Shown here: piece after piece, positions 1 through 64,000 of the stretch | How positions within the stretch are numbered: position 1 is the stretch's first letter | Layout of the letters: every line of letters begins with the position of its first letter | From: a virus | Taxonomy: Duplodnaviria > Caudoviricetes | DNA length: 64,000 nucleotides | Virus record (IMG/VR): IMGVR_UViG_3300047160_003205 | Coordinates: 1-64,000 of that record | Direction: 5' to 3' (one strand) | The notes under the pieces: model-generated | The model's input: the letters and a program-made list of their open reading frames with translations, nothing else | What the model was told of the DNA's origin: nothing | The model's database searches: none | Program-made: the position numbers and the translations under genes

Positions 1-7
1 CGCGCTC

Positions 8-688
8 GTGGAAGCGCCTGGTGTGGCGGCGACGGAGTTCTCTTGCGCGGCCCCATTCTCAGACACCCTCTCCTTTAACCCTGGGTCCTCGACCCAGGTT
101 CCACCCCTCAGTTACGCCTTCCTGTACGGCGTGACAGCCTGGCCCGCCTCGGGGAACGCGGCAACCTTCCTGAACATTGCTAACGCCAATACAAACTGGA
201 TCGGGACCGGAGCGGAAGGCGGGATAAGCAATACCATCCTGTTTCAGGGAAAGCTCCATGACGGGAACGGGTTCCTGTACTGGTATGCGGCTGACTGGAT
301 GCAGATCAATGCTGACCTCAACCTATCGAATGAGGTCATCAACGGCTCCAACAGCTTCCCGTACCTGTATTATAATCAGCTCGGGATCACCCGGCTCCAG
401 AACCGGGCGATTCAGGTGGCCCAGCAGTCCGTGGCGAATGGATTGGGGAATGGTTCGGTGATCGGGACGAAGTTGCCCATCGCCCAATTCACTTACAACT
501 ACCTGAACGGCGACTACATCGGCTACATCGCCATCAATGCTGAGCCGCTCCGGGTGTATGTGAGCGAGAACCCGACTGACTATCCGGCGGGTATCTATCG
601 GGGATTGACTTGCGTCTTTACTCCCAACTCAGGCTTCCTGCAGGTGATCTTCAACCTGAACGTCACCAACATTCTCAATCCAACGTAA
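8..688 (+). CDS. Tail sheath protein, C-terminal part (DUF3383-like); 5' end probably lies outside the window
   Basis: The frame is open to the window edge. Ends with GYIAINAEPLRVYVSENPTDYPAGIYRGLTCVFTPNSGFLQVIFNLNV, typical of Bcep781-like sheath C-termini; precedes a tube-like gene. Confidence 0.7.
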   Translation: MEAPGVAATEFSCAAPFSDTLSFNPGSSTQVPPLSYAFLYGVTAWPASGNAATFLNIANANTNWIGTGAEGGISNTILFQGKLHDGNGFLYWYAADWMQINADLNLSNEVINGSNSFPYLYYNQLGITRLQNRAIQVAQQSVANGLGNGSVIGTKLPIAQFTYNYLNGDYIGYIAINAEPLRVYVSENPTDYPAGIYRGLTCVFTPNSGFLQVIFNLNVTNILNPT

Positions 689-699
689 GGGGTTAGGTC

Positions 700-1143
700 T
701 TGGCTAATCCTCTCGTCCCTCAAGGCACTCTGAATAAGATACGAGCGGCTGGATTGTTTATCACCAATCCACAGCTCAACTTCAGTGCCGGTTTTCTTGG
801 GGAAGAAGGCATAACCCTGGCGTTTGAGGGTGACGCTTCAGCCTATCTTCCGACGATGACGGGCGCGGTCCCGTCGCCCAACCCGTATATGATGGCGAAT
901 GTCACGGCCCGGCTTCTGAAGACCCAAGCCCTCGCCGCCATCTACAAAATCCAGTTTGAGCTCAACACTACGATTGGAGACCTCTCGATCATCTCGGACG
1001 CTTTCACGTTGCCGGACTACTACTTGGCCAACTGCACATTGATGAATGTCACGGACCTGAGTTTCAATGGTAGCACCCCGAACTTCGTTATCAATGTTCG
1101 TGGGACTTACTACGTGAACTCATCAATGTTTAATGCCGTCTAA
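700..1143 (+). CDS. Tail tube protein
   Basis: 147 aa, beta-rich, directly after the sheath; MANPLVPQGTLN start resembles tube genes of this myovirus type. Confidence 0.6.
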   Translation: MANPLVPQGTLNKIRAAGLFITNPQLNFSAGFLGEEGITLAFEGDASAYLPTMTGAVPSPNPYMMANVTARLLKTQALAAIYKIQFELNTTIGDLSIISDAFTLPDYYLANCTLMNVTDLSFNGSTPNFVINVRGTYYVNSSMFNAV

Positions 1144-1164
1144 CCTTCATGAGCAAGCAGCAGC

Positions 1165-1770
1165 ATGAAAATCGACAAGAACCTGAACCTGGTTATAACA
1201 CTGGATAGGGGCGAGGACGACAAGGTTCACGTCTATCACACCCCAATCCTTCGCGCCACCTTTGAGAGATACTACCGCGTCATCAGTAAGGTGATGACGG
1301 ACATCTATGCTGAGAACCTGACGTTCTTCAGCGGCCCGGCGGTCTGCTCCCTTATGTTGAAGGATACAGCCGAACATATGCTTCGGGCTGATGGGAGTGG
1401 GTTGAACTGGTGGGAAGGACCGGACGGGGTAAAGGATGGACTGGTGGAGGAAATCCGGCGGCTCACCAATGTCTTGGTCCTCGGATCCAACGGCTGGGAG
1501 GTTATCCCCTACACTACCGCGCTGAAGCGCGACGTTTTCACGGAGGATGAAGCGGCGGAGGTGGAGGGCAGCATTGCTTTTTTTACATTCAGCTCACGCA
1601 TGAAGACCAATCCAGTGATGAATCGTGGGTTGTTAGCAGCAGCATCGATGCTCGAATGGGAGCTAACCTCCTCGTCCCTTATGGAATATCGAACTTCCTT
1701 GATGACGTTGATCGAGGACGAGAGTATTGGAGAGAGTCCAACAGTGGTAGCACTGTCCATTCCATCCTGA
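1165..1770 (+). CDS. Tail assembly chaperone
   Basis: Position between tube and tape measure; MKIDKNLNLVI start. Confidence 0.55.
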   Translation: MKIDKNLNLVITLDRGEDDKVHVYHTPILRATFERYYRVISKVMTDIYAENLTFFSGPAVCSLMLKDTAEHMLRADGSGLNWWEGPDGVKDGLVEEIRRLTNVLVLGSNGWEVIPYTTALKRDVFTEDEAAEVEGSIAFFTFSSRMKTNPVMNRGLLAAASMLEWELTSSSLMEYRTSLMTLIEDESIGESPTVVALSIPS

Positions 1771-1899
1771 CCTATCTCTCGGGGGAAGGGTTCGGGGAGT
1801 TCTGTAGGAGGTATGACTTAGTGAGCCCCGATGAACGTCCCTTCCCCAACGCTTCCGCCTTCCGTCAACGCTATCTCATCGCGGCCTTGGTAGCTCGCC

Positions 1900-3801
1900 G
1901 TGCCTAAATCAACAATAGACGTACAACTCAAAGGCACTGAGCAGATCAAGAACTACGCCGACATGATGCAGGAGTTCAGGAAACTCCTGGGGGCGATGCC
2001 ATCAGATTGGGATAAGACCACCCGCGCGGCGGCGAAGGTGGGAAAGCCGGTTATGGATCAGACCGCCGCATTATTGGCCCAGCAACAACTACTCCGGGAT
2101 CAACGCAAGCTTTGGAAGGAGCAGGATAAGCAGGAGCGTGAGCTGGAGAAGACTGAGAAGCGCCGGGCCGAGAACTGGAAAAAGCTGGGCGGGCATGTGA
2201 CGGGTGCCGCGAAGGGCATCGTCAGTATGACTGCGAACCTATTCAAGTGGGCTGGGCTCGGAACAGTGATCTCGGGGATCACCAGTGGTTTTGGCTTTAT
2301 GACGCTGGCGAATGCAGCCTTCGACATGCGTCGCCAGGCGGCGATGTTGGGAACAACCCCGGCTGAACTCCAAGCGGCAAAGGCTGTTTTAACCCCGTTT
2401 GGTGATCCCCAGGCAATGTTGGGCGGAATAGCCCAAGCCCAAGCCCAACTTGGAGCCCGTTGGGCCTTTGGAGCGGTCGGGATGCCGGGCGCTTGGATGG
2501 GGGATCCAGGACAAAACCTTCCGGCCCTTATGCGGCGGGCTCGGGCTTTAATGCCTGAAATGGCACCAGAAGGACAGATCATTAGCGATCTTCCTATCAC
2601 ACAGGCCTTCACTCAGTTAGGGCTTCCATTGGAGACCCTTCGGGTCATCCAGCATATGGACCCCAAGGAGTTGGAAGACACCATAGCGAAGTACAAGAAA
2701 CTGGCGGCGGATACAGCCAGTGCGTTGAATCCTGGCGTTCTCAAGCAATGGAATGATTTCCAGATTTCAATGGCTGAAGCCCGGGTGAAAATCGAGGCGG
2801 CACTTATCCAGGTGCTTTCGCCGTTGGCAGGGCCTCTAGGCCAGTTGGCTGATACGATTGCTGATATCCTTAAAGGGTTCCTCGCGTCAGGGCAGCTTCA
2901 ACAATGGATTGCTGATTTCGGAGCGACAATAAAGTACTGGGCCACTTGGCTTCAGAATACCAATAATCAAAAGTGGCTTGAGGATACATTCAATCGTGTC
3001 CTGACAGACTTGAACATTTTCGCTATAGGGCTGGAAAAGATCATTAACCTATTCCCGCACGACACTGGAGCACCTCCGGGGTATCCCCATCCTACGCCTA
3101 TGCCTAAGGTCGTACATGGAACGACCGATCCAAATGCGACCTATGATCAACCGGGCGGCTATTGGTGGGTTAATCCAGCCACTGGAACGAAACACTGGCA
3201 TGCTCCCGAAAGAGGACATTTCCAGGACTGGGCAAAGGGGGTTAGCGGCTGGTTCCAAAACCTGTTTACATTGGGCGGAAACCTACCGAGTGCTGGCGGC
3301 ACAGGCCAAGTCGGCATGATCAACGCGGCTGGTTGGCTGACCTCCTACATGATGGCCCACGGAGTAAAGCCTGAGGTCGCTAAGGGCATTGGGGCGGGGG
3401 CTTACGGGGAAGGCGGATTGCTGGGGGCTAACAACCCCAAGTCCGGAGCCTTCGCAATGGGCCAATGGCTGGGTATCCGTAAGAAGCGGCTAATGGCACT
3501 GTTTGGTCCAAACCCCACTCGGGAGCAACAGGCGGCCTTTATGCTATGGGAGCTAATGGGTGGCGATCCCGGCGGGGCCTCCGTCCTAAACTCCAAGACA
3601 GCCCAGGAAGCTCTCCACAACTTCATTGTTAACTTCATGCGACCGCATAAGGGGTTTGAGACTGAGAGAGACCTGGCGGCCGGGTCGAACTACTTGAGTG
3701 GCCGTATCCAGCCCTCTGCCCATCACCACGTTCTTCACGTTACCATTACCCAGCCCCTCGGGTCGAATACCACCGTTCATGCAGGACAGTTAGCAGGATG
3801 A
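1900..3801 (+). CDS. Tape measure protein with C-terminal phage-tail lysozyme-like domain
   Basis: Helical Ala/Gln-rich N-terminal part; C-terminal GIGAGAYGEGG...GAFAMGQWLGIRKKRL...QQAAFMLWEL resembles phage tail lysozyme. Confidence 0.75.
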   Translation: MPKSTIDVQLKGTEQIKNYADMMQEFRKLLGAMPSDWDKTTRAAAKVGKPVMDQTAALLAQQQLLRDQRKLWKEQDKQERELEKTEKRRAENWKKLGGHVTGAAKGIVSMTANLFKWAGLGTVISGITSGFGFMTLANAAFDMRRQAAMLGTTPAELQAAKAVLTPFGDPQAMLGGIAQAQAQLGARWAFGAVGMPGAWMGDPGQNLPALMRRARALMPEMAPEGQIISDLPITQAFTQLGLPLETLRVIQHMDPKELEDTIAKYKKLAADTASALNPGVLKQWNDFQISMAEARVKIEAALIQVLSPLAGPLGQLADTIADILKGFLASGQLQQWIADFGATIKYWATWLQNTNNQKWLEDTFNRVLTDLNIFAIGLEKIINLFPHDTGAPPGYPHPTPMPKVVHGTTDPNATYDQPGGYWWVNPATGTKHWHAPERGHFQDWAKGVSGWFQNLFTLGGNLPSAGGTGQVGMINAAGWLTSYMMAHGVKPEVAKGIGAGAYGEGGLLGANNPKSGAFAMGQWLGIRKKRLMALFGPNPTREQQAAFMLWELMGGDPGGASVLNSKTAQEALHNFIVNFMRPHKGFETERDLAAGSNYLSGRIQPSAHHHVLHVTITQPLGSNTTVHAGQLAG

Positions 3802-4604
3802 GCCTAACTGACATGGGCACGCAGGTTGCCCCCATAACGGTTCAGGCTCCCGGCCGGAACACCCTTTCAGGGCTCGACCAGTTCCGGCTGCACTATGAGT
3901 ACAGCCCTATCGTGCTTACCGGCGGTATCGCTGGGGACTTCCCCGGTAAGGTGATGGCTATCATCCAGCTTCTCCAGAACAACGACTTTGATGCTGGAAC
4001 ATTACAATCGCCTAACCCGATAGGGTTTAGTGACTATGTTGCGCACTTTCAGCCGATGCCCGGCGGGACGCTGATCGATGTAGCGATTGGCGAATACCCG
4101 TTCGCGAACCAGGCGGTGGCTGCGAATGCCATCATTATGCAGCCCCTCAAGATAAGCTTGATGATGGTTGCGCCTGCACTGACCTTCGGGGGCTACACCC
4201 GGAAGGTCGCGGCCTTTACCTCGCTTCAACAGACCTTGTATAAGCACATGCGTAAGGGGGGCCTCTTCAATGTTGCGACCCCCAGCTTCGTTTATCAGGA
4301 CTGCATCCTACAGTCCCTTCGCGATATCACTAACCAAGGTGAATCCCTCCAGGTTCAGACTCGTTGGCAATGGGACTTCGTTCAGCCACTCCTCACCGTG
4401 GCGGCGGCCCAAGCGGCTCAAAGCGACCTGATAAGCGCCTATAACAATGGAGATAAGACTGCCAACGACCCACCGAACCAAGTGGCCTCTCCTTCCGCCG
4501 CTTCGGGTATAGCTCAAATCTTGACTCCAGCCCAAACGCCTCTACAAGCGACCTCGGGCGGTGTGGGGGATACGGGTGGGGGTACGGGTGGGGTCCCGTT
4601 CTAA
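3798..4604 (+). CDS. Tail/baseplate structural protein
   Basis: Overlaps the tape measure stop (ATGA); position in the baseplate module. Confidence 0.55.
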   Translation: MSLTDMGTQVAPITVQAPGRNTLSGLDQFRLHYEYSPIVLTGGIAGDFPGKVMAIIQLLQNNDFDAGTLQSPNPIGFSDYVAHFQPMPGGTLIDVAIGEYPFANQAVAANAIIMQPLKISLMMVAPALTFGGYTRKVAAFTSLQQTLYKHMRKGGLFNVATPSFVYQDCILQSLRDITNQGESLQVQTRWQWDFVQPLLTVAAAQAAQSDLISAYNNGDKTANDPPNQVASPSAASGIAQILTPAQTPLQATSGGVGDTGGGTGGVPF

Positions 4605-4873
4605 TGACCACTTATGTCACTTTTCCCCAGACCACTTCCGCCTTCTCCTTCCTCCTCACGCTAGATGGGACGGAGTATAGCACTACAATAAAGTGGAACC
4701 TCGCCGGACAGCGCTGGTACTTCAACCTCTATGATCTCCAGAACAACTCTATCCTTACCATCGCCCTGGTCGCTTCGCCCGACACTGCCGACATTAACCT
4801 GGTGGCTGGATACTTCAACATTTCCACGGTCGTGTTTCGCGATACTACGCAGAATTTTGAGATCAACCCATGA
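4604..4873 (+). CDS. Baseplate plug-like small protein
   Basis: FLLTLDGTEY...WNLAGQRWYFNLYD motif typical of this small baseplate family. Confidence 0.55.
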   Translation: MTTYVTFPQTTSAFSFLLTLDGTEYSTTIKWNLAGQRWYFNLYDLQNNSILTIALVASPDTADINLVAGYFNISTVVFRDTTQNFEINP

Positions 4874-5895
4874 GGTTCTATGACATCACCATAACCCCGA
4901 AGACCGGACCTGAATACCATTTCAAGACCCTGGGGGATGATGGTCTCTTCAACCCGGGCGCGCTCAATATTGAGATAGACGCGACGGTCGGGTTTGGTGG
5001 CTCACCGATGGGAGCCCCCAGTGTAGGGCTTCTTCGCCTTTGGGGTGTTCCGCTGGTCAAGATGGAAGGCTACCCGGGCATTAGCCAGGCGAGTGATCTT
5101 AATGGAGGTCACATCTTAATGAAGGCGGGCATGAGTAAGGGGCTCCCGTTGACGGTCTCAGAGGTCGATCAACAAGGCGTCGTATTGAGGGGTGCCATTT
5201 GGCAAGCGTTCGGGAACTGGATCGGGACTGATATGACCATTGACCTGAACGCCTATCTTGATGGGGCTGAGCCGGTTCAAGAGGGATATGGTGCTGTTCA
5301 AGAAGCGGTCAACCTTAACTTCACTTGGCACAAGGGTCAGAAACTGGCGGATGCCATCAATACCACTCTCACTAATGCCTATCCCGACCTCAGCGCTCCT
5401 AGCATAAACATTAGTGATAATCTGGTAGCACCCCAGGAGGACCCTGGGACTACCATGGATCTTACCACCTTTAGGCAGAAGATACGGGAACGTACCATAT
5501 CGATGCTGGGTAAAAATAATGACACTTATCCCGGCGTTCGGATCGCCTTAAGTCAGGCCAAGAACCAATTCATTGTCACTGATAGCACTAAGCCTAGCGC
5601 AGCAAGGGTCCTTGCTTTCCAGGACCTCATTGGACAGCCTACATGGATTGGTTTTAATCAGCTCCAGTTCACGACGGTCATGCGCGCGGACTTGGACATT
5701 GATGATGTCGTGAAATTCCCGAAGCTCCAGGCCACCCAAACGGCAGCCGAGCAATCGTTCCAGGCCAAGGATAAGTCGGCCTTTGATGGGACCTTCTTCA
5801 TTAAGCAGATACGACACGTTGGAAACTTCAGGGCACCCGACGCCCGCGCCTGGGTCACTGTGTTTGATGCTTTCCCAATGAAGAGTGTCACTTGA
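4870..5895 (+). CDS. Baseplate hub protein
   Basis: 341 aa; ends with FFIKQIRHVGNFRAPDARAWVT, typical of myovirus hubs; synteny. Confidence 0.65.
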   Translation: MRFYDITITPKTGPEYHFKTLGDDGLFNPGALNIEIDATVGFGGSPMGAPSVGLLRLWGVPLVKMEGYPGISQASDLNGGHILMKAGMSKGLPLTVSEVDQQGVVLRGAIWQAFGNWIGTDMTIDLNAYLDGAEPVQEGYGAVQEAVNLNFTWHKGQKLADAINTTLTNAYPDLSAPSINISDNLVAPQEDPGTTMDLTTFRQKIRERTISMLGKNNDTYPGVRIALSQAKNQFIVTDSTKPSAARVLAFQDLIGQPTWIGFNQLQFTTVMRADLDIDDVVKFPKLQATQTAAEQSFQAKDKSAFDGTFFIKQIRHVGNFRAPDARAWVTVFDAFPMKSVT

Positions 5896-6551
5896 TGGCT
5901 GACAATGCTCTAAAGACCCCCTTCGCCGTTAGCCTGGAGGCTTGGCGACTCCAATCAGACCATCGGTCACAAGACTACGATTGTCGAGCAATCCCATGTA
6001 CAGTGTCAAAGGTCATTAGCTCCGCGATTGTTGAGGTCAACTTTGAGATCAATGAACCCAACATAACCTTCCCTAAAGTCCAGGTCCCTGTGGCTTACCC
6101 AGAATACATCCGCTATCCCATCAAAGTTGGGGACAGGGGGATGACGGTCCCGGCGGACGTTTGGCTCGGGAACATAACGGGGACGGGTGCGACGACGCCG
6201 CCCGACTTGACTCGCCCCCAGAACCTCGCCGCGCTCGCTTTTATCTGGCTTGGAAATAAGAACTGGAGCGCCACCGACGACCCGAATGCGCTGGTTCTCT
6301 ATGCTCCGAATGGCGTTATCCTTCGCGACACAAACTCCAACACCAAGATCGTTCTCACCCCGAGTGGTATCACCATCACCCCCGGCGGCGACATAACCAT
6401 CAACAATGGAAGCCATAATGTCACTATTACAGGCTCTGGTAATGTGACGGTAACGGGTTCAGGCGATATTAAAGCAGGTACCATCAGCTTGCTTAACCAC
6501 GTCCATTCGGGTGTGACAACAGGGTCAGGGAACACGGGCGTACCGCACTAA
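5892..6551 (+). CDS. Baseplate spike (gp138/gpV-like)
   Basis: N-terminal OB-like region, beta-helix repeats (ITITPGGDITIN, VTITGSGNVTVTGSGD) and C-terminal metal-binding HxH motif (NHVHSGV). Confidence 0.8.
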   Translation: MMADNALKTPFAVSLEAWRLQSDHRSQDYDCRAIPCTVSKVISSAIVEVNFEINEPNITFPKVQVPVAYPEYIRYPIKVGDRGMTVPADVWLGNITGTGATTPPDLTRPQNLAALAFIWLGNKNWSATDDPNALVLYAPNGVILRDTNSNTKIVLTPSGITITPGGDITINNGSHNVTITGSGNVTVTGSGDIKAGTISLLNHVHSGVTTGSGNTGVPH

Positions 6552-6901
6552 TGCGAACCTATGGTCGGATTTGGGATGCATATGGGCACGGAACTTGGGT
6601 TGAAATCGCCACTGATCCTAACACTGGCGACAATAGCGCGATCTGGGTCACTACGCTCATTCAAACGCTGAAACTCAGCCGGAATGAGTCCCCCTTCTAT
6701 GCGAACTATGGTATTCCGGCCCAGCTCGCCGTTGCTCAGCGTGTCTTCCCTGACATCTATGTGTTCCAGACTCAACAGCAATTCGCGCCATACTTCGCAT
6801 CTCTCATCATCAGCCGAATGGGGAATCAGTTCCCACCCACCTACCTCATCAACCTAACCACGCTGACCGGCGCTCTGTTTAACTTTACTCTCCCGACGTA
6901 A
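6551..6901 (+). CDS. Baseplate wedge / sheath initiator (gp25-like)
   Basis: MRTYGR start and LKLSRNESPFYANYGIPA motif; lies between spike and baseplate J. Confidence 0.6.
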   Translation: MRTYGRIWDAYGHGTWVEIATDPNTGDNSAIWVTTLIQTLKLSRNESPFYANYGIPAQLAVAQRVFPDIYVFQTQQQFAPYFASLIISRMGNQFPPTYLINLTTLTGALFNFTLPT

Positions 6902-6902
6902 C

Positions 6903-8330
6903 ATGGTAGTGCCAACCGTTACAGTGAATCTATCGGTTACGGCGGCGGGCTTCCAACCTACGCCACCCGCGACGATTAATGCTAACTTCATCAATTACGT
7001 CTCTCAGATCCAACCCGGGTTCACGGCCAACCTGCCCGCGTCACTGATTGAAGACCTGACGTCCACGGCCACGGGCGCCATCGTCCAGGTTGATAGCCTA
7101 TGCGTTGAGCTGGGGAACTCCATCAGTCCCTACTCCGCCAACTCATGGATAATGACCCAGCTGGGCAACATCTATGGTGTTCAACAAGGGGCGGATACAA
7201 ACACCTCCGTCTTCGTGGTCTTTAATGGAACGGTTGGATTTTCCATCCCCCCGGGCTTCACGATTGGAGATGGCACCTACCAGTATGTTATTCAGGAGGG
7301 AAGTGTCATCCCAGTCGGTGGCGTGAGCGCCCCGATCTTTTGCCTCGCGAACACTACGGGTTCCTGGGCGGTCCCCTCTAACACAGTGACCCAGATAATC
7401 ACTTCAGTTCCGTCTGGAGTAACCCTTTCCGTAAACAACCCCAACACAGGAACCCCCGGCGCGTTAGCACAGTCGCTTCCTGACTATCAAGCCCAGGTTA
7501 TTCAGGCGGGCCTCGCGGCGGCGCAGGGGATGCCGACCTTTTTGAAGACCCTACTTTCCCAGGTCCCAGGGGTTCAACAACGCTTGGTAGCAGCGGTCCA
7601 GATTGGGGGTGGCGGTTGGGAGATAATCGTTGGGGGCGGCGACCCGTACCAGGTCGCGAATGCAATCTATAGCGCGATGTTTGATTTCTCTATCCTGGTT
7701 GGTTCCACTCTTAACATCACCGGGATCACTCGGGCCAATCCGGGTGTGGTTACCACAAACCTGAATCACGGCCTGACGACTGGGCAAACGAACGTTTACA
7801 TTTCGGGCGTGCTAGGTATGACAGCCGCGAATGGCGGACCCTACACCGTCACCGTTCTTAGCCCCACGACCTTTAGCTTTGGTGTCAATACCACTGCCTT
7901 CGGAACCTATACGAGTGGTGGCGTGGTTACACCCAATAATCGCAATGTGTCAGTCAACCTAATCGACTATCCCGACACCTATACCATCCCATTCGTTAAC
8001 CCGCCGCAGCAAACGACGATTATACAGCTTCAATGGCATACAATCTCGCCTAACTATGTGTCACCCTCTTCAATCGTCCAGTTGGGCACCCCGGCGATTG
8101 TGGGCTATGTCAATTCCATCCCGGTGGGTCAGCCTCTGAATGGGTTCGACCTAGAAGATGCTTTCCAAAATGCGATTGAGTCCGTTCTCGACATCTCTTA
8201 TCTTGCCAACCTGGTCCTAACCGTCACTGTTAATGGCGTCGCCATAACGCCGACTGGCTACCTATACTATGGTGACCCAGAGTCATATTTCTATACCACT
8301 TCCTCCAACGTTACCATAACACAAATCTAA
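6903..8330 (+). CDS. Baseplate J-like wedge protein with an inserted FCCH-like beta domain
   Basis: LPASLIEDL...LGNIYGV pattern of baseplate J; insert ITGITRANPGVVTTNLNHGLTTGQ...TVTVLSPTTFSFGVNTT. Confidence 0.75.
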   Translation: MVVPTVTVNLSVTAAGFQPTPPATINANFINYVSQIQPGFTANLPASLIEDLTSTATGAIVQVDSLCVELGNSISPYSANSWIMTQLGNIYGVQQGADTNTSVFVVFNGTVGFSIPPGFTIGDGTYQYVIQEGSVIPVGGVSAPIFCLANTTGSWAVPSNTVTQIITSVPSGVTLSVNNPNTGTPGALAQSLPDYQAQVIQAGLAAAQGMPTFLKTLLSQVPGVQQRLVAAVQIGGGGWEIIVGGGDPYQVANAIYSAMFDFSILVGSTLNITGITRANPGVVTTNLNHGLTTGQTNVYISGVLGMTAANGGPYTVTVLSPTTFSFGVNTTAFGTYTSGGVVTPNNRNVSVNLIDYPDTYTIPFVNPPQQTTIIQLQWHTISPNYVSPSSIVQLGTPAIVGYVNSIPVGQPLNGFDLEDAFQNAIESVLDISYLANLVLTVTVNGVAITPTGYLYYGDPESYFYTTSSNVTITQI

Positions 8331-8331
8331 C

Positions 8332-8967
8332 ATGGCGGCGTTTCCTCCCCTAACCAACACGACCACCCAAAACATCGTCTATTCCTACCCATACGTGCAA
8401 TATGCTGACGACCAGTATGTTGCGGCATTCTTTCAGGCCTACAATGCATATGCCCAGGGCTACCTGAACTATCTCAACAACCTGAACCTTCCCGTCTACA
8501 CCTCGGGTATCTGCGTAGGGCCGCTTCTGGATTGGGTTGGGGCCGGCATTTACGGAATGATTAGGCCTGGCCTGCCTTATGCGGGGAAGAACCCAGTCGG
8601 GCCACTCAATACCTACCTGTTGAATACAATGCAATTCAATGGATGGAAGCCCGGTATCCCTAGCTCATTCACACTCACAACTGACGATGTCTATAAGCGC
8701 GTCCTAACGTGGGCCTTCTATAAAGGTGATGGCACTCAATTCACTGTGCGATGGCTCAAGAACCGTATTTGGCGGTTCCTTAATGGTGTAAATGGAACGG
8801 CTCCTCCCATAACAAATACCTATGGAATCAGCGTGGCTTTCACTGGAAAACAGGCGGCTACCATATCTCTCGCCACCTCCTCTATGAGCACCATCTTTCA
8901 AGCGGGTGTTAACGCGGGGATGTTGGAACTGCCCTTTCAGATAACCTGGACGGTGACGTTGCACTAA
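8332..8967 (+). CDS. Baseplate wedge protein (DUF2612-like)
   Basis: LLDWVGAGIYG...TDDVYKRVLTW motif; follows baseplate J. Confidence 0.65.
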   Translation: MAAFPPLTNTTTQNIVYSYPYVQYADDQYVAAFFQAYNAYAQGYLNYLNNLNLPVYTSGICVGPLLDWVGAGIYGMIRPGLPYAGKNPVGPLNTYLLNTMQFNGWKPGIPSSFTLTTDDVYKRVLTWAFYKGDGTQFTVRWLKNRIWRFLNGVNGTAPPITNTYGISVAFTGKQAATISLATSSMSTIFQAGVNAGMLELPFQITWTVTLH

Positions 8968-10268
8968 TGGCCAAGTTCCTTTATGCAAACCAAGCCGCGA
9001 CGACCCTCGCTAGCAGTCTTACCAACACTTCGACAACGATGACAGTCGCGACGGGTGGCGGGGCGCTGTTCCCGAACCCGTCTGCTGGTCAGCAGTTTTC
9101 AGGGACCCTCATCCCGGCGTCTAGCACGACTGGGACGCCTAATGAGATAGTGTATGTGACCGCCCGGACGGGCGACACTATGACCATCGTCCGAGGTCAA
9201 GAAGGGACGACTCCACTAACGTGGAACGTTGGTGACCTTTTCCAGAACCTGTGGACGGCGGGGCAAGCGTCATCCCTCGCGCAGGTCCAAGACGTTCAGA
9301 ACCAAGCCGGGAACTGGGCTTTAGATACGGGAACGGCGAATGCTGGGGCTATCACCCTTACCCCCGTACCCATAAGTCTCACGAGCCTGAAAGGCGTCCC
9401 CATCCGGGTCCAGAAGATCGCCTCGGCTAACACCGGTGCCTACACCCTTAATGTCAATGGACTGGGGGCGGTCGCCGTCACTTATCTGGGCGTGGCCCTG
9501 GTCGCGAACTCATTGCTGGCGAGTCAGTTCTACTCCGTCATGTATGATGGGACGGTGTTTGAGCTAGCGACATCAGGCGTCGCTACGCCAGGCGGCCCGG
9601 CGGGGGGCGATCTCACCGGGACTTATCCCAACCCCACCGTCGCTCCAAGTGCCATTGGCAATGGCAAGTTGGCGACCATGGCGGCGTCAACAATAAAAGG
9701 GAACCCCACTGCCGGGGTCGCGAACCCGACAGACATGTCGGTGGCGACAACGTTGGCGCTGCTAGGTATCGTGACCGTCACCTATGCCCAATTCCAGAAC
9801 CGACAAACGAGTGGGACTGGCTCTGGGGAAAGCCTGACCCAAAACACATGGAATCCTCGGGCGCTTAATGTTCAGATTTATAACACAATACCCAGCTGTA
9901 CCTTAAGCTCTAACCAGGTAACGTTGCCCAGCGGCACCTATGAGATGTTCGCGCAAGCGAGTGCTCAAACGAGTGCCCAGACTGAAATCTTAGAGCATAA
10001 GCTACGGCTGCGTAACGCGACCAACCTTACCACCATCATAACCGGCCCTCCTTCTTGGTCTGGTGCTAATAGCATAACGAATGCTCCATTCGCTAATTAT
10101 GCTACGCTCGCCATTCTACAGGGGATGTTTGTACTGGGCACCACCACCGTGATCACCATTGACTCCTATGTCATCCCAGGAGCGTCTTCCGCTATCACAG
10201 GCGGCCCGACAATGAGTACGGGGGACTTCGAAGTGTATGTGGATTTGCTGATTAAGAAGGTGCTGTAA
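8967..10268 (+). CDS. Tail fibre protein
   Basis: Last gene of the tail module; N-terminal anchor (ANQAATTLAS...EIVYVTARTGDTMTIVRGQEGT) and GGPAGGDLTGTYPNPTV segment. Confidence 0.75.
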   Translation: MAKFLYANQAATTLASSLTNTSTTMTVATGGGALFPNPSAGQQFSGTLIPASSTTGTPNEIVYVTARTGDTMTIVRGQEGTTPLTWNVGDLFQNLWTAGQASSLAQVQDVQNQAGNWALDTGTANAGAITLTPVPISLTSLKGVPIRVQKIASANTGAYTLNVNGLGAVAVTYLGVALVANSLLASQFYSVMYDGTVFELATSGVATPGGPAGGDLTGTYPNPTVAPSAIGNGKLATMAASTIKGNPTAGVANPTDMSVATTLALLGIVTVTYAQFQNRQTSGTGSGESLTQNTWNPRALNVQIYNTIPSCTLSSNQVTLPSGTYEMFAQASAQTSAQTEILEHKLRLRNATNLTTIITGPPSWSGANSITNAPFANYATLAILQGMFVLGTTTVITIDSYVIPGASSAITGGPTMSTGDFEVYVDLLIKKVL

Positions 10269-10310
10269 GAGGTCCCACGCCCCTTGCTGCTGGGAGGCTC
10301 GGGGACTCGT

Positions 10311-10346
10311 CCCGGCCCGGTGATTGGGCAACGTCACCGGGTCGGG
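10311..10346. terminator. Hairpin between convergent transcription units
   Basis: CCCGGCCCGGTGA (10311-10323) pairs with TCACCGGGTCGGG (10334-10346); no clear U tract. Confidence 0.45.
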
Positions 10347-10699
10347 GCTGAGTGGGAACTAATCCAAATCAAAAGCAATACGAACCCGAGGGTGACGGCA
10401 GTGAAGAACCAGGCCGTCTTCAACTAACAATGGCCTCCGAACCGCAGCCCCCGCCCTGAGAAGGTCCCGAAAAACGCGGACCTGCCGCCCCTCTCGGGGT
10501 GGCCCAGGCTGATGGGGGATTTTGGTAAGCTTTCAACATTTCCCTTTGAGCGTTCAAAACCTAAGCTTTCAGCTTTCACCTTTCACCTTTGAGATTGGAG
10601 ATCAGCTTATAAGGCTGGTCCATCTGTTCATGATGGTGCGATGCCAAATCGCGGGGTTTTGTCTCTCGTTCTCTCATTTCGCTGTTGAAGGCCGTCCTG

Positions 10700-11242
10700 T
10701 TAGATGTCGATTGTCACCGTCGCATTCTTGAGCGAGAGTTGACCGTCGAGCGCGCCCTCAGTCGTCTCCAGGGCCTCGATCTCAGCGGCCAGGTCCTTCT
10801 CGTTCAGGTTGATGATCCAGTCCTTGGGTTCCGGGTCCTTATCGGTGTTGACCGCGACAACCGCAACTCCGCTCCGCTGCGCGTGCTGACGCGCGACGAT
10901 GATCTGAGACCGGAGGGCGACGAGGGTTTGCTGTTGGGCAGGGAACACCTCCCGGCGCCATGTCAGCCATTCGGCAATGCTCTTGGTATCCTCGCCGATG
11001 GTGATGTTGTTGGAGTCATTCGCCAGCGCGATCCCGCGCCGGATGGTGATGATCCGGCCTTCCAGGTCACCCATGCTCTGGCGCTCACGGGCAATGAAGT
11101 CCACCGAGCCGCCGTCCTTCTCCAGCGGGTCACGGAGGTTGGCGGCGCGCGCCACGTACTGGGCGATGGACTGGCGCTTAGAAAGCAGGCGCTTATTGAT
11201 CGTCTTGATCTCAGCGAGAGCTTCAGTGATGGTCAGGGGCAT
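10700..11242 (-). CDS. Hypothetical coiled-coil protein
   Basis: 180-aa helical ORF, preceded by GGAGG. Confidence 0.7.
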   Translation of the reverse strand: MPLTITEALAEIKTINKRLLSKRQSIAQYVARAANLRDPLEKDGGSVDFIARERQSMGDLEGRIITIRRGIALANDSNNITIGEDTKSIAEWLTWRREVFPAQQQTLVALRSQIIVARQHAQRSGVAVVAVNTDKDPEPKDWIINLNEKDLAAEIEALETTEGALDGQLSLKNATVTIDI

Positions 11243-11267
11243 GAGGTCCTCCGTTTCTTGGTAGCGA

Positions 11268-11343
11268 TGGCAGCCCGGCAGGGACTCGAACCGCTGTTTT
11301 CCCGCCCCGAAGGGAAGGCGACCTACCCATAGTCGAACGGGCC
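11268..11343 (-). tRNA. Degenerate tRNA-like gene (Glu-TTC-like body; an Arg-TCG register is also possible)
   Basis: 76 nt, GGCCCGT...TTCGAGT...GCCA with encoded CCA; mismatches or bulges in the acceptor, anticodon and T stems. Confidence 0.6.
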
Positions 11344-11406
11344 ATCTATCGCTTACTTTCTTACTCTAGCCTAGAGCCGAGCTTAACAGGAAGCGGTTTT
11401 TTTCGC

Positions 11407-11649
11407 TCAGTCCTCGCCCCATCGGGTGAAGCTCTTCTGGAACTCCTTGAAGCCCAACTTATCAAGCTTCATCTTGCGTAGCGGGATACCATCTTTGAGC
11501 TTGCGGAATTCCACTTCCTTTAGGGGGCTCCCATCCCACTTCTCGGTCTCAATGACCTGGGTAATCTCGACAGCACACTTGGCTTTGTAGCTGTGATGCC
11601 CGTGCGGCCGGGGTACCCAGACCTCACCTGCTGCTGGAGGCGTTCTCAA
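11407..11649 (-). CDS. Hypothetical protein
   Basis: 80-aa ORF in a tightly packed minus-strand run. Confidence 0.5.
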   Translation of the reverse strand: MRTPPAAGEVWVPRPHGHHSYKAKCAVEITQVIETEKWDGSPLKEVEFRKLKDGIPLRKMKLDKLGFKEFQKSFTRWGED

Positions 11650-11948
11650 TGGCTCTCTGCTGACCTTTCCCTGAATGAATTAGCCAGGGCCTCTTGGCCC
11701 TCCTCGTGGGCGCGGAGCATTACCTCCGTCGCGGCGAGAACGTGTCGCGGGACCTTGTCGTTCGGCTTGAACTTCGGAACGAGCAGGTCGAAGGTGCCGT
11801 CCTTTCTGAAAAGGACGGCCACCTCGTCGTCGGCTAGGACAGTGCTCACTGGTCCTCTTCCCACATTGGTTGAGGACGCCGGACGCAGAGCCAACGATGC
11901 TCTTTGTCTGAATCGCCTCGCGCGATCCGTTTCATTAGATCCATGCAA
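11646..11948 (-). CDS. Hypothetical protein (true start probably the GTG near 11849)
   Basis: C-terminal 68 aa look protein-like; coupled to its neighbours. Confidence 0.45.
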   Translation of the reverse strand: MHGSNETDRARRFRQRASLALRPASSTNVGRGPVSTVLADDEVAVLFRKDGTFDLLVPKFKPNDKVPRHVLAATEVMLRAHEEGQEALANSFRERSAESH

Positions 11949-12052
11949 TCTCCCTTAGTGCCGAAGTATCCCCAGTTGGGCTGAACCTGGCACACTGGAT
12001 GCCCGATAGAAGCATAATTGATGCAGATTGCAATAGCATAGATAACGCCCAT
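11846..12052 (-). CDS. Small Cys-containing membrane or secreted protein
   Basis: MGVIYAIAICINY... hydrophobic start; ATG at 12052 inside track ORF 11846-12271. Confidence 0.45.
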   Translation of the reverse strand: MGVIYAIAICINYASIGHPVCQVQPNWGYFGTKGDCMDLMKRIARGDSDKEHRWLCVRRPQPMWEEDQ

Positions 12053-12098
12053 GATTTGGTCCCTTTCTCCGCTTGACGAAATCACCACTACGGCAAAA

Positions 12099-12416
12099 TT
12101 AGCGCAGGCCGTTGGTAATAGAGCCCGCTTGCCGCTGCAGGGCTTCTTGCTCCTTGCGCTTTCGCTTGCCCCTGGCAGCCCCGCCCTTCGCACCCGCCCT
12201 CCGCGCGAGGTCGTTGCTCTTAGAATAGGCACGCTTGAAGGCCGGCACCGATGCCCCGCCCTTCGCCGCAATCGCCGTCCGCTTCTCCAGGCTCATACCG
12301 GCGAAGCCGCGACGGCTCTTTGGCTTAGGCGCGTCGGAGCCGAGCGGCATATTTGTCAATGTAGGCATCACATTCCTCTTCTGTTTCATAGACCTTTCGG
12401 CCCAAGAATTGCTCAT
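12099..12416 (-). CDS. KGG-motif (con-10 / general stress) protein
   Basis: RRGFAGMSLEKRTAIAAKGG and LARRAGAKGG repeats. Confidence 0.75.
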   Translation of the reverse strand: MSNSWAERSMKQKRNVMPTLTNMPLGSDAPKPKSRRGFAGMSLEKRTAIAAKGGASVPAFKRAYSKSNDLARRAGAKGGAARGKRKRKEQEALQRQAGSITNGLR

Positions 12417-12528
12417 CCTGGTCCCAATCCTCCGACTTGGGGTTCCAGGTCCATGTCACTTTCGCAACCCGGTAGCCGCCATACACATTGTACGGGCGGA
12501 TAACACAGTCGCGGCTAAGGATGATCAT
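12325..12528 (-). CDS. Hypothetical protein
   Basis: 67-aa ORF just downstream of the promoter-like site at 12559. Confidence 0.4.
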   Translation of the reverse strand: MIILSRDCVIRPYNVYGGYRVAKVTWTWNPKSEDWDQDEQFLGRKVYETEEECDAYIDKYAARLRRA

Positions 12529-12558
12529 AGGTAGAGCATTTTCCCGAACTCTAGCTAA

Positions 12559-12590
12559 AGTATAGCCGGATCGCCGGGAAAAAGAAAGAA
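12559..12590 (-). promoter_or_regulatory. Representative of a recurrent minus-strand promoter-like motif: (G/T)CTATACT -10 box, usually near CTTTCTTT
   Basis: AGTATA on the + strand in intergenic gaps at 12559, 32904, 37188, 41431, 42983, 43702 and 54469; TATAAT version at 32639. Confidence 0.6.
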
Positions 12591-12592
12591 CT

Positions 12593-14059
12593 TCAGATAA
12601 GCCAGGCCCTGTAATTATCTTTGTTAATCATGTCAGCCAAATTGATCTTCTGTCGCAGGGCCTTGATGAAAACTTCGTCTATGGTCCCCGTCGAAACAAG
12701 GTCTCCATAGGTAACATGTTCAAGTTTACCCACGGCCTGAGGTCGATACTCGGATTGGTCTCGGTGTTCGAGGTTATTGGTGTTAGAAGCATAGATGTTA
12801 AGATTGCTGGCACTCCATTCGCGACCTCGACCACCTGCTGCTGGTGTCGCAACCATAAAACGGCATCGAGTGTCGTTCTTAAAGCGCGCTTCGTCCTTCT
12901 CGCGTGTCGCGGCGTTACCCCCCCAGAACCGCGCCACCGTCCCCGGTCCAAAATGCTTTTCAAGTGATGTTGCAAGCTTTTGGAGTTGCCGGTCATAGGA
13001 GCACCAGACAATAGCTTTCTCATCCGTCTCCTCAAGCCATTCGATGAGGGTAGCTGTACGGTTTTCCGGGATGTCATGCCAGGTTCCGTCCTCCGCTCTA
13101 GTGAATCCACACACGATCTGGTGTAGCCTTATCATCTGGGCTATCACCACGGTTGCCGTCACATAAGCTTCGCCTTCAATCCTCGCCGTCGCGAACTTCT
13201 TGAACTCCGTGTAGATACGCTTCTGTTCACTCGTCAGCTCCACTTCACGACGCAGGTAGATTTTCTCCGGTGCGTCATACATGTCCTCTAACCGACACCG
13301 GAACGAGTGTGGTGCGAGCTTCGCCTGTAGTTCCTCTAGGTTCTGATAGCCGTCAATGATCTGGACATGACGGCCTCCGTACCATTCGGGACGAAGGATG
13401 GCATAGCGATTGCGAAAAGCGTAGTAGGACCGCTGCCCGATGATTCTCCAGTCCAGAAAGAAGAAGGGCGCATAAGCATCCAGTGGTGACCTAGGCGTCA
13501 GCAATCCTGAGAGGATGCGTCTCCAGTCCGCATATTGAGCTAAGTGGTTAAGCACGAACTTCGTGCGCTTGGCGGTGGGGTTCTTAATGACCGTCGCTTC
13601 ATCAATCGCCAGGTACGAGCGCCGGGGGGTGAGGAAGCGAATGGCTACCTCCCGCGCCTCTTTCACAGAAGAGAGCGCCTCAACATTCATGAAGAGGATG
13701 CGTGGAGACAGCGGTTTTTCCAAAAAAATTTTGAGGGCCTTCGCGTGTCCTACACCCCCGCCCGACTTCCAGTAATGGACCTTTACTCTGTCATAGAGGT
13801 CAGAAGACAGGTGAGCCTCCACCTCACCCAACCAAGGGGGGAGTGCACCAGCCGGGCCGATAACCATGAGGTCGTGCGCTAATCCCGCCAGCTCCAGACG
13901 GCCGAAATCATCCAGAATGACCTTCGACTTCCCGGTTCGCATCGCCATGAGAAGTGCAAAGGACTCCCGGCCTTTACACTTAGCGAGAGCTTCGGCCTGT
14001 TTAGCCCGGGGACGAGTGCGTGGAGTATAGACATTTATCTGGCGAAGGACCTCACTCAT
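12593..14059 (-). CDS. SNF2-family (SF2) helicase
   Basis: Motif I MAMRTGKS, motif II IDEAT, LSG motif III, C-terminal TPAAGGRG...QSEYR. Confidence 0.9.
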   Translation of the reverse strand: MSEVLRQINVYTPRTRPRAKQAEALAKCKGRESFALLMAMRTGKSKVILDDFGRLELAGLAHDLMVIGPAGALPPWLGEVEAHLSSDLYDRVKVHYWKSGGGVGHAKALKIFLEKPLSPRILFMNVEALSSVKEAREVAIRFLTPRRSYLAIDEATVIKNPTAKRTKFVLNHLAQYADWRRILSGLLTPRSPLDAYAPFFFLDWRIIGQRSYYAFRNRYAILRPEWYGGRHVQIIDGYQNLEELQAKLAPHSFRCRLEDMYDAPEKIYLRREVELTSEQKRIYTEFKKFATARIEGEAYVTATVVIAQMIRLHQIVCGFTRAEDGTWHDIPENRTATLIEWLEETDEKAIVWCSYDRQLQKLATSLEKHFGPGTVARFWGGNAATREKDEARFKNDTRCRFMVATPAAGGRGREWSASNLNIYASNTNNLEHRDQSEYRPQAVGKLEHVTYGDLVSTGTIDEVFIKALRQKINLADMINKDNYRAWLI

Positions 14060-14585
14060 CCACCACCAGAGCCAACGTCACTTCTGAGGAAGCAAGCCCC
14101 AAATCATCGGGCGGCTGATATCCAACCGTAATGTTATAAGTCCCCGGCGTTAAAAAGGTATGCATCGATGTGTTAATGAGACCCGTCGTAGGGTTAATCT
14201 CTAACAGTCCTTGCGGATGAAAGTCGGGCCCAGTCACTAAGCTATAAGTCCCCCCCGGTGGGTCCCCAAAAGCTTCTGCGACAATGATGCCTGGTGGAGA
14301 GTTGGCGCTGATCGGTTGGTAGGATTCAATGAGAACTTCTGAGTCGCCTGGTGGGGGAATGGGGGGATCGGGCGGCTCGGGCTTTGTGAGATCTGGGAAC
14401 TTATCGGGAAGGGTACCAGCTGTTGGCCTGTCTTTAGGAGGGTCAGGTTCGGGTTTAGGTAAGTCAGATACAGGCCCTGGTATGACCTCATGCGTCGGCT
14501 TCGATTCAGGTTCTCGACTTGGAGCATGAGAGGGTCCAGCTGTATGTGTGGTAGGTGAATGATGTGTGATGGGGGCCTTACTCAT
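14052..14585 (-). CDS. Pro-rich protein with a C-terminal cadherin/Ig-like domain
   Basis: ISANSPPGIIVAEA...TYSLV...LEINPTTGLI...PGTYNITV cadherin-like pattern. Confidence 0.55.
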   Translation of the reverse strand: MSKAPITHHSPTTHTAGPSHAPSREPESKPTHEVIPGPVSDLPKPEPDPPKDRPTAGTLPDKFPDLTKPEPPDPPIPPPGDSEVLIESYQPISANSPPGIIVAEAFGDPPGGTYSLVTGPDFHPQGLLEINPTTGLINTSMHTFLTPGTYNITVGYQPPDDLGLASSEVTLALVVDE

Positions 14586-14594
14586 TCAGTCCTC

Positions 14595-14885
14595 CTAGGC
14601 GCGTGCTCGGCGTTTACGATGGGACTCTAGCCAGAAGGTAATTGGCTTGGGTCCCTGTCGTTTCGACTTTCTCACGCGAAATGGCTCGGAGTAGAACTCC
14701 GCCTTTTTAGCGATTTGGCGCAATCGGTCGATGATTATCTTATGGGCATTTACGGGGATTTCGTTCCCATAGTATGCGTTCACAAGATGGGTGCTCGATA
14801 GAGGCTCCGTAGCAAGTGAGAGCATATCAAGCAGAGCTTGTTCCTTCTCGGAATACTTACCTATCAGCGCGTTCTGTGAGAGCAA
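14595..14885 (-). CDS. Putative winged-helix DNA-binding protein
   Basis: YSEKEQALLDML...IIIDRLRQI wHTH-like pattern. Confidence 0.45.
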   Translation of the reverse strand: MLSQNALIGKYSEKEQALLDMLSLATEPLSSTHLVNAYYGNEIPVNAHKIIIDRLRQIAKKAEFYSEPFRVRKSKRQGPKPITFWLESHRKRRARA

Positions 14886-15294
14886 AGTAGACCACCTTTT
14901 CCACTTTGGACCGTTTGATCTCCAGAACCGAACCGCTCGCGATCAGCTTTTCGTTGAGCTTTTTGATCGCGTAATCAGTCCCCTTTCCTTCTGGGTTGAG
15001 CGCACTCGCCGGAACCGGCGAGGGGGCATTTTCCGAGAGAAGCCTGTAGATGTCGGCCCGCTTCGTCCCAGGACGAAGCTTCAGTTCGCCATTCGTGTAT
15101 TGGTTGGTCAAGTGCTGCTCCTTAACGCGGGACTGCTCCTTGAACTTTCTTACTTCCCCTTCAAGAGCCTCGCAACGCCTTTCCGCTGTCACTCTGTCAC
15201 TGAACCGCTTGATCTGCGGCTTGTTCAAAATCGCTGCCAACTTGTTGTAATAGATGGCTAGACTTTTAACTGAGGGTTGCGAGTATTGATCCAT
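14857..15294 (-). CDS. Hypothetical protein (possible wHTH C-terminus)
   Basis: 145-aa ORF in the operon. Confidence 0.5.
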   Translation of the reverse strand: MDQYSQPSVKSLAIYYNKLAAILNKPQIKRFSDRVTAERRCEALEGEVRKFKEQSRVKEQHLTNQYTNGELKLRPGTKRADIYRLLSENAPSPVPASALNPEGKGTDYAIKKLNEKLIASGSVLEIKRSKVEKVVYFALTERADR

Positions 15295-15324
15295 ACCTAA
15301 TCTCGAATGGCACTTAACGCGGTA

Positions 15325-15846
15325 TTATCCCGCTTCCTTTTTGGAAAAGAAAGTATTTCCTTCCTGCAGAATCTGTTTAACTCCTTGCCAATCCCAATTG
15401 GTTGGACCCCCGCTGCAAAACAAAAGGTGTGGTACGCCACGCAATCCATTCTCATGCAAGAGCCGAATATCTTTACCGTGTAAGAAATAAAGCTGATCAT
15501 CTGGCGCCTCAGTCGGACTGCCCTTATAAATACGGCGAACGGCAATGTATACGATGCCGCCCGCTCGGAGATGCCGCTCAGTCCAGGCTATTTGCTCTGG
15601 AATGACGGTTGGTTTCCAAAAGTAAGTAAGCTTGTTCTCAACCCATAACTGGTGCCCATTTAAGCAAACGTTCATGTCTGGGACGCCCTTCTCCGTCGTC
15701 CAGGATTCAATGCTAACAATGTGGGCTTCAGGGATATGTTCCTTGAAGAACTTCCGCATATTACCGTCTGGCAACGCTAAACTCCATGGCCATTGATTTG
15801 ATGGTGAGGTCGATATCCAGCCCATCACCCTTATGGAAGGATCCAT
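15325..15846 (-). CDS. PD-(D/E)xK nuclease (Holliday-junction resolvase / VRR-NUC-like)
   Basis: GVPDMNVCLNGHQLWVENK catalytic motif; QIAWTERHLRAGG. Confidence 0.7.
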   Translation of the reverse strand: MDPSIRVMGWISTSPSNQWPWSLALPDGNMRKFFKEHIPEAHIVSIESWTTEKGVPDMNVCLNGHQLWVENKLTYFWKPTVIPEQIAWTERHLRAGGIVYIAVRRIYKGSPTEAPDDQLYFLHGKDIRLLHENGLRGVPHLLFCSGGPTNWDWQGVKQILQEGNTFFSKKEAG

Positions 15847-16036
15847 TTAGGGGAAGAGCCTTGGGATCAAAGCCATCCTGTCGAAGAATGATGTAGGCAA
15901 CTGTACATGTTTGATTGAAAAAAATAGGGTTGATGTCGTCCTCATCAAAGGACGCTACCCCTAGTAGGTCACCATTCATTGCCCGGGCTTCAATCTCACC
16001 GCGATTGTTCGAGTGATCGTAATTCATCTTGCCCAT
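15761..16036 (-). CDS. Hypothetical protein
   Basis: 91-aa ORF overlapping its neighbours. Confidence 0.35.
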   Translation of the reverse strand: MGKMNYDHSNNRGEIEARAMNGDLLGVASFDEDDINPIFFNQTCTVAYIILRQDGFDPKALPLNGSFHKGDGLDIDLTIKSMAMEFSVARR

Positions 16037-19000
16037 CGAGTTCTCCTAGATACTTGATGGCGGACACTTTGATCATGCGAAAGTCGGGTGGTACAGTGCC
16101 CTTTATGGCGTACAAAGACTTCCCCGCACGCGCTTTATCCAACATCTTCCGACCGATGCGCTCATAGTCAAACCGTCCGATCTTGCAGAAGATTTCATCC
16201 GTATCGTCGCAAAAGTAGGTGTTGAGAACCTGGGTGGGCCCGTTCAGCTTCCGCCCGTCCCGCTGCGCCAGCTTTTGGGCGTCGTTCTCGTCACGCCACT
16301 TAATGCGGCGAGCCATCGCTAAGATCACTACGTTGCCTTCAACTCCTGGCTGGACCCTCTCAATCGGTAGGATCGGGGTCACTATGTTGAGGGGCGGGGC
16401 GGACGTATCTGGGTGTAACCTCCGTATTTGAGCCTTTATGGGGTAGAGATCATCAATCTCTGTGCGCGCCTCAGTCAGCATTCGCTTAAGGGCTGGCTTG
16501 AGCTCGCGTCCGTCCTTACGACTAGCGAGCACTTCAAGAACTTTCTTCGGCCCAATGCCTTTAATCGCTGTGATGGGGCCGACAAGAACCTGACGTCCAT
16601 CTTTCTCCGCAATGGACCAACGCTCAGTCGAAGCCTCGGGGTCAACTGGGGTGTACGTGATCCCTTCTTTATCAAGCTCTCTAAGTATTGCCAGTTGGTT
16701 AGCTGGCTCAGCCTCCGCATCGAGTGTAGCGGCGGCGAACTCCAGCGGGTAGTGTGCTTTGAGCCAACAGCAGTAGTAGCTGACGAGACCATAAGCGATG
16801 GAGTGCGAGTTATGTGTGATAAGTCCATTCTCCAGCGCGAAATTATGCTGCTCGGGCATCTCAATATCATAAGTCTCGCGGATACCGGCATCCTCTATCC
16901 TTTGGAGCTTCTTAATTGCTTGCTTATAGCCGTTCTCCCATACCTTAGTCCGGCCGTGGGCATAATGCCGCTTCTTATGGCAACTGTTACAGAGCCAAAC
17001 TAGGTCTTCAGGTTGGTCCTTACCTGCATTAAAGTCGGTGTGATGAGCTTCCATCCGGACTTTGAACTTCCCGCAATCTTCACATGGATCGTCCTGCCTT
17101 CGTTCTATGAACTGATCCTTGTAGAAGGCGACCCCGGTTGTCCAACCTTTCCCATGTCCCTTTCCCTCTCCAGTAGGTTTATAGCAAGGGATCGGCTCAA
17201 ACTCGACCGAGGTGAACTCGTCCCCCAAGCCAGCTTCCTTAATAGGTTTCCACTCGCCACTGATGAGGAAGCGATGCTCGGGCGTACATACGACTTGGCT
17301 TCCGTCATCAAATGTGTACCGCTTACAAAGCTTCTTGCCTGATTTGATGATCCGAACGGCCTTCTGCGGGCGGCCACGATCATCGGGGAACAGGCTGACG
17401 AGCCAAGGCTTGGACTTTTGTTGCTTTATCCAACGAGAGGGGGCTTCCTCATACTTCTCATACAGTTCAGCGATAGTTCTTTCTTGAGTATTGCAGCCTG
17501 CTATACTAAGTCTAAGCCTAGTCTCTCCATCTAAACACTTATTGAACGACCATGAGGCGTATGTACAAATCTGATCCCATATCTCTTTTGCCTTATCTTC
17601 TTCAATACCTTGAGATGTCGCTCCTGCTCTAAACTTTATCCAATACTTACCAAAAAATTCATCACCCAATATACCACTCATCGCGTGTCGAATGGCACCC
17701 GTATCTTCCCACGAGAACTGACCGATTTCACGAACAATACGTAGAACTTGCTCTTGATACAGTACAACCCCATAACTATCCTTAGTCAATTCAAGTAATA
17801 GCGGGTGTACCTGCGTGATCGGCTCCTCACCCCGCTTCCTCCGAACCCAACGCGACGTTCCGCCCGTCGCGAGGGGGCCGGGACGGACGAGGGCCGTCAT
17901 CGCCGCTACATCCTCAAACCGCGTGAACGTCACCTGGTTCGCGACCGAACGCAGGGCGATCCCCGCGAACTGGAAGATGCCGGCGAAGTGTCCGTTATTG
18001 AGTACGTCAAATGACGCTTGATCATCGAGAGGAATTTTCTCTAGGAAGCCATTGGTTGGCTTCTCGCCGATCAACTCTAGGGTGCGCTCAAAGATTGAGA
18101 GTTGCTTCAGTCCCAGCGCGTCGATCTTTAAGAGGTTGAGCTCAGCCGCATCCTTCTTATCACACATGACAGACTTCGACCGCGCGTCCATGGCGACGAA
18201 GTCAATGAGGGGGTCTTCAGTGAGAACGACCCCCGCCGCGTGCTGGGAGGCATTTACAGGGTGTCCTTCGAACTTAGCGGCGATCAGGACCTCAGGATAC
18301 TCATTCAACAAGGCCTGACCGGCCGCTGTCTCCTTCAGGGTATCTTCAAGGGTATTATTCGCGCGGCTATCCCCCGAAGTGCGTTCGATAAGGTGGTCCA
18401 TAAGCTTGTCGGTGCGCCAGATTGGAATTCGTAAAGCTGCGCCTGCCGCTTTAAGGGCTGATCGTCCCTTGAACATCCCAACCGTTCCGAGCCTCGCCAC
18501 CCGTTGGCTGCCATACTTTTCCTCCGCATATTGGAACACTAAGTCCCGGTTGATGTCCGAGAAATCCACATCGATATCAGGTAGCTCAAACCGATTAGCA
18601 TCAATGAAGCGCTCAAACAGAAGATCGTGCTTGATGGGATCGATCTCAGTGATGTTAAGACAGTAGCACACCAGGCTACCACCTGAAGACCCGCGACCAG
18701 GCCCAACCACCATCTTGGTCTTCGCCCAATTGACGATGTCGGCGAGGATGTAGAAGTAGTCATCGAAGTTCTTGTCACTGATGAGCTGTAGCTCGCGCGT
18801 CAGGCGCTCCTCATACGTTGGATCAGTGAGGTCTAGTCCTTTCGTGATAGCGCCATCCTCGCACATCTTCCGCAGGCTTATGGGTTTTTCTGGGACGAGG
18901 AGGTGGGCTTTCTTTAGTTGTGCTCGGCAGGCGTCTATCGCCAGGTTCCGGTTAGTGAAAGCGTCCGCGATCAGGTCGTCATCAAACCCCACGTTCAGGA

Positions 19001-19667
19001 AGTGGGCGCGAAGCTCATCATCCGAGAGGATGTAGCGAGGGTAGGATTGCGTGGAGGCCCGAAAGCCGAGAGCGATCCTGTACTCGTCCTGATCAGTGTC
19101 CCGGGGGAAGTAGTTGTCGGATGTGGCGATGAACCGCAGCCCCGCATTCCGAACGCGACGTACAAGACCAACAGGAGAACTAGGAGCGAGACCGACAAAG
19201 TAATCAGACCTCGCATCATAAGCCTCGCCCGGGAGACTATCCAGGAGCAATCGCTCCCCAGAAATCTTGATCAGCCCCGGTAGCTTAACGGCTTCATCTG
19301 CACTTAGCGTCGGTTCCTTTCCGGGGTTCCATGTGGCTTTGTAGATGGCTCGATGAAGGTCACTTAGATCATCCTTCGCGAAAAACGACCAGTAGTCCAC
19401 GGGCGGCTTGTTGAGCCCTAGGCTCGGGACCACCCCGATTTCCACCCCATAAAGGGGGCGGATACCCGTCGTCTTACACATCTTTGTCCAGCGGACGAAG
19501 GCGAAGGTGGAAAGCCGGTCACTTATCGGCGCGACTGGTGATCCAATCTCCTGGAGTCGCGAGAGGACGGCTGGAAGATGGCCATAGGCGGTCTTGAAGC
19601 TATACCCGGTTCTGACTCGCATGGCTTTTATGCTGCCTCGGCGCAAACGCGATGAGATGGTGATCAT
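15996..19667 (-). CDS. dnaE: DNA polymerase III alpha subunit with an intein; probable start 19622
   Basis: PHP-like N-terminus, GPGRGSSGGS, LPDIDVDF catalytic motif, SQHAAGVVL, LLKIDALGL, FNK[intein]SHSIAY. Confidence 0.95.
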   Translation of the reverse strand: MITISSRLRRGSIKAMRVRTGYSFKTAYGHLPAVLSRLQEIGSPVAPISDRLSTFAFVRWTKMCKTTGIRPLYGVEIGVVPSLGLNKPPVDYWSFFAKDDLSDLHRAIYKATWNPGKEPTLSADEAVKLPGLIKISGERLLLDSLPGEAYDARSDYFVGLAPSSPVGLVRRVRNAGLRFIATSDNYFPRDTDQDEYRIALGFRASTQSYPRYILSDDELRAHFLNVGFDDDLIADAFTNRNLAIDACRAQLKKAHLLVPEKPISLRKMCEDGAITKGLDLTDPTYEERLTRELQLISDKNFDDYFYILADIVNWAKTKMVVGPGRGSSGGSLVCYCLNITEIDPIKHDLLFERFIDANRFELPDIDVDFSDINRDLVFQYAEEKYGSQRVARLGTVGMFKGRSALKAAGAALRIPIWRTDKLMDHLIERTSGDSRANNTLEDTLKETAAGQALLNEYPEVLIAAKFEGHPVNASQHAAGVVLTEDPLIDFVAMDARSKSVMCDKKDAAELNLLKIDALGLKQLSIFERTLELIGEKPTNGFLEKIPLDDQASFDVLNNGHFAGIFQFAGIALRSVANQVTFTRFEDVAAMTALVRPGPLATGGTSRWVRRKRGEEPITQVHPLLLELTKDSYGVVLYQEQVLRIVREIGQFSWEDTGAIRHAMSGILGDEFFGKYWIKFRAGATSQGIEEDKAKEIWDQICTYASWSFNKCLDGETRLRLSIAGCNTQERTIAELYEKYEEAPSRWIKQQKSKPWLVSLFPDDRGRPQKAVRIIKSGKKLCKRYTFDDGSQVVCTPEHRFLISGEWKPIKEAGLGDEFTSVEFEPIPCYKPTGEGKGHGKGWTTGVAFYKDQFIERRQDDPCEDCGKFKVRMEAHHTDFNAGKDQPEDLVWLCNSCHKKRHYAHGRTKVWENGYKQAIKKLQRIEDAGIRETYDIEMPEQHNFALENGLITHNSHSIAYGLVSYYCCWLKAHYPLEFAAATLDAEAEPANQLAILRELDKEGITYTPVDPEASTERWSIAEKDGRQVLVGPITAIKGIGPKKVLEVLASRKDGRELKPALKRMLTEARTEIDDLYPIKAQIRRLHPDTSAPPLNIVTPILPIERVQPGVEGNVVILAMARRIKWRDENDAQKLAQRDGRKLNGPTQVLNTYFCDDTDEIFCKIGRFDYERIGRKMLDKARAGKSLYAIKGTVPPDFRMIKVSAIKYLGELDGQDELRSLEQSR
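16809..17537 (-). mobile_element. Intein (243 aa) with an HNH homing endonuclease, inside DnaE
   Basis: Begins with Cys1 (FNK/CLDGETRL), block B CTPEH, ends HN/S. Internal CEDC...EAHH...DLVWLCNSCHKKRH is HNH-type. Confidence 0.92.
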
Positions 19668-19815
19668 CGCAATACGACGATTTTAGCCGACGCCGCTTTC
19701 CACAGAATAGAGCGTCAGCCATCTTCCAACGGCCTGGATCGTCAATAATCCACTTGCAGCCATACTTATGTAGCTGCATCATCGTTAAGCCTTTGATGGG
19801 TGCTTTCCTAGCCAC
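19600..19815 (-). CDS. GcrA C-terminal-domain-like protein
   Basis: LTMMQLHKYGCKWIIDDP...FCGK...SYCDDHHLIAF matches the GcrA Cys/His C-terminal pattern. Confidence 0.75.
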   Translation of the reverse strand: MARKAPIKGLTMMQLHKYGCKWIIDDPGRWKMADALFCGKRRRLKSSYCDDHHLIAFAPRQHKSHASQNRV

Positions 19816-19879
19816 CGCTTCGCCTCGGACGAAAAAGAAAGTTTACCCGAAACGAGGCTGTTTAAGCAATGAGAAAGAA

Positions 19880-20413
19880 TTAAAGATCACCCCTGCAGAA
19901 CAGTTCGATACAACACTTTACTAGTGCGTCCACATCCGCTTTCGCCCGGTGTGCTCCCGTGAATCCTTCAGCAAAAAGCTGCTTATGTAGGTCCTGGAGC
20001 GATAGCCGGTAGCCCGTCATCCATACCGTCTGTTCCACTGTGCACAGTACCCGGGGCCAGCGGATAGCGCGCTGAAGGCGCTGGTACTCTACCTCGACCA
20101 TCTCAGTATCGAAGGACACATTGTGCGAGATGACGAGGGGGGCTGTCTCTAAGGTGCGCTGGATAAGGTCGGCGAAGTGGGGAAAAGGCGGCCTCTCGGC
20201 CACCATGTCATTAGTGATGTTGTTCTTCTTGGTTATGTCCTCGGGGATGGCCCGGATGGGCTTGATTAGCTCATCAATCTCACTGAGCCGGTCGCCCGTC
20301 TTCAGGTCCACGAGGACGCTGTTGAACTCGATTATCTCAGGCTGTTTATCGAGGGGGAGGGTACGATTGTTAAGGAGACCCGTGGTCTCCGTGTCGAATA
20401 CTAACGCTAACAT
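19880..20413 (-). CDS. dnaQ: DEDDh 3'-5' exonuclease (DnaQ/epsilon-like)
   Basis: FDTETTG, SHNVSFD, AHRAKADV motifs. Confidence 0.9.
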   Translation of the reverse strand: MLALVFDTETTGLLNNRTLPLDKQPEIIEFNSVLVDLKTGDRLSEIDELIKPIRAIPEDITKKNNITNDMVAERPPFPHFADLIQRTLETAPLVISHNVSFDTEMVEVEYQRLQRAIRWPRVLCTVEQTVWMTGYRLSLQDLHKQLFAEGFTGAHRAKADVDALVKCCIELFCRGDL

Positions 20414-20643
20414 TAGTTTTCGACTTCAGCACTGTATTCGTTATCCCCATCCGCCAAATCATAGGTTTCTTCTTCAGGTTCGAAGAAGTCTTCATTCCAG
20501 TCTAGGACTTTTTGCCAAAAATCGCACCATTCCCCCACCCCCAGGTAATTAGGCCGTTTGACAATGCAGTTTTCTATCTCAACATAGTCACGGTATAACT
20601 CGATCTGGGCTATCAGACTCATGTTGGTTCCCCGTCTCGTCAA
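20413..20643 (-). CDS. Hypothetical acidic protein
   Basis: 76-aa ORF in the operon. Confidence 0.45.
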   Translation of the reverse strand: MTRRGTNMSLIAQIELYRDYVEIENCIVKRPNYLGVGEWCDFWQKVLDWNEDFFEPEEETYDLADGDNEYSAEVEN

Positions 20644-20908
20644 GGGCTGCTAGGATTGCTGCATAGACGATCAGGTCTTCAATGCTATCAGGGTGGCCAC
20701 TCGACCAATTAAACATGTATCGGCCGAGTTTAGCGACCATCGTCGTTAACACATGATAACGAGTGAAGTCCTGAGGGGACCGTAGGCGAACTCCGTTGGG
20801 AAAGAAAGTGCTAAGTGCCGCCCCGACACGCTCATAGTTGGCGCCATAAAGCTGTTCGCGTTCACTAAAGAGTGCTGCGGCAGCACTTAGCTTAGTTGGT
20901 GGACTCAT
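20588..20908 (-). CDS. DUF6378 / nucleotide-modification-associated-like helical protein
   Basis: ER..LYG.NY...KLGRY....HPDSIEDLIVYAAIL pattern. Confidence 0.6.
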   Translation of the reverse strand: MSPPTKLSAAAALFSEREQLYGANYERVGAALSTFFPNGVRLRSPQDFTRYHVLTTMVAKLGRYMFNWSSGHPDSIEDLIVYAAILAALDETGNQHESDSPDRVIP

Positions 20909-21303
20909 TAGATTGGGCTATTACTTCCACCTGGACCATATGAAGTCCCGTCTGGATCAATCCACCAGTAAGGGCCATGGTCGCCATCGTTGGTCGGAAC
21001 ACGACGGACTTCATAGTGAATATTCCGAAGAGTGTCCTGACCTACGAATTGTCCATTCGGTTCAACAAAACGGACATAACCTTGCCAGTTTTCTTCATCC
21101 TCAAGGTCCAGCCCCTTTTGAAGGGCTTTAGCATTAAGGGCGAAGTGTTCACCCATAGTCTTGCTACGAGTGATCTCAATAATAAGAACTTTCAGCTCTC
21201 GATTGTAGATGATTCGATTTGGGAAGTATCGTTTGGTGAAAGCCTCAGCTTTCGGCATGTACTTCCAGGCTCCCGTAAGGGAGGTCAAATCCTTCTGTCG
21301 CAT
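20908..21303 (-). CDS. Hypothetical protein
   Basis: 131-aa ORF, translationally coupled. Confidence 0.5.
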   Translation of the reverse strand: MRQKDLTSLTGAWKYMPKAEAFTKRYFPNRIIYNRELKVLIIEITRSKTMGEHFALNAKALQKGLDLEDEENWQGYVRFVEPNGQFVGQDTLRNIHYEVRRVPTNDGDHGPYWWIDPDGTSYGPGGSNSPI

Positions 21304-21328
21304 TGCACTCCTCCAGGGTGTCAGAGCT

Positions 21329-21835
21329 TCAGATCAGTTCAACACGCTTGATCATCTTCAGATAGACGCCAAGCACCCGGAGAGTACCGTAAATGCGGTA
21401 ATGGTAGAACCGCTTTCTTTCGATCAGATATGGATTGGTATGGGCTTCAGTCCACATCTCATAAATGATAGGAAATTCAAAGTCCTCAGGGAACTCCTCG
21501 ACATGGATACCAATGTGGCTGAGGAAGGAGGGGTTCTTGCGGAACCGCTTTTGCCAATAGGGGCTTTCAGACCCAAAGGTAACAATCTCAAGCTCAATGC
21601 CTAAATCGTAGTTGAACTCTAACAATGCAGCGACGGACCTGTATTCTCTTTTCCGATGAACGGCTCGACCCATTGCTACATCGGTAATCCACTCGGCATG
21701 CTCTAAGCCGAACAGTTCCTTCAGCTTCTCCCGCGCGTCCGTATCTACTGCATACCAGGCAACCTGATCAACAATCGCTTTTCCGAAGCGACCGATCAAG
21801 GGGGTCGCCATTGCTGGGGGAATTTCAGCCGCCAT
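21329..21835 (-). CDS. VOC/glyoxalase-fold protein
   Basis: IVDQVAW...GIELEIV...FLSHIGIHV metal-ligand pattern of the VOC family. Confidence 0.6.
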   Translation of the reverse strand: MAAEIPPAMATPLIGRFGKAIVDQVAWYAVDTDAREKLKELFGLEHAEWITDVAMGRAVHRKREYRSVAALLEFNYDLGIELEIVTFGSESPYWQKRFRKNPSFLSHIGIHVEEFPEDFEFPIIYEMWTEAHTNPYLIERKRFYHYRIYGTLRVLGVYLKMIKRVELI

Positions 21836-22523
21836 ATGGAATGTCTAGTCCTGCTAGGTACTTGTGACGTTCCTTCGTACTGAGAAGGAATGCGATGAAC
21901 TCCGCCAGCACTTCAGGATCAATCTCTTCCCCCGCCTTTAGCGCGGCCAGTTGGTAGGCTTTCGCTTCTTCCTCGCTCCAGCCGCGCGTCTCCATCACCC
22001 GCTTCTCAATGAGACGGCTCATCTCCGTCCCCCTCAGCTTTCCCGGACTAATGGAGAACGCGGTGATGTTGTGAGTGACCTTAAGCTCACGCGCGAACTG
22101 GGCGGTTAGTATCTTGGCCGCGCCCTTACTCGCATTATAGGCCGCACTCGCAGTCATCGGTACGGTCGCCGCATTCGATACAATGTTAAGCACGGTTCCG
22201 CCGCGAAGGTTCTCCAACAGCGCCTTCGTGACAATGAAGATACCCTTCGCATTGGTATCCATCACCCTGTCCCAGCTATTACTGGAGAGGTCAGGAAGGT
22301 AAGCGACCTCATTGACCCCGGCGCAGTTGATGAGCCCGTCCAGTTCCAACCCTTTCAGGACCGCCGCTTCCTTAGCCACTGCCGCTTCGTCGGTGATATC
22401 CAACCCCGGCAGAGACCAATCAAAGATCGTGATCCCATTCGAGTTGAAGTGGCCAAACATGGCCTGGTAGATCGCCTTTCCCAATCCTGAGGACGCTCCG
22501 GTGATGACATAGCTCCTAGACAA
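21825..22523 (-). CDS. Short-chain dehydrogenase/reductase (classical SDR)
   Basis: TGASSGLG, NCAG, catalytic YNASK, ISPG. Confidence 0.92.
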   Translation of the reverse strand: MSRSYVITGASSGLGKAIYQAMFGHFNSNGITIFDWSLPGLDITDEAAVAKEAAVLKGLELDGLINCAGVNEVAYLPDLSSNSWDRVMDTNAKGIFIVTKALLENLRGGTVLNIVSNAATVPMTASAAYNASKGAAKILTAQFARELKVTHNITAFSISPGKLRGTEMSRLIEKRVMETRGWSEEEAKAYQLAALKAGEEIDPEVLAEFIAFLLSTKERHKYLAGLDIPYGG

Positions 22524-22956
22524 GCTCAGGCCTCCGTGCCCTAACCAGTAAGGTTGTGATGCCCTCCTCAGCCCAAGCAGCCGCTATCGCCTCATTATCC
22601 TCTAGGATCAGGCTGATACGGCGAAGATCACCGCCCATGGAAGTCCGGGCGATGTCGAGTTTCATGATTGCGGCTGGGCGATAATCGTCATTGCCGCGCA
22701 TGTATAGCTCGGCGAACTCGACCCCGTGGTGAATCAGCCAAGTAAGCGTGATCCCCCGGTACTTCTCTGGCCGCCCGGTAAGGCAGATGACATGGTGCCC
22801 CGCTCGCGTGAGCGCGTTCACGAGGGCGATCATCTCAGTGATCGGCTCGTCGTGGACGGACGCTAGGTGGAAGGCGTCCCAGCCATCCTCATCGATCAGC
22901 TTCTCCCGGTGAAAGCCTGCGGAAAGGGTGTTGTCTACATCAGCGACGATTATCAT
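22516..22956 (-). CDS. HAD phosphatase (PNK 3'-phosphatase-like)
   Basis: DVDNT motif I, LTGR motif II, LYMR...K, LEDN motif IV. Confidence 0.88.
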   Translation of the reverse strand: MIIVADVDNTLSAGFHREKLIDEDGWDAFHLASVHDEPITEMIALVNALTRAGHHVICLTGRPEKYRGITLTWLIHHGVEFAELYMRGNDDYRPAAIMKLDIARTSMGGDLRRISLILEDNEAIAAAWAEEGITTLLVRARRPELV

Positions 22957-23150
22957 TGGCCTTTGTCGGGTTCATAGAGGGTTCTTACATCAATGTCACG
23001 TGCGTATCCTGGATACTTAGAAGCGAATTGAAATCCATACAGGAAGCCATTCAGGAAGCTTTCCCGATCCAGTCCGGGTAGCTTCTCACGTGCATGATTA
23101 TATGCATGCGCGATGACGTCTATTGCTTCGTCCTTGAGGATGGTGCTCAT
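22953..23150 (-). CDS. Hypothetical protein
   Basis: 65-aa coupled ORF. Confidence 0.45.
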   Translation of the reverse strand: MSTILKDEAIDVIAHAYNHAREKLPGLDRESFLNGFLYGFQFASKYPGYARDIDVRTLYEPDKGQ

Positions 23151-23894
23151 TCATGAAGCCTTGATTAGATCAATCGCCTTAGCAATCTTTATCTTGGTCT
23201 CATGGTCGAGTGTTAAGGCGACCTCTTCTAGCATCCGTAGCCCCTTGTCGTACTTGTTCTCGAAAAATTGAGACGACCAAGGCCACACTCGCAACGTCTC
23301 CGCTTTCATCTGGCGGACAATATCTACATAAGCCCCTTGAACTCGGAGTGATTCACGCTTCTGAACCAGCTCCACAAGCGTGCGAAGGTTGTACTTAGCG
23401 ATCCCATTCGTGTGGATGCCGCCCGGCAAAAGGTCACGGGCATCCTCTAGTGGCGTACCTCCCGCAACCTCATTTGCATAACAAGCAACGGCTTCTTCCA
23501 TCGCTCTATCAAACATACCAGGAACGCCATTCCGGGTCGGTTTGGTCGCCGTCCACTTTGGTGTATCCCACGTCGCCTCGCTCATATCCGTGACGCGCTG
23601 GGACTGCATGGCGTAGGAGCCTGTGCGAGTACGGACCAGTTGAAGGCTCGTGTTTCGGCTCATTCTCTCGATGCAAAACACTAGGTCAACCATCTCCCAT
23701 GAGGAAGGGATGGTCCCCGCCATGTACTCCATCTCGTCTAATATGTTGCTCTCCGGTTCACTGAGCCGGAAAGCCCCCCAATTTCCCGGGGTTAAGCTGA
23801 AACGGGTGTTCTTCGTGAAGGCTAGGAGCCGGGCCGCATATAGCGGGTCGGGGTGCCCTTTGCCGGTGTAGTCGATGAGCGTGACTTTAGGCAT
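23151..23894 (-). CDS. thyX: ThyX-like flavin-dependent thymidylate synthase homologue (divergent)
   Basis: QLVRTRTGSYAMQSQR corresponds to the RHRx7S motif; EDARDLLP, NLRTL...R...Q. Confidence 0.75.
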   Translation of the reverse strand: MPKVTLIDYTGKGHPDPLYAARLLAFTKNTRFSLTPGNWGAFRLSEPESNILDEMEYMAGTIPSSWEMVDLVFCIERMSRNTSLQLVRTRTGSYAMQSQRVTDMSEATWDTPKWTATKPTRNGVPGMFDRAMEEAVACYANEVAGGTPLEDARDLLPGGIHTNGIAKYNLRTLVELVQKRESLRVQGAYVDIVRQMKAETLRVWPWSSQFFENKYDKGLRMLEEVALTLDHETKIKIAKAIDLIKAS

Positions 23895-24213
23895 CGATCT
23901 TCTCCGGGGTCTTCACTGGCCCTTCGGGAGCCTTTGTCCACGGCTTCTTCAGGGACTCCAGGACCTTTTGGAAGTCATCATTCTTACTCAACCGGCGGAA
24001 GCGTTCAGCATAATAGCCAATCTCCGGAATCACACCCAGGCTGATTTCTTCCAGGTGGACTCCTTTCTCCCGCCCATCCTTTACCACCTTCCTGATCGTG
24101 TACTGGGCGTTTAGGATGAGAAAGGAACACATCCACGCTGATGCTTCCTTGTTCGCTTTTGGGGTGACATCGACGCAAATGACCACGTCACCTTTTCCTA
24201 GATCGTCAGACAT
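23887..24213 (-). CDS. Hypothetical protein
   Basis: 108-aa ORF in the operon. Confidence 0.5.
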   Translation of the reverse strand: MSDDLGKGDVVICVDVTPKANKEASAWMCSFLILNAQYTIRKVVKDGREKGVHLEEISLGVIPEIGYYAERFRRLSKNDDFQKVLESLKKPWTKAPEGPVKTPEKIDA

Positions 24214-24268
24214 TACAATCCTCCGCGCCTTTCTTTATTATACCCCGGATCAACGCTGCTATAGAATG

Positions 24269-25267
24269 CTAAAGAGAGAACGTCCAGCGCTGTCTCACCA
24301 TATCATAGCGCCCGGCGTCCATCCATCCGGCAATGAGCCTGACGTCCTGTATGAGGCTATCCAGCAGCAGCCCAGGCCTCGCCGTCGCATAGCGCCCGAG
24401 CGAGAACACATTGTGCTTGTCGGTGGCCCAGTGGATGAAGAACCGCCGGGCGGTCTCTCGCACAGGCAATATCTTCTGGTAAGCTGAATACACCACTACC
24501 ACTTCGCTCAGGTCTTCGTATTGCATCCCCAACAACTCCATGGCCTCAGTCGCAAGTTGGACTGCTACGAAGTTCTCTATGAGCTGGACATCTGGCACTT
24601 CTACAATGAGCTCATTCCCAGTTACAGTGATGCGAGTGAACCGAAAGGATGGATCAGGAACCAGGAGGCTGACATACGCCTCGCAATCCTTAATCCGTCC
24701 ACGAATGTTCACGCCAGGGATATTCCTGAACTTAATATCCTCCTGATACGGATAATTGAGCGCGGCGGCGAGGGAAGGCATGGGGATCGTACTGATGTAA
24801 GGCCCCTCGCCACTGAAGTCGGCTGTGTGGCCAAATTCCAGGGCTCCACTCAACGGCTCCGCGAGCCTGGCAATGAAATCGGGTGGAGCGATATACCTAG
24901 TCTCAGTGACTAGTCCTTCAGTTATACTTCGATCAGACCGGCGAATACCAGTGTTCTTGAAACTGTAGGAGAGGCAGTCTGCGATTGGATTGCGCCATGG
25001 AAGCGTGCCCTTGATCATGAGGACTTGCTTGAACGGGATACCAGTGGCATCACCGACCGCCCCCGTCCGGAAGCGGAGGGTGGCGGAGTGATTGTTGGGG
25101 AGTTCGGACTGTGATTCGAGGATGGTCGGCTTCCGGCGCAAGAGCAGGTTCCCTGCTAAGAGCCCTGCCATCCCTGCGCCAATGATTGTTACCATTCCAC
25201 CCTCCGGAACGACGGCTGGGACATCACGCCCACTTACGGCTTGGAAGGCTCGGAGAGGACCTAACAA
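24269..25267 (-). CDS. FAD-dependent oxidoreductase (UDP-galactopyranose mutase / HemY-like fold)
   Basis: IIGAGMAG Rossmann motif, FTRIT, NVFSLGRYA near the C-terminus. Confidence 0.7.
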   Translation of the reverse strand: MLGPLRAFQAVSGRDVPAVVPEGGMVTIIGAGMAGLLAGNLLLRRKPTILESQSELPNNHSATLRFRTGAVGDATGIPFKQVLMIKGTLPWRNPIADCLSYSFKNTGIRRSDRSITEGLVTETRYIAPPDFIARLAEPLSGALEFGHTADFSGEGPYISTIPMPSLAAALNYPYQEDIKFRNIPGVNIRGRIKDCEAYVSLLVPDPSFRFTRITVTGNELIVEVPDVQLIENFVAVQLATEAMELLGMQYEDLSEVVVVYSAYQKILPVRETARRFFIHWATDKHNVFSLGRYATARPGLLLDSLIQDVRLIAGWMDAGRYDMVRQRWTFSL

Positions 25268-25309
25268 GCACCGTCGCCACGCGCACCTACGCCTGAGACC
25301 GGAGCGGTG

Positions 25310-26113
25310 TCACATAGGCGCGCTGTCTGGATCCACTTCTTCGAATTGGACGGGGGTCTCTACCATCTTCTCACCCGCCTCGAATGAGTTGTTTAGTTCT
25401 TCGCCCCGGTTGTATTCATCCTGCTCCTGGACCCAACCGGCATCCGAGATGTCCCAGGTCATCCAGGTTCCAGCCGCATTGGTGCGCGGCTTCGTCCGCA
25501 GCCGGTAGAGGCAAGCCCATGACGGCGGCTTCACCCCAAACGCCTTCTTCCGGTTCATCATAAACATCCAGTTCCGAGACACCGTATGTCCCGAGGATGT
25601 CATGGGAATGACGTAGGGGATCGCCATGTCTTCAAAGATGACATAGCCCGTATGATAGCGCGTCTGTACCACCTCATTCCCATTGGGACGAACCCATCGG
25701 AACTTGTTGGGGTTCTGAGGGTCTTGCTTTTGCTCAGCGTCAGCCGGGCGCTCTAGGTGACGGCCTACAAAGCCGCCGCCTTTTGACCTGGGTATCCATT
25801 CAACCCAATCAACATGGAAGTAGCAAGGCTGGAACAATATCCCGTCATCCCCATTGATAGCGGGGACACCACTGTTCCGAAGCCATATTGCCCCCGCCTC
25901 TCCCCCTTCAACATAATTTGGGTCTTTCCTCTGAGCCTGTGGGCTTTGGGCTTGAAGGATATAAATGAGAGGGACGAGGTTGTCCTCCGCCCGGGTACTG
26001 ACCCCCTTCCCGGCATCCTTAACGACTGACTCCTTGAGGAAGGCCGGAACAGTTCCGGGTTCGGGAACGGATGGAAGGTTGGTTTCTTCTGAGGCTGCTG
26101 CTTTCGCCATCAT
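25310..26113 (-). CDS. Putative ssDNA-binding/annealing protein
   Basis: Beta-rich core with aromatic residues, acidic C-terminal tail, position in the replication module. Confidence 0.45.
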   Translation of the reverse strand: MMAKAAASEETNLPSVPEPGTVPAFLKESVVKDAGKGVSTRAEDNLVPLIYILQAQSPQAQRKDPNYVEGGEAGAIWLRNSGVPAINGDDGILFQPCYFHVDWVEWIPRSKGGGFVGRHLERPADAEQKQDPQNPNKFRWVRPNGNEVVQTRYHTGYVIFEDMAIPYVIPMTSSGHTVSRNWMFMMNRKKAFGVKPPSWACLYRLRTKPRTNAAGTWMTWDISDAGWVQEQDEYNRGEELNNSFEAGEKMVETPVQFEEVDPDSAPM

Positions 26114-26739
26114 TTCTGGTCCTTGAGCTTGACGATACGGCCCACTGTGCCGCCGATCTTGTCGAGGTCCGGTAGCTTGTGTTTCACTTCCACCTGTTCT
26201 TTTAGCCAGGCGGTAAGGGTCATGTTATGAACTGACTCGGCCACAATGGGAAGATAACCCATTGCTTGGAGCTTCATGACTAGCTCCTGAGCCCGGGCGC
26301 GGTCCTCGCGGTTGAAAGGGACGGTGACGATAGTCTTGATAAGGTCTTTCGCATCCATCCCTTCCAGGTACGCGAAGCCCTCGGTGCGCTTCGTGTGGTC
26401 CCATTCCGCGCTAATGTTAGCGCGGTAGTAGGGGGAGGCCGTCGCGATCACCCCTGGATAGTTGCCCTCTGGGGGAAGGCTAATGCTATCGACCCCGACC
26501 TCATCAAACAGATCAGGCAAGTCTTTCATGTAGAGATTGTAGAGTGCGATGTTCGTCTCTTTAAGGCGGGCCTCTAGGTCCGCCTTCTCGCTTTCCATCG
26601 CTCTCGCGCCCGATACGGCGTCGCGGAGCCGCTGTAAGCGGTCGGCGCTAGGGGTAGATCGGTCCTCGGTGAGAAGCCGCCGTAGAGCCTCGGGCGGGCC
26701 GGAATTGGTGTCCGGGCTTTTTCTGGGCAATTTGGCCAT
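26110..26739 (-). CDS. Conserved phage replication-module protein
   Basis: LPDLFDEVGVDSI...VHNMTLTAWLKEQ pattern, commonly adjacent to SSB-like genes. Confidence 0.55.
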   Translation of the reverse strand: MAKLPRKSPDTNSGPPEALRRLLTEDRSTPSADRLQRLRDAVSGARAMESEKADLEARLKETNIALYNLYMKDLPDLFDEVGVDSISLPPEGNYPGVIATASPYYRANISAEWDHTKRTEGFAYLEGMDAKDLIKTIVTVPFNREDRARAQELVMKLQAMGYLPIVAESVHNMTLTAWLKEQVEVKHKLPDLDKIGGTVGRIVKLKDQK

Positions 26740-26834
26740 ATGGTAGGTGCTCCGTCGATCTCAGGAGCCTAATCCATATGGGAGTAGAAAGAAAGTGGAA
26801 AGTTATGGACAATTCATCTGTATGACATATAGAC

Positions 26835-26921
26835 AAAAAAGATGCGTCCCAGGCTTCCGGGGCTGTGGAAACCTGGGACGCCGCTAAACCGCCAGTGGGT
26901 GGGGCTGGGGGCGGTTCAGCG
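26835..26921 (-). terminator. Two tandem hairpins; the left one is a minus-strand intrinsic terminator
   Basis: GCGTCCCAGG/CCTGGGACGC (26844-26881) with A6 to its left; CGCTAAACCGCC/GGCGGTTCAGCG (26882-26921). Confidence 0.65.
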
Positions 26922-26930
26922 AACTGATGC

Positions 26931-27329
26931 TTACTTGGGCTCCTTGATCAGGACCTCAGTCCAGAAGAAGCCCTTTCCAGGAACATAGGCCAGAACCCAA
27001 ACGCTGGGCTCATCCTTCATTTCCGGAATCACAGGAAGCTGGGTCGGGAACAACGGGTGAGAGGGCGTGCCCGGGGGTAGCTCCGGAAGCTGATCCGGAT
27101 AGATTGGCGCTGGAAGATGGGCCGGGAAGGATGGTTCGCCCGGCGCTGGAAGGTGCGACGGGTGGCCTGGGCCAGGGCCAGCGATGGGATGCTCCGGCGT
27201 GCCCGGGGGTGGCGCCACTGGCGGGGTAGGTGTAGGACGAGGCTCACCAGGCGGTTCGGCGATAGGGTGAACCGGGTGAGCGCCTGGATCTAGCTCAACC
27301 CAGGTAATCAGTGCGAGGTGCGAAGACAT
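26931..27329 (-). CDS. Pro/His-repeat protein
   Basis: Repeated HPxHP(I/L)A and PSHLP units; C-terminal WVLAYVPGKGFFW. Confidence 0.65.
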   Translation of the reverse strand: MSSHLALITWVELDPGAHPVHPIAEPPGEPRPTPTPPVAPPPGTPEHPIAGPGPGHPSHLPAPGEPSFPAHLPAPIYPDQLPELPPGTPSHPLFPTQLPVIPEMKDEPSVWVLAYVPGKGFFWTEVLIKEPK

Positions 27330-27468
27330 TGGTACTCCTAATGAGGGGAAGGCGGCGGACAGTAGTTGACCAGCACATAAGCCGCTCTTTCTGGCTGGTC
27401 AGTCGGCTGCTCCGGTGGCGGTGTTGGACACCCCTGCAACACCGTCCCGAGGATTACGGCCACAAGCA

Positions 27469-27693
27469 TCAGCGACGATGCCTATGGTGATGGTGCCGGT
27501 GCCTATGGTGCCCGCGCCGGCAGTCGGTCGCCAATTTGTACGAGGCCGGGATCATCCGGGGGCTCGCACTAGGCGGCGCGGCAGTCGACATGGAGATAGG
27601 GGCCGGGGACACGGGCTTCGGCATATCGACGCTCGTGGTGGGAGCCCCGGTCAGGAGCACATAGGCGGCGGCGTAGATGACTCTGTCAAGCAT
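27469..27693 (-). CDS. Small secreted protein with His/Arg-rich tail
   Basis: Hydrophobic N-terminus; ends HHRHRHHHHRHRR. Confidence 0.5.
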   Translation of the reverse strand: MLDRVIYAAAYVLLTGAPTTSVDMPKPVSPAPISMSTAAPPSASPRMIPASYKLATDCRRGHHRHRHHHHRHRR

Positions 27694-27742
27694 GACACTC
27701 TCCTAGGAATGAGCGCGGGGGAGTTTACCCCCCGCGTCATTA

Positions 27743-28687
27743 TCAGCCGCGTGGCGTCTTGGGCACCTCCTGCGTCGGTGGCTCGGGCGGGGGAGCCGCC
27801 TGAGGAGCCGCTTCCGGCGGTGGCGGAGGGGGAGCGCTGTAGAAGTTGATCGGCGGCGGCGCGGGAGGCGGGGTTGGCGGCGCGGGCTCGTAGGATGACG
27901 GCCCTTGCTGTTGATACCCTGCCGTTCCCGGACAGGGGCGTCCCACCTTCTCGAAGGCTTCCTCGATCATCTTATCGCCGCAAAGGACGGCTCGCGCCGC
28001 TTCACGGTCGCCGGTCAGGTTCGCAACTTCGCGGGCGTTCAACCGGCGGACGCACGACTTGTCGGTCCAAGAGGACCCCAAGCTGAACCCCCAGCCCATA
28101 CCAGCACCCCCAGCCGACGTAGAGCCCATACAGGTATCCGTGAGGGTCGTCGTCAGCGCGGGAGCATAGACATTTGGAGTTGACGTTACCCGCGTGCTCG
28201 TGTGATCGGGGATCGCCGGGCTGTTGAGAGTGATATCCTGGCGGTTCCCGGCGTTGGATGCCTGGTTCTGAGCCGACGAGTTGGCGTTCCCCCCCGTCGC
28301 GTTTCCCCCGTTGGCCTTCGCGACCGAAGAAGTGGAGGCCGACGAGTTGGCATTGCTGGTGGAGGTATCAGGTCCCACCGTGGTCGTCTGCGGCCCTACC
28401 GTCGTCGTCTGAGGACCGACAGTGGTCTGTTGACCACCGTTATTGGCGTTCGACGCGGACCCCGAGTTGGCGCCGCTCGTGGAGTTGGAGTTGGAGGTAT
28501 CCGGGCCAACGGTGACGCCGCCGTTGTTAGCGGACGAGCCTCCATTGGTAATGGAACCCTGCGTCTGGGTCTGGGCCTGGTTGGCGGCTGCGCCGCTATT
28601 CGCGGTGGAATCCGAGGATTGCTGCGCGAGCGCGGACCCTCCCACCAGGACGAGAGCGAGGGCGCTCGTCAGAAGAAGCTTTTTCAT
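27743..28687 (-). CDS. Secreted low-complexity protein with a Cys-containing domain (314 aa)
   Basis: Signal peptide MKKLLLTSALALVLVGGSALA starting at 28687; TTVGP repeats; four Cys near the C-terminus; poly-Pro tail. Confidence 0.75.
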   Translation of the reverse strand: MKKLLLTSALALVLVGGSALAQQSSDSTANSGAAANQAQTQTQGSITNGGSSANNGGVTVGPDTSNSNSTSGANSGSASNANNGGQQTTVGPQTTTVGPQTTTVGPDTSTSNANSSASTSSVAKANGGNATGGNANSSAQNQASNAGNRQDITLNSPAIPDHTSTRVTSTPNVYAPALTTTLTDTCMGSTSAGGAGMGWGFSLGSSWTDKSCVRRLNAREVANLTGDREAARAVLCGDKMIEEAFEKVGRPCPGTAGYQQQGPSSYEPAPPTPPPAPPPINFYSAPPPPPPEAAPQAAPPPEPPTQEVPKTPRG

Positions 28688-28760
28688 GGTGCCCCTATTT
28701 GAGGATGTTTTAAGACTGGAAAGGGCGGGGACCAAAGCCCCCGCCCCCCCAAAGCGCCCT

Positions 28761-29102
28761 TTAGTGCGCGGAGGCCGTCGCCGTGCCGTTTCCGGTCTGG
28801 AACGAGAACGAGCCGGTGAGGGCCGCGCCCGTCGAGCCGTTGACGTTGACGGCCGAGCCAGTCGTGGTCGTGCCCGCATGCGTCGCCGAGAACACCGGCT
28901 GAAGGCTCAGCGCCTGAGCATTCGAGTTCGTGGTGTTCGTCGCCGTCGAAGCCGAGCCCGAAATGCCCGGACCGACTTGGACCGCTGCGCCGCCGCTGGC
29001 GACGGTGCTGGAGGCGGTCGCGGTCGTATCGGCGGCCGCAAGCGCCGAGCCCGCACCAGCGAGCACGGCAAAAGCGGCAACCGTTGCGAAAAGCTTCTTC
29101 AT
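28761..29102 (-). CDS. Secreted Ala/Ser/Thr-rich protein
   Basis: Signal peptide MKKLFATVAAFAVLAGAGSALA. Confidence 0.7.
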   Translation of the reverse strand: MKKLFATVAAFAVLAGAGSALAAADTTATASSTVASGGAAVQVGPGISGSASTATNTTNSNAQALSLQPVFSATHAGTTTTGSAVNVNGSTGAALTGSFSFQTGNGTATASAH

Positions 29103-29247
29103 GATTCGAGGTTCCTCTGCCCTACGTCGGGAATATGATCTCGGGAAGTGGCGTAGGGCGTCCCCCCACCCGAGAAACCGAACTTTCTTTATCCTACCCT
29201 AAGCGTTCTGCTTCCGCGCTGGTTTTCGTTCGCCCAGACGATTTTTC

Positions 29248-29463
29248 TCATTTCGAGCATGGCGGCGGTATGATCGTGACATATCGTGGCCTGACTTGAA
29301 TTGAGATTGCCCAAAGGAGGAGCAGGAACCAGCCCAGCACCGTCCAGCCGAGTATAACGTTCAGAAAGAAAAGAGGAACAAAATCCCATGATCTTTTGCT
29401 GAGCGCTATCGACGTTGGCAGGAAGTACGCCGCCAACAACAACACTAAGAGAACCCACTCCAT
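29248..29463 (-). CDS. Superinfection immunity protein (T4 Imm-like)
   Basis: YFLPTSIA...FFLNVILGWTVLGWFLLLLWA. Confidence 0.8.
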   Translation of the reverse strand: MEWVLLVLLLAAYFLPTSIALSKRSWDFVPLFFLNVILGWTVLGWFLLLLWAISIQVRPRYVTIIPPPCSK

Positions 29464-29502
29464 TGGACTTACCCCCTTTCAGCGACGGAACGGTAAATGC
29501 GC

Positions 29503-30738
29503 CTAAAACCAGGTGCGATAGTTGAAGTGTGACTCGCGGATTTTGACGAGGACGATGCGATAGCCCTTGTCGTGGACGACGACCTCGGTCATATCGTTGT
29601 TCATCTCCACGCCCTCTTTCTGGGTCAGGTCAATGGTAAGAACCGTCCGGACCCGCGTGCGTCGCCCGTTCTTATCACGGGCATAGACGGTGATCGGCCA
29701 CTTCCCGTCGCCCTTCCCGCTGAAGGGGCTCGCGATTTCCGAAGGGAAGTAGTCGTCGCTCATCTTTCTTGACTTGGGAGCCCCCTCTTCATCCTCCTGT
29801 TCGTACATTTCCATTACTCCATGGGGGTCTTCCCTAAACCCATGTTCACCCAGCAGCATCCCCTTGGGATCGTACACTTCCACCCGGTACTTCGCATTCG
29901 TGGAGACGTAGGTGATATTGAGGATGTCGAGGACATCCTTCACATCCTCGCCGTAGCGGTTGAGTTCCTCGGTGATGGCCTGGAGCATGTCGAAGCTGAA
30001 GTTGAAGATCATGGCGCCGAGGCGGACGACCGCTTCCAGCTTGGACTTGTCTTCTAGGTTGACCCCGAGGTACTCGCGCACGAACGCCTCGTCCAACCCG
30101 CCGAACTCTAGGGCGTAGAAGATGCGGCCGGGGCGGTTGAGGAAGTTCTTGTCGATCTTGTACTTGTCGTTGCTCGTGATCACCATCAGCTTCTTGCTAC
30201 TGAACGCGCCGTCGAACAACGTGAGGAGGGCTTCCTGCTTATCCTCCTCATGGTACACCTTCTCGAACTCATCGAACAGGACGAGGGCCGGTTGCTCGAA
30301 CTTCCTGATGAACTCGTTGAAGTCTGAGCCCGCATAGGGCTCGTCCACCAGGAAGATCGGGTATCCCGCGTCCACTGCGAGATTGGCGAGGAGCTTCAGG
30401 AGGAGGGACTTGCCCGCCCCCTTGTTTCCGAACAGGAGCACGCCCGTCGTGGACGGGCGATCCGCGAAGGTGTTAAGAAACCGGGTAGCCATCTTCGGGC
30501 AAGAGCCATAGATGCGCTCCGGCAGTTCGAAGGGGAAGGTGCGAGTGAGGTGATACCCCACCAACTGATTGAAGTTGACGAGGTAGAACCCTGGCGGCAC
30601 CCGGTCCAGGATGTCGCCGTCCAGTCGGGACGACACGAAGATGCGGGACCCGGTGGATCGGAAGACGGTGGGCTCTGCCGTTCCCTTCACCTTCCGCCTA
30701 ACTTCGTGGATATCTGCTTTTTCCAACATTTTGTTCAT
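29503..30738 (-). CDS. AAA+ ATPase
   Basis: Walker A GNKGAGKS, Walker B LFDEFEK, ITSN sensor, NRPGR. Confidence 0.88.
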   Translation of the reverse strand: MNKMLEKADIHEVRRKVKGTAEPTVFRSTGSRIFVSSRLDGDILDRVPPGFYLVNFNQLVGYHLTRTFPFELPERIYGSCPKMATRFLNTFADRPSTTGVLLFGNKGAGKSLLLKLLANLAVDAGYPIFLVDEPYAGSDFNEFIRKFEQPALVLFDEFEKVYHEEDKQEALLTLFDGAFSSKKLMVITSNDKYKIDKNFLNRPGRIFYALEFGGLDEAFVREYLGVNLEDKSKLEAVVRLGAMIFNFSFDMLQAITEELNRYGEDVKDVLDILNITYVSTNAKYRVEVYDPKGMLLGEHGFREDPHGVMEMYEQEDEEGAPKSRKMSDDYFPSEIASPFSGKGDGKWPITVYARDKNGRRTRVRTVLTIDLTQKEGVEMNNDMTEVVVHDKGYRIVLVKIRESHFNYRTWF

Positions 30739-30764
30739 GCTTTAGTCTCCGCTGATGGGGTACG

Positions 30765-32192
30765 CTATTGAGGGATGGCGTAGTAGCCACCCCCCTGGTC
30801 GATAACCTCTTTCGCGAGGATCATCTTGTGGAAGGTCGCGTACAGGGGGCCTTCCTTGATATTATGCTTCTCGGCGAGCGACCGGATGTCGCTCGACTTG
30901 AAGTCCTTTCCTGCGTAGATCGACATGTCGTCGAGGATCAGCTGGCGGATATCATCGGTCGGCTCGGGGTCGGGGGGAGGCTGTTCTACCGGGACCTCAT
31001 TTACCTGAAGCGGCGGAAGCCCATCCGCTAGCAGCGAAGGACGCGGCGGTAGCAACCGCAACTTGCCGCCCGGAAGCTCCTCAAATCGTCCGATATGGAC
31101 GAAGTTCCGAACTTGCTTAAGGAGGGTGGAGCGCCCGAAGCCCTGGTGAAGAAGGCCCTCGGTGACCTCTAGCTTGTCGAAGGGAGCGCCGTGAAAGGAC
31201 TCAGCTTTCGTTGTTATCGCTTCCGCCGCTTCCTCGCCCTTGAACCTGAAGGGGGCTGGAGACGACGGCGGCTTAGGGGGGACCTTGGCGGCCCGGCTGA
31301 AGCTAAGGGGTTGATTACCCGGGACCTTGAGTACCCTGTACTGGCCCGAGCGGAACGGGCCAATCGACTCAAGATACCCGTTCCTACACAGCTTCGTGAC
31401 CGCCACCGAGATAGAGCTCATCGACTGAACAAGCTCAGCCGCGAATGGGTTAAGGTCCTGAACCTGAATAAGCTCCCCCACGACCCGACCCATCATAATC
31501 CGGTCCGCCATTGTGACCTTTTCAGAGGGGACCGCAGGGGCGGGAGTAAGTACTGGGATCGGAGTAGGCCGGTCGGGAGTAGGACCTGATTCCTCCGAGG
31601 GTTCCGCGTTTGGTCCCAAGCGATAAGTGGGCGGCGTGTCACTGACGCGGACAATCCGCCGTAGCTCGGTAAGTTCTGAGAGCGTCTTCGGGAGCGACCC
31701 GATGGGGCGGTCGTCGCGCTGCCATGCTTTTACGATGTCATGGCGGGTTAGCTCGCCAGTGGAACTCTCCGCGATCTGGTCCACGGTGAACTGGCGGTGG
31801 GTCGCGTACTTCGGCTCAGGGTACTCGGGGTAGACGACACCGTCATCCTTCGCCCGCTCCAGCGCCGAGTCCAGCGCTACCTCCATCAACGTTTCAGCAG
31901 GCACCTCGACCGTGACCTCCGGCAGGAACTCCGGAGGTTTCAGTAGCTCCGGATTGAACGCCGGAGCCGGGGGAGCCAACATTGGCGGCGGCTCTACGCG
32001 CGTAGGCTTAGACGGAGCCGCAACGACGGCCCGAACGGTGGCTTTACCGTCGCCGTTGATGTTCTGGACCCTAAAGTCCCAACGGGACGTCAGGAGGATT
32101 TCGATGAGGGCGAGCGCAGGCTTGTCCTCTAGGTCAATGATAATGCGCTTACGCATGGGTGTTTTCCTGATTATCGAACTTGTCGAGTTCAC
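30765..32192 (-). CDS. Pro-linker multidomain protein, possibly tandem winged helices
   Basis: 475 aa; several short HTH-like modules separated by Pro-rich linkers. Confidence 0.55.
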   Translation of the reverse strand: MNSTSSIIRKTPMRKRIIIDLEDKPALALIEILLTSRWDFRVQNINGDGKATVRAVVAAPSKPTRVEPPPMLAPPAPAFNPELLKPPEFLPEVTVEVPAETLMEVALDSALERAKDDGVVYPEYPEPKYATHRQFTVDQIAESSTGELTRHDIVKAWQRDDRPIGSLPKTLSELTELRRIVRVSDTPPTYRLGPNAEPSEESGPTPDRPTPIPVLTPAPAVPSEKVTMADRIMMGRVVGELIQVQDLNPFAAELVQSMSSISVAVTKLCRNGYLESIGPFRSGQYRVLKVPGNQPLSFSRAAKVPPKPPSSPAPFRFKGEEAAEAITTKAESFHGAPFDKLEVTEGLLHQGFGRSTLLKQVRNFVHIGRFEELPGGKLRLLPPRPSLLADGLPPLQVNEVPVEQPPPDPEPTDDIRQLILDDMSIYAGKDFKSSDIRSLAEKHNIKEGPLYATFHKMILAKEVIDQGGGYYAIPQ

Positions 32193-32383
32193 ATGTGATG
32201 AGGTGGACTGCCTCGTTTAGCTTCCTGATCTGCTCCTCGTTACTGTTACGCCTCCCGGGTTCTGGGATGAAGGGCGGAGCGTTGAGAAGCTCCCGCTTCC
32301 GCTTCTTCATCATTTGGCGAGCCGCAAACTGGAGAATGTGCCAGTGCTCGCGCCGAAGGGTTATTTTGATGGGCTGCTGGTAG
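32180..32383 (-). CDS. Hypothetical protein (C-terminal part of track ORF 32149-32844)
   Basis: Small early gene; start uncertain, and the plausible reading frame is the minus-strand one ending at 32149. Confidence 0.3.
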
Positions 32384-32435
32384 TATGCCCGCTTCTTGGG
32401 GCTATTCGTCACGTCGCGTTTCACGCCGGGAGGTT

Positions 32436-32621
32436 TCATAGCTGGACTGTCACTCCGTCTGGAGAGATACGGTACAGCCTCGCGCTGGATTCGCCGGGAC
32501 GGGAGAAGTGGAGGATGATGGACCGACCGTCGCGGCCCTCGCGCGTGGGAGGAGCCCCGTACTTCCTCGCCAATGCCGCGAGCGCCGATTTCTGGGCCGC
32601 TGTCTTCTTGATTTCTACCAC
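32436..32621 (-). CDS. Hypothetical protein
   Basis: Follows the TATAAT promoter at 32639 and a GGAAGGA RBS. Confidence 0.55.
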   Translation of the reverse strand: MVEIKKTAAQKSALAALARKYGAPPTREGRDGRSIILHFSRPGESSARLYRISPDGVTVQL

Positions 32622-32675
32622 TTCCGGTCCTTCCCGCGATTATAGCCGAGGCGGCTAGGGAAAGAAAGCCCCTCA

Positions 32676-32858
32676 TTAAATTGTTATCGTTGGACGGGCG
32701 GAAGGCAGTTTCGCCGCTGCCTCTTTGAGGACTTTCAGTAGCTCCGTGTGGATATACTTGCGAATATGGAGGCGAATACTGAATATCGCCACGGTGTGTC
32801 CGAGCAGGTAGCCTGCTCCTGCGACCCCAAACAGGGCCGCCCAATCTTCATGTATCAT
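32676..32858 (-). CDS. Small membrane protein
   Basis: One hydrophobic segment; follows the promoter at 32904. Confidence 0.5.
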   Translation of the reverse strand: MIHEDWAALFGVAGAGYLLGHTVAIFSIRLHIRKYIHTELLKVLKEAAAKLPSARPTITI

Positions 32859-32983
32859 CTTTTGTCTCGCTTTTTGGAAACGGCGGGGGTTCCCGCGAGC
32901 TTAAGTATAGCCGAGCTACAATCTGAAAAAGAAGGCCCCTCAACCCGCTGCAAAGGTTGAAGGGCCTGAGTTTCTCCCCTCCA

Positions 32984-34147
32984 TTAATTGATGCTTCGAC
33001 CTTCAGTATCGTCATCTTCCGGCGGCACTTCCTCAGTGGAAGCGGCCTGGGTCATGGCCGGAAGTTGGGGTGGAGGTTCCGTGGACGGAGGATCAGCGTC
33101 CTTCGTCATTTCTTCCAGAAGGAGATCAGCCACCGTCTTCTTCTGCTCAGAAGCCGTCTTCCGAATGGCATCCAGTGAGGACTCAGTAAAGCCCATCGTC
33201 TTGAGGATGTCGGCGATGAACTCCGGGTTCTCCTTCACGTAGTAGCCCAAGGTGCCATAGCCGGGATAGCGGCTGTAGAACTCAGTCTCCCTCTGATAGG
33301 TCTTGGAGTTGGTGGTAGGCTCGGCCCAATTGAAGTAATGGGTCGTCTTCCGCTCGGCCGGGTCACGGTGGGCCTCTAGGACGGACCAGTCGGTACGGCA
33401 CAGCTTACCCCTTAGCGCCATCAGGAACTTGACGTCCTGTTCCTCGCGGGGGCCGTGCTGAGAGAAGTAGCCCACGCTAAGGTTCGTGCACTCGGGGATA
33501 ATGTCGATGTAGTTAGCCGTATCGGTGAAGGTCCCAGTCGGGTCTGGCTTGTACTTGCCGCCGAGAAGCATGCTCATTTGCTTCGCGAACGCCTCGGAAC
33601 AACACCGCCCTCCCCATTGCTGGGTAATGACGGAGTCATAGCCGCGCCGGTCCAGGGCGACCGCGAACTTGATGCCTTTCAGAAGCTCGGCGTGGAACTG
33701 GGAAATGTACTTACTGCCCGTGCCGCCGGACTCCTCACCGCGATGGAAGAGGTAAAGGCCCGGAACCTGCTTCTTGATCATATTCCAAACCAGCCAGAGC
33801 CCGGCGCCATCGTCCGCGCCTAAGCACTCGCCGATCTTGGGCTTGGTGAGCCGCAGGAAGCCGTCACGGAACTCGATCTCCTGGAACCCTGGCCGATGGT
33901 GCACGGTATCAGTATGGACGGACCACATGATGTTAGGGGCCGAGCCATCCGCGTTCACGACCCACTTCCAGTAGTTCCCGTGCCCATCGACCTTAACGTC
34001 GAGGGGGAGGATGAAACGCTTGATGAACGCGATCTCAGTCTCGCTATTGCCGGGGCGCTTGTAGCTCAGCATCGCCATAAGCGCTGGCGGCGGGGTAAGC
34101 GTGTTGGCTTTCTTTGGTGCCGGAACCGGCGCCGCATTGTTGTCCAC
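32984..34147 (-). CDS. M28/M20-family Zn metallopeptidase-like protein
   Basis: HTDTVH, GADDGAG, GEESGG, ALDRRG, TNLSVGY..QH metal-ligand motifs. Confidence 0.85.
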   Translation of the reverse strand: MDNNAAPVPAPKKANTLTPPPALMAMLSYKRPGNSETEIAFIKRFILPLDVKVDGHGNYWKWVVNADGSAPNIMWSVHTDTVHHRPGFQEIEFRDGFLRLTKPKIGECLGADDGAGLWLVWNMIKKQVPGLYLFHRGEESGGTGSKYISQFHAELLKGIKFAVALDRRGYDSVITQQWGGRCCSEAFAKQMSMLLGGKYKPDPTGTFTDTANYIDIIPECTNLSVGYFSQHGPREEQDVKFLMALRGKLCRTDWSVLEAHRDPAERKTTHYFNWAEPTTNSKTYQRETEFYSRYPGYGTLGYYVKENPEFIADILKTMGFTESSLDAIRKTASEQKKTVADLLLEEMTKDADPPSTEPPPQLPAMTQAASTEEVPPEDDDTEGRSIN

Positions 34148-34172
34148 AATGGACCTCCTCTTGGATTGTGTT

Positions 34173-35858
34173 TTATTCAGGCGGTGGTGGAGGGTTTTCC
34201 TCGATTACGTCTCCTATGATGTTAAGGTCCAGATCAACGACTATGCGGCGCCAATTGAAGTTGGGAACGCGCCGAACCTGTGGAGGATCGCCAACAATGG
34301 TCCAGGCTGTATTGACAGTGGTCACGAGGTGCTCCAACGGCGTCTCTTGGAGAAGGCTCTCATTCCGCTCGCCCCCTTTTTGAGGGTCGTGCTCGCGCGC
34401 TGAGGCCGCTGCGCGCATCTTCTTCGCTTTCACGACCCAGGCGTCCGCCTCATCGACACGGATGTAGAACTCGCCAACCGTCTTCGGGCGATAGGTGAGG
34501 CCGCCTGACTTAAAGGCGAGGGGCGACCACCATTCCTTGGTTCCGTCGAGGCGATAGACAATCTTGCCTTTACATTCGACGCGGGCCGTCCACCGAGTGC
34601 CAGCCTTACCGCATACGATTGTGTGCTTCCCCTCTAGGGCCCAGGCCTCAATGACTTGAAGGGTGTGTGCTATATAAGTTCCATTGTAGCCGCTCTCCCG
34701 CCAGTCCTGAACTTCGATCATCCGCGCCGCCGGATTGGCGGGATTTATCAGGATGGTCTGGTTCGACCCGTTACAGATTCTGATATGACCTTCCCGGCTA
34801 TTCAACCGATAGCACGGCGCACAGCAACGTTCCTCCACTGCGTTTAGGAAGCGGCGGAAGCTACCGCCATTGCCCTCGTTGAAGAGATTATTGCACAACC
34901 GGCATCTTACCGGCTCGGGCGGGGCATTCATCCAGCCGCCGTTGGAGCTGCCGGTTATCGTGGGATTATTGGTTAGGCACCAGTACTTGTCGGGCTCAGT
35001 CGGGTGCGTCGTAAGGCCGTAATAGTCGAGGTAGGGCATCATGAAGTAGCGAAGATGGGTCCCGGAGCCGCGTATCTTGCTTAGGCGGGCACCGTTGAAG
35101 ATCGAGCGTCGCTCGGTCACGGAGAAGTATCCGAGCTCACGGAAGTGGGTCTCCATGGCACGGACAAACTCATGGGAGCCGTCGAAGTCGCCGCTATTAG
35201 GGTAGATACGGCCCAGGGCCTTCTTCTCAGGCCACACGACGGCGCGAGCCGCGTACTTATAGGGGCACCGCGATCCCGGCGGCTTCTCGATGTAGGCGAT
35301 AGCCAAGTCGCCCGCGCCGTACACCTGAACCGACTGCTGATTCGACATGCACGAATGCGGCCCGTTCGCATAGATGTCGATCATCTTCTTGGGGTCCTTG
35401 GTCATTTGGACCTCGTGAAGAACCTTCGGCGCATTGCCAGTCTCGAACCACTTGACGTAGTATTCAATCTGGCTGTCGCTCAGGTACTTGTAGAACTTCT
35501 TCAGGTAGCGGCCGGGCTTGAGGATGACGTACTTGCCGCGAGCGCCGTAGTTCTCATCAGGCGTGTACGCGATCATGGTAGGGTCCTTCTCCGCATAGTG
35601 GGCGAAGTGACCGGGGATAGCAGGGAGGCGGGCGCCCCACGACAGGGGCTTGTATTTCTTGCTCTTTATGAAATACTGCTCGCGCTCGCCGTAGAAGACC
35701 TCGAACACCTTGTACCTTATATCAATGTAATGGTATTGGCCACCAATGCCGAACTGCTCATACCACTTCGCCCATGCTGCCTCTAGGGTGTCCGCATAGA
35801 ACTCATCCGACGGCGGATGATCCCGCGAAGTGGTGGAGAGCTTCCATAATTTCGCCAT
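34173..35858 (-). CDS. Conserved phage protein with a YANGPHSCM motif
   Basis: 561 aa; SCM motif, YAARAVVW, RIY and PYLD segments seen in phage proteins next to peptidases or amidoligases. Confidence 0.6.
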   Translation of the reverse strand: MAKLWKLSTTSRDHPPSDEFYADTLEAAWAKWYEQFGIGGQYHYIDIRYKVFEVFYGEREQYFIKSKKYKPLSWGARLPAIPGHFAHYAEKDPTMIAYTPDENYGARGKYVILKPGRYLKKFYKYLSDSQIEYYVKWFETGNAPKVLHEVQMTKDPKKMIDIYANGPHSCMSNQQSVQVYGAGDLAIAYIEKPPGSRCPYKYAARAVVWPEKKALGRIYPNSGDFDGSHEFVRAMETHFRELGYFSVTERRSIFNGARLSKIRGSGTHLRYFMMPYLDYYGLTTHPTEPDKYWCLTNNPTITGSSNGGWMNAPPEPVRCRLCNNLFNEGNGGSFRRFLNAVEERCCAPCYRLNSREGHIRICNGSNQTILINPANPAARMIEVQDWRESGYNGTYIAHTLQVIEAWALEGKHTIVCGKAGTRWTARVECKGKIVYRLDGTKEWWSPLAFKSGGLTYRPKTVGEFYIRVDEADAWVVKAKKMRAAASAREHDPQKGGERNESLLQETPLEHLVTTVNTAWTIVGDPPQVRRVPNFNWRRIVVDLDLNIIGDVIEENPPPPPE

Positions 35859-35958
35859 GCTATATCCTCAAACCCCAGCGTGCGACCGCTACGAAAACGC
35901 GGCCCCTTTAAGATAAAGGAAGCCGCGCCCGACAGGAAGCGAAAGAAAGAAGGCAAGC

Positions 35959-36330
35959 TTAGACAGGTATGCTGTCCTGGCTTTCCTGAAATGCCTCAAA
36001 CATTGCATCAGCCTCGGCTGAGGCATCCACCCAGTCGAGGACGGACATGACGCCGATGCGCTTGAGAGCCGCCCACAGGTCACTGTGGGAGCTGTCAATG
36101 TCGGTATCATATTCATCCGGATACCCCGGATCACCGTTGGGTAAGGTGCGGACGCCGGGGATGACGGTGATACGGATGACGTCCCAGGTCTTCAGGCCCA
36201 GATGTTGTTGCTCCGGGTGCTCCGGGGAATACAGGTCGATGCCGTTCACTTCCCAATAATGGTTCTCAACCTTCCGGTAGGGGAAGCCATGGGCAAGGGC
36301 GAAGCGGCTAATGGTCTCATCGACATTCAT
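35959..36330 (-). CDS. Hypothetical protein
   Basis: 123-aa early gene. Confidence 0.55.
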   Translation of the reverse strand: MNVDETISRFALAHGFPYRKVENHYWEVNGIDLYSPEHPEQQHLGLKTWDVIRITVIPGVRTLPNGDPGYPDEYDTDIDSSHSDLWAALKRIGVMSVLDWVDASAEADAMFEAFQESQDSIPV

Positions 36331-36545
36331 GAAAGGTTATCCATTGCTTTAGTGGCGGCGAGGACGCGGTTGGGGCAGGGCTCAAGCTTACGACGCTTGC
36401 AGGTACAGCTGTCAGGAGCCTCATAGCGGACCTGACTGTTGAGGACCCGCTCACAGCAGGCATAGGCCATCTCCCAATCGAATGGGGGTGTTCGCCGCGT
36501 GATAGTGGCGAACTTGATGGTTCCTGGCATCTTAGGGAAGCGCAT
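36327..36545 (-). CDS. Hypothetical Cys-rich protein
   Basis: 72-aa coupled ORF. Confidence 0.45.
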   Translation of the reverse strand: MRFPKMPGTIKFATITRRTPPFDWEMAYACCERVLNSQVRYEAPDSCTCKRRKLEPCPNRVLAATKAMDNLS

Positions 36546-36553
36546 GGTGCCTC

Positions 36554-36901
36554 CTATTCCAGTGTGGAGATATTGTCGAACAGGCCCTTTATGAAGGCCC
36601 CCGAGGCTTTCGCGTGCTTATAGAGGGCACGCTTCATGTTCGCCTTCGGGAGCGTAGAGAAGGGGAGAGAGACACGGACCTGCTCATCGCCGAGCGTCCC
36701 GTGGCAGTAGGTAATGTCCCACTCGGGGTAGCCGGGGTCGGAGACCATCCGCAGGCGCGTGATGTAGAGACCCGGCTCCGTCCAATCAACGGTGCGCGTC
36801 GGATTGAAGTTCCTGTCGGCGTCGGATTGTGGATTGGTCTCGCGTACCCCGACGCGGGCCAGTTCCTCGGGGGTCCATGTGGTCATTGGTCTTTCCCCCA
36901 C
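36554..36901 (-). CDS. Hypothetical protein
   Basis: 115-aa early gene. Confidence 0.55.
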   Translation of the reverse strand: MGERPMTTWTPEELARVGVRETNPQSDADRNFNPTRTVDWTEPGLYITRLRMVSDPGYPEWDITYCHGTLGDEQVRVSLPFSTLPKANMKRALYKHAKASGAFIKGLFDNISTLE

Positions 36902-37143
36902 AGGCGCTTCCAGTCGGCGTCGTCTAGGCCGCTCATCAGGAACTCCCGCTCCTCATCCGTCAGGTACGGGAAGGCATTTTGGATAGACATGCCGTCCTGC
37001 CACGCCTGATAGTCAGCGTAGTTCATCTTGAGGTGTCGCGTCTTAGTAGCAAATCCCGGCATGATCGGATAGACAGTGACGTCGGCTCCGAGCATATCCT
37101 GGTCCCACATGATCTCGCGGACAGGTTGATGCATTCCCGGCAT
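36883..37143 (-). CDS. Hypothetical protein
   Basis: IQNAFPYLTDEEREFLMSG motif; AGCGGAGAA RBS; promoter at 37188. Confidence 0.65.
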   Translation of the reverse strand: MPGMHQPVREIMWDQDMLGADVTVYPIMPGFATKTRHLKMNYADYQAWQDGMSIQNAFPYLTDEEREFLMSGLDDADWKRLWGKDQ

Positions 37144-37323
37144 TATCGTGTTCTCCGCTTTTTGTCGGCCTTTTCCGGCCTAACTTAAGTATAGACCGGA
37201 GACAGCGGGGACAGGAAGAAGAAAGAAAGGCGGACAACGGGGGCAGAACCAGCTGGGAGGCCCGTAAGCAGTTTTCTTTCTCCATGAACGGCGCGAGGGT
37301 CCTGGGTCGGTAGGGAGGACCAA

Positions 37324-39639
37324 ATGCCAAAGTTTCAGCATCCTCAGTCAGTGCTTGATTATCTCGGGCGCATTGGTGCGGAGGTGCTGAACGCAAGACG
37401 CGCTGTAATTCGCGAAACAGGGGGCAAGTATCCTAAAGACATTGCTAAGATATACATTCATCCTGACGGAACTGTAATCGCTTCGGATAAGCAATATGCC
37501 CCTAAGGAGGCTGAAGCCGAAGTGATGACGCTAGACCTGGTTAAGGTAACATTTCCTAAGTCACTAACAGTCCTCGATATGGATGGCTTAGTGGGGGCCG
37601 GGGCCAATCGTGGTATGCTAATCCCATTTTATACGCATAAGGGGGAAGCCGACCAGCGCATAAGCATGGTCCAGGAGTTCTGGATCGATGCTAATGGGGA
37701 TAAGCAGTTTGTTTCTTGGACCTATATGAGCGATGAAGGGTGGGTAAAGGCTGAACCCGACGAAGGGCTCCCATTCTGGAAGCCTAAGCATCGGCGAGGA
37801 ATGGATTGGCAACGGATCATGATACATGAGGGGGCAAAGTCGGCACGAGCAGCGGATACGATTGTAAAAGAGCAGGTCGAGCATCCTTGGATTGATGTAT
37901 TGTCGAGGTATGTGCATTGGGGGCTGATTGGGGGAGCCAACAATCCAGGACGAACGAACTATGAGGAACTCCGGGATGAGAGACCGCGCGAAGTTGTGTA
38001 TGTGTGTGACAATGATGATCTCGGGAAAAATGTCGTAAAGGAAGTCTCACGACTCTATGGACATTCGATGAAGGAAATAACCTTTGGTGAGGACTTTCGT
38101 GATTCATGGGATATGGCAGATCCATTGCCAGAGAAGTTCTTTACAGCGACCGGGCGATATGTCGGTCCTGACTTAAAAAGGATGATGCACCCCGCGACCT
38201 ATGCTACAAGGCAATTCGCTATAGATGGAAAGAAAGTAACAACCATAAACAAAGACTTCCGAGAAGAATGGGTCTATTGCACAGAGCCTGAACTGTATAT
38301 CCATCGAGATCATACGCATCGTATTCTCGGTACAAAAGCTTTCAATAATCAGCTACGGCCCTATAGTCATGTACCTGACATCGCCTCGTTAATGAAGAAG
38401 GAGAAAAGCAACCAAACAACTCGGATACGCTACAATCCTAGTCAGAATCCAGGCATCTATAATGATGGACGGGGTGTCTATGTAAATACTTATGCTAAAC
38501 CGACAATCGAAGCAGAGGAAGGGAATGTTGATATCTGGTTGGACTACCTGAACGGATTTGTTGCTCAAGACTATGATCGCGATGAAATGTTTCGCTGGAT
38601 GGCAACGCTTATCGAACGGCCTTCAATACGAATGAAGTATGGATTGTTGCTAATAACAGAGACGCAAGGAACCGGGAAGAGCACCCTCGCCGCGAAGATA
38701 CTGACTCCATTGATTGGAGAAGATAATACATCAGAACCTACTATGTCTGATCTTATGAACCCTAAGTTTGGGAACTGGAAAGCTCATAGCCGCCTGGCTA
38801 TTACTCACGAGGTCTATAGTAGTGGTTCTTCTATTCCTTATAATACATTGAAGAGCGTAATAACTGAAGATACGGCACCAGTAGAGAAGAAGTATCAAGA
38901 TCCATATACAATTGAACTATGGACTCATGTTGTCGCTTGTTCCAATTCGCGGCACGCCTTGAAACTAAAGGATGAAGACCGTCGTTGGCTTGTTCCTGAA
39001 TTGAGGGAGGCTAAACGACCACAGTCCTTTTGGAATGCATTCTATAATTGGTTAAGCCTTGAAGGAGGGCTGGGGAAGATTAAGTGGTCATTCATTGAAT
39101 ACCTAAAAACGCAGCCTCCTGTTTCGCGAGGGGCCGAAGCGCCTCTGACAGCTGCTAAGACTTCCATAATCAACGACAATCTGTATGCTGGAGGGTTAGC
39201 TGTTTTGAATGAATTGGTAAGCTATCACAAGGCTGTTAAGCATAATGAGAATGGAGGGGGCATTGATCCTCTGTATTGGAAGTATGAACTACCATTCACG
39301 CCAAATGGACATGTTCGCGGGACGACTGAAATAGCGGACTTAGCAGCTAGGCGAGGTGCTGTGGTGTTTGATACTGATATGATCGATATGATTAAATGTC
39401 GCGTTTATGACAGAAGATTGCCAAATCACCCGATTGAAAGACTTCAGGATGTTCGGAAGATTGCTAAGTCTGTAGGGTTTAAGGCAGGAAAGAACCGTTG
39501 CTGGATACCCGAGCTTGGCTATAAGCGTCGCGGGGGGGTTGTTCTAAGTTTACAACAGGAACTTGTTGACATGACGATACCTGAGCTATATGAGAAAGGG
39601 GTCCCTATCATAGTGTTGAATATGGGACCTAACATGTGA
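37324..39639 (+). CDS. Primase-helicase (Toprim-like plus SF3/DUF5906-type helicase)
   Basis: HEGAKSA and YVCDND Toprim-like motifs; Walker A TQGTGKS; ACSN...DRRW. Confidence 0.8.
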   Translation: MPKFQHPQSVLDYLGRIGAEVLNARRAVIRETGGKYPKDIAKIYIHPDGTVIASDKQYAPKEAEAEVMTLDLVKVTFPKSLTVLDMDGLVGAGANRGMLIPFYTHKGEADQRISMVQEFWIDANGDKQFVSWTYMSDEGWVKAEPDEGLPFWKPKHRRGMDWQRIMIHEGAKSARAADTIVKEQVEHPWIDVLSRYVHWGLIGGANNPGRTNYEELRDERPREVVYVCDNDDLGKNVVKEVSRLYGHSMKEITFGEDFRDSWDMADPLPEKFFTATGRYVGPDLKRMMHPATYATRQFAIDGKKVTTINKDFREEWVYCTEPELYIHRDHTHRILGTKAFNNQLRPYSHVPDIASLMKKEKSNQTTRIRYNPSQNPGIYNDGRGVYVNTYAKPTIEAEEGNVDIWLDYLNGFVAQDYDRDEMFRWMATLIERPSIRMKYGLLLITETQGTGKSTLAAKILTPLIGEDNTSEPTMSDLMNPKFGNWKAHSRLAITHEVYSSGSSIPYNTLKSVITEDTAPVEKKYQDPYTIELWTHVVACSNSRHALKLKDEDRRWLVPELREAKRPQSFWNAFYNWLSLEGGLGKIKWSFIEYLKTQPPVSRGAEAPLTAAKTSIINDNLYAGGLAVLNELVSYHKAVKHNENGGGIDPLYWKYELPFTPNGHVRGTTEIADLAARRGAVVFDTDMIDMIKCRVYDRRLPNHPIERLQDVRKIAKSVGFKAGKNRCWIPELGYKRRGGVVLSLQQELVDMTIPELYEKGVPIIVLNMGPNM

Positions 39640-39839
39640 GTTTGAGGGTAGTTAATAATGGTTCTTAGCTCTATCTCTATTTTTACAGCTACTTTCCTAT
39701 TCTGTTCAAAAAAGAGGTAATAGAATATAGTAAAGGTAAAAGGCATAGCAAAGGTAGGGGGGGTATATAGGGGGCAGTAATAGGAAGTCGCTGTGATTTT
39801 CGAGCCCGAGCTAGGAATCATTCTTAGGAGCTGGTGGAA

Positions 39840-40013
39840 ATGCCTTCGAAATGGGAAAAAGTTGATGAGTCTGAATGCGAACAAACTGATCGATTGAAGG
39901 TAGAAGGGGGTTATCTTTACAAAACAGTTGTTTGGAGTTTGAATACCGATAATGCATTGGCAGTTACAATGGTCTTTGTACCCGCTTCCCCTGTGACACA
40001 AATTCAGGGATAA
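39840..40013 (+). CDS. Small phage protein (57 aa, below the track cut-off)
   Basis: Manually translated: MPSKWEKVDE...TDRLKVEGGYLY...AVTMVFVP. Confidence 0.5.
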   Translation: MPSKWEKVDESECEQTDRLKVEGGYLYKTVVWSLNTDNALAVTMVFVPASPVTQIQG

Positions 40014-40021
40014 TAGCTGAC

Positions 40022-40582
40022 ATGTCTGTTGGAAATGACCCTGACCGTAAGACGCACGCGGTTGCGGCTACGGGGAAGCCCCTGCGCGGGTATCGGAGTG
40101 AGAGGCCATGGCCTGATAATGTGTTTGAGCTAATTTGCCAGGAGTATGAGGGTTCGAGCAAGGGCATTGACAAAATCTGTGAATCCCATCACGACTGGCC
40201 GTCGTATATGACGATTATGCACTGGATGGTAGACGATCCAGAGCTTCAAGCGCGGATGGAGATTGCTCGCCAAATTCACGCTGACTTCCTGGTCGAAGAG
40301 GCAATGATAATTGCCGATGACAAAACCCTCGACATCATTGAGACTGAGAAGGGCTTCGTTATCAACAATGCGGCGGTGAACCGCGCCAAGCTTCAGGTTG
40401 AAACTCGCAGGTGGACAGCTGGAAAGCTTCATGCTGCGCGATTTGGCGAGAAGATGGATGTTCGGGGGGCAGGCGTTCAGCTTACCCAAGTCTTTGCTAT
40501 GCCTAGCAATGGACGGGATGATGATGGGAAAGTGATTGAGGGCGATAAGCCCAAATTGCTTCCATTCTCGAAGGATGACTAG
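40022..40582 (+). CDS. terS: Terminase small subunit
   Basis: HTH ICESHHDWPSYMTIMHW, ARQIHADFLVEE, AVNRAKLQVETRRWTAGKL...FGEK. Confidence 0.85.
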   Translation: MSVGNDPDRKTHAVAATGKPLRGYRSERPWPDNVFELICQEYEGSSKGIDKICESHHDWPSYMTIMHWMVDDPELQARMEIARQIHADFLVEEAMIIADDKTLDIIETEKGFVINNAAVNRAKLQVETRRWTAGKLHAARFGEKMDVRGAGVQLTQVFAMPSNGRDDDGKVIEGDKPKLLPFSKDD

Positions 40583-40791
40583 ATGCGGTTGGGCCGTCGA
40601 TAGGTCCCAACGCCGCCTACCAAAGCTGTTCTTATGCCACCTTGGACTGGGTTATGCCATTGGTGGTACATTGGGACCCAGCCTTTGCCGTTGTAGGCGC
40701 AACGCTTACAGGTCCATTTCCCTTCGACCTTGTGGGTAGCCACTGACCCGCAACTAGGGCATGGATAAGGATGCCTCCTGGGGAGCGTCAT
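40579..40791 (-). CDS. Small Zn-ribbon protein
   Basis: CPSC...CKRC. Confidence 0.4.
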   Translation of the reverse strand: MTLPRRHPYPCPSCGSVATHKVEGKWTCKRCAYNGKGWVPMYHQWHNPVQGGIRTALVGGVGTYRRPNRI

Positions 40792-40946
40792 TGCCCTTCC
40801 TCTTTCTCACGCTTCCGCTCGCGGTCAACGCGGTCGAGGATGCCTCCGCGTTCGCGAATCACTTGTCTCGCTTCCTCGGCGGCGCGGGGAGTGCCCCCGC
40901 GCCTCTCAAATTCACGGAACCATTGCTCTTTGTAGCTTGACATGTC

Positions 40947-41228
40947 CTACCTATCGAACGGAGGGCAGTCGCGGCCCTCGTTGAACCAGATGCCAATGGC
41001 GGGGTCGATCTGCGATACGCGCGCCAGGGTAGCGAAGGCATCCCACCAGGAGGTGAAAGGTCCTGCCAGTTCAGGTTGCCCCCATTCCTCCCAAGGGGGG
41101 ACCGCCGGGTGATCGTAGTAGTTCATCGCCTCGATGACGATGCCCGACTCGTAGTCGGTTTCGTTCACTTGGCAGTAGATGGTCAAATTTGCCCCCTTTA
41201 GACCATGTCCGGACGAACGAGCGTCCAA
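40947..41228 (-). CDS. Hypothetical protein
   Basis: Early-gene run; Trp-rich. Confidence 0.5.
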   Translation of the reverse strand: MDARSSGHGLKGANLTIYCQVNETDYESGIVIEAMNYYDHPAVPPWEEWGQPELAGPFTSWWDAFATLARVSQIDPAIGIWFNEGRDCPPFDR

Positions 41229-41407
41229 AAGCCGTCGTAGTCGCAGACGCAGAACTGCTTCCCTTCAGGGCCACAAATTCTAACGTCACCGTGGATTGCC
41301 TCGATATGGATCCACCAGTTGTAGTAGGGTCCATCCTTGTTAGTAACCAGCTTGATCGCCTCTGTTACGGCCGCGTTCGTAAACTCCAAATTCTCCGCTA
41401 TCGACAT
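41198..41407 (-). CDS. Hypothetical protein
   Basis: GGGGAGAA RBS; promoter at 41431. Confidence 0.55.
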   Translation of the reverse strand: MSIAENLEFTNAAVTEAIKLVTNKDGPYYNWWIHIEAIHGDVRICGPEGKQFCVCDYDGFWTLVRPDMV

Positions 41408-41453
41408 TGTGTTCTCCCCGACGACGCTCTAGTATAGCTTAAAGGCAGCTGAA

Positions 41454-41669
41454 TTAGCTATGCCTTTTATTAGCCCAAATTTGGCGAGCCTCTGCCGTCC
41501 AGCCCGAAGCCCATGCCGAGTGGGAAAGTGTGCCGGCTGTATACGGGTTCAGATTCAATCCGAAATCATGCCGACGGGCATCTCTCCCAGCTTCTCGCGC
41601 CAATCTAATGTGTTCCGGCTCCCAACCCACGGGCCAGGAGGACGGATCGCCAAGATCGATCACGGGCAT
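41454..41669 (-). CDS. Small protein with an RMF-like NPY...W..GW motif
   Basis: REAGRDARR...NPYTAGTLSHSAWASGW. Confidence 0.55.
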   Translation of the reverse strand: MPVIDLGDPSSWPVGWEPEHIRLAREAGRDARRHDFGLNLNPYTAGTLSHSAWASGWTAEARQIWANKRHS

Positions 41670-41869
41670 TATGCCCCCTTCTCAAATGTATGCCAGTCGA
41701 GGCCAGCTGCCTTAAGGCGCTTGCTCTCCTGGTAGCGTTCGTTGCGGGTCTTAAACCATTTGACCCTTAGTTGATTTGTCTCTGGATCGCGGTCCCCCTT
41801 AACAGCGATACCCCAGAGGGTATTGCCCTCGCCTACGATGTCTTTTGCTACGCCGAACCAGTCGGTCAT
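41669..41869 (-). CDS. Hypothetical protein
   Basis: GGGAGG RBS; coupled to the next gene. Confidence 0.55.
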   Translation of the reverse strand: MTDWFGVAKDIVGEGNTLWGIAVKGDRDPETNQLRVKWFKTRNERYQESKRLKAAGLDWHTFEKGA

Positions 41870-41880
41870 ATTGCCCTCCC

Positions 41881-42276
41881 TTATTTGCGACGAACGCCGA
41901 GGCCCGGAGGCACGCGGCAGTCGGCGTCGAGAATGTTCCCGAAGAGGCGAGCAAAGCGAACAATAATCTCCGCTTTGACGTCCTCGGAGTAGTTTGCGGC
42001 GTCGAGGATAATGTTCTGTAGAAGATCGAGTCCACAGGTGCCATTGTCGTCGCGGTCGCGCGGGAGGGCATTAAGCGAGAGTCCTGCCTCGAAAGCTCTG
42101 ATAAGCTCGCGCCCGTCTGTATCGGCGGGCGGGTCCGCTGCGAAAGCGATGTTGTCTACGGGCAGGGCTAGGGTCGCGAGGGTAGCGGTGTCTATCTCGT
42201 CGCCGTAGACAGAACCTAGCCTCTGGCGAAGCTCGGGGCTGAGACGTACTTTTTTGTAAGGGTCGAAAGGCTTCAT
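41881..42276 (-). CDS. Hypothetical early protein
   Basis: AGCGGAGAA RBS. Confidence 0.65.
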   Translation of the reverse strand: MKPFDPYKKVRLSPELRQRLGSVYGDEIDTATLATLALPVDNIAFAADPPADTDGRELIRAFEAGLSLNALPRDRDDNGTCGLDLLQNIILDAANYSEDVKAEIIVRFARLFGNILDADCRVPPGLGVRRK

Positions 42277-42330
42277 TCTGTTCTCCGCTAGGGAAAAGGA
42301 AAGGCAGCCGAAGCTGCCCTAGTTGTTTGA

Positions 42331-42615
42331 TTAGAGCCCCTCGAACTCAGCGAGAAGCTCTCTGTCAGCTTTGCTTAGAGATAGGCCGCATTCGCGGCGG
42401 TCGTAGGCATTACCGAGGCGGCGCTCTTTGCTCGCCGTCCAGCCTGCTGGGCGCTCTTCGATTGTAAGGCGACGGCCCCAGTTGTCTACGTAGGTCCGGT
42501 CCCCGTTTACAGGGGGACGCCCTAGCTGTTTTTCTAGGCCCTTAAGGGCAGAAGCCTCGTCCGGGTACACATGGGAATGAACCCCGTCTTCGGCCGATAT
42601 AAGCAGTACCCACAT
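42331..42615 (-). CDS. Hypothetical early protein
   Basis: AGCGGAGAA RBS. Confidence 0.65.
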   Translation of the reverse strand: MWVLLISAEDGVHSHVYPDEASALKGLEKQLGRPPVNGDRTYVDNWGRRLTIEERPAGWTASKERRLGNAYDRRECGLSLSKADRELLAEFEGL

Positions 42616-42643
42616 TTGTTTTCTCCGCTTTGTTATGTTCGGT

Positions 42644-42955
42644 TTACTCGGAAATAACGCGCCAGCGCCGCCGCCGCTCTTCAGGGGTTAGGACTGGGCG
42701 GTCGTTCGCTTTGAACTCGTCCGCGATCCCGAGCTTCGCAGTAATGTCCGCGAAGCGAGCGAGCGCATCCTGGTGTTCGGGCGAAGCCTTAGCTCGCATT
42801 TGGTCGATAACATCCTCGTCCTCGTCTGGGTCGAGCCCCTCGATTCTGTCGAAGAAGTCTTCGAAGTTCTCGGCAGTCCAGCCTTCGAACCGACTGTCTG
42901 CCTCGTAGGCGTCGAGCAGATCGGCTAGTTCGGGAAGCATTTGTTCGGGTCGCAT
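42644..42955 (-). CDS. Hypothetical acidic early protein
   Basis: AGCGGAGAA RBS and promoter at 42983. Confidence 0.65.
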   Translation of the reverse strand: MRPEQMLPELADLLDAYEADSRFEGWTAENFEDFFDRIEGLDPDEDEDVIDQMRAKASPEHQDALARFADITAKLGIADEFKANDRPVLTPEERRRRWRVISE

Positions 42956-43034
42956 TCTGTTTTCTCCGCTAGAGACGCCCCTAGTATAGCTTCGAGACAG
43001 CTGTAGCGTCTATGTCTTTCTTTATCCCAGATAC

Positions 43035-43295
43035 ATACACAAATTTGGGCGCTTATACAGATACCCATCCAAATTTGGGGCCTGATACAAACACAAATTC
43101 TCGTATGTATACGGATGGTATAGTACACACAAATTTGGGCTGTGTACGGATTACCACACAAATTTGGATTAATGTAAAGCTTTATTAGATGTTAGCTTTA
43201 TTCATATACGTCCACAAATTTGGTGAGCTAACGTTGTCTATGCCGGAATTCAGGCACAATGGTGACGCTTAGGCCACAAATTCCACACAAATTAC
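43035..43295. repeat. AT-rich array of (CA)CAAATT(TGG) direct repeats
   Basis: About eight copies, e.g. cacaaatttgggc, ccaaatttgggg, cacaaattctc, cacaaatttggat, cacaaatttggt. Confidence 0.75.
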
Positions 43296-43916
43296 AACAA
43301 CTTAGCTGACCTGGCTAGGCAATAGTGTCCCGTGGCTAGGTTTGTTCTTTCGTCCGTATAAGGACTACGGCTCAGCTGTCCCTGGACACTCGCAGATGGG
43401 CCCAGACAATCCATCTGCTGACATACAATCCATCTGTTAAAGGACAATCCATCTGTGTGCCCCGCAGAGCCAGAGGACAGCGGCAGAGGACAGCGAACAG
43501 CTGTCTCTGAGCTCTGTCCGCCCCACCAGCGCCCACCAGGCAGGGCACAGCCGACAGCGCCCATCGGACATGCAGGCAGAGGCCATGCAGACACTAGTAC
43601 AGTGCAATGCAAGATACCCAGACCCGATCCAGCGCTCAGCCGCGACGATCGGTCGCGGTTCACAGGGGCGCGGCGGATCGTCGCGGAACGAAAGGGGAAC
43701 GAGTATAGACGCCGAGTATTCGTCGCGAATACTTAGGCGAATACTTCGAAGGGGGGCGCGGCGAAACGTCGCGGGCCTAGCTCCGCTATAGGGCTTCTCC
43801 CCTTCGCCTAGCTCGGCTATATCGGGGGTCCGGTCCGGTCGGATCGGGGCTCGGGCCGCTCGGCCCGGGCGGAACGGCTCCCGAAGGGGAGCCCTAGCTA
43901 GGTAGGAGAGACCCCT

Positions 43917-44633
43917 ATTTCCGTCTATTCGAACGTCCCCCGCTATCCCTTCTCCGGTTTCCGGGGAACCCTCTTCGCCGCCGTTCTCGCGAGCCCGGGC
44001 CGCTTCGTCCCGGTCCCGGAAGCGGTCGGGCGCGGCTTTAACGCGACGACGGCCGCGAAGAAAATTAACCTCCGCTTCGCCCGCGACGCGGCTCCCTTCG
44101 AAATCCGGACGCTCGGCCCGGCGAAGGCTCCGACCGAGGTCGGGCTCTTCGTCGTCGGGGCTATCGGCGAAGGCCGCGTCTCCCGCGATAGCCGCTCGGG
44201 CGAGCGGCGAACCGCCGCTAACGACGGCGCCGAAAACTTCGGGAAGGAACGGATCGTCCCGACGCTCGTCCGCTTCGCCGAGAAGCGCGAGGCCGTTTTC
44301 GCCGCTCGCGGCGAACGGATCGAAGCGGCTAAGGCCGTTCTCGCCGAAGAGGAGGCCGAGGCCGCTCCGGAGGCCGCGCCGCTCGCGCCCGAGGCCGCGC
44401 CCGAGGCCGCGCCCGCGCCCGAGGCCGAGGCCGAGGCCGCGCCCGAGGCCGCGCCCGAGGCCGCGCCCGACGCGCCCGACGCGCCCGAGGCCCCGACCGA
44501 GGCCGAGGCCGCGCCCGAGGCTCCCGCGCCCGAGGCCGCTCCGGAGGCCGAACCGACCGAGGCCGAGGCCGCGCCCGACGCGCCCGAGGCCCCGACCGAG
44601 GCCGAGGCCGCGCGCCCGCGTCGCCGCCGCTAA
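43917..44633 (+). CDS. ATT-start protein (238 aa) with an acidic Ala-Pro-Glu repeat tail; absent from the ORF track
   Basis: TAGGAGAGAC-CCCT-ATT start, open to TAA at 44631; GC3-rich codon usage; upstream GCTATATC -10-like box near 43817. Confidence 0.8.
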   Translation: MSVYSNVPRYPFSGFRGTLFAAVLASPGRFVPVPEAVGRGFNATTAAKKINLRFARDAAPFEIRTLGPAKAPTEVGLFVVGAIGEGRVSRDSRSGERRTAANDGAENFGKERIVPTLVRFAEKREAVFAARGERIEAAKAVLAEEEAEAAPEAAPLAPEAAPEAAPAPEAEAEAAPEAAPEAAPDAPDAPEAPTEAEAAPEAPAPEAAPEAEPTEAEAAPDAPEAPTEAEAARPRRRR

Positions 44634-44638
44634 CCCTT

Positions 44639-44664
44639 TCGGGGGAGGCTCCGGCCTCCCCCGA
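44639..44664. terminator. GC-rich hairpin between the two ATT genes
   Basis: TCGGGGGAGGC-TCCG-GCCTCCCCCGA; no U tract. Confidence 0.5.
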
Positions 44665-44696
44665 CCCCTTCCCTCGCTCCGATAGGAGAGACGACG

Positions 44697-44888
44697 ATTA
44701 AGACGCTCCCGACCCCGACCCCGGAAGCCGCCGCCTTCCGCCTTCTCGCCCGCCGCGCCGCCTTCGAAGCGGCCCGGCTCCGCGCCGCCGAAACCGGGCG
44801 CGCTACCGTCGCGGCGATTTACGCGCCGCGCGGGTTTCGCTCCCTCGGCGAAGGCGGGTTCCGCGCCTCGCCGGATTACTTCGACTAG
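44697..44888 (+). CDS. ATT-start protein (63 aa); absent from the ORF track
   Basis: TAGGAGAGAC-GACG-ATT start, open to TAG at 44886; (M)KTLPTPTPEAAAFRLLARR...SPDYFD. Confidence 0.75.
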   Translation: MKTLPTPTPEAAAFRLLARRAAFEAARLRAAETGRATVAAIYAPRGFRSLGEGGFRASPDYFD

Positions 44889-44892
44889 CCGC

Positions 44893-44966
44893 GCGCTATA
44901 CTTCGCGGGCCGGGCGAATACTTCGCTACGGCCCGCGAATACTTCGCCGACCGCCGCGAATACTTC
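44893..44966 (+). repeat. GCGAATACTTC direct repeats at 21-bp spacing
   Basis: Copies at 44914, 44935 and 44956, a variant near 44893; also at 43725 and 43737, with an inverted copy at 43714. Confidence 0.8.
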
Positions 44967-45100
44967 ACACACACACCCGGGGGCACGCTTCGCTCCACCA
45001 CACTGCTTTCCAATGTCGTGAACCTTTGCTGTACACACGGCGCCATAGAGCCACACAGTCCCGGAGGATGTAACCCACATTGATGCGGAATTGTACAACT

Positions 45101-45447
45101 TAACCATACCACACCCAACCTCACCCGACCAAGGAGGACCGAACCCGACCAAACCCGACCAAACCCCACCTGACCACGTTGTGCCACACCAATCCAAACC
45201 TTGCCTCACCGTCCCTTACCAGCAGCAGACCAGACCGTACCTTGCCACAGCAGGGATTCACCGCACCTTACCACACCGAACCTCACAATAGCATACCTGA
45301 CCGTACCCGAACAGACCAGACCCCGCCACACCTAATCTTATCATACCACACCTCGCCCAATCAGACCGTGCCGTACCATACCCGATTTTACCAAACCTGA
45401 CCAGACCACGCCGCATCGGACCAAGCCCGACCACAGGATACCCTGCC
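45101..45447 (-). ncRNA. GGY-NN pentamer array (VIPR-type guide RNA candidate)
   Basis: 69 pentamer slots, 53 with exact GGY plus a variable dinucleotide, two 1-nt register slips; begins at the stop codon of the RAMP-like gene. Confidence 0.75.
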
Positions 45448-46113
45448 TTAAGGTTGCGATAGCTCCCACTTAACCACTACGAAGCGTCCGAAGGTTGGCC
45501 GCATGTCCCCAAGCCCGACCAAGCGCCCCGCGTCGTCAATCACGCGCCGAAGAAACACTGGATCGATGTAATCTGACAGTTGCACCATGAACTGGAAGTC
45601 TGCTCGCCAGCCAGCCTTGATAGCTGGCCGTGTTCGGGTAACGGCACCCCGTTGCACCATTGCCCGTCGCCGGTCCTCGTAGTCCCACTTCGTGATTCCC
45701 AGCGAGGAGAGGTCATTCAAGCTGATTATGCCAGCACGGAACAGGTCCATTGCCGACTTTCTGGGCGACCTGGGGTCCTGTTGGAACTTGCTGGCATTGA
45801 TTATGGAACCTCGCAGGTACTCCCCAGGAATAGAGATTTCCATATCAGCATTGCGATAGACATAGGACTCCAAATTGTCAACCTTCTTGGCCTTCGACCC
45901 TTTTGGGGCCTTGGCCTTTGCCTCGACCTCATCCGTATTGTAGCGGTGAAACAACATTGGAGATGACCCCTCTAAGGTCATATCAACAATGTAGGGGACG
46001 CTCGCCTGAATAACGGGTTCGCCCCCATTGGAGGCTTGCTCCTCGGCTAGGTTAAGCAATTTGTCTCGGTTCAACATCGCCCCCTTCATTGGTTGTTGGT
46101 CCTTCCTCCCCAA
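45448..46113 (-). CDS. RAMP/Cas7-like protein (Vipr candidate)
   Basis: LEGSSPMLFH, IPGEYLRGSI, RTRP...W...F and a C-terminal Gly-rich loop DAGRLVGLGDMRPTFGRF. Confidence 0.7.
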   Translation of the reverse strand: MGRKDQQPMKGAMLNRDKLLNLAEEQASNGGEPVIQASVPYIVDMTLEGSSPMLFHRYNTDEVEAKAKAPKGSKAKKVDNLESYVYRNADMEISIPGEYLRGSIINASKFQQDPRSPRKSAMDLFRAGIISLNDLSSLGITKWDYEDRRRAMVQRGAVTRTRPAIKAGWRADFQFMVQLSDYIDPVFLRRVIDDAGRLVGLGDMRPTFGRFVVVKWELSQP

Positions 46114-46339
46114 ACATCATATCGAGCAGCCGCTCCTGTTGGGCTTCAGCTTCCACTGGATGGACCTGCTCCATGTGGTTGAGCATGCGAGGCCACCAGT
46201 TCTTTCCACCTTTCCCCTTAAAGGGCGGGATGGCGTAGTCACAGTAGCGGGCCTTGATGAGCCGCCCCTTCGCCTTGTAGTGCGCCTTGACATCCGCCAC
46301 AGTGACCCTGGGGGTCTCTTCGATTGGGGTCTCAGCCAT
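46052..46339 (-). CDS. Hypothetical protein
   Basis: 95-aa ORF upstream of the RAMP-like gene. Confidence 0.5.
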   Translation of the reverse strand: MAETPIEETPRVTVADVKAHYKAKGRLIKARYCDYAIPPFKGKGGKNWWPRMLNHMEQVHPVEAEAQQERLLDMMFGEEGPTTNEGGDVEPRQIA

Positions 46340-46702
46340 TCATCCACCAATTCATCAAGCGTTCAATAGCAATCCCGAGCCCCCACCCAGCCATTGTGAG
46401 CAGTATGAAGCCCCCGCCATAGACGATCACTCGCACAGTCCACTTCCCAGCTAGGTACGGGATCGAGGGCTTCAAGTCTTCATGCTCCCAGGCTTACGGA
46501 AGGCACTTTCAGGAATGCTTTTACTCCGCTGCCGGAGACGCTGAATCGTTTCATTCCAGGCCTTCATGCGGCCATCTAGGCGCGTGCGAGCCTTCCGTAG
46601 CTTCCTCCTGGGATGCAATCCGTTCAGCTTCCCCACCATCTTCCTCCGTTCTTTCTTTATCCTACCCCGTCACAGCGTGCGTAGTCTATGCCCTTTCGAC
46701 CT

Positions 46703-46957
46703 TCACCGTCCGCTACTTAACATATCCAGCATGAAGTCATGGGCCCAGTTCTGCTTATACCCACACACTGGGCAGGCCCACCCCGACCGGGTAGCCACCA
46801 GCTGGCCCAGGTCTTCGCGGTGCTCCAGGGCATAAGCCCGGTGTTCCTCGTCGCCTCGGTTGTCACCACATGTGAATGGATGCATGTACGGGGAGTTCTG
46901 CCACTGGTTGAGGGCCACGCACTGCTCCTCCGTGAAGGGAGCGTATATCTTCACCAT
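46703..46957 (-). CDS. Small Zn-binding phage protein
   Basis: HPFTC...LVATRSGWACPVCGYKQNWAH. Confidence 0.6.
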   Translation of the reverse strand: MVKIYAPFTEEQCVALNQWQNSPYMHPFTCGDNRGDEEHRAYALEHREDLGQLVATRSGWACPVCGYKQNWAHDFMLDMLSSGR

Positions 46958-47035
46958 TTCATTCCTCCTATCAGCAGGATCAGGCCAATGGTAGATGTCG
47001 TGAGACCAAACACCACCAGGAACAGTAGGAGCGCC

Positions 47036-47302
47036 TTAGTGCGCATTATCGTTGGCCACTTCTTCCTTCAGGAGCCAATCGTAGGAGCCGTAGACGACGC
47101 TGTCGTCCTCCTCCATTGCCTGGGTGATGGCTTCATCCTCCACCATCCCCAGCGAGATGCGCTTGAGCTTTATGAATCGCTTCCGCAGGTCGTCTCGCTT
47201 CACGAACTTCAACAGCCTCTCCCGCGTCTCCGCCGGCAGGCGGTTGGCCTTGTCTAGCTTTAACATCAGCCTCGCCTTCTCTAAGTCAAGCTGTTTCATC
47301 AC
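47036..47302 (-). CDS. Hypothetical protein
   Basis: 88-aa helical ORF. Confidence 0.5.
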   Translation of the reverse strand: MMKQLDLEKARLMLKLDKANRLPAETRERLLKFVKRDDLRKRFIKLKRISLGMVEDEAITQAMEEDDSVVYGSYDWLLKEEVANDNAH

Positions 47303-47579
47303 CAGCTAGGTCCAATCGGGCCATAAACGTGCCATGCATACCACCAGTACTTCATTAGGTAGTGCTCCAGCCTGGGGTTGCGCGTCCTGAAACTGTTGAG
47401 CTTCTTCCGCCGGTACTTGCGCATCCGGTGGATGTGTGTCCACGGCCTCTTTCCCTTGGAGGTCCCGCAGTCGCTGTATGGCAGGCTCGAACCCACTGTA
47501 TGTACTGTCTAGTACCCAGGTCCAATGTGGGGTATAGTAGCCAATCTCAACCCGCTCCTCCATAACCCGGTAGACCCAC

Positions 47580-47759
47580 ATGCTCTCCGCCCTCCTGGCC
47601 ATGGTGATTATCGTTGTCGCTGTCGCGATTGTGTGGTGGATACTTCAGCAAATGCCGCTCCCCGCCCAGTTCCGATGGATTGTGAACATCCTTCTCGGAC
47701 TCATCGCTTTGCTGGTGCTCCTGTACTTTGTGGCGCCAATGTTGCACCTTGTCCACTAG
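47580..47759 (+). CDS. Small two-TM membrane protein (59 aa, below the track cut-off)
   Basis: MLSALLAMVIIVVAVAIVWWILQQMPLPAQFRWIVNILLGLIALLVLLY. Confidence 0.55.
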   Translation: MLSALLAMVIIVVAVAIVWWILQQMPLPAQFRWIVNILLGLIALLVLLYFVAPMLHLVH

Positions 47760-48009
47760 CTAGCACATGTAGCTTGTGGTAGATATACACTGACCCTATC
47801 GTAATCACGACCGTCGCTACACTTATCAATGTGAGAAAGAGCATTCCAAGCGCCACCCCCATCCAGCCTTCGGTGAACCAGCTCCAAACCCGCCGAGCCC
47901 TTCCCCACCCCCGCTTCGCGCACTTGCGCACCTGCCACCACCCCATACGGAGGTCTTCCTTCAAGTCTTCCCACCAGCTCTCGCGGACCTCGTCACTTGG
48001 CATGATCAC
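47701..48009 (-). CDS. Membrane protein
   Basis: One C-terminal TM helix. Confidence 0.45.
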   Translation of the reverse strand: MIMPSDEVRESWWEDLKEDLRMGWWQVRKCAKRGWGRARRVWSWFTEGWMGVALGMLFLTLISVATVVITIGSVYIYHKLHVLASGQGATLAPQSTGAPAKR

Positions 48010-48241
48010 GGATCCAGCTATCAGCGACCATCCGCATGAAAAAGCTTATGGAGAGACGTAGCTTGTGGGCGGCGTCCCGCACAGCGACAAACTCTCCGGG
48101 TGGGAAGTAGACACTAACTGCCACTGTCCTATCCTTCCCGGCCTCCAGTTTTCGCTGGAGTGCCTCTTGTCCAAGACTCCGCCGATTGTAGGGACGTTTC
48201 ATCTCCGTTACGCTCCGTCCCCCTAGTCTAGTTGAAAACAA
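47993..48241 (-). CDS. Ribbon-helix-helix-like small regulator
   Basis: VSVYFPPGEFVAVRDAAHKLRLSISFFMR. Confidence 0.5.
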   Translation of the reverse strand: MFSTRLGGRSVTEMKRPYNRRSLGQEALQRKLEAGKDRTVAVSVYFPPGEFVAVRDAAHKLRLSISFFMRMVADSWIRDHAK

Positions 48242-49956
48242 AAAGAAAGTCGATGACCCGAGGAATTGTCGCGTGGCCTACATGGGGAAACACGAACTTT
48301 GTTGGCCAGTACCAGGCCGAGGAGTGGCCTGAGCCCCCGGAAGACTGGGAGGCTACCCCGCAGCACGACCCGGAAGCTTTCAATGGCAGTGACCTTCCTC
48401 CCGAGAGCGACGCAATTCTGGCGGATGACACGGAGGAGGTGTACCATCCCGGTCTTCACTCCTACGAGGGCGACAAGGGCTACGAGGACCCCGCTGAACT
48501 GACGGTCCTGAAGAGACGGCACGGGCCACTGAATGTGACGGCTCCTCAGCCGGGTCCCCAGATGAGGTTCCTGACGACGGCGGCTGACATCGCCATCTAT
48601 GGCGGGGCGGCGGGCGGCGGGAAGACATGGGCGCTGTTGTTCGAGGCGTCCCGGCACATTAAGAACCCCTACTATGGCGCCGTCATCTTCCGCCGTACCA
48701 GTGTGCAAGTCCGGAATGAGGGTGGCCTGTGGGATGAATCTCTCCGCATGTACCCCGGCCTGGGCGGGGCTCCCCGCGAGCATGACCTTTGGTGGAAGTT
48801 CCCGTCCGGGTCCAATATCTCCTTCGCCCACCTGGAGCACGATAAGAATGCTCACGACTATCAGGGGGCACAGATCCCACTGATCGCCTTCGATGAGCTG
48901 ACACACTTCACGGAAGCCCAGTTCTGGTACATGGTTAGCCGGAACCGCTCCACATGTGGGGTGAAACCCTACATCCGTGCTACGTGCAACCCTGACGTTG
49001 ACAGCTGGGTGGCAAAGTTTATTTCCTGGTGGATAAACCAGGACACTGGCTATGCTTACCCGGAGCGTGCGGGAAAGCTTCGGTACTTTGTCCGCATTGG
49101 TGATAAGCTCCACTGGGCATCTGACCCTAAAGCTCTGTCCCGCTTCCGCAATCCAGTAGACGGGAAGCCCATCAAGCCCAAGTCTGCCACCTTCATCCCG
49201 TCTAAGCTCACCGACAACAAGGTCCTGACCGAGTCCGACCCGGGGTATATGGCGAACCTGTTGGCGCTCCCTCTCGTGGAGAGGGAGCGGTTGCTGAATG
49301 GTAACTGGAAGATACGGTGGACGGGTCAACAATTCTTCAATGTCCAGAACCTACTCGTGAACGGGAGGCCGGTGGCGAACCCCACCAATACGGACAGTGT
49401 CTTCGCTGTACTCGACACAGCAAGTAAGACTGGTCATCAACACGATGGCACGGCTGTCGTCTGGGTTGCGAAGAACAAGTACACTGGATATCCGCTGACG
49501 ATACTGGATTGGGAGACGCTGCAGATCAGCGGGAACCTGTTGGAGAAGTGGTTGCCGTCCGTTTTTATACATGGTGAGAGACTGGCTCGTCGTTACGGCG
49601 CACGCGAAGGGTTCGTGGGTGCTTGGATTGAGGACAAGCAATCCGGAACCATTCTCCTTCAACAGGCACGTCGGCGGAACTTCAACGTCTTCCCGATTGA
49701 ATCCAAGCTGACCCTCTTGGGCAAGGACGAACGCGCACTGAGTGTGAGTGGGTATGTTGGAACGGGGAAGGTCAAGGTAGCTGAAACCGCCTTCAATAAG
49801 ACCCTCACCTATAAGGACATAACGCGGAATCATTTTCTCTCCCAGGTTGAAAGTTTCTCTATTGCCGACCCGGACAATAAGTCCCGGGCCGATGATTTGC
49901 TCGATTGCTTCTGCTACGCTGTCGCTATCGGCCTCGGCGATTGGGAAGGGTTCTGA
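48232..49956 (+). CDS. terL: Terminase large subunit
   Basis: Walker A GGAAGGGKT, Walker B IAFDELTHF, coupling RATCNP, RuvC-like LDTAS...DDLLD. Confidence 0.93.
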   Translation: MKTKRKSMTRGIVAWPTWGNTNFVGQYQAEEWPEPPEDWEATPQHDPEAFNGSDLPPESDAILADDTEEVYHPGLHSYEGDKGYEDPAELTVLKRRHGPLNVTAPQPGPQMRFLTTAADIAIYGGAAGGGKTWALLFEASRHIKNPYYGAVIFRRTSVQVRNEGGLWDESLRMYPGLGGAPREHDLWWKFPSGSNISFAHLEHDKNAHDYQGAQIPLIAFDELTHFTEAQFWYMVSRNRSTCGVKPYIRATCNPDVDSWVAKFISWWINQDTGYAYPERAGKLRYFVRIGDKLHWASDPKALSRFRNPVDGKPIKPKSATFIPSKLTDNKVLTESDPGYMANLLALPLVERERLLNGNWKIRWTGQQFFNVQNLLVNGRPVANPTNTDSVFAVLDTASKTGHQHDGTAVVWVAKNKYTGYPLTILDWETLQISGNLLEKWLPSVFIHGERLARRYGAREGFVGAWIEDKQSGTILLQQARRRNFNVFPIESKLTLLGKDERALSVSGYVGTGKVKVAETAFNKTLTYKDITRNHFLSQVESFSIADPDNKSRADDLLDCFCYAVAIGLGDWEGF

Positions 49957-49959
49957 TGC

Positions 49960-50268
49960 TCATTGGATTAGTCTCTTGTCGCTATCGGCCTCGGCGATTG
50001 GGAAGGCTTCTAGCTCCAGGTTGAACTTGTCCTCCTCCGGCAGCATGTCATTGACGCTAAACAGCAGCGAGTTCATGACAGCCTTCATAAACTCGGCCTT
50101 CTCAATGTTGCTTTGAAGCTGGGTGAAGCGCCGTCCTACGATGGCGCCCAGCACCATACACACCGAGTGAACGGCGTCCCAGCCCTCCATGCCTTTGAGA
50201 AGCGCCAGTATCTCGCGCGCCTTGGCGTTTCGCACCTTAACGGTTTCATCCTCAGTCATAGCTGTCAT
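49960..50268 (-). CDS. Hypothetical protein
   Basis: 102-aa ORF. Confidence 0.5.
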   Translation of the reverse strand: MTAMTEDETVKVRNAKAREILALLKGMEGWDAVHSVCMVLGAIVGRRFTQLQSNIEKAEFMKAVMNSLLFSVNDMLPEEDKFNLELEAFPIAEADSDKRLIQ

Positions 50269-50602
50269 CCGTGTATTCTTGGGTTACGTCCGCCCACTCG
50301 CCCTCCTCAATGCCATTTATCTCCATCCACTTGTCCCAGATGTGAAACATGTTCATGATTTCCATGCCGGTCTTCGGCTGGTTCTTCAGCTTATACACTC
50401 GCCCGGACGCCGTGACCCCTTCATGCTTGATGGGGTCCCATTCCTCGATTGGGCTGCTCACGCGCCCGCTCATGGTTACATGGTTGAACCCCATGAAGTG
50501 TCGGGTGACGGTTGTCCCTTTGACGCGAACTTCAATCACGCGCCAGGGCGATAGCTCCGCCACGGGTTCATCCGAGACGGGGGCGGGAATGTGAATGGGC
50601 AT
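50252..50602 (-). CDS. Conserved hypothetical protein
   Basis: WRV...RHFMG...GRVSSPI...GVTASGRVYKL motif. Confidence 0.6.
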   Translation of the reverse strand: MPIHIPAPVSDEPVAELSPWRVIEVRVKGTTVTRHFMGFNHVTMSGRVSSPIEEWDPIKHEGVTASGRVYKLKNQPKTGMEIMNMFHIWDKWMEINGIEEGEWADVTQEYTDDSYD

Positions 50603-50603
50603 G

Positions 50604-50789
50604 CTAGCCTCCTCCAGTAAAGGTATTCGCGATCACATCTACGATGAAGATGATCCCCATCAGCAGGAGTAGCACCAGAAAGCACAGGCCTAGGGCGGCA
50701 GCAATGAATCGCATCGCGTCCCTCTCCGCGACAGCCCTCTCGATCTTAGTCGTCATAAGCCCTCTCCTCCCGCGCTTTTGCCCGCTCAC
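50604..50789 (-). CDS. Small membrane protein
   Basis: One TM helix. Confidence 0.45.
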   Translation of the reverse strand: MSGQKRGRRGLMTTKIERAVAERDAMRFIAAALGLCFLVLLLLMGIIFIVDVIANTFTGGG

Positions 50790-51780
50790 GCGCAGCTTTC
50801 TGCTTAAGGGCCACGGACTTCATATGCTGCCGCCGCCGCTCGCGCTCCTCATCAGTGATCTTCATCCTCCAACCAATGGGGTGTAAGCGGCCCACCCTGT
50901 GTGTGGATTGAATATCGGGGAGCGGCCCGAGGTCGGTGGGAATGTCGGGCGTCGTCCCCAGAGGGATGGGTAGCCCCTTCCCCCGCGCGTATTCATACCG
51001 CCCTCTATTCTGCGCCTTTAGCATTTCCTCATTTGTCAGTGCCCGGGGCTTCCGTCCCCGTTTCGCTGGATTGTTCACTCGTTGATACCCCCGGTAGTTC
51101 AGTGACAGGTTCTTCGGCAACATTATCCTGTAGCGACGCACGCACAACACCAGGACCTGGCGGATGCGCTCACGCGACACGCCGTGAACCTCCCCGGTCG
51201 CTTTCAGCGTCTCCAGCCGGATGTAGTCCCGCACGATATTCGCCCAGTACTCGGGCATGGACGGATAGATCGCGGCATTGTGCTCCTCGATCTCACGCGC
51301 CCGCGCCTTCTCCGCGTCATGCGCGAACCACACCTTCGCTTCCTCTTCCAACCGCGCTTCCTCCGCTTCCCTTTTATCCAGTGCCCTGATGTCGTCCGCC
51401 TTCAGTGTCGCCTCCGCCATCACTTCCGGGTCCGTCAACCAGAACTTACTGACCGTGATCGGGTTCACGCCGCCGTACTTGTCGTACACATGGGATGCGA
51501 CCCGGCCCGCGAGGATTTCGCTCACCACTGCGACCTTAAAGGCGTGTGGATACCTGGAGGGATACTTTGGCGCGCCCCATGCCGCCGCCCGCTCGCGGCG
51601 GCGCGCGTGCCCCAGCTTGCGGTCCTCGCGGGTGAAGCGGACCCTGTAGATTTTGGCGGCGGACTCCAGCTGTTTCACCCGGAAGCCCAGGGCTTTCGCG
51701 ATGTCGATGCGGCTCACCCCTTCGGCGGCCAGCTTCCTGAGAAGCTTCTGCTTCTCGTCCGTCCAAATCCGCCTGCCCAT
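50746..51780 (-). CDS. Multi-HTH regulator (GcrA-like N-terminal HTH, sigma region 4-like HTH)
   Basis: WTDEKQKLLRKLAAEGVSRIDIAKALG; TLKATGEVHGVSRERIRQ. Confidence 0.65.
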   Translation of the reverse strand: MGRRIWTDEKQKLLRKLAAEGVSRIDIAKALGFRVKQLESAAKIYRVRFTREDRKLGHARRRERAAAWGAPKYPSRYPHAFKVAVVSEILAGRVASHVYDKYGGVNPITVSKFWLTDPEVMAEATLKADDIRALDKREAEEARLEEEAKVWFAHDAEKARAREIEEHNAAIYPSMPEYWANIVRDYIRLETLKATGEVHGVSRERIRQVLVLCVRRYRIMLPKNLSLNYRGYQRVNNPAKRGRKPRALTNEEMLKAQNRGRYEYARGKGLPIPLGTTPDIPTDLGPLPDIQSTHRVGRLHPIGWRMKITDEERERRRQHMKSVALKQKAARERAKAREERAYDD

Positions 51781-51826
51781 CGGCCCTTCCGCTCGGATAT
51801 AGTCTAGCCGGTCGGAGAAAGAAAGT

Positions 51827-52237
51827 CTATGGCCCCGGTTCGTACATCGCCGCGACCTTCAGCAAGACATTGAGCGTTTCCTCAGCATTGCTCACCTGCT
51901 CGGCATATTTCTCTAACCGCGCTCGCGCTGCGCTAATGTCGCGCTTCGCGGCCCGCATGTCACGCTTCCAGTACTTGATGTCATCCTGGATCTTCTCGAT
52001 GTAGTAGTCGTAGGGCGTGGTCTTGACGACCACTTCCTTCGCGTCCGTCAGGCCGGGGATGTTGGACTGTGACAGCGATGGCTGAGCCAGTCCCTCCCCG
52101 ATGTCGATTGCGGTCTTAAGGTGCTCAGCCGCTTGCCGCGCTAGTTCTCGTGCCTCTGGGCCCACAGGATCAGTCCTCTCCGGATAGGGGTTAGTGAAAG
52201 TCGCGTTAGCCTTGCCTATGATGTCTTCTTCAGCCAT
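51827..52237 (-). CDS. Hypothetical coiled-coil protein
   Basis: 136-aa ORF. Confidence 0.55.
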   Translation of the reverse strand: MAEEDIIGKANATFTNPYPERTDPVGPEARELARQAAEHLKTAIDIGEGLAQPSLSQSNIPGLTDAKEVVVKTTPYDYYIEKIQDDIKYWKRDMRAAKRDISAARARLEKYAEQVSNAEETLNVLLKVAAMYEPGP

Positions 52238-52953
52238 GGGAATAGCCTTTCATGCCACCCCCGTCGCCTAACCACATGGACCTTTGCCAGTGGGTACTTC
52301 TTCCTTAGCTTTTCCGCCATTTCCTCAGTACGACACATCAGTTCGCGGATGATGACCCGCTCGGCGCGCCACCCCCGAACTCCCAACACATAGCGGTCAT
52401 AGCGTTCCACGACCCCGGTGATAATCTTCACTTTATTCCCCGCCGGGCGGCCAGCGCTAGTTATGGCTTCGCCCCGGTCGGGGTGCCTCTTATGCATCCA
52501 GTTTCGCGGCAGCAGCCTCGCATGGATTCCGGCGTGCCCCCGCGCGCCTAGGTCCTCATCGTCAAAGTAGTTCGCTTCCAGTTCTTCGTCGGGCCACGGC
52601 GTCCCTTGGAAGGGCGAATATAGCCCTTCAAACTTCTCGGCCCACATGCCGTAGTGCTGCGATCCGTCAGGACGGATAATCATGCGCGGCGCTATCCGGA
52701 AGCTTTCATACCAGAACCAGAACTTCCAGCCCAGGTGACTTCGGCGCTTCTCCCATGGCCAGAGCCACCAGCGTATAGACCGGCCCCAACTCATGCGAGC
52801 GAATGCCGCGATAATCCCTATGGTGATGAGAGGCGTGGAGGCCGAAGTGATCCAACCCGTTATATGGAAGGCGTCCCGCACGCCTTCCACCACGAGTATC
52901 AGGCCGAGGTTGAGCGCCCCCGCCGCGACGCCCATAAATAGTGGGCGCTTCAT
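52216..52953 (-). CDS. Membrane-anchored protein
   Basis: Two N-terminal TM segments; GxHA...GVRGWRAE soluble part. Confidence 0.55.
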   Translation of the reverse strand: MKRPLFMGVAAGALNLGLILVVEGVRDAFHITGWITSASTPLITIGIIAAFARMSWGRSIRWWLWPWEKRRSHLGWKFWFWYESFRIAPRMIIRPDGSQHYGMWAEKFEGLYSPFQGTPWPDEELEANYFDDEDLGARGHAGIHARLLPRNWMHKRHPDRGEAITSAGRPAGNKVKIITGVVERYDRYVLGVRGWRAERVIIRELMCRTEEMAEKLRKKYPLAKVHVVRRRGWHERLFPWLKKTS

Positions 52954-53132
52954 ACACGCTCTTTCTCGCGGGCTGGAGTCTTTAGGGGCTCACGCGGCGT
53001 CGGCACTTCCCGCTTCGCAGGCCAGGGCGGCACCTCCACCTTCCGGGTTCCATGCTCAATTACCTTGCCGATGTCCACGGTTTCCTCTTGCGGTTGTAGA
53101 TTTTCCCCGACGCGATGGTCTTGGGGCGGCAT
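52950..53132 (-). CDS. Hypothetical protein
   Basis: 60-aa coupled ORF. Confidence 0.4.
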   Translation of the reverse strand: MPPQDHRVGENLQPQEETVDIGKVIEHGTRKVEVPPWPAKREVPTPREPLKTPAREKERV

Positions 53133-53177
53133 TGCCCTTGCGGCGACCGCACAGCCCTAGCGATGGGATTGCGCACC

Positions 53178-53603
53178 TTAACCTTTTTCATCTTCAAGGC
53201 CGAGTGCCTCCCGTTCCTCAGGCGTGAGCTTTGCTAAGGCTGCGCGCTTGAGAATTGCTTTTGCCCGCTGGTTGACTCGCGCCAGTTTCGCCTTCGCATC
53301 CGCCCGCTGATGCGCTTCCCACCAGTCGGCCAGCCTTCTCGCGATTTGGACATGGGCGTCATAGACGATGGTCTCCATCTCCAGTGGCGCTAGAGCCTGC
53401 AGCCTCGCACACATGAACTGGGCGAGCTTATCCAGGTCTGCGACCTTTCCCTCCCCCCGCTCCACCTTGATGATCCACACCGGGACCGTCTCGTGAAGCT
53501 CAGTGAGAAGGTAGGCCGCCATCTTCCCCATCCGCTTCAGCCGCGCTGGGCGCGGGTCGGGGCGGGCCGGCACCCCATTGTCCCAGTTATCATGGCACGG
53601 CAT
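53178..53603 (-). CDS. Conserved phage hypothetical protein
   Basis: MPCHD start; WWEAHQRAD...ALAKLTPEEREALGL. Confidence 0.65.
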   Translation of the reverse strand: MPCHDNWDNGVPARPDPRPARLKRMGKMAAYLLTELHETVPVWIIKVERGEGKVADLDKLAQFMCARLQALAPLEMETIVYDAHVQIARRLADWWEAHQRADAKAKLARVNQRAKAILKRAALAKLTPEEREALGLEDEKG

Positions 53604-53772
53604 CTATTCAGTCCTCGTAGTGCCGCAAACGGTGCAGCGGTAGCGCGGTTGATTGTTGTTGCCGGTGGGGGGGCGCTTATTCATAACGCGCCGCGCCCTC
53701 CCATACTCGTGGTCCTGGAAGGTGGACTTACAGTCCGGGTTAACGCAAACGAGAATCATCAGTCATAGCCCC

Positions 53773-54120
53773 CTAGTTGGTGATCTTCTTCATGTCGGTC
53801 CGCAGCTCCTCGTCGGAGAGCTGGCGCGACTTGGCCGGGTCGCCCTCCTTCATGGAGATACCGGCGAGCTTTCCGATATGCGGGTCGTTGCCGACGAGCT
53901 TGTTGCCTTCAAGCTTGAGGACGCCCGACTGTAGCAGGCCATCGATGAGGGTCAGGATGGTCGTGCCGGGCGGTAGGTTGTTGACGATCTCAGGGGGAAG
54001 CACGAACTTCATCCCCATGACCTCGTAGGTCGTCCAATCCTCGGGTGGCGTCTTCTCACCGGCCTTCTCATAGGCTCCGACGAGCTTTTGGACGACGAGC
54101 TTTTGTTTCTTGGTCGCCAT
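53773..54120 (-). CDS. Hypothetical protein
   Basis: 115-aa ORF. Confidence 0.55.
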   Translation of the reverse strand: MATKKQKLVVQKLVGAYEKAGEKTPPEDWTTYEVMGMKFVLPPEIVNNLPPGTTILTLIDGLLQSGVLKLEGNKLVGNDPHIGKLAGISMKEGDPAKSRQLSDEELRTDMKKITN

Positions 54121-54419
54121 CAGTTCACCTTCCTTCGGGCTTGTTCGTATTCATACATTCGCTTCATCCCATCCTCGGTTACGAGGAAGGTGATCTTGAA
54201 TTTGCGTTCCCCCAACACGAGGGCGGACGCGACAGCGTCCACGAAGAACTGGTTCTCGCCTGCTGCCGCCGCGAGCGCCTGAATCCGTTCAGGCTTCACC
54301 CACTCGGAGGTCCCGCCTGATTGCCACCCCATGAGTAGCATGAGGGCACGAGACATGGAGCGTCCTTCCGTCACACTCGACAACATTGGGACCGACGCCG
54401 TGAATTCTTCTAGGGTCAT
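54120..54419 (-). CDS. Hypothetical protein
   Basis: AGCGGAGA RBS; promoter at 54469. Confidence 0.55.
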   Translation of the reverse strand: MTLEEFTASVPMLSSVTEGRSMSRALMLLMGWQSGGTSEWVKPERIQALAAAAGENQFFVDAVASALVLGERKFKITFLVTEDGMKRMYEYEQARRKVN

Positions 54420-54605
54420 CGCAATCTCCGCTCGATCTTCTCCTTATTTTACCTCGAAAGGAAAAGAAAGTATAGACTTACAGCGGCGCTTCCCCTATAC
54501 TCGGAAAGCTAGGGGCCTCGCCCCGACAAAGCAGAGGAGGTTGGTGTTCTCCGCTCCAACTGGATGCGACCCTCCCGCCCCCCAGCGGTAACGCATCCCC
54601 CTAGT

Positions 54606-54653
54606 GGACCCCCGACGTAGAGCCCCCCAGCCCGAGCGTCGGGGGTCCTTTTT
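54606..54653 (+). terminator. Intrinsic terminator-like hairpin
   Basis: GGACCCCCGACG/CGTCGGGGGTCC followed by T5 on the + strand. Confidence 0.5.
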
Positions 54654-54655
54654 CA

Positions 54656-55249
54656 TTAGATACCGAACACGTCGCGGACTTTGTCAATGATCCCGCGCTT
54701 CTCAGGATCAGGCGCGGGTTCAGTCACCTTCGGCACTGGATCGGGGATGCGTTCCACCTCAGGCTCCTCAATCCCACACCATTTTTTGACCCCATCATCA
54801 TTGACCTTCACCGGCCCGTACTTGTTGATGAGCCGCCGAATCTCACCAACATTGGGGGCTTTACTCCCTTCCTTCTCCATCCGCCGGTACTCCATGTCAC
54901 GGATGAACCCGTAGGCCAGGTGCGCCGCCCTCGCCTCGGGCCGGATTTCACGGGTTCGGTGCTTCCGGAGGCTCATGTATTCCTCCATGAGGTCGTCGGC
55001 TAGGGCTTGGTTCTGGTTCCGAACGGCCCAGGGGATACGACCACCGACCCGCTTCTTGGGACCGATGACGGGAACGCCAAAGTGTTCTTCTTTTGAAGTG
55101 AAAGCTGCGATTGTAGCCTTCACCTTTTCCGGCGTGTCCTCGGGACTACGCCGCTTCTTGCCGAGAAGTTTTTGTTCTTCGATGCGGATGCGCTTGGCTT
55201 CAGCCGTGAGGCCCGCAATCTTGACTCTGAGATAGCTCAACATTTCCAT
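54656..55249 (-). CDS. Conserved phage hypothetical protein
   Basis: LRVKIAGLTAEAKRIR...RPEARAAHLAYGFIR..EY. Confidence 0.65.
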   Translation of the reverse strand: MEMLSYLRVKIAGLTAEAKRIRIEEQKLLGKKRRSPEDTPEKVKATIAAFTSKEEHFGVPVIGPKKRVGGRIPWAVRNQNQALADDLMEEYMSLRKHRTREIRPEARAAHLAYGFIRDMEYRRMEKEGSKAPNVGEIRRLINKYGPVKVNDDGVKKWCGIEEPEVERIPDPVPKVTEPAPDPEKRGIIDKVRDVFGI

Positions 55250-55344
55250 CGTTCCTGTGTGTTGGGTTGTTGCCTGAGATCACAGGAACTAAGGAGGCCA
55301 CAGCGGGTATTCAGGTGAACGGCAAGTTATGCGCCTATCAGGAA

Positions 55345-55417
55345 TGGCGGCCTCGCCTGAGAGTCGAACTCAGCGGTATCCAGGATTGAAAGCCCAGCCG
55401 GTCCCACGACGCGAGCC
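55345..55417 (-). tRNA. Degenerate tRNA-Glu(TTC)-like gene with a shrunken D arm
   Basis: Perfect T arm CTGAG-TTCGACT-CTCAG, loop CT-TTC-AA, G73-CCA, bulged acceptor stem, D arm only GTC-GTGG-GAC. Confidence 0.55.
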
Positions 55418-55459
55418 TCCGGGGAAAAAGAAAGCTTACCCCGGAGGCCGTTGCGGCGT

Positions 55460-55717
55460 CTATGTTAAATCAATCTTGAACCCGTGCGATTTCGCCGCAC
55501 AGCGATGAAGCTCGACACGTTGCTCAGGCGTTAGCCCAGTCGCCGTGGCGATAATGTCGAGCCATTGGGGTGATGGGAGCTTACGTCCGTGAATCACCTC
55601 ATTGAGATAACTTACGGACGTTCCGCTGCTCCTTGCTACCCGGTACTGAGACATTCCTGCTGCGTTGAGTGCCGCCGAGACGGAACTCCCCAGCTTATTG
55701 TCACTTGAGGTCGACAT
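55460..55717 (-). CDS. XRE-family HTH regulator
   Basis: MSQYRVARSSGTSVSYLNEVIHGRKLPS; start trimmed to the ATG at 55717. Confidence 0.8.
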   Translation of the reverse strand: MSTSSDNKLGSSVSAALNAAGMSQYRVARSSGTSVSYLNEVIHGRKLPSPQWLDIIATATGLTPEQRVELHRCAAKSHGFKIDLT

Positions 55718-56444
55718 TGTCCACAATGGGCTCCTCGGGTTTCCCAGGGGTCGGAATGGGGCTAAGAGACGCCATGGGAGGTAGGTTGGCGCCGAGGGGC
55801 GCATTCTTCTTCCACCCAGTCGGGTCCCCAGAGGCCAGCTTCTGAGCGTCAGAGTAGCCGGCACTCATGGATGCCCCCCGCGCGAAGCTGGAGGTGTTCT
55901 GGGCGGTCGCCGCGAAGGCATTCTGGGTCGCTACGCGGTCCTTACTGTAGCTAAGGGTGCTACCCCGAGCGATCCCGTACTGAGATGCCTGGGCATACGC
56001 ATCGACTCCGCACCCCATGAAGATGAACTGCCACCCGAGGGCGGTCTTCTCCTTAATGAGAGACTGAAGCTCGATGGTCGTGTGCTCCCGGGAAGCGTTC
56101 TCGACCCCATCCGTCTGGATGGCGATCACGACCTTAGACCCTCGGTTCTTCTCCAGGGCCACCGCTTCCTCGACCGCCTTAATGGTCTTTACGGCGGCGT
56201 CCACGAGCGGGGTCCAGGCTCTCGGCAGGTAGGTCGTGCCCGTGAGCTTCGGCGCTTCGCTCACCGGGACATTCTTACAGGTCGTCTCGATGCTGATGGA
56301 ATCGAACTGGACCAGGCTGAACGTCATGTCGGCTGGGTCTTCCTGGAGCTTGTCCAGATAGCCGTTGTAGGCTCCGATGGTGTCGTCTTTTACGGCCTCC
56401 ATTGAGCCGCTCTTATCAAGCAAGAAGGTTACAATCGTTCCCAT
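55701..56444 (-). CDS. vWA-domain protein
   Basis: MIDAS motif LLDKSGSM, TPL, TDGVENAS. Confidence 0.88.
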   Translation of the reverse strand: MGTIVTFLLDKSGSMEAVKDDTIGAYNGYLDKLQEDPADMTFSLVQFDSISIETTCKNVPVSEAPKLTGTTYLPRAWTPLVDAAVKTIKAVEEAVALEKNRGSKVVIAIQTDGVENASREHTTIELQSLIKEKTALGWQFIFMGCGVDAYAQASQYGIARGSTLSYSKDRVATQNAFAATAQNTSSFARGASMSAGYSDAQKLASGDPTGWKKNAPLGANLPPMASLSPIPTPGKPEEPIVDNVDLK

Positions 56445-56513
56445 TGCGGGCTCCTTTCGCTACCGGAGAATACTACGCTAGTAGCGAATGAGCCGCAATG
56501 CGATTTTTACTGG

Positions 56514-56915
56514 TTAGAAGCGGTCACGGTCGTGATCGCGGTCGTGGCCTCGGTCATGATCGTGTTCGTGATGCTCGCGGTCGCCGTGATGCTCGCGGTC
56601 CCGGTCGAAGTCGTGATCACGTTCACCCCGGAACTCGCGTCCATGCCCGCGTTCCCAGCGGTCGCGGTCCCAGCCTCTCCAGCCTTCGCCACCGCCCCAA
56701 CCATAGCCACGGTACCAGGCATAGTCGCACCAGTACCAGCCGGGGCCGTTCCAGCCATCGTCGTACCAGCAGTACTGATGGCCATTGAAGACGTAATCCT
56801 CAATGTCTTCGAAGGGATCGAAGTGTCGAAAGTGTCGCCATTGAGCCTGGGCCGGTGGCGCCATGCCGGTGACGACGAGTGAGGCCGCCGCAGCAGCCAT
56901 AAGGGCTAGTTTCAT
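56514..56915 (-). CDS. Secreted protein with Trp/Gly core and Asp/His/Arg repeat tail
   Basis: Signal peptide; YCWYDDGWNGPGWYWC; tail of (D/E)HDR repeats. Confidence 0.7.
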   Translation of the reverse strand: MKLALMAAAAASLVVTGMAPPAQAQWRHFRHFDPFEDIEDYVFNGHQYCWYDDGWNGPGWYWCDYAWYRGYGWGGGEGWRGWDRDRWERGHGREFRGERDHDFDRDREHHGDREHHEHDHDRGHDRDHDRDRF

Positions 56916-57059
56916 AGGAGGTCCAATCCTTTTGGAGCTTCACGTTCGGGGATGATAACGCCGGTGCAGATTAACCGATCCTTAAAACTGGAAAGCAGGT
57001 TGAATGCCCTGGTATTTTAGGCTCCTACTAATAGTATACAGCGTTGGGGCCGATACTAC

Positions 57060-58652
57060 ATGGCAGAATTATCGGCCAACGGCTTAACATCCTCGCTTCA
57101 GGATTTGATCGACAATGGCGATATAAAGCCAGGCGAATCAATCAGTTACCAACTTTGTAAGGACCTTTACATCTATCACCCAATGGGGGCCAAGCTCGTG
57201 GATGCCCCTATCGCATTAGCCCAGACCCAAGAGCGTGAGATCGCCGTTCCGGCAGGGCCGGAAAGCCGTCTTATTGAGGCTTTCGAGCGCGAGTGGGAGG
57301 AGCTAAATGCTGACCGCTACATCGCGAATATTGCGCGATTGGCTCGGGTTTATGGGATTGCTTCTATTGCTGTCATTATTGATGGTGTTAAGGCGAGTAC
57401 GCCCCTCGAATACAGCAAGCTCTATAAGCAATCGATCACGTTCTCGTGCTTCGACCCGCTGAATACGTCTGGTTCTTTCGTCCTTAATCAAGACCCCTTG
57501 GCCATTGACTTCCTGAAAATCATGGACATTCGGGTCCAAGGTGAAGCTTTTCACCGATCCAGGTTCGTGGCTATACAGAACGAAGACCCAATCTATATTG
57601 CGTTTAACACATCTTCTTTCGGTTTTACTGGCCGTTCTATTTACCAACGGGCGCTGTTCCCGTTGAAGTCGTTTATCCAAACAATGTTGACTGATGACTT
57701 GGTGGCATACAAAGCTGGGGTTATTGTCACTAAGATACGCCAGCCAGGCAGTATCATTGACAAGGCAATGAGCTATATTGCCGGCCTCAAGCGAATGTTC
57801 GTGAAGGTCGCGGCAGTCGGCAACATCATCAGCATCGCCCCGGACGAGGCGATTGAGACATTGAACTTCCAGAACCTCCACAATCCCTTCCAGATGGCTC
57901 GCAAGAACATCATTGACAATATAGCCTCAGCGGCGGGGATGCCGGCCCTCATCATCAATGAGGAGCCCCTCACGGATGGGTTCGGGGAAGGCATCGAGGA
58001 CGCGAAGAAGATTGCCCAGTGCATCAACGGCATCCGCTTGTGGATGCAACCATTGTATGCCTTCTTCGACAAGATCACTATGCATCGCGCATGGAATGAG
58101 GACTTCTATGCGGCGATCCAGCGGGACTTCCCCGAGGAGTATGGCGATAAGGACTACAACACGGCGTTCTATGAGTGGACCAATTCGTTTGATGCTATCT
58201 GGCCAAACCTCATCCAGGAGCCTGATAGTGACAAGGTGATGGTCGCCCACGTCAAGTTGAAGGCGGCGATTGAGCTGTTGGAGGTTTTGACGCCCCTCGT
58301 GGACCCGGAGAACAAGGCCCGTGTGATCCAGGCGACGATGGACAACATCAATGCCATGAAGGACATGTTCTCGACGCCGTTCGAACTGGACTATGATGCG
58401 ATCGCAGAGTACGTGCCGCCTGAACAGGAGATGATGCTCGCTAAGCAGGAAGGCGCGTTCGGGGGTGGTAATGGCGCAGCAGGCCCACCGAAGCCCAAAC
58501 CACCGAACCCGATGCAGGATCGAATCAAGGGTAAGACTGACTCCAGCACCGCCGTCGCGGACCTGGCAGCGTACCAGAAGAAGATTAGGGATTCCAGACA
58601 TTTTAGGAAACCGAGCCCCCGACTCACCTATGGCGACAGCAGCAATGTATAG
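57060..58652 (+). CDS. Portal protein (DUF1073-like)
   Basis: 530 aa upstream of head morphogenesis; ARVYG..., FHRSRF, GFTGRS, IASAAGMP, GFGEG..D. Confidence 0.85.
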   Translation: MAELSANGLTSSLQDLIDNGDIKPGESISYQLCKDLYIYHPMGAKLVDAPIALAQTQEREIAVPAGPESRLIEAFEREWEELNADRYIANIARLARVYGIASIAVIIDGVKASTPLEYSKLYKQSITFSCFDPLNTSGSFVLNQDPLAIDFLKIMDIRVQGEAFHRSRFVAIQNEDPIYIAFNTSSFGFTGRSIYQRALFPLKSFIQTMLTDDLVAYKAGVIVTKIRQPGSIIDKAMSYIAGLKRMFVKVAAVGNIISIAPDEAIETLNFQNLHNPFQMARKNIIDNIASAAGMPALIINEEPLTDGFGEGIEDAKKIAQCINGIRLWMQPLYAFFDKITMHRAWNEDFYAAIQRDFPEEYGDKDYNTAFYEWTNSFDAIWPNLIQEPDSDKVMVAHVKLKAAIELLEVLTPLVDPENKARVIQATMDNINAMKDMFSTPFELDYDAIAEYVPPEQEMMLAKQEGAFGGGNGAAGPPKPKPPNPMQDRIKGKTDSSTAVADLAAYQKKIRDSRHFRKPSPRLTYGDSSNV

Positions 58653-59046
58653 CGTCTCTCCCGATGAAGCCCGGAAGATGGCTTATAAGATTGAGTGCTT
58701 AGAGGAGAAGGTTGCCTACCTAGAGGCCGAGCTGGGGCTGAGTGACAGCATCCAGTTAGAGATGAAGATGCGATCAGCGTTTGCCCTGATGCCCACTGAC
58801 GCGAAGGTCTTGGCTACCTTCTACAGCGCCCGCGCCGGGCGGCCTCTCACTCGGGAGCACCTCGACGACATCATCTCGACGTTCTCCTGCCGTGAGCACG
58901 AGACGAAGGTGGTAGAGGTCTACATCTGTCGTATCCGCAAAATACTGGGCTATGCCTCGATAGAGAACATCTGGGGTCGCGGCTACCGCTTGTCTCCTGA
59001 AGGGCGCGAGAAGGTGTCCTCTGCGATTGAGCCTGTCTATGCATGA
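58645..59046 (+). CDS. OmpR/CtrA-type winged-helix DNA-binding protein without a receiver domain
   Basis: ETKVVEVYICRIRKIL...IENIWGRGYRL; start trimmed to the ATG at 58645. Confidence 0.8.
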   Translation: MYSVSPDEARKMAYKIECLEEKVAYLEAELGLSDSIQLEMKMRSAFALMPTDAKVLATFYSARAGRPLTREHLDDIISTFSCREHETKVVEVYICRIRKILGYASIENIWGRGYRLSPEGREKVSSAIEPVYA

Positions 59047-59828
59047 ACTATTATGGCACGCTCACGAAGGCGCTGGATGACGTCCTAGAGCATGGCTACG
59101 ATAGCCCAGCGCGCGTCGCCTACTGGGCGGGGCTGCTGAAGGAGACCGCTGAGGATAGCTTCAAGGCTCCTGGCGAGATGGAGGGAAACCTCCGAAGGGC
59201 GCTAACGTCTACCTACAGCCGATTGGTGGACCGGGGTGGGGTCCTTCAGCTTCACCCCCACCTCAGTAAGGTCGCCCTCGACCGTTTGAAACCCCAGCTA
59301 CAAGTGGAGCTAGACCGCCGGATCATGGCGGCGGCCTCGGTCGTGCGGATGCGGCGGGATGAGGCGATCCAATCGACCCTGCGGAATTTCATTGGGTGGG
59401 CCACCAGCGTTCCCAGCGGTGGTACTCCTTATATATATAGGCGCGCGAAGAAGGCTGAAATCCGCAGGCCGCTGTCTTCCGCGATGTTGTCCGAATCCAA
59501 TGTGGTTATTGACCAGACGGGCAAGCTTACCTCCGCCGTTCACCATTGCTTAGCCCATGAGTCCGGGGCCATCGCCGCGCAATGGCACTCTAAGTACCAA
59601 CAACCAGGTTACAACTATCGCGAGGACCATAAGGAACGACACGGACATGTGTACATTATCCGTGGCTCATGGGCCCATCAGGATGGGTTGATCGGACGGG
59701 GCGCGCGGTTTACCGACAGCATTACGCTGCCTGCAGAGGAGCCGCACTGTAAATGCAGATACAACTACCTGTACCGGCTAGACGAACTCCCCCCGGAAAT
59801 GCTGACCCGCAAAGGTCGCGCGCACTGA
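59043..59828 (+). CDS. Head morphogenesis protein (Mu gpF / SPP1 gp7-like)
   Basis: DQTGKL...WHS...YREDHKERHG...PAEEPHCKCRY. Confidence 0.8.
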   Translation: MNYYGTLTKALDDVLEHGYDSPARVAYWAGLLKETAEDSFKAPGEMEGNLRRALTSTYSRLVDRGGVLQLHPHLSKVALDRLKPQLQVELDRRIMAAASVVRMRRDEAIQSTLRNFIGWATSVPSGGTPYIYRRAKKAEIRRPLSSAMLSESNVVIDQTGKLTSAVHHCLAHESGAIAAQWHSKYQQPGYNYREDHKERHGHVYIIRGSWAHQDGLIGRGARFTDSITLPAEEPHCKCRYNYLYRLDELPPEMLTRKGRAH

Positions 59829-60199
59829 GGAAGTGCGGGCCGTGTACGTTTTGCTGTACGGCGATGGGGATTGACGCCCTAGAGAAGCCCGGTTGGCAGC
59901 ATTGTAAGCATGCTAGGTCTAATGGTTGCTCGATCTATCATGATCGCCCGGATGAATGTCGGAATTTTAGCTGCTTATGGTTGTTGGGTTGGCTTCCGAG
60001 AAACATGCGGCCTGACAAGGTTGGCGGATTGGCTGCTATGTTCGCAGGAGAGAACTACATTTATGTCACTGGACGACGAGACGCCGGTATAATCGAAGCC
60101 CTGCGGGCCATGGGCTGGAGAGGCTTGATCAAGGTAGATAACTCGCGCTGGACGCCTGCTGAGCGGCGCGAGATGGGAGAAGGGTTCATACATGGCTAG
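59753..60199 (+). CDS. YkgJ-like CxxCxxCC metal-binding protein (true start probably near 59820)
   Basis: CGPCTFCC...C..ARSNGCSIYHDRPDECRNFSCLWL. Confidence 0.7.
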   Translation: MQIQLPVPARRTPPGNADPQRSRALRKCGPCTFCCTAMGIDALEKPGWQHCKHARSNGCSIYHDRPDECRNFSCLWLLGWLPRNMRPDKVGGLAAMFAGENYIYVTGRRDAGIIEALRAMGWRGLIKVDNSRWTPAERREMGEGFIHG

Positions 60200-60701
60200 C
60201 AGAACTGCATGGACGGCAGGTAATGGCGTTGGCCTAACCTGGACCTCCTGTTTCGCTTCTGCCGATCTTCAAAGCTTAGCATACTTTAGCTCGGTTATGA
60301 GTTCGTCGGCCGACATCGCCAACGACACTTACCTCGATCAATACGCGGATGTTGCCTGCCAGTTCACAATCGCGTCGTCTACCATCGCCGCTGGCGCCTA
60401 CATGGCCCTATACCTGTTGGACAGGTACAACATCGATGGAACGAACACTTGGTATGGTGGCGGCCTTTATGCTTCGGGCGGGACCCAATCGACCACTAAC
60501 TTCCTGAGCGGTTTCGTAGGCTCAGTGGCCTTGGATACTAGGGCCACAGTGACGCTTATCCCGTGTATCTTCAAGGGCATCGTCCTGCCTCCGAGGCCAT
60601 TCCGGTTTGGTATTCAAAACGGATGTGGGTTCACATTGAGCGCCACGGCAGGCTCCCAGCGGATTTACTACACGACGTATAACGTCAACCTGAACAACTA
60701 A
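60192..60701 (+). CDS. Putative virion structural protein
   Basis: 169-aa beta-rich ORF in the head module. Confidence 0.5.
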   Translation: MASRTAWTAGNGVGLTWTSCFASADLQSLAYFSSVMSSSADIANDTYLDQYADVACQFTIASSTIAAGAYMALYLLDRYNIDGTNTWYGGGLYASGGTQSTTNFLSGFVGSVALDTRATVTLIPCIFKGIVLPPRPFRFGIQNGCGFTLSATAGSQRIYYTTYNVNLNN

Positions 60702-60705
60702 AGCG

Positions 60706-63700
60706 ATGGGGCACCTGCTCCTCCCAGGGCAAGACTGGGACCGCACCGTTGTTAGCGGCACCCGGTTTAGTTCGCACCCGTACCCAGCGGCACGCATAGA
60801 CTGGTCACACCCACTGACCGAAGGGTTGACCTTCTATTGCACCTTCGGCCAGGGCGGCCGGGAAATCGACCTTATCCGACAGGGTGCGTCGGCCAACAAT
60901 GCTAGCCAAGCTATAATAGATGTGGGGACGGCTGGCATTGGGATCCTGGCTAATTCCACCACTTCGAAGTCAGCCTGGGCCTATACCGCTCTTCCAAACA
61001 TGTCGACTGGCGATTTTACCATCGCCACCTTGATGTGGGTCGGCACTATTCCATCGAAGAAGGCGGTTACGATCTGCGGTCAGGATACGGCCGGGAGTAC
61101 GCCCAACCTGGTATTAGGCTGGTCCAGCGCCACGATCCCATTGGTAACGTTGACGGTGGGCGGCACGGTAGTCACTCATACGGCTAGCCCGGTGGCGAAT
61201 GCCGGAATGCAGATGTTCGCCGGCACGCGCCAGGCAGGCTCAGTGACTTGCTACTATCAGCAGGAAGGCCACCAGCTTCAGGCCACTACGCCGACGACCA
61301 TTACAACTTCAGTCAGTAGTTCTACTACCCTTCCGTTCTTCGGTGGCTCGGGGTCCGCCCTCAGCGGAAGCTGGTACTATCTCGCCTTTTGGAACCGAGG
61401 ACTCCAGGTAACTGAAATAGCGGAGCTGTGGAATGATCCATACCAGTTCCTAAGTTTTTACAACGACCCGGGGAACTTCACCCCATGGATGATGCCCCCA
61501 TCAGGGCAAATCTATACCCGAAGTATATCAGCAACCAGCACTGAGTTAGTAAGAAGTTACATTGGAAGTCGTGGCAAGTTCTTCGGGGTTACGGACCATG
61601 AAATTATCTATTCACAGCAGGGGATCAATAAGAACGTCGGATCATCGACGCCTATTCAGTCGATTGCCGCTGCTAAAGTGGCCAATAGGTCCATTGTTGT
61701 TGTTGCTACCAGTATGGCGGCTGCTGCTAAAGCGGTCTGGAGGGCCATTGCTGCCGTATCAACAAACCAGGTTGCAATTACTAACCAAGCTGTAAAACGC
61801 ATCATTGTGACGCAGTCTCACATGGTGAGCGCGATTAAGGCATTGAAGAAGGGTGTTATTTTAACAACATCCCAGATGGTATCGCATATTAAAGCCGCGA
61901 CAAGATGGCTTACGGGCGCCACTAATCCTGAAGTTGTTCATGTTACGTCCACCCGTGCCCGCTTCCTGACGCCCATCTCAGTCGCGTCCGTTGAAGCCGT
62001 CCGAGTGTTGAAGGCCATATCGAGAGGGGTCAGTATCACTTCTGCCGAGGTTGTGAATGCTGTTTTCTCAATTGCTCACAACCTGATAATGACTATCGCG
62101 TCATCCGAAGTGGTGAATGCGGCGAAGGCTATCGCGAAGACGCTGGCCGCGATCATTGATCCTGAGGTGGTCGCCGCTACCGCTAACAAGGTGGTGGGTG
62201 CGCATAATGTCAATGTGAATGTCATTACAACCGAGGTCGTTAACGCTTTTAAGGCGTTCGGGAAGGGCATTGGTGTAGTTTCCACTGAAATAGTGGCAGC
62301 CTTAATGTCACTATTGCGGGTTAGGACTGTCAACATATCCCAGTCTGAGGTGGTTAATGTTGCTAAAGCATTGACAAAGTTCGTGGGTTTAACCTCCACG
62401 GAAGTGGTAAATGCGGCGAAGGCCGTGGTTAAGGCTTTCTCGATAACTGATCCGGAGAGCGTCAGCGCGGTCGCGATTAGGTCTTTCCTCAGGGCAGTCT
62501 CTGTTGTTTCTGCTGAAATAGTCAACGTTCCGAAGGCGGTTGTTAAGTTTATTCACGTTACCTCCACACAGCTGGTCAATTCGGCAAAGGTGATTGGGAG
62601 GGCGATTGGGGTTACGTCTACTGAAACGGCGGCCGCATTCGCCCAGAAAGCCTTCTTGAAAGCTTATGGAGCGGTATCTGCTGAAGTAGTGAATGTTGCG
62701 AGGGCGGTGGTAAGAGGGATCAGTCTTACCTCCACGGAAGTGGTAAATATTGTTCGGCAGCTGTCTCTAAGCCGAGTGTTGAATGTTTCTTCGACTGAAG
62801 TAGTCAACATTATAAAGGCGATTGGGCGTGCTATCAGCGTTACGTCCGCTGAAACTGTGGCGGCAACAGCTCAGAAAGCCTTCCTGAAATCTACGGGAGT
62901 GATATCCACTGAAGTAGTGAATCTGACTAGGGCGTTGGGTAAGGGAATTGGCCTTATCTCCGCTGAGCTGGTAAATGTCACTAGGCAGCTGACGTTAAGC
63001 CGTCTTCTGGGGGTACTATCCTCTGAAGTTGTCAATGCTTCGAAGGCGATAAGTAAGGCTGTCTCAGGGATCGTGGACCCTGAAGTGGTGAATGCCTCGG
63101 CGATGAAGGCATTCTTACGTCCGGTTGGTGTGGTATCAGCTGAAGTCGTGAATGTTGCTAGGACAGTTCTTCGGAACCTATTGTTGTCGGTCTTTGAGGC
63201 CGAGGCCATTGCTACGACTAAGAATGTTGGGAAGCGTGTTGCTTTATTCAGTACCGAGGTGGTTAATGCACTGAAGGGCTTTGGGAAAGCCTATAGCATC
63301 ACTGACTCCGAAGTGGTGAATGCGACCGCGCAAAAGGCATTCTTACGACCCGTTGGCGTAGTGTCTAACGAGGCGATTAACCTCTTCAAGAACATGGCGA
63401 GGGCCATTGGAGTCGTCTCCAATGAGGCGTTCGCAGTGGCTAAAGGAGTGGCTCGCTCCTTCGCTGTTATCTCGGCTGAGGTGGTTAACTCCACACAGAC
63501 TCGGCCTGTCTCCAGGCTTTTTTCAGTCGCCAGCCCTGAAGTCGTCGCAGTCCTGAAAGGCCCGATAGGCAAGATCATAGGCATTACATCCAGTAGTGCC
63601 ATTAATATTGTTAAGCTTATCAACAAGTTCTTGCACCTATTAGCGCCTCAGAAGGTCGGCATCATCTGGGTACCACCCTACAAGATCGTGGTGGTGTCCA

Positions 63701-64000
63701 TTACGCAGGCCGAAGCTGTCCTTACTCTCAAAGCAACTGCCAAGATTATTGGCCTGACGTCCCCTGAATATGTCATCAATATCTGGGGTCGCCCCAACAA
63801 GGTCATTATATCGACACAGATCGGACAGTCGTCTGTTGTTAATGTAATCCCGTCTGTCTATCCATTCGTCCCACCCGTCCCCCCGATCTCTCCACCCTTT
63901 CAGCCAGTTGGATGGTGGACTGCAATCCATACGCCTGAGACGGTGGCGATTGGGGATGTGTCTCCGCCTCTAGCGTATGCTGCTCCTTACAATGTTCACT
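60706..64000 (+). CDS. Very large repeat protein (>1,098 codons, runs off the window): LamG-like domain plus many 18-20-aa repeats
   Basis: ATG at 60706; no in-frame stop found in the parts translated, and the frame is still open at 64000; repeats of the form (S/T/A/P)EVVNxxKAxxKxIxxxS. Confidence 0.8.
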   Translation, partial: MGHLLLPGQDWDRTVVSGTRFSSHPYPAARIDWSHPLTEGLTFYCTFGQGGREIDLIRQGASANNASQAIIDVGTAGIGILANSTTSKSAWAYTALPNMSTGDFTIATLMWVGTIPSKKAVTICGQDTAGSTPNLVLGWSSATIPLVTLTVGGTVVTHTASPVANAGMQMFAGTRQAGSVTCYYQQEGHQLQATTPTTITTSVSSSTTLPFFGGSGSALSGSWYYLAFWNRGLQVTEIAELWNDPYQFLSFYNDPGNFTPWMMPPSGQIYTRSISATSTELVRSYIGSRGKFFGVTDHEIIYSQQGINKNVGSSTPIQSIAAAKVANRSIVVVATSMAAAAKAVWRAIAAVSTNQVAITNQAVKRIIVTQSHMVSAIKALKKGVILTTSQMVSHIKAATRWLTGATNPEVVHVTSTRARFLTPISVASVEAVRVLKAISRGVSITSAEVVNAVFSIAHNLIMTIASSEVVNAAKAIAKTLAAIIDPEVVAATANKVVGAHNVNVNVITTEVVNAFKAFGKGIGVVSTEIVAALMSLLRVRTVNISQSEVVNVAKALTKFVGLTSTEVVNAAKAVVKAFSITDPESVSAVAIRSFLRAVSVVSAEIVNVPKAVVKFIHVTSTQLVNSAKVIGRAIGVTSTETAAAFAQKAFLKAYGAVSAEVVNVARAVVRGISLTSTEVVNIVRQLSLSRVLNVSSTEVVNIIKAIGRAISVTSAETVAATAQKAFLKSTGVISTEVVNLTRALGKGIGLISAELVNVTRQLTLSRLLGVLSSEVVNASKAISKAVSGIVDPEVVNASAMKAFLRPVGVVSAEVVNVARTVLRNLLLSVFEAEAIATTKNVGKRVALFSTEVVNALKGFGKAYSITDSEVVNATAQKAFLRPVGVVSNEAINLFKNMARAIGVVSNEAFAVAKGVARSFAVISAEVVNSTQTRPVSRLFSVASPEVVAVLKGPIGKIIGITSSSAINIVKLINKFLHLLAPQKVGIIWVPPYKIVVVSITQAEAVLTLKATAKIIGLTSPEYVINIWGRPNKVIISTQIGQSSVVNVIPSVYPFVPPVPPISPPFQPVGWWTAIHTPETVAIGDVSPPLAYAAPYNVH

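Follow-up and report, generated by a model that had tools for sequence, protein, structure and literature searches.

A 1.3-kb phage gene cassette free of CA and TG, tentatively read as kept clear of a putative DNA mark made by the phage itself

Why would a tailed phage keep one dinucleotide step out of a single short segment of its genome? The question is raised by a stretch of 64,000 nucleotides (the window, positions 1 to 64,000 of the IMG/VR record IMGVR_UViG_3300047160_003205, Caudoviricetes), in which the segment 43665-44966, called the island below, contains neither CA nor TG over 1,302 bp, whereas its own base composition predicts 71 and 58, about 130 together. The original prediction, made from the letters alone, had estimated more than 100 expected occurrences and none present, and the recount bears it out. 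The sharp edges described there are equally real: bordering CA dinucleotides begin at 43663 and 44966, CA is dense in the sequence to the left, and on the other side a CACACACACAC run starts at the edge. Dinucleotide counts across the whole genome of 78,844 bp make the island unique, as the second-longest gap free of CA/TG measures 59 bp and no other dinucleotide pair leaves a gap of more than 363 bp. Given 9,590 CA/TG sites in 78,844 positions, a gap of 1,300 bp would arise by chance with a probability of about e^-170. The island is also rich in G+C (73%, with a maximum of 86%, against about 56% for the genome) and shows an excess of CpG (observed/expected ratio, o/e, 1.45). It lies between terS and terL, beside repeat arrays; the 97-bp repeat found at the ends of the record is an assembly overlap.

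The stretch is present in 24 soil-metagenome runs, and the run search that returned them found it in no RNA run. Its left edge is bridged by Logan contigs of runs X2, X21 and X24, none of which is the source sample, and its right edge by those of X2 and X24, in every case with 0 differences. Since contigs of independent soil runs span both edges unchanged, the island is not an assembly artefact, an outcome that the original prediction had named as refuting it. In X2, X21 and X24, contig depth appeared raised by a factor of 2-3.5 across the island, and X14 gave no cover of it; both observations were set aside, because the runs had been chosen by this same stretch and contig depth cannot rank regions.

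The island and its surroundings are organized as follows.

43665..44966, no strand assigned: the CA/TG-free island, which holds two genes together with control DNA and, downstream, a block of repeats; 0 CA/TG, unique in the genome.
43023..43293, no strand assigned: AT-rich array of about seven (C)ACAAATTTGG sites with the 8-bp palindrome CAAATTTG, found by repeat search.
43405..43455, plus strand: three GACAATCCATCTG repeats with 19-bp spacing, shared with the relative L021, found by repeat search.
43640..43686, no strand assigned: 18-bp inverted repeat, 89% complementary, with an 11-nt loop, spanning the left edge of the island, found by repeat search.
43725..43747, plus strand: two GCGAATACTT(C) repeats upstream of ORF1, found by repeat search.
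43917..44633, plus strand: ORF1, 238 aa, with an ATT start 8 nt after AGGAG (43904-43908); called from homologues P0003, P0004 and P0005 and from coding periodicity.
44697..44888, plus strand: ORF2, 63 aa, basic (pI 10.7), with an ATT start 8 nt after a TAGGAGAGAC ribosome-binding site (AGGAG at 44684-44688); called from the same start geometry as ORF1.
44914..44966, plus strand: three GCGAATACTTC repeats with 21-bp spacing, the last of which ends precisely where the island does, found by repeat search.
45101-45447, strand not given: VIPR pentamer array (GGY/NN vrRNA), adjoining the island.
45448-46113, minus strand: Vipr gene, encoding a RAMP protein, adjoining the island.

The depth of the purge is best appreciated in coding DNA. 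Read directly off the sequence, not a single NTG start codon is left on either strand of the island, and its genes were recognized by an open frame, coding periodicity (GC3 of 0.77-0.86 against GC2 of 0.58-0.64, with 0.86 against 0.61 for ORF1), the spacing of the ribosome-binding site and, for ORF1, homologues starting at the same position. Translation of ORF1 and ORF2 is thus predicted to begin at ATT, in both cases behind an identical TAGGAGAGAC site; no homologue of ORF2 was found, which makes its call weaker than that of ORF1. The purge also restricts the amino-acid alphabet, as Met, Trp, Cys, His and Gln are all absent from ORF1. It finally reaches the junctions between codons: none of 93 codons preceding an A-starting codon ends in C, against 320 of 563 elsewhere (P 1e-30), and none of 333 codons preceding a G-starting codon ends in T (P 5e-27). 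These counts confirm the synonymous switch first noticed at such junctions.

The ORF1 protein carries a basic N-terminal domain (pI 10), a long helix, an acidic tail of Glu/Ala/Pro repeats and a C-terminal RRRR, and is a probable DNA-binding protein. Neither ORF1 nor ORF2 matches Pfam or PHROGs. The predicted model of ORF1 has a mean pLDDT of 59, lowered by the disordered tail, and a Foldseek search against the PDB returned only weak winged-helix-like rows (E of 0.2 or more), so that the N-terminal domain is weakly suggested to be winged-helix-like.

ORF1 belongs to a family whose members share 50-60% amino-acid and about 70% nucleotide identity across three independent assemblies, and the relatives hold the gene in the same purged state: CA/TG number 0 against 130 expected in the window, 0 against 83 in the second copy of L021 (777 bp) and 4 against 94 in L022, where one of the four belongs to the ATG start. 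A fourth member, L023, is partly purged (23 against 81). In the window, L021 copy 2 and L022, the start codons ATT, ATC and ATG align at the homologous position behind a conserved TAGGAG-type site, and in all three the purge takes in 135-250 bp before the gene region and 80-140 bp after it. L021 pairs its purged copy, at about 900 bp, with an ordinary copy that has 54 CA/TG against 72.5 expected and contains Met, Trp, His and Gln, a pairing consistent with a protein that is required in both of two states of the DNA.

Random substitution of only 5% would by itself yield about 20 CA/TG, and drift over the observed nucleotide divergence of about 30% would give dozens, yet the count is 0. Selection maintains the CA/TG-free state, since the relatives hold the same gene in this same state. 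Moreover, the CA/TG sites of the ordinary paralogue are replaced in the purged copies by CG (25), GA/TC (26), TA (14), TT (9) and others, and because these replacements run in several directions, selection rather than a single mutation bias is at work. The comparison of sequences supports an avoidance that acts on the nucleic acid and not on codons. The earlier claim of selection on duplex DNA holds as far as the nucleic-acid level is concerned, as the avoidance touches codon junctions, non-coding flanks and the start codon; the mechanism attached to it is supported only in part.

Outside this family, neither blastn of 42900-45500 nor tblastn of the ORF1 N-terminal domain against 50,697 phage records gave a match, and scans of IMG/VR and JGI metagenome contigs with back-translated ORF1 patterns, from the single protein or from the alignment, gave no confirmed relative. 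Six loci with TerL homologues contain no CA/TG-free stretch longer than 82 bp, and no island exists in the phage whose TerL is nearest, Rhizobium phage RHph_N28_2. The host is probably a soil alphaproteobacterium, because TerL is nearest to those of Rhizobium phages and the genome has a GcrA-like gene.

The DNA around the genes is dense in repeats. The final CA to the left of the island sits in the loop of the inverted repeat that spans the edge, and a direct copy related to this repeat occurs at 43753-43774. At the right edge, the GCGAATACTTC repeats are candidate protein-binding sites. Further left, the (C)ACAAATTTGG array stands between minus-strand small genes and the island, is found at the equivalent place in L021, and would act as a divergent control region. 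Promoter and terminator scans inside the island found nothing, including no sigma-70-type site; Rfam returned only a chance-level miRNA row, and an alignment of the upstream regions of four family members gave no clear common promoter.

On the right, the island has a VIPR system, composed of the Vipr RAMP protein and a GGY/NN vrRNA array (bioRxiv 10.64898/2026.04.26.720920), as a direct neighbour and not as a part of it. VIPR was considered as a cause of the island and rejected, as the syntenic relative L021 has an island without VIPR. Thirteen phage loci with Vipr homologues hold no island and no CA/TG-free stretch longer than 82 bp, and the vrRNA guide code, read with the 1-nt-skip rule, gave one 17/20 match, no better than shuffled arrays. 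Judged by these sequence comparisons, the VIPR system is unrelated to the island.

Among the explanations weighed, the best supported, with a probability of roughly 0.4, is that the purge keeps the cassette clear of a putative base modification by which the phage marks its own DNA. The island would be a self-contained expression cassette, two genes with a strong ribosome-binding site and control DNA of their own, held free of the duplex step CA/TG by purifying selection. The modifying enzyme would read the dinucleotide TG/CA, and the cassette would have to function on the incoming, fully marked genome before any other expression, whether by way of host RNA polymerase or of proteins bound to its DNA. 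We infer the existence of a mark in CA/TG context, the first expression of the cassette and the harm that the mark would do. A base-modifying enzyme fits because the unit of avoidance is a single dinucleotide, as in known precedents: the T-dioxygenase 5mYOX176 prefers NTG and 5mYOX97 prefers NTC (PMC13229309), and DpdA of phage iggy, which installs dPreQ0, has a strict GA motif (PMC10484667). In iggy, the strongest composition-corrected local depletion is precisely GA/TC, with an o/e of 0.15 (11 against 73.6 in 600 bp), located in divergent non-coding DNA where the record of this phage, which has terminal repeats, comes to its end. When nine genomes and nine non-TA pairs were compared, an o/e below 0.28 was reached only by CA/TG in the window (0.00), CA/TG in Serratia phage MyoSmar (0.17) and GA/TC in iggy. 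This parallel was noticed in hindsight and comes from one phage; CAjan (GA+GGC) reaches no lower than 0.47, and 9g shows nothing.

The modification gene itself was not found, so that this part of the original proposal, an own modification with a first-expressed cassette left unmodified, stands as the best-supported option rather than as a settled one. Tet_JBP (PF12851), ParB_N (PF02195) and N6_N4 methyltransferase (PF01555) models have no match in the genome. The TGT model PF01702 has none either, but this negative is uninformative on DpdA, because the same model also misses the known DpdA of CAjan, 9g and iggy. Bulk palindromes lend the own mark a support that is not specific: outside the island, 6-bp palindromes lacking CA/TG have an o/e of 0.61 and are strongly avoided (CCGCGG, 0 against 27.8), and those containing it have 0.87 and are not (Mann-Whitney P 0.005). 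The contrast is weak (Fisher P 0.15 for strongly avoided sites) and is also seen in the island-less phages PY059 and WTB, and CATG (0.70) and TGCA (0.73) are mildly under-represented genome-wide. Wifcevirus phages count against an own mark, as they also resist EcoRI despite 18-19 GAATTC sites, which contain no CA/TG. Their latent periods are very short, and their resistance to restriction comes with 'no known genome protection' (PMC11990801).

A rather unlikely but live rival, also put forward in the original prediction, is that the island is the DNA that enters the cell first, like the T5 first-step-transfer DNA or the leading end of T7. Having to persist and to be expressed while the phage is still unprotected, it would have lost the sites recognized by a host agent that attacks DNA, both the CA/TG step and restriction sites. 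Its place beside repeat arrays, with terS on one side and terL on the other, would suit such a role, and in MyoSmar (NC_048800.1), a CA/TG-purged block occupies about 200-1800 bp of a 3,559-bp terminal repeat mapped by PhageTerm, and thus begins about 200 bp from a physical end. GANTC is absent from the island against 6.8 expected and occurs once against 14.1 over three islands (P 1e-5), and 13 hexamer palindromes avoided genome-wide are missing from the island against 17.8 expected. To our knowledge, however, no host agent reads CA/TG. These 13 palindromes are rare in the bulk genome too (o/e about 0.24), and its strong avoidance of palindromes without CA/TG means that it is not simply shielded by an early protein. 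Palindromes with CA/TG are not avoided there, and enzymes with such sites evidently exert no strong pressure. TerS is Sf6-like, a type often tied to headful packaging. The early-injected region is known to set restriction sensitivity (PMC12455610), in favour of this rival, but iggy purges a different dinucleotide, its own motif; since the purged dinucleotide varies from one phage lineage to another and equals the own motif in the sole case where the motif is known, a common host agent is less likely. The original prediction, which chose none of its three mechanisms over the others, also named a structural or packaging need as a candidate cause.

CA/TG is also the step most used in protein-DNA recognition, as in the -35 TTGACA and the extended -10 TG of sigma-70, sigma-54 sites, operator half-sites and transposon ends. 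A cassette without it could therefore be blind to the regulators of the host or of rival phages and to stray promoters, and no one agent need be responsible. The missing sigma-70-type sites, the exclusion of NTG starts on both strands and the private GCGAATACTTC repeats at both island ends agree with such insulation, but a diffuse benefit hardly explains an absolute purge that costs ATG and five amino acids and persists through 30% nucleotide divergence, and the GA/TC parallel of iggy is left unexplained, which makes it improbable. A constraint on the transcript is less probable still, although avoidance of CA and UG in one RNA strand looks strand-symmetric automatically and the ATT and ATC starts are real family features. 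The RNA would escape a ribonuclease, or would lack NUG so that only an IF3-sensitive AUU/AUC start serves; however, we know of no ribonuclease specific for CA plus UG, the purge runs well beyond the genes on both sides in all three members, and L022 retains ATG. Finally, the high G+C and the CpG excess could reflect mutation or repair rather than selection (repair biased from TG to CG, something akin to RIP, or acquisition from a donor of high G+C), but this hardly deserves credit: the replacement spectrum has no dominant direction, TA is not its main product as RIP would require, the ordinary paralogue of L021 is equally G+C-rich (69%) and carries CA/TG, and the sharp edges coincide with functional landmarks.

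A wider form of the own-mark reading, in which this phage and the Wifcevirus/Myosmarvirus group mark every CA/TG step with an undescribed base modification and keep one cassette unmarked for use as infection begins, is slightly more doubtful than the reading restricted to the cassette. A literature search found no publication describing such an island and no published system that accounts for the ban, in agreement with the first impression that none was known. Banning one dinucleotide from 1.3 kb at the price of five amino acids and the ATG start implies that something reads single CA/TG steps with severe consequences. If the reader is an enzyme of the phage, it would mean a new DNA modification in an already puzzling phage group; if it is a host factor, an undescribed defence or sensor would act on incoming DNA in hosts so far apart as enterobacteria and soil alphaproteobacteria. 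Should the own-mark reading be true, the motif of a phage's modification could be read from the dinucleotide that is locally missing, GA/TC for iggy and CA/TG for the window phage. Genomic and metagenomic sequence would then suffice to predict undescribed modifications together with their contexts, and a simple computation could find such motifs in uncultured phages. The pair of purged and ordinary paralogues and the cultured relatives with the trait make the question directly testable.

The closest known counterpart is MyoSmar, whose block is likewise purged of CA/TG and is built alike, of small genes that are preceded by TAGGAG-type ribosome-binding sites and come with control DNA of their own. 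A host cell-cycle methylation site is purged along with CA/TG in both, GATC in MyoSmar-type blocks and GANTC in the island. Both phages have ThyX, HAD-PNKP, SDR, phrog_4828, DnaQ and DnaE in common (24-46% amino-acid identity), a conserved module of replication and nucleotide metabolism whose sharing speaks for the own-mark reading. They differ in the depth of the purge (0 in 1,302 bp against 3-8 CA/TG per 200 bp in MyoSmar), in the start codons, purged only in the window phage, in the island proteins, which are not homologous (hhalign probability below 1%), and in the structural and terminase modules. WTB, FoX7 and PY059, with the same polymerase module, have no island, so that the trait is not universal in the group, a point against that reading.

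The ATT and ATC starts behind a strong Shine-Dalgarno site resemble those of AUU-initiated genes such as infC, but here the start looks like a by-product of TG exclusion, because the L022 homologue has ATG at the equivalent position. The pre-early DNA of T5 and the early-entering region of T7-like phages are short, first used and exposed before protection. Restriction sites are not tolerated in them and are likewise missing from the island, but those regions avoid particular sites, whereas the island avoids a whole dinucleotide. With the dinucleotide-context hypermodification represented by iggy, 5mYOX176 and 5mYOX97, the island shares the unit of specificity, a dinucleotide read on both strands; the purge of iggy covers about 650 bp of non-coding DNA without genes, whereas that of the island includes its genes.

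A direct count confirms that the island at 43665-44966 contains neither CA nor TG, as the original prediction had claimed (0 + 0, for 71 + 58 expected from its own base composition). The complete viral genome is an IMG/VR record of 78,844 bp, closed into a circle by a 97-bp overlap. Its second-longest gap free of CA/TG measures 59 bp, and nothing similar is seen for the other dinucleotide pairs. The G+C content is 73% in the island, with a peak of 86%, for about 56% in the genome. The edges are as sharp as anticipated, with a CACACACAC run starting at the right one. The island stretch is contained in 24 soil-metagenome runs, and an assembly artefact is ruled out as both edges are bridged, with 0 differences, by contigs of runs besides the probable source (X2, X21 and X24).

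Left edge: 18-bp inverted repeat, whose loop holds the last CA before the island
43917-44633, plus strand: ORF1, ATT start, AGGAG 8 nt before, within a TAGGAGAGAC site
44697-44888, plus strand: ORF2, ATT start, AGGAG 8 nt before, in a TAGGAGAGAC site identical to that of ORF1
Right edge: three GCGAATACTTC repeats, the island boundary being the end of the third
43559-44413 and 44584-45066: bridging contigs, run X2
43422-44321: bridging contig, run X21
43377-44372 and 44842-45312: bridging contigs, run X24

Over 43340-45010, the word depth of island contigs is 2-3.5x that of flanking contigs in these three runs, a ratio that is not evidential as the runs were picked by the same stretch. This higher depth could reflect a terminal repeat, strain sharing, or better sequencing of unmarked DNA.

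The lack of TG leaves both strands without ATG, GTG, TTG or CTG, so that gene callers are blind to the genes of the island, where they return one spurious read-through frame and nothing else. ORF1 displays coding periodicity (GC3 0.86 vs GC2 0.61), and Met, Trp, Cys, His and Gln are missing from both proteins. The ORF1 product, probably a DNA-binding protein, has a basic domain at its N-terminus and RRRR at its C-terminus, along with a long helix and an acidic tail of Glu/Ala/Pro repeats. Its N-terminal domain gives weak, winged-helix-like structural matches and is fused to other domains in distant sequence relatives.

Three ORF1 homologues are present in databases. P0003 is carried by an 11.9-kb JGI contig (L021) syntenic with the window, with a DUF5906 primase-helicase, an Sf6-like small terminase and small genes; CAAATTTG and CCATCTG repeat arrays are common to both, as is a CACACAC motif at the far edge. 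Two ORF1 paralogues stand side by side on this contig. P0003 is ordinary in composition, with 54 CA/TG for 72.5 expected, and uses Met, Trp, His and Gln, whereas the purged one, on the opposite strand and uncalled as a gene, lies inside a 777-bp CA/TG-free gap and has an ATC start after CTAGGAGG. P0004, on an 850-bp ENA contig (L022), has an ATG start that is the sole CA/TG in 826 bp. P0005 (contig L023) is purged in part, with 23 CA/TG vs 81 expected, and its gene, too, adjoins an Sf6-like terminase gene. The purged copies diverge by about 30% in nucleotides. Random substitution of just 5% of the island would make about 20 CA/TG, which shows that continuing purifying selection keeps the purge.

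The target of this selection is the polymer, not the codons. The predicted effect on codon junctions is borne out: C-ending codons precede an A-starting codon in 0/93 cases, for 320/563 elsewhere (P 1e-30), and T-ending codons precede a G-starting one in 0/333 (P 5e-27); the ordinary paralogue counts 19/43 in the codon-junction comparison. The purge extends to the non-coding flanks in each of the three members. At the CA/TG sites of the ordinary paralogue, the purged copies carry a mixture of CG, GA/TC, TA, TT and other steps with similar counts, which excludes a single mutational or repair direction.

The island lies between the two terminase genes, where small genes on the minus strand form a block.

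15996-19667, minus strand: DnaE-type polymerase gene, intein with HNH endonuclease domain (Pfam Intein_splicing 729-953, HNH 862-901)
20588-25267, minus strand: phrog_4828, ThyX, HAD-PNKP, SDR and small unknowns, upstream of DnaQ and DnaE, syntenic with gp032-gp040 of Serratia phage MyoSmar
40022-40582: small terminase gene
45101-45447, minus strand: GGY/NN pentamer array directly after the Vipr gene, matching 2026 VIPR preprints
45448-46113, minus strand: Vipr RAMP gene (221 aa, phrog_4652), the VIPR system being directly right of the island
48232-49956: large terminase gene
50746-51780, minus strand: GcrA-like protein (344 aa), GcrA-like N-terminus, HTH and sigma-70 region 4-like matches

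The array includes about 67 pentamers, of which 38 are in continuous register and about 29 come after an interruption of 11 nt. Vipr has 13 homologues in IMG/VR (51-56% identity), and no vap gene was identified at the locus. A VIPR-island link is rejected: L021 has an island without VIPR, and an island is absent from all 13 phages that encode a Vipr homologue. The guide code gives no target above shuffled controls in the sequences examined. The phage also encodes DnaE with its intein, DnaQ, ThyX, a HAD-PNKP phosphatase and an SDR. Its nearest TerL relatives belong to Rhizobium phages which, with the GcrA-like regulator, makes a soil alphaproteobacterium the likely host.

GANTC, the target of CcrM, the cell-cycle methylase of alphaproteobacteria, is found once over the three islands vs 14.1 expected (P 1e-5), and most other 4-mer palindromes show no depletion there; outside the island it occurs 138 times vs 225 expected. 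The GcrA-like protein, possibly a transcription factor of the phage with a tie to CcrM methylation, is of interest in view of this purge. Several hexamer palindromes are strongly avoided outside the island (observed/expected: CCGCGG 0/27.8, CTCGAG 0/14.1, ACGCGT 0/11.5, CGTACG 0/7.9, CGATCG 2/24.4, ACCGGT 1/13.6, AGATCT 1/12.1), and the island contains none of the genome's 13 most avoided hexamer palindromes, for which its own dinucleotide content predicts 17.8 occurrences. Thus, the phage DNA, island included, is exposed to restriction. Outside the island, 0/16 CA/TG-containing hexamer palindromes fall below half of expectation, the lowest being TGATCA (19 vs 37.4); hexamers with CA/TG stand at o/e 0.87 vs 0.61 without, a contrast that is suggestive but not specific. 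Full-text literature searches agree with the prediction in finding no published description of such islands. New here are start codons other than NTG at a conserved position, a purged paralogue next to an ordinary one, and GANTC purged along with CA/TG.

The best DnaE matches are E. coli Wifcevirus phages plus Serratia and Pantoea relatives. MyoSmar (NC_048800.1) and this phage have in common a syntenic helicase, DnaE, DnaQ, SDR, HAD-PNKP, ThyX, phrog_4828 and two Pam3-like genes (24-46% identity). The CA/TG purge is also common to both: positions 200-1800 of MyoSmar contain 3-8 CA/TG per 200 bp vs about 32 elsewhere, inside a terminal repeat of 3,559 bp that PhageTerm mapped. The purge in this phage, from another lineage and habitat, is the more extreme. 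In contrast, the island proteins have no homology to those of the MyoSmar block. For a pathway of nucleotide or DNA modification, the 20588-25267 block is the sole candidate location in the two lineages that bear an island. An island is lacking in three other phages whose polymerase module is the same. Burkholderia phage vB_BglM_WTB (OQ735257.1) is low in CA/TG throughout, at about 0.78 of expectation (37 per 400 bp, 60% G+C), and lacks a local island.

The cassette may avoid a mark that the phage sets on its own DNA at CA/TG, a reading to which we give a probability of about 0.4. Phage T-dioxygenases with dinucleotide context (NTG, NTC) are described (PMC13229309), and PMC10484667 reports dPreQ0 modification in a GA context by DpdA of Pseudomonas phage iggy (MN029011.1). 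As a positive control for motif-matched local purge, iggy has GA/TC as its strongest composition-corrected local dinucleotide depletion, at o/e 0.15 (11 vs 73.6 expected, 600 bp).

MN029011.1 59976-60628 (L053-L055): GA/TC-purged DNA, about 650 bp, divergent and non-coding, at the record end of a phage with terminal repeats

Among nine genomes, an o/e below 0.28 in non-TA pairs is displayed only by CA/TG in this island, CA/TG in MyoSmar and GA/TC in iggy. The purged dinucleotide thus differs between lineages and, where the motif of the phage is known, coincides with it, unlike what a shared host agent would predict. A leader of first-entering DNA that hides from a host agent is the second reading retained, less probable than the first. 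The rest of the probability goes to diffuse insulation, constraints at the RNA level or causes still to be conceived. The avoidance of a self-made mark is itself held tentative by several results: the iggy parallel is one case, found post hoc, CAjan and 9g, also encoding DpdA, show little local motif purge, the palindrome contrast is unspecific, and the Tet_JBP, ParB_N and N6_N4 methyltransferase models (PF12851, PF02195, PF01555) reveal no modifying enzyme in this phage genome. The Pfam TGT model PF01702 misses DpdA in CAjan, 9g and iggy, so its negatives are uninformative on phage DpdA. A term search of PMC10484667 returned no passage on the DNA at the iggy genome ends, whether intergenic, promoter or early. 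The GA/TC parallel with iggy, itself new here, makes avoidance of a phage's own mark a testable general rule.

Follow-up and report, generated by a model that had tools for sequence, protein, structure and literature searches.

A CA/TG-free island between terS and terL

The window analyzed here comprises 64,000 nucleotides of the 78,844-bp genome of a phage of soil origin (IMG/VR record IMGVR_UViG_3300047160_003205), whose gene content includes a DnaE polymerase, a D5-type primase and an Sf6-type TerS. Between terS and terL lies a block of DNA that lacks the dinucleotides CA and TG on both strands. It carries one conserved gene, ORF1, and one probable gene, ORF2, each preceded by the same ribosome-binding site and each beginning with ATT. 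The principal features are as follows.

43664..44965, unstranded: CA/TG-free island of 1.3 kb, zero CA/TG counted
43917..44633, + strand: ORF1, 238 amino acids, start ATT, 238 codons plus TAA (relatives, conservation, dN/dS)
44697..44888, + strand: ORF2, probable gene, 63 amino acids, start ATT, 63 codons plus TAG (shared ribosome-binding site, codon model)
43903..43912, + strand: ribosome-binding site TAGGAGAGAC of ORF1, with GGAG at 43905-43908, 8 nt before ATT
44683..44692, + strand: ribosome-binding site TAGGAGAGAC of ORF2, with GGAG 8 nt before ATT
43437..45209, - strand: antisense open frame of 590 codons, a shadow ORF (low-complexity GLGRG, mirroring the ORF1 tail)

The initial annotation had proposed that the block is free of TG, and the counts confirm this: the gap between the last CA (43663) and the next (44966) spans 1303 bp, and the second-longest CA/TG gap is 59 bp, in the window as in the whole genome. 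Approximately 158 CA/TG would be expected in the island at the density of the genome and approximately 129 from the island's own base composition. The genome itself is ordinary in this respect, with an observed-to-expected ratio (o/e) of 0.96-0.99 for CA/TG. The GC content of the island is 73% compared with 56% for the genome. CpG (o/e of 1.45), TA, AA/TT and GA/TC are enriched, whereas GT/AC is reduced. Conversion of CA to TA by a RIP-like process was rejected as the source of this composition, because the TA surplus amounts to ~13 sites while ~130 CA/TG are missing. Foreign origin as the sole cause was also rejected, because an unpurged paralogue of ORF1 (P0003) has a similar GC content of 69%.

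Borders and regulatory elements

The island is bordered by DNA rich in CA/TG and contains several repeats and hairpins.

43391..43640, unstranded: left flank, one of the stretches of the genome richest in CA/TG, with three copies of GACAATCCATCTG at 19-bp spacing (CA/TG counts and repeats)
43640..43686, + strand: strong hairpin at the left border, with the last CA (43663) in its loop (-37.3 kcal/mol, z -6.3)
43725..43747, + strand: two copies of GCGAATACTT, 12 bp apart, with an inverted copy, GAGTATTCG, ahead at 43714; candidate protein-binding sites
43777..43824, + strand: two tandem promoter-like boxes, CTAGCTC-(C/G)GCTATA
43876..43893, + strand: leader hairpin GGCTCCC-GAAG-GGGAGCC, 10 nt ahead of the ORF1 ribosome-binding site
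44641..44662, + strand: hairpin in the ORF1-ORF2 interval, GC-rich, stem of 11 bp, T-run absent (-34 kcal/mol, z -2.6)
44914..44966, + strand: GCGAATACTTC in triplicate, the copies 21 bp apart, and additionally one TATACTTCG at 44897; hairpin-capable (-38 kcal/mol, z -3.5)
44966..45300, unstranded: right flank, equally CA/TG-rich, with (CA)5, two TGTACA and then the onset of an array with a 5-nt period

The left flank holds 29-31 CA/TG per 150 bp, compared with a genome mean of 18.3 (sd 4.2, maximum 31). The hairpin at the left border coincides with inverted repeat I5, and none of 200 shuffled sequences folds equally well. The island terminates at the last GCGAATACTTC copy. Elements of both flanks recur in related phage contigs, as the GACAATCCATCTG motif is also present in contig L008, and (TG)n or (CA)n tracts adjoin the islands of L008 and L011. 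Eleven copies containing AATACTT occur in the genome; four of these are GAATACTTC, and all four lie inside the island.

The CTAGCTC-(C/G)GCTATA boxes probably act as promoters. In L009, L011 and L012, the same box follows a T/C-rich stretch ahead of the homologous genes, and it also resembles the GGCTATACT boxes found elsewhere in the phage genome. A scan of the island for sigma-70 promoters and terminators returned no consensus promoter and no T-run terminator; the former is expected, because TTGACA contains both TG and CA. An Rfam search over 43000-46000 identified nothing relevant. Other early genes of the phage that have the same promoters and ribosome-binding sites are unpurged.

Two open reading frames that start with ATT

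The ORF1 frame opens at 43902, directly after a TAG, and ORF2 is in the same frame. The genome contains just two copies of the 10-mer TAGGAGAGAC, at 43903 and 44683, and in both cases 4 nt separate it from ATT. The GGAGA core of the 10-mer and its distance from the start are as seen at the other early genes of the phage, which start with ATG. The arrangement of two ATT-initiated frames behind one common ribosome-binding site, described in the initial annotation, is thus present at the coordinates given there, as is the internal lack of Met, Trp, Cys, His and Gln in both proteins. The latter follows automatically from the absence of CA and TG. Likewise, ATG, GTG and TTG are impossible where TG is wholly absent, and none of them occurs between the upstream in-frame stop of ORF1 and a conserved PFSGFR motif that begins at codon 11. 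The phage genome contains no tRNA gene, therefore an altered initiator tRNA is not supplied by the phage. In four other soil runs, Logan contigs match the window with 100% identity and contain no natural variation within it; an assembly error that turned ATG into ATT is therefore unlikely.

Open frame length by itself is not evidence for a gene here, because without TGA and at 73% GC many frames stay open. Long open frames occur in several frames, for example a + frame of 259 codons at 43906-44682, and all three + frames are open across ORF2. The codon-usage score is positive in the annotated frames only and negative for the minus frames over the stretches tested; the ORF2 frame is the sole positive one among six (+10.3). 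The 590-codon antisense frame was rejected as a real gene, because its GTG start falls within the repeat array beyond the island, the minus frames score negative over those stretches and the protein homology is on the + strand. No exact match to ORF1, ORF2 or the antisense ORF exists in a collection of 15 billion proteins, and no RNA runs are listed as containing the stretch. Neither pattern and tblastn searches of IMG/VR and JGI metagenome contigs nor further searches for relatives identified any relative of ORF2; consequently, its standing as a gene derives solely from the shared ribosome-binding site and the codon-usage score.

The ORF1 family and the graded loss of CA/TG

Relatives of ORF1 were sought by an exhaustive HMMER search with residues 1-141, followed by a profile search. 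The HMMER search returned P0003, P0004 and P0005, with matches at E values of 1e-39, 1e-27 and 1e-19, P0003 having 1.2e-39 and 60% identity, and the profile search added P0008 and P0009. The six relatives, located in five other phage contigs from soil metagenomes, align free of frameshifts from the first residue onward. The family is small, comprising eight genes, all from metagenome assemblies. Pattern and tblastn searches of IMG/VR and JGI metagenome contigs with ORF1 or the family alignment gave no match, and no DNA similar to the island or its neighborhood occurs among 50,697 deposited phage records. The TerL-related loci L002-L007 and three complete, more distant relatives (G001, G004 and G005) contain neither an island nor a family member, and the longest CA/TG gap among these loci and relatives is 82 bp.

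The first alignment column of seven members reads I/I/M/M/M/M/M. The start contexts align as CCT-ATG in relatives, CCT-ATT in ORF1 and CCT-ATC in L008, all behind (T)AGGAG. The relatives form a graded series. In L009 the island spans 827 bp and its single TG is that of the ATG start. The same is true of the 915-bp island of L011. The 1033-bp island of L012 (L012/L013) contains the ATG and a second TG directly before it (cTGatg); it also carries a second gene, which starts with ATT behind TAGGAGG, is dissimilar to ORF2 and has no relatives found. The L008 island, collinear with the ORF1 region and situated between the TerS side and a (CA)n flank, has no CA/TG in 777 bp, and its gene copy starts with ATC behind TAGGAGG. 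Pooling the five islands leaves four CA/TG in 4,847 bp, all of them within or touching start codons. The relative in L010 lies in a partly purged stretch and starts with ATG.

P0003 is an unpurged second copy with an ATG start, and in the family tree ORF1 is its sister with a support of 95/94. The comparison of these copies shows that the constraint follows genomic place and not protein family. ATG, Met, Trp, His and Gln are present in the paralogue outside the island, either regained or never lost.

Of the 41 columns that are invariant in the five ATG members, ORF1 retains 36 and the L008 island copy 35 (85-88%), compared with a leave-one-out retention of 73-100% for the ATG members themselves. 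The dN/dS ratio of ORF1 and the L008 island copy is 0.38, within a range of 0.31-0.71 for ATG pairs, a rough estimate because dS approaches saturation and the purge constrains it, too. The two proteins differ at ~45% of their residues, and the Shine-Dalgarno sequence and its spacing are kept in both. Taken together, the alignments show the ORF1 protein to be under purifying selection and its start position to be the conserved one, as far as comparative evidence goes. Loss of frame conservation among homologues had been named beforehand as the result that would count against a gene; the frame is kept. The proposal of two hidden genes accordingly holds for ORF1, by family conservation and dN/dS, while ORF2 is probable only. 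The suggestion that a canonical start was surrendered to stay TG-free is upheld by the sister islands, in which TG survives solely within the ATG start or in contact with it, the codon that has become ATT here and ATC in L008. That standard gene callers miss such genes also proved correct, as nothing is called over the L008 island and the exact ORF1 sequence is missing from the protein collection.

Predicted architecture of the ORF1 protein

ORF1 is predicted to comprise a winged-helix-like N-terminal domain (residues 1-85), a long helix, an acidic Ala/Glu/Pro tail of ~87 residues and a terminal RRRR. The AF2 model has a pLDDT of 76.5 and a pTM of 0.70. Superposition of residues 1-85 on the ScpB N-terminal and OmpR/PhoB effector domains using VIA-align resulted in Z scores of 5-6 and RMSD values of 2.6-3.5 Å over 64-79 residues, low Z scores of a kind common among unrelated small domains. 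The predicted fold may resemble these winged-helix domains, with no sequence similarity, and the acidic tail with its terminal RRRR has no counterpart in them. A Foldseek search of the model against the PDB and BFVD returned nothing at E<=0.001. Judged by its composition, the acidic tail may resemble the polyanionic tails of DNA mimics.

Discussion

ORF1 is likely a genuine conserved gene translated from the AUU at 43917, with ORF2 probably a second one translated from the AUU at 44697, in a block selected against CA/TG. The promoter-like boxes, leader hairpin, two cistrons and hairpins would form one compact unit that fills the 1.3-kb block, and very strong selection would act on the DNA of this block against the CA/TG step. 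The purge would have reached its limit in the lineage of ORF1, where even the TG of the start appears to have been replaced, giving the near-cognate ATT (ATC in L008), with a strong Shine-Dalgarno sequence retained ahead of it. That the starts became ATT and ATC, and not ACG, argues for selection and against a TG-to-CG drive. The initiator tRNA would read AUU or AUC at a low rate, about 1-2% of that of AUG in E. coli. Near-cognate initiation is an established phenomenon: AUU, AUC, AUA and CUG reach 1-2% of the AUG level, and AUU serves as the start codon of infC and pcnB (bioRxiv 10.1101/063800). Both AUU and AUC make weak starts in E. coli, whose rates may not be those of the phage's host. 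An agent sensitive to a single site would read the purge on duplex DNA; the best guess is a TG-directed DNA modification or nuclease, of phage or host origin.

Two readings place this agent on one or the other side of the infection. A host agent acting on CA/TG-containing duplex DNA, such as a nuclease, a silencer or a loading site, may threaten a cassette that is needed before the agent is neutralized. This seems somewhat unlikely, even if the island is self-contained with its own promoter-like boxes and the ORF1 tail is, by composition, like those of DNA mimics. A weak hint in the same direction is that in three of four runs the Logan contigs of the phage over the island have ~2x the depth of the flanking contigs. 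The depth was judged from contigs, which cannot show molecule ends, and an overlap of 97 bp between the genome ends stems from assembly; a depth peak at 44276-44509 was discounted as originating from Ala/Pro/Glu repeats of other organisms. On the other hand, the Sf6-type TerS suggests headful packaging, hence no fixed first-entering end, and we know of no defense system that reads a 2-bp step. Rather unlikely, too, is that the purge keeps the cassette, in a chromosome marked everywhere else, free of the phage's own TG-directed thymine modification, a single modified T in ATG being harmful. TG-directed marks are indeed published in phages: thymidine hypermodification in M6, ViI and phiW-14 is concentrated at TG/TC (PMC6449724), and a ParB-dependent phage T-dioxygenase prefers NTG (PMC13229309). 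Both the 5-hmdU kinase pathway of the former and the dioxygenase read TG on duplex phage DNA, which would explain its absence from both strands. A nucleotide-metabolism cluster that adjoins DnaQ/DnaE here encodes proteins of ThyX-like, HAD/PNKP phosphatase and SDR type, together with a weak match to DUF6378 that falls below the Pfam cut-off. However, none of the enzymes of the published systems was detected: the complete 78.8-kb genome yielded no 5-hmdU kinase, aGPT-Pplase/AADT, Tet/JBP or ParB, Pfam and PHROGs searches over ~70 ORFs identified no methyltransferase, DpdA, Tet/JBP dioxygenase, ParB or 5-hmdU kinase, and six-frame searches of the genome with PF12851 and PF02195 gave no match. 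A divergent writer is possible, because several large ORFs match no family. Furthermore, TC, part of the published preference, is not avoided here; TC/GA is enriched across the islands (o/e of 1.34), so a TG-plus-TC writer would still mark them, and early genes that share these promoters and ribosome-binding sites escape the purge.

The remaining alternatives dispense with a reader of duplex DNA or with the genes. An mRNA devoid of CA and UG might evade cleavage by endoribonucleases, whether one or several, such as toxin-antitoxin or HEPN RNases. The first CA directly follows the terminator T-run in L009 and comes ~16 nt after it in L011, so that the purged block ends with the transcript in both. 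A constraint on RNA is nevertheless improbable, as CA and UG are mutually reverse-complementary, the signature of a constraint at the duplex level, and ~130 bp upstream of the promoter-like boxes are also purged (43664-43795); to our knowledge, there is no RNase of double CA/UG specificity. That ORF1 and ORF2 are dead relics is still less credible. The ATG would have been lost, the block would function as DNA only (binding sites or packaging/replication signals), and the frames would be open by composition. Several long open frames, the poor quality of AUU as a start and the fact that the frames are known from DNA alone are in keeping with it. Against it stand the dN/dS, invariant residues retained as well as in ATG members, the preservation of the Shine-Dalgarno sequence and spacing in two such diverged lineages, and a codon-usage score that is positive in the annotated frames only. 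A mutational or repair bias in place of selection, for instance T:G-to-C:G mismatch repair in a frequently recombining repeat that turns TG/CA into CG, would account for the CpG excess, the high GC content and a possible twofold depth over the island. It would not yield ATT and ATC starts where ACG is its product, nor an enrichment of TA, AA/TT and GA/TC. Moreover, conserved residues are swapped for functional alternatives and not for TG-to-CG products, the unpurged P0003 is already at 69% GC, and the borders are sharp, coinciding with terminators in relatives; such a bias is highly improbable.

A different source of the constraint would be the ORF1 protein itself, which, with its winged-helix-like domain and DNA-like acidic tail, might read CA/TG and coat or silence DNA via this very common and flexible step, its own unit being kept site-free as self-immunity. 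This proposal, a distinctly speculative one, is suggested by the CA/TG density of both flanks, among the highest in the genome, and by the purge accompanying the position of the gene in every related contig. If ORF1 is the reader, the lost ATG would mean that one site suffices to nucleate binding, and a new class of obligatorily AUU/AUC-initiated genes, invisible to gene callers, would follow.

Returning to ORF1 and ORF2 as AUU-initiated genes under selection against CA/TG, the closest known counterparts of their starts are infC (encoding IF3) and pcnB of E. coli, in which a near-cognate AUU also stands behind a Shine-Dalgarno sequence with no canonical start, and low initiation efficiency would be expected here as well. 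The AUU of infC senses IF3 for autoregulation, whereas AUU and AUC here would be the end point of a local TG purge in genes whose sisters keep ATG; here, moreover, the genes are those of a phage, and two cistrons have the same ribosome-binding site. Gating of ORF1 and ORF2 by IF3, a suggestion of the initial annotation, is conjectural. Motif avoidance is known from restriction sites in phage genomes and from ACA-less mRNAs that resist MazF. There, as here, a short word is selected out of functional sequence and codon choice is reshaped. In contrast, the word here is 2 bp long, its removal is total and local, and the cost is five amino acids and the canonical start codons. A literature search for CA/TG-free phage islands found no description of them.

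The evidence from the ORF1 family is comparative, independent of frame length, and indicates that genuine phage genes can do without any canonical start codon. Such genes escape standard gene callers, and 'non-coding' gaps in phage metagenomes may conceal more of them. The swap of ATG for ATT or ATC provides a measure of the strength of selection against CA/TG: in some lineages, one TG appears to outweigh roughly 50- to 100-fold of translation initiation, and this favors an agent sensitive to a single site over a simple mutational bias. The graded series of unpurged, partly purged, ATG-only and wholly CA/TG-free copies constitutes a natural experiment for finding that agent.

Start codons and coding evidence

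The window contains one block, at 43664–44965, with no CA or TG dinucleotide where ~130–160 would be expected; this gap spans 1303 bp, whereas the second-longest in the genome is 59 bp. Two frames headed by ATT lie within this island:
43917–44633, ORF1, ATT start
44697–44888, ORF2, ATT start

These observations of the initial annotation were confirmed, as were its identical ribosome-binding sites and missing residues. Both ORFs have the 10-mer TAGGAGAGAC 4 nt 5′ of their ATT, and it is found at no other site in the 78.8 kb; other early genes of this phage share its GGAGA core and spacing, for example, AGCGGAGAA-N5-6-ATG. Met, Trp, Cys, His and Gln are missing from both ORFs because the CA/TG dinucleotides are missing. 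ORF length is no argument for a gene, since several frames, including a 590-codon antisense frame, are open without TGA. No ORF2 relatives were found anywhere searched. When a codon model was fitted to the island genes, the annotated frame alone scored positive over ORF2, +10.3 (0.16 per codon; ORF1 0.14), and every frame of the non-coding DNA at the island's left scored zero or less. Based on this model and the identical ribosome-binding site and spacing, ORF2 is a probable gene, at moderate confidence.

Relatives of ORF1 and the graded loss of CA/TG

An exhaustive HMMER search with ORF1 residues 1–141 against 1.84 billion representative proteins yielded three clear relatives, P0003 (E = 1.2e-39), P0004 (1.5e-27) and P0005 (9.5e-20); P0008 and P0009 came from a profile search. 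All five originate from metagenome contigs. Both longer contigs, L008 and L010, encode an Sf6-type terminase and L008 also a DUF5906 primase, and thus belong to phages related to the window phage; the window and L008 are collinear from the primase through the island. The start proposed for ORF1 held up against its homologues: all five relatives place Met precisely at the ORF1 Ile position, and in four the N-terminus has the same length (e.g. MTTLSNIPSFPFSGFR vs ISVYSNVPRYPFSGFR).

A sixth relative, absent from the gene-caller lists, was found on reading L008 by eye. It lies in a 777-bp CA/TG-free stretch (L008:1507–2282) with zero called genes, encodes ISTFSKLPANPFSGYR... from an ATC 5 nt behind TAGGAGG, and is the positional counterpart of ORF1. 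L008 therefore carries two paralogues, this island copy and the unpurged P0003 (L008:3208–3900). In the alignment of start contexts, CCT directly precedes ATG, ATT or ATC.

CA/TG content and start codons of the ORF1 family
P0003 (L008, other strand, own GGCTATAAT-type promoter): 54 CA/TG in gene; Met, Trp, His and Gln present; ATG
P0005 (L010): 23 CA/TG in gene, partly purged; ATG
P0004 (L009): 1 CA/TG in 827 bp, the ATG itself; ATG
P0008 (L011): 1 CA/TG in 915 bp, the ATG itself; ATG
P0009 (L012/L013): 1033 bp, the ATG and a TG immediately before it; ATG
L008 island copy (L008:1643–2148, minus strand): 0 CA/TG in 777 bp; ATC
ORF1 (window): 0 CA/TG in 1303 bp; ATT

In the five islands pooled (4,847 bp), four CA/TG are left, every one within or touching a start codon. 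L012 has a second island gene (L012:828–1112, 94 codons) with ATT behind TAGGAGG, for which no relatives were found; the first L012 gene keeps ATG. Near-cognate starts linked to the purge, i.e. the removal of CA/TG from a DNA block, span at least two gene families in CA/TG-free islands.

The five ATG members have 41 invariant columns in common, of which 36 are retained in ORF1 and 35 in the L008 island copy, with conservative losses; leave-one-out retention by the ATG members is 73–100%. The NG86 dN/dS of ORF1 against the L008 island copy is 0.38 (ATG pairs 0.31–0.71); although rough, as dS is near saturation and restricted by the purge, this estimate points consistently to purifying selection. 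A maximum-likelihood tree places ORF1 as sister to P0003 (support 95/94) and the ATC copy outside the pair. This topology fits two separate ATG losses; it also fits a single ancient loss, after which a copy leaving the island would have regained ATG and ordinary composition. Under either history, the constraint attaches to the genomic place rather than to the protein.

Predicted protein features

The AF2 model of ORF1 residues 1–150, computed from an alignment of seven sequences (pLDDT 76.5, pTM 0.70), comprises a helix-strand-helix-hairpin domain and, C-terminal to it, a long helix. Foldseek returned no significant match to the model. The VIA-align matches are nearly all winged-helix domains with Z scores of 5–6 (ScpB, OmpR/PhoB-type effector domains); as such scores are also reachable by chance, the predicted likeness is a lead only. 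The last 87 residues of ORF1 are rich in Ala, Glu and Pro, with 25 acidic residues, and ORF1 and its relatives have a common RRRR terminus. Pfam and PHROGs searches gave no family for the island proteins.

Island composition, borders and genome setting

The island GC content is 73%, against 56% for the genome; CG, TA, AA/TT and GA/TC are enriched and GT/AC depleted. Both flanks rank among the CA/TG-densest DNA of the genome, with 29–31 per 150 bp (genome mean 18.3, SD 4.2, maximum 31). Tandem promoter-like boxes precede ORF1:
43777 and 43808, CTAGCTC-(C/G)GCTATA

Matching boxes stand 5′ of the genes in L009, L011 and L012, and the GGCTATACT boxes at other genome sites are similar. Each of the two ribosome-binding sites is preceded by a hairpin, and GCGAATACTT(C) repeats lie on both sides of the coding part, two left and three right. 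The purged block of L009 and L011 stops at an intrinsic terminator or within 16 nt of it, and (CA)n or (TG)n tracts with TGTACA motifs adjoin the islands of the window, L008 and L011. Three GCGAATACTTC boxes at the right edge point toward a 5-nt-period array (45101–45447). Immediately left of the island, GACAATCCATCTG occurs three times with 19-bp spacing (43405–43455), and the same word recurs on the matching side of the L008 island (L008:2630–2760; CAGATGGATTGT), forming a conserved putative protein-binding array. In Logan contigs of soil runs X2, X3, X5 and X9, word depth of the phage's own contigs over 43000–45200 is ~2× that of neighbours in three runs and ~4× in one. A terminal repeat, a cassette common to co-occurring phages, or coverage bias could each produce such depth.

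The window is the initial 64 kb of a 78,844-bp IMG/VR soil phage contig, classed as having terminal repeats. The repeat found is a 97-bp end overlap, an assembly feature since the 'terminal repeat' spans nothing more. The surrounding features are:
37324–39639, plus strand, D5/DUF5906 primase-helicase
40022–40582, plus strand, Sf6-type small terminase
41881–43161, minus strand, small early genes
45101–45447, 347-bp repeat array of 5-nt period (ACC-NN on the plus strand), directly right of the island
45448–46113, minus strand, 221-aa gene adjoining the array; sole match phrog_4652 (unknown function)
Between array and large terminase, minus strand, further genes
48232–49956, plus strand, large terminase

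Positions 38001–40000, the 3′ part of the primase-helicase and DNA beyond, form the lowest-GC 2-kb window (44% vs 56% for the genome). A DnaE-type polymerase (15996–19667, minus strand, 1223 aa) contains an intein that includes an HNH endonuclease domain (residues ~729–953; Pfam matches Intein_splicing and HNH). Beside DnaQ and DnaE, a minus-strand cluster (20588–25267) encodes a ThyX-like protein, a HAD/PNKP-type phosphatase, an SDR, several family-less ORFs and a weak DUF6378 match, and could have a nucleotide or DNA modification role; no sequence-specific writer was recognised in it.

Discussion

A mutation or repair bias converting TG to CG is unlikely to account for the purge, because starts became ATT and ATC rather than ACG, functional alternatives stand in for residues such as Trp, and enrichment covers TA, AA and TT besides CG. 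A reader of duplex DNA is likelier than an RNase acting on the transcript, since CA and TG are mutually reverse complementary and the purge extends ~130 bp 5′ of the promoter-like boxes. The phage's own TG-directed thymine mark is one possible cause. Such modification is on record: restriction-resistance mapping points to TG/TC in M6, ViI and phiW-14 (PMC6449724), and a ParB-dependent T-dioxygenase prefers NTG (PMC13229309). However, no writer of either type was detected in the genome, and TC is not avoided in the islands. The roughly doubled depth over the island in three of four runs is at most a weak hint that it might be the first DNA to enter the cell; a headful packaging mode is suggested by the Sf6-type TerS.

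The genes infC and pcnB are established cases of AUU starts, and initiation at AUU, AUC and AUA in E. coli is 1–2% of that at AUG (10.1101/063800). The AUU starts proposed for ORF1 and ORF2 resemble those of infC and pcnB. No published description of CA/TG-free phage islands turned up in our literature search. The initial claim that a canonical start was given up for a TG-free island is, at the sequence level, strongly supported for ORF1 and moderately for ORF2. What is new is that a near-cognate start, traced through a series of relatives, is the final step of a local dinucleotide purge.
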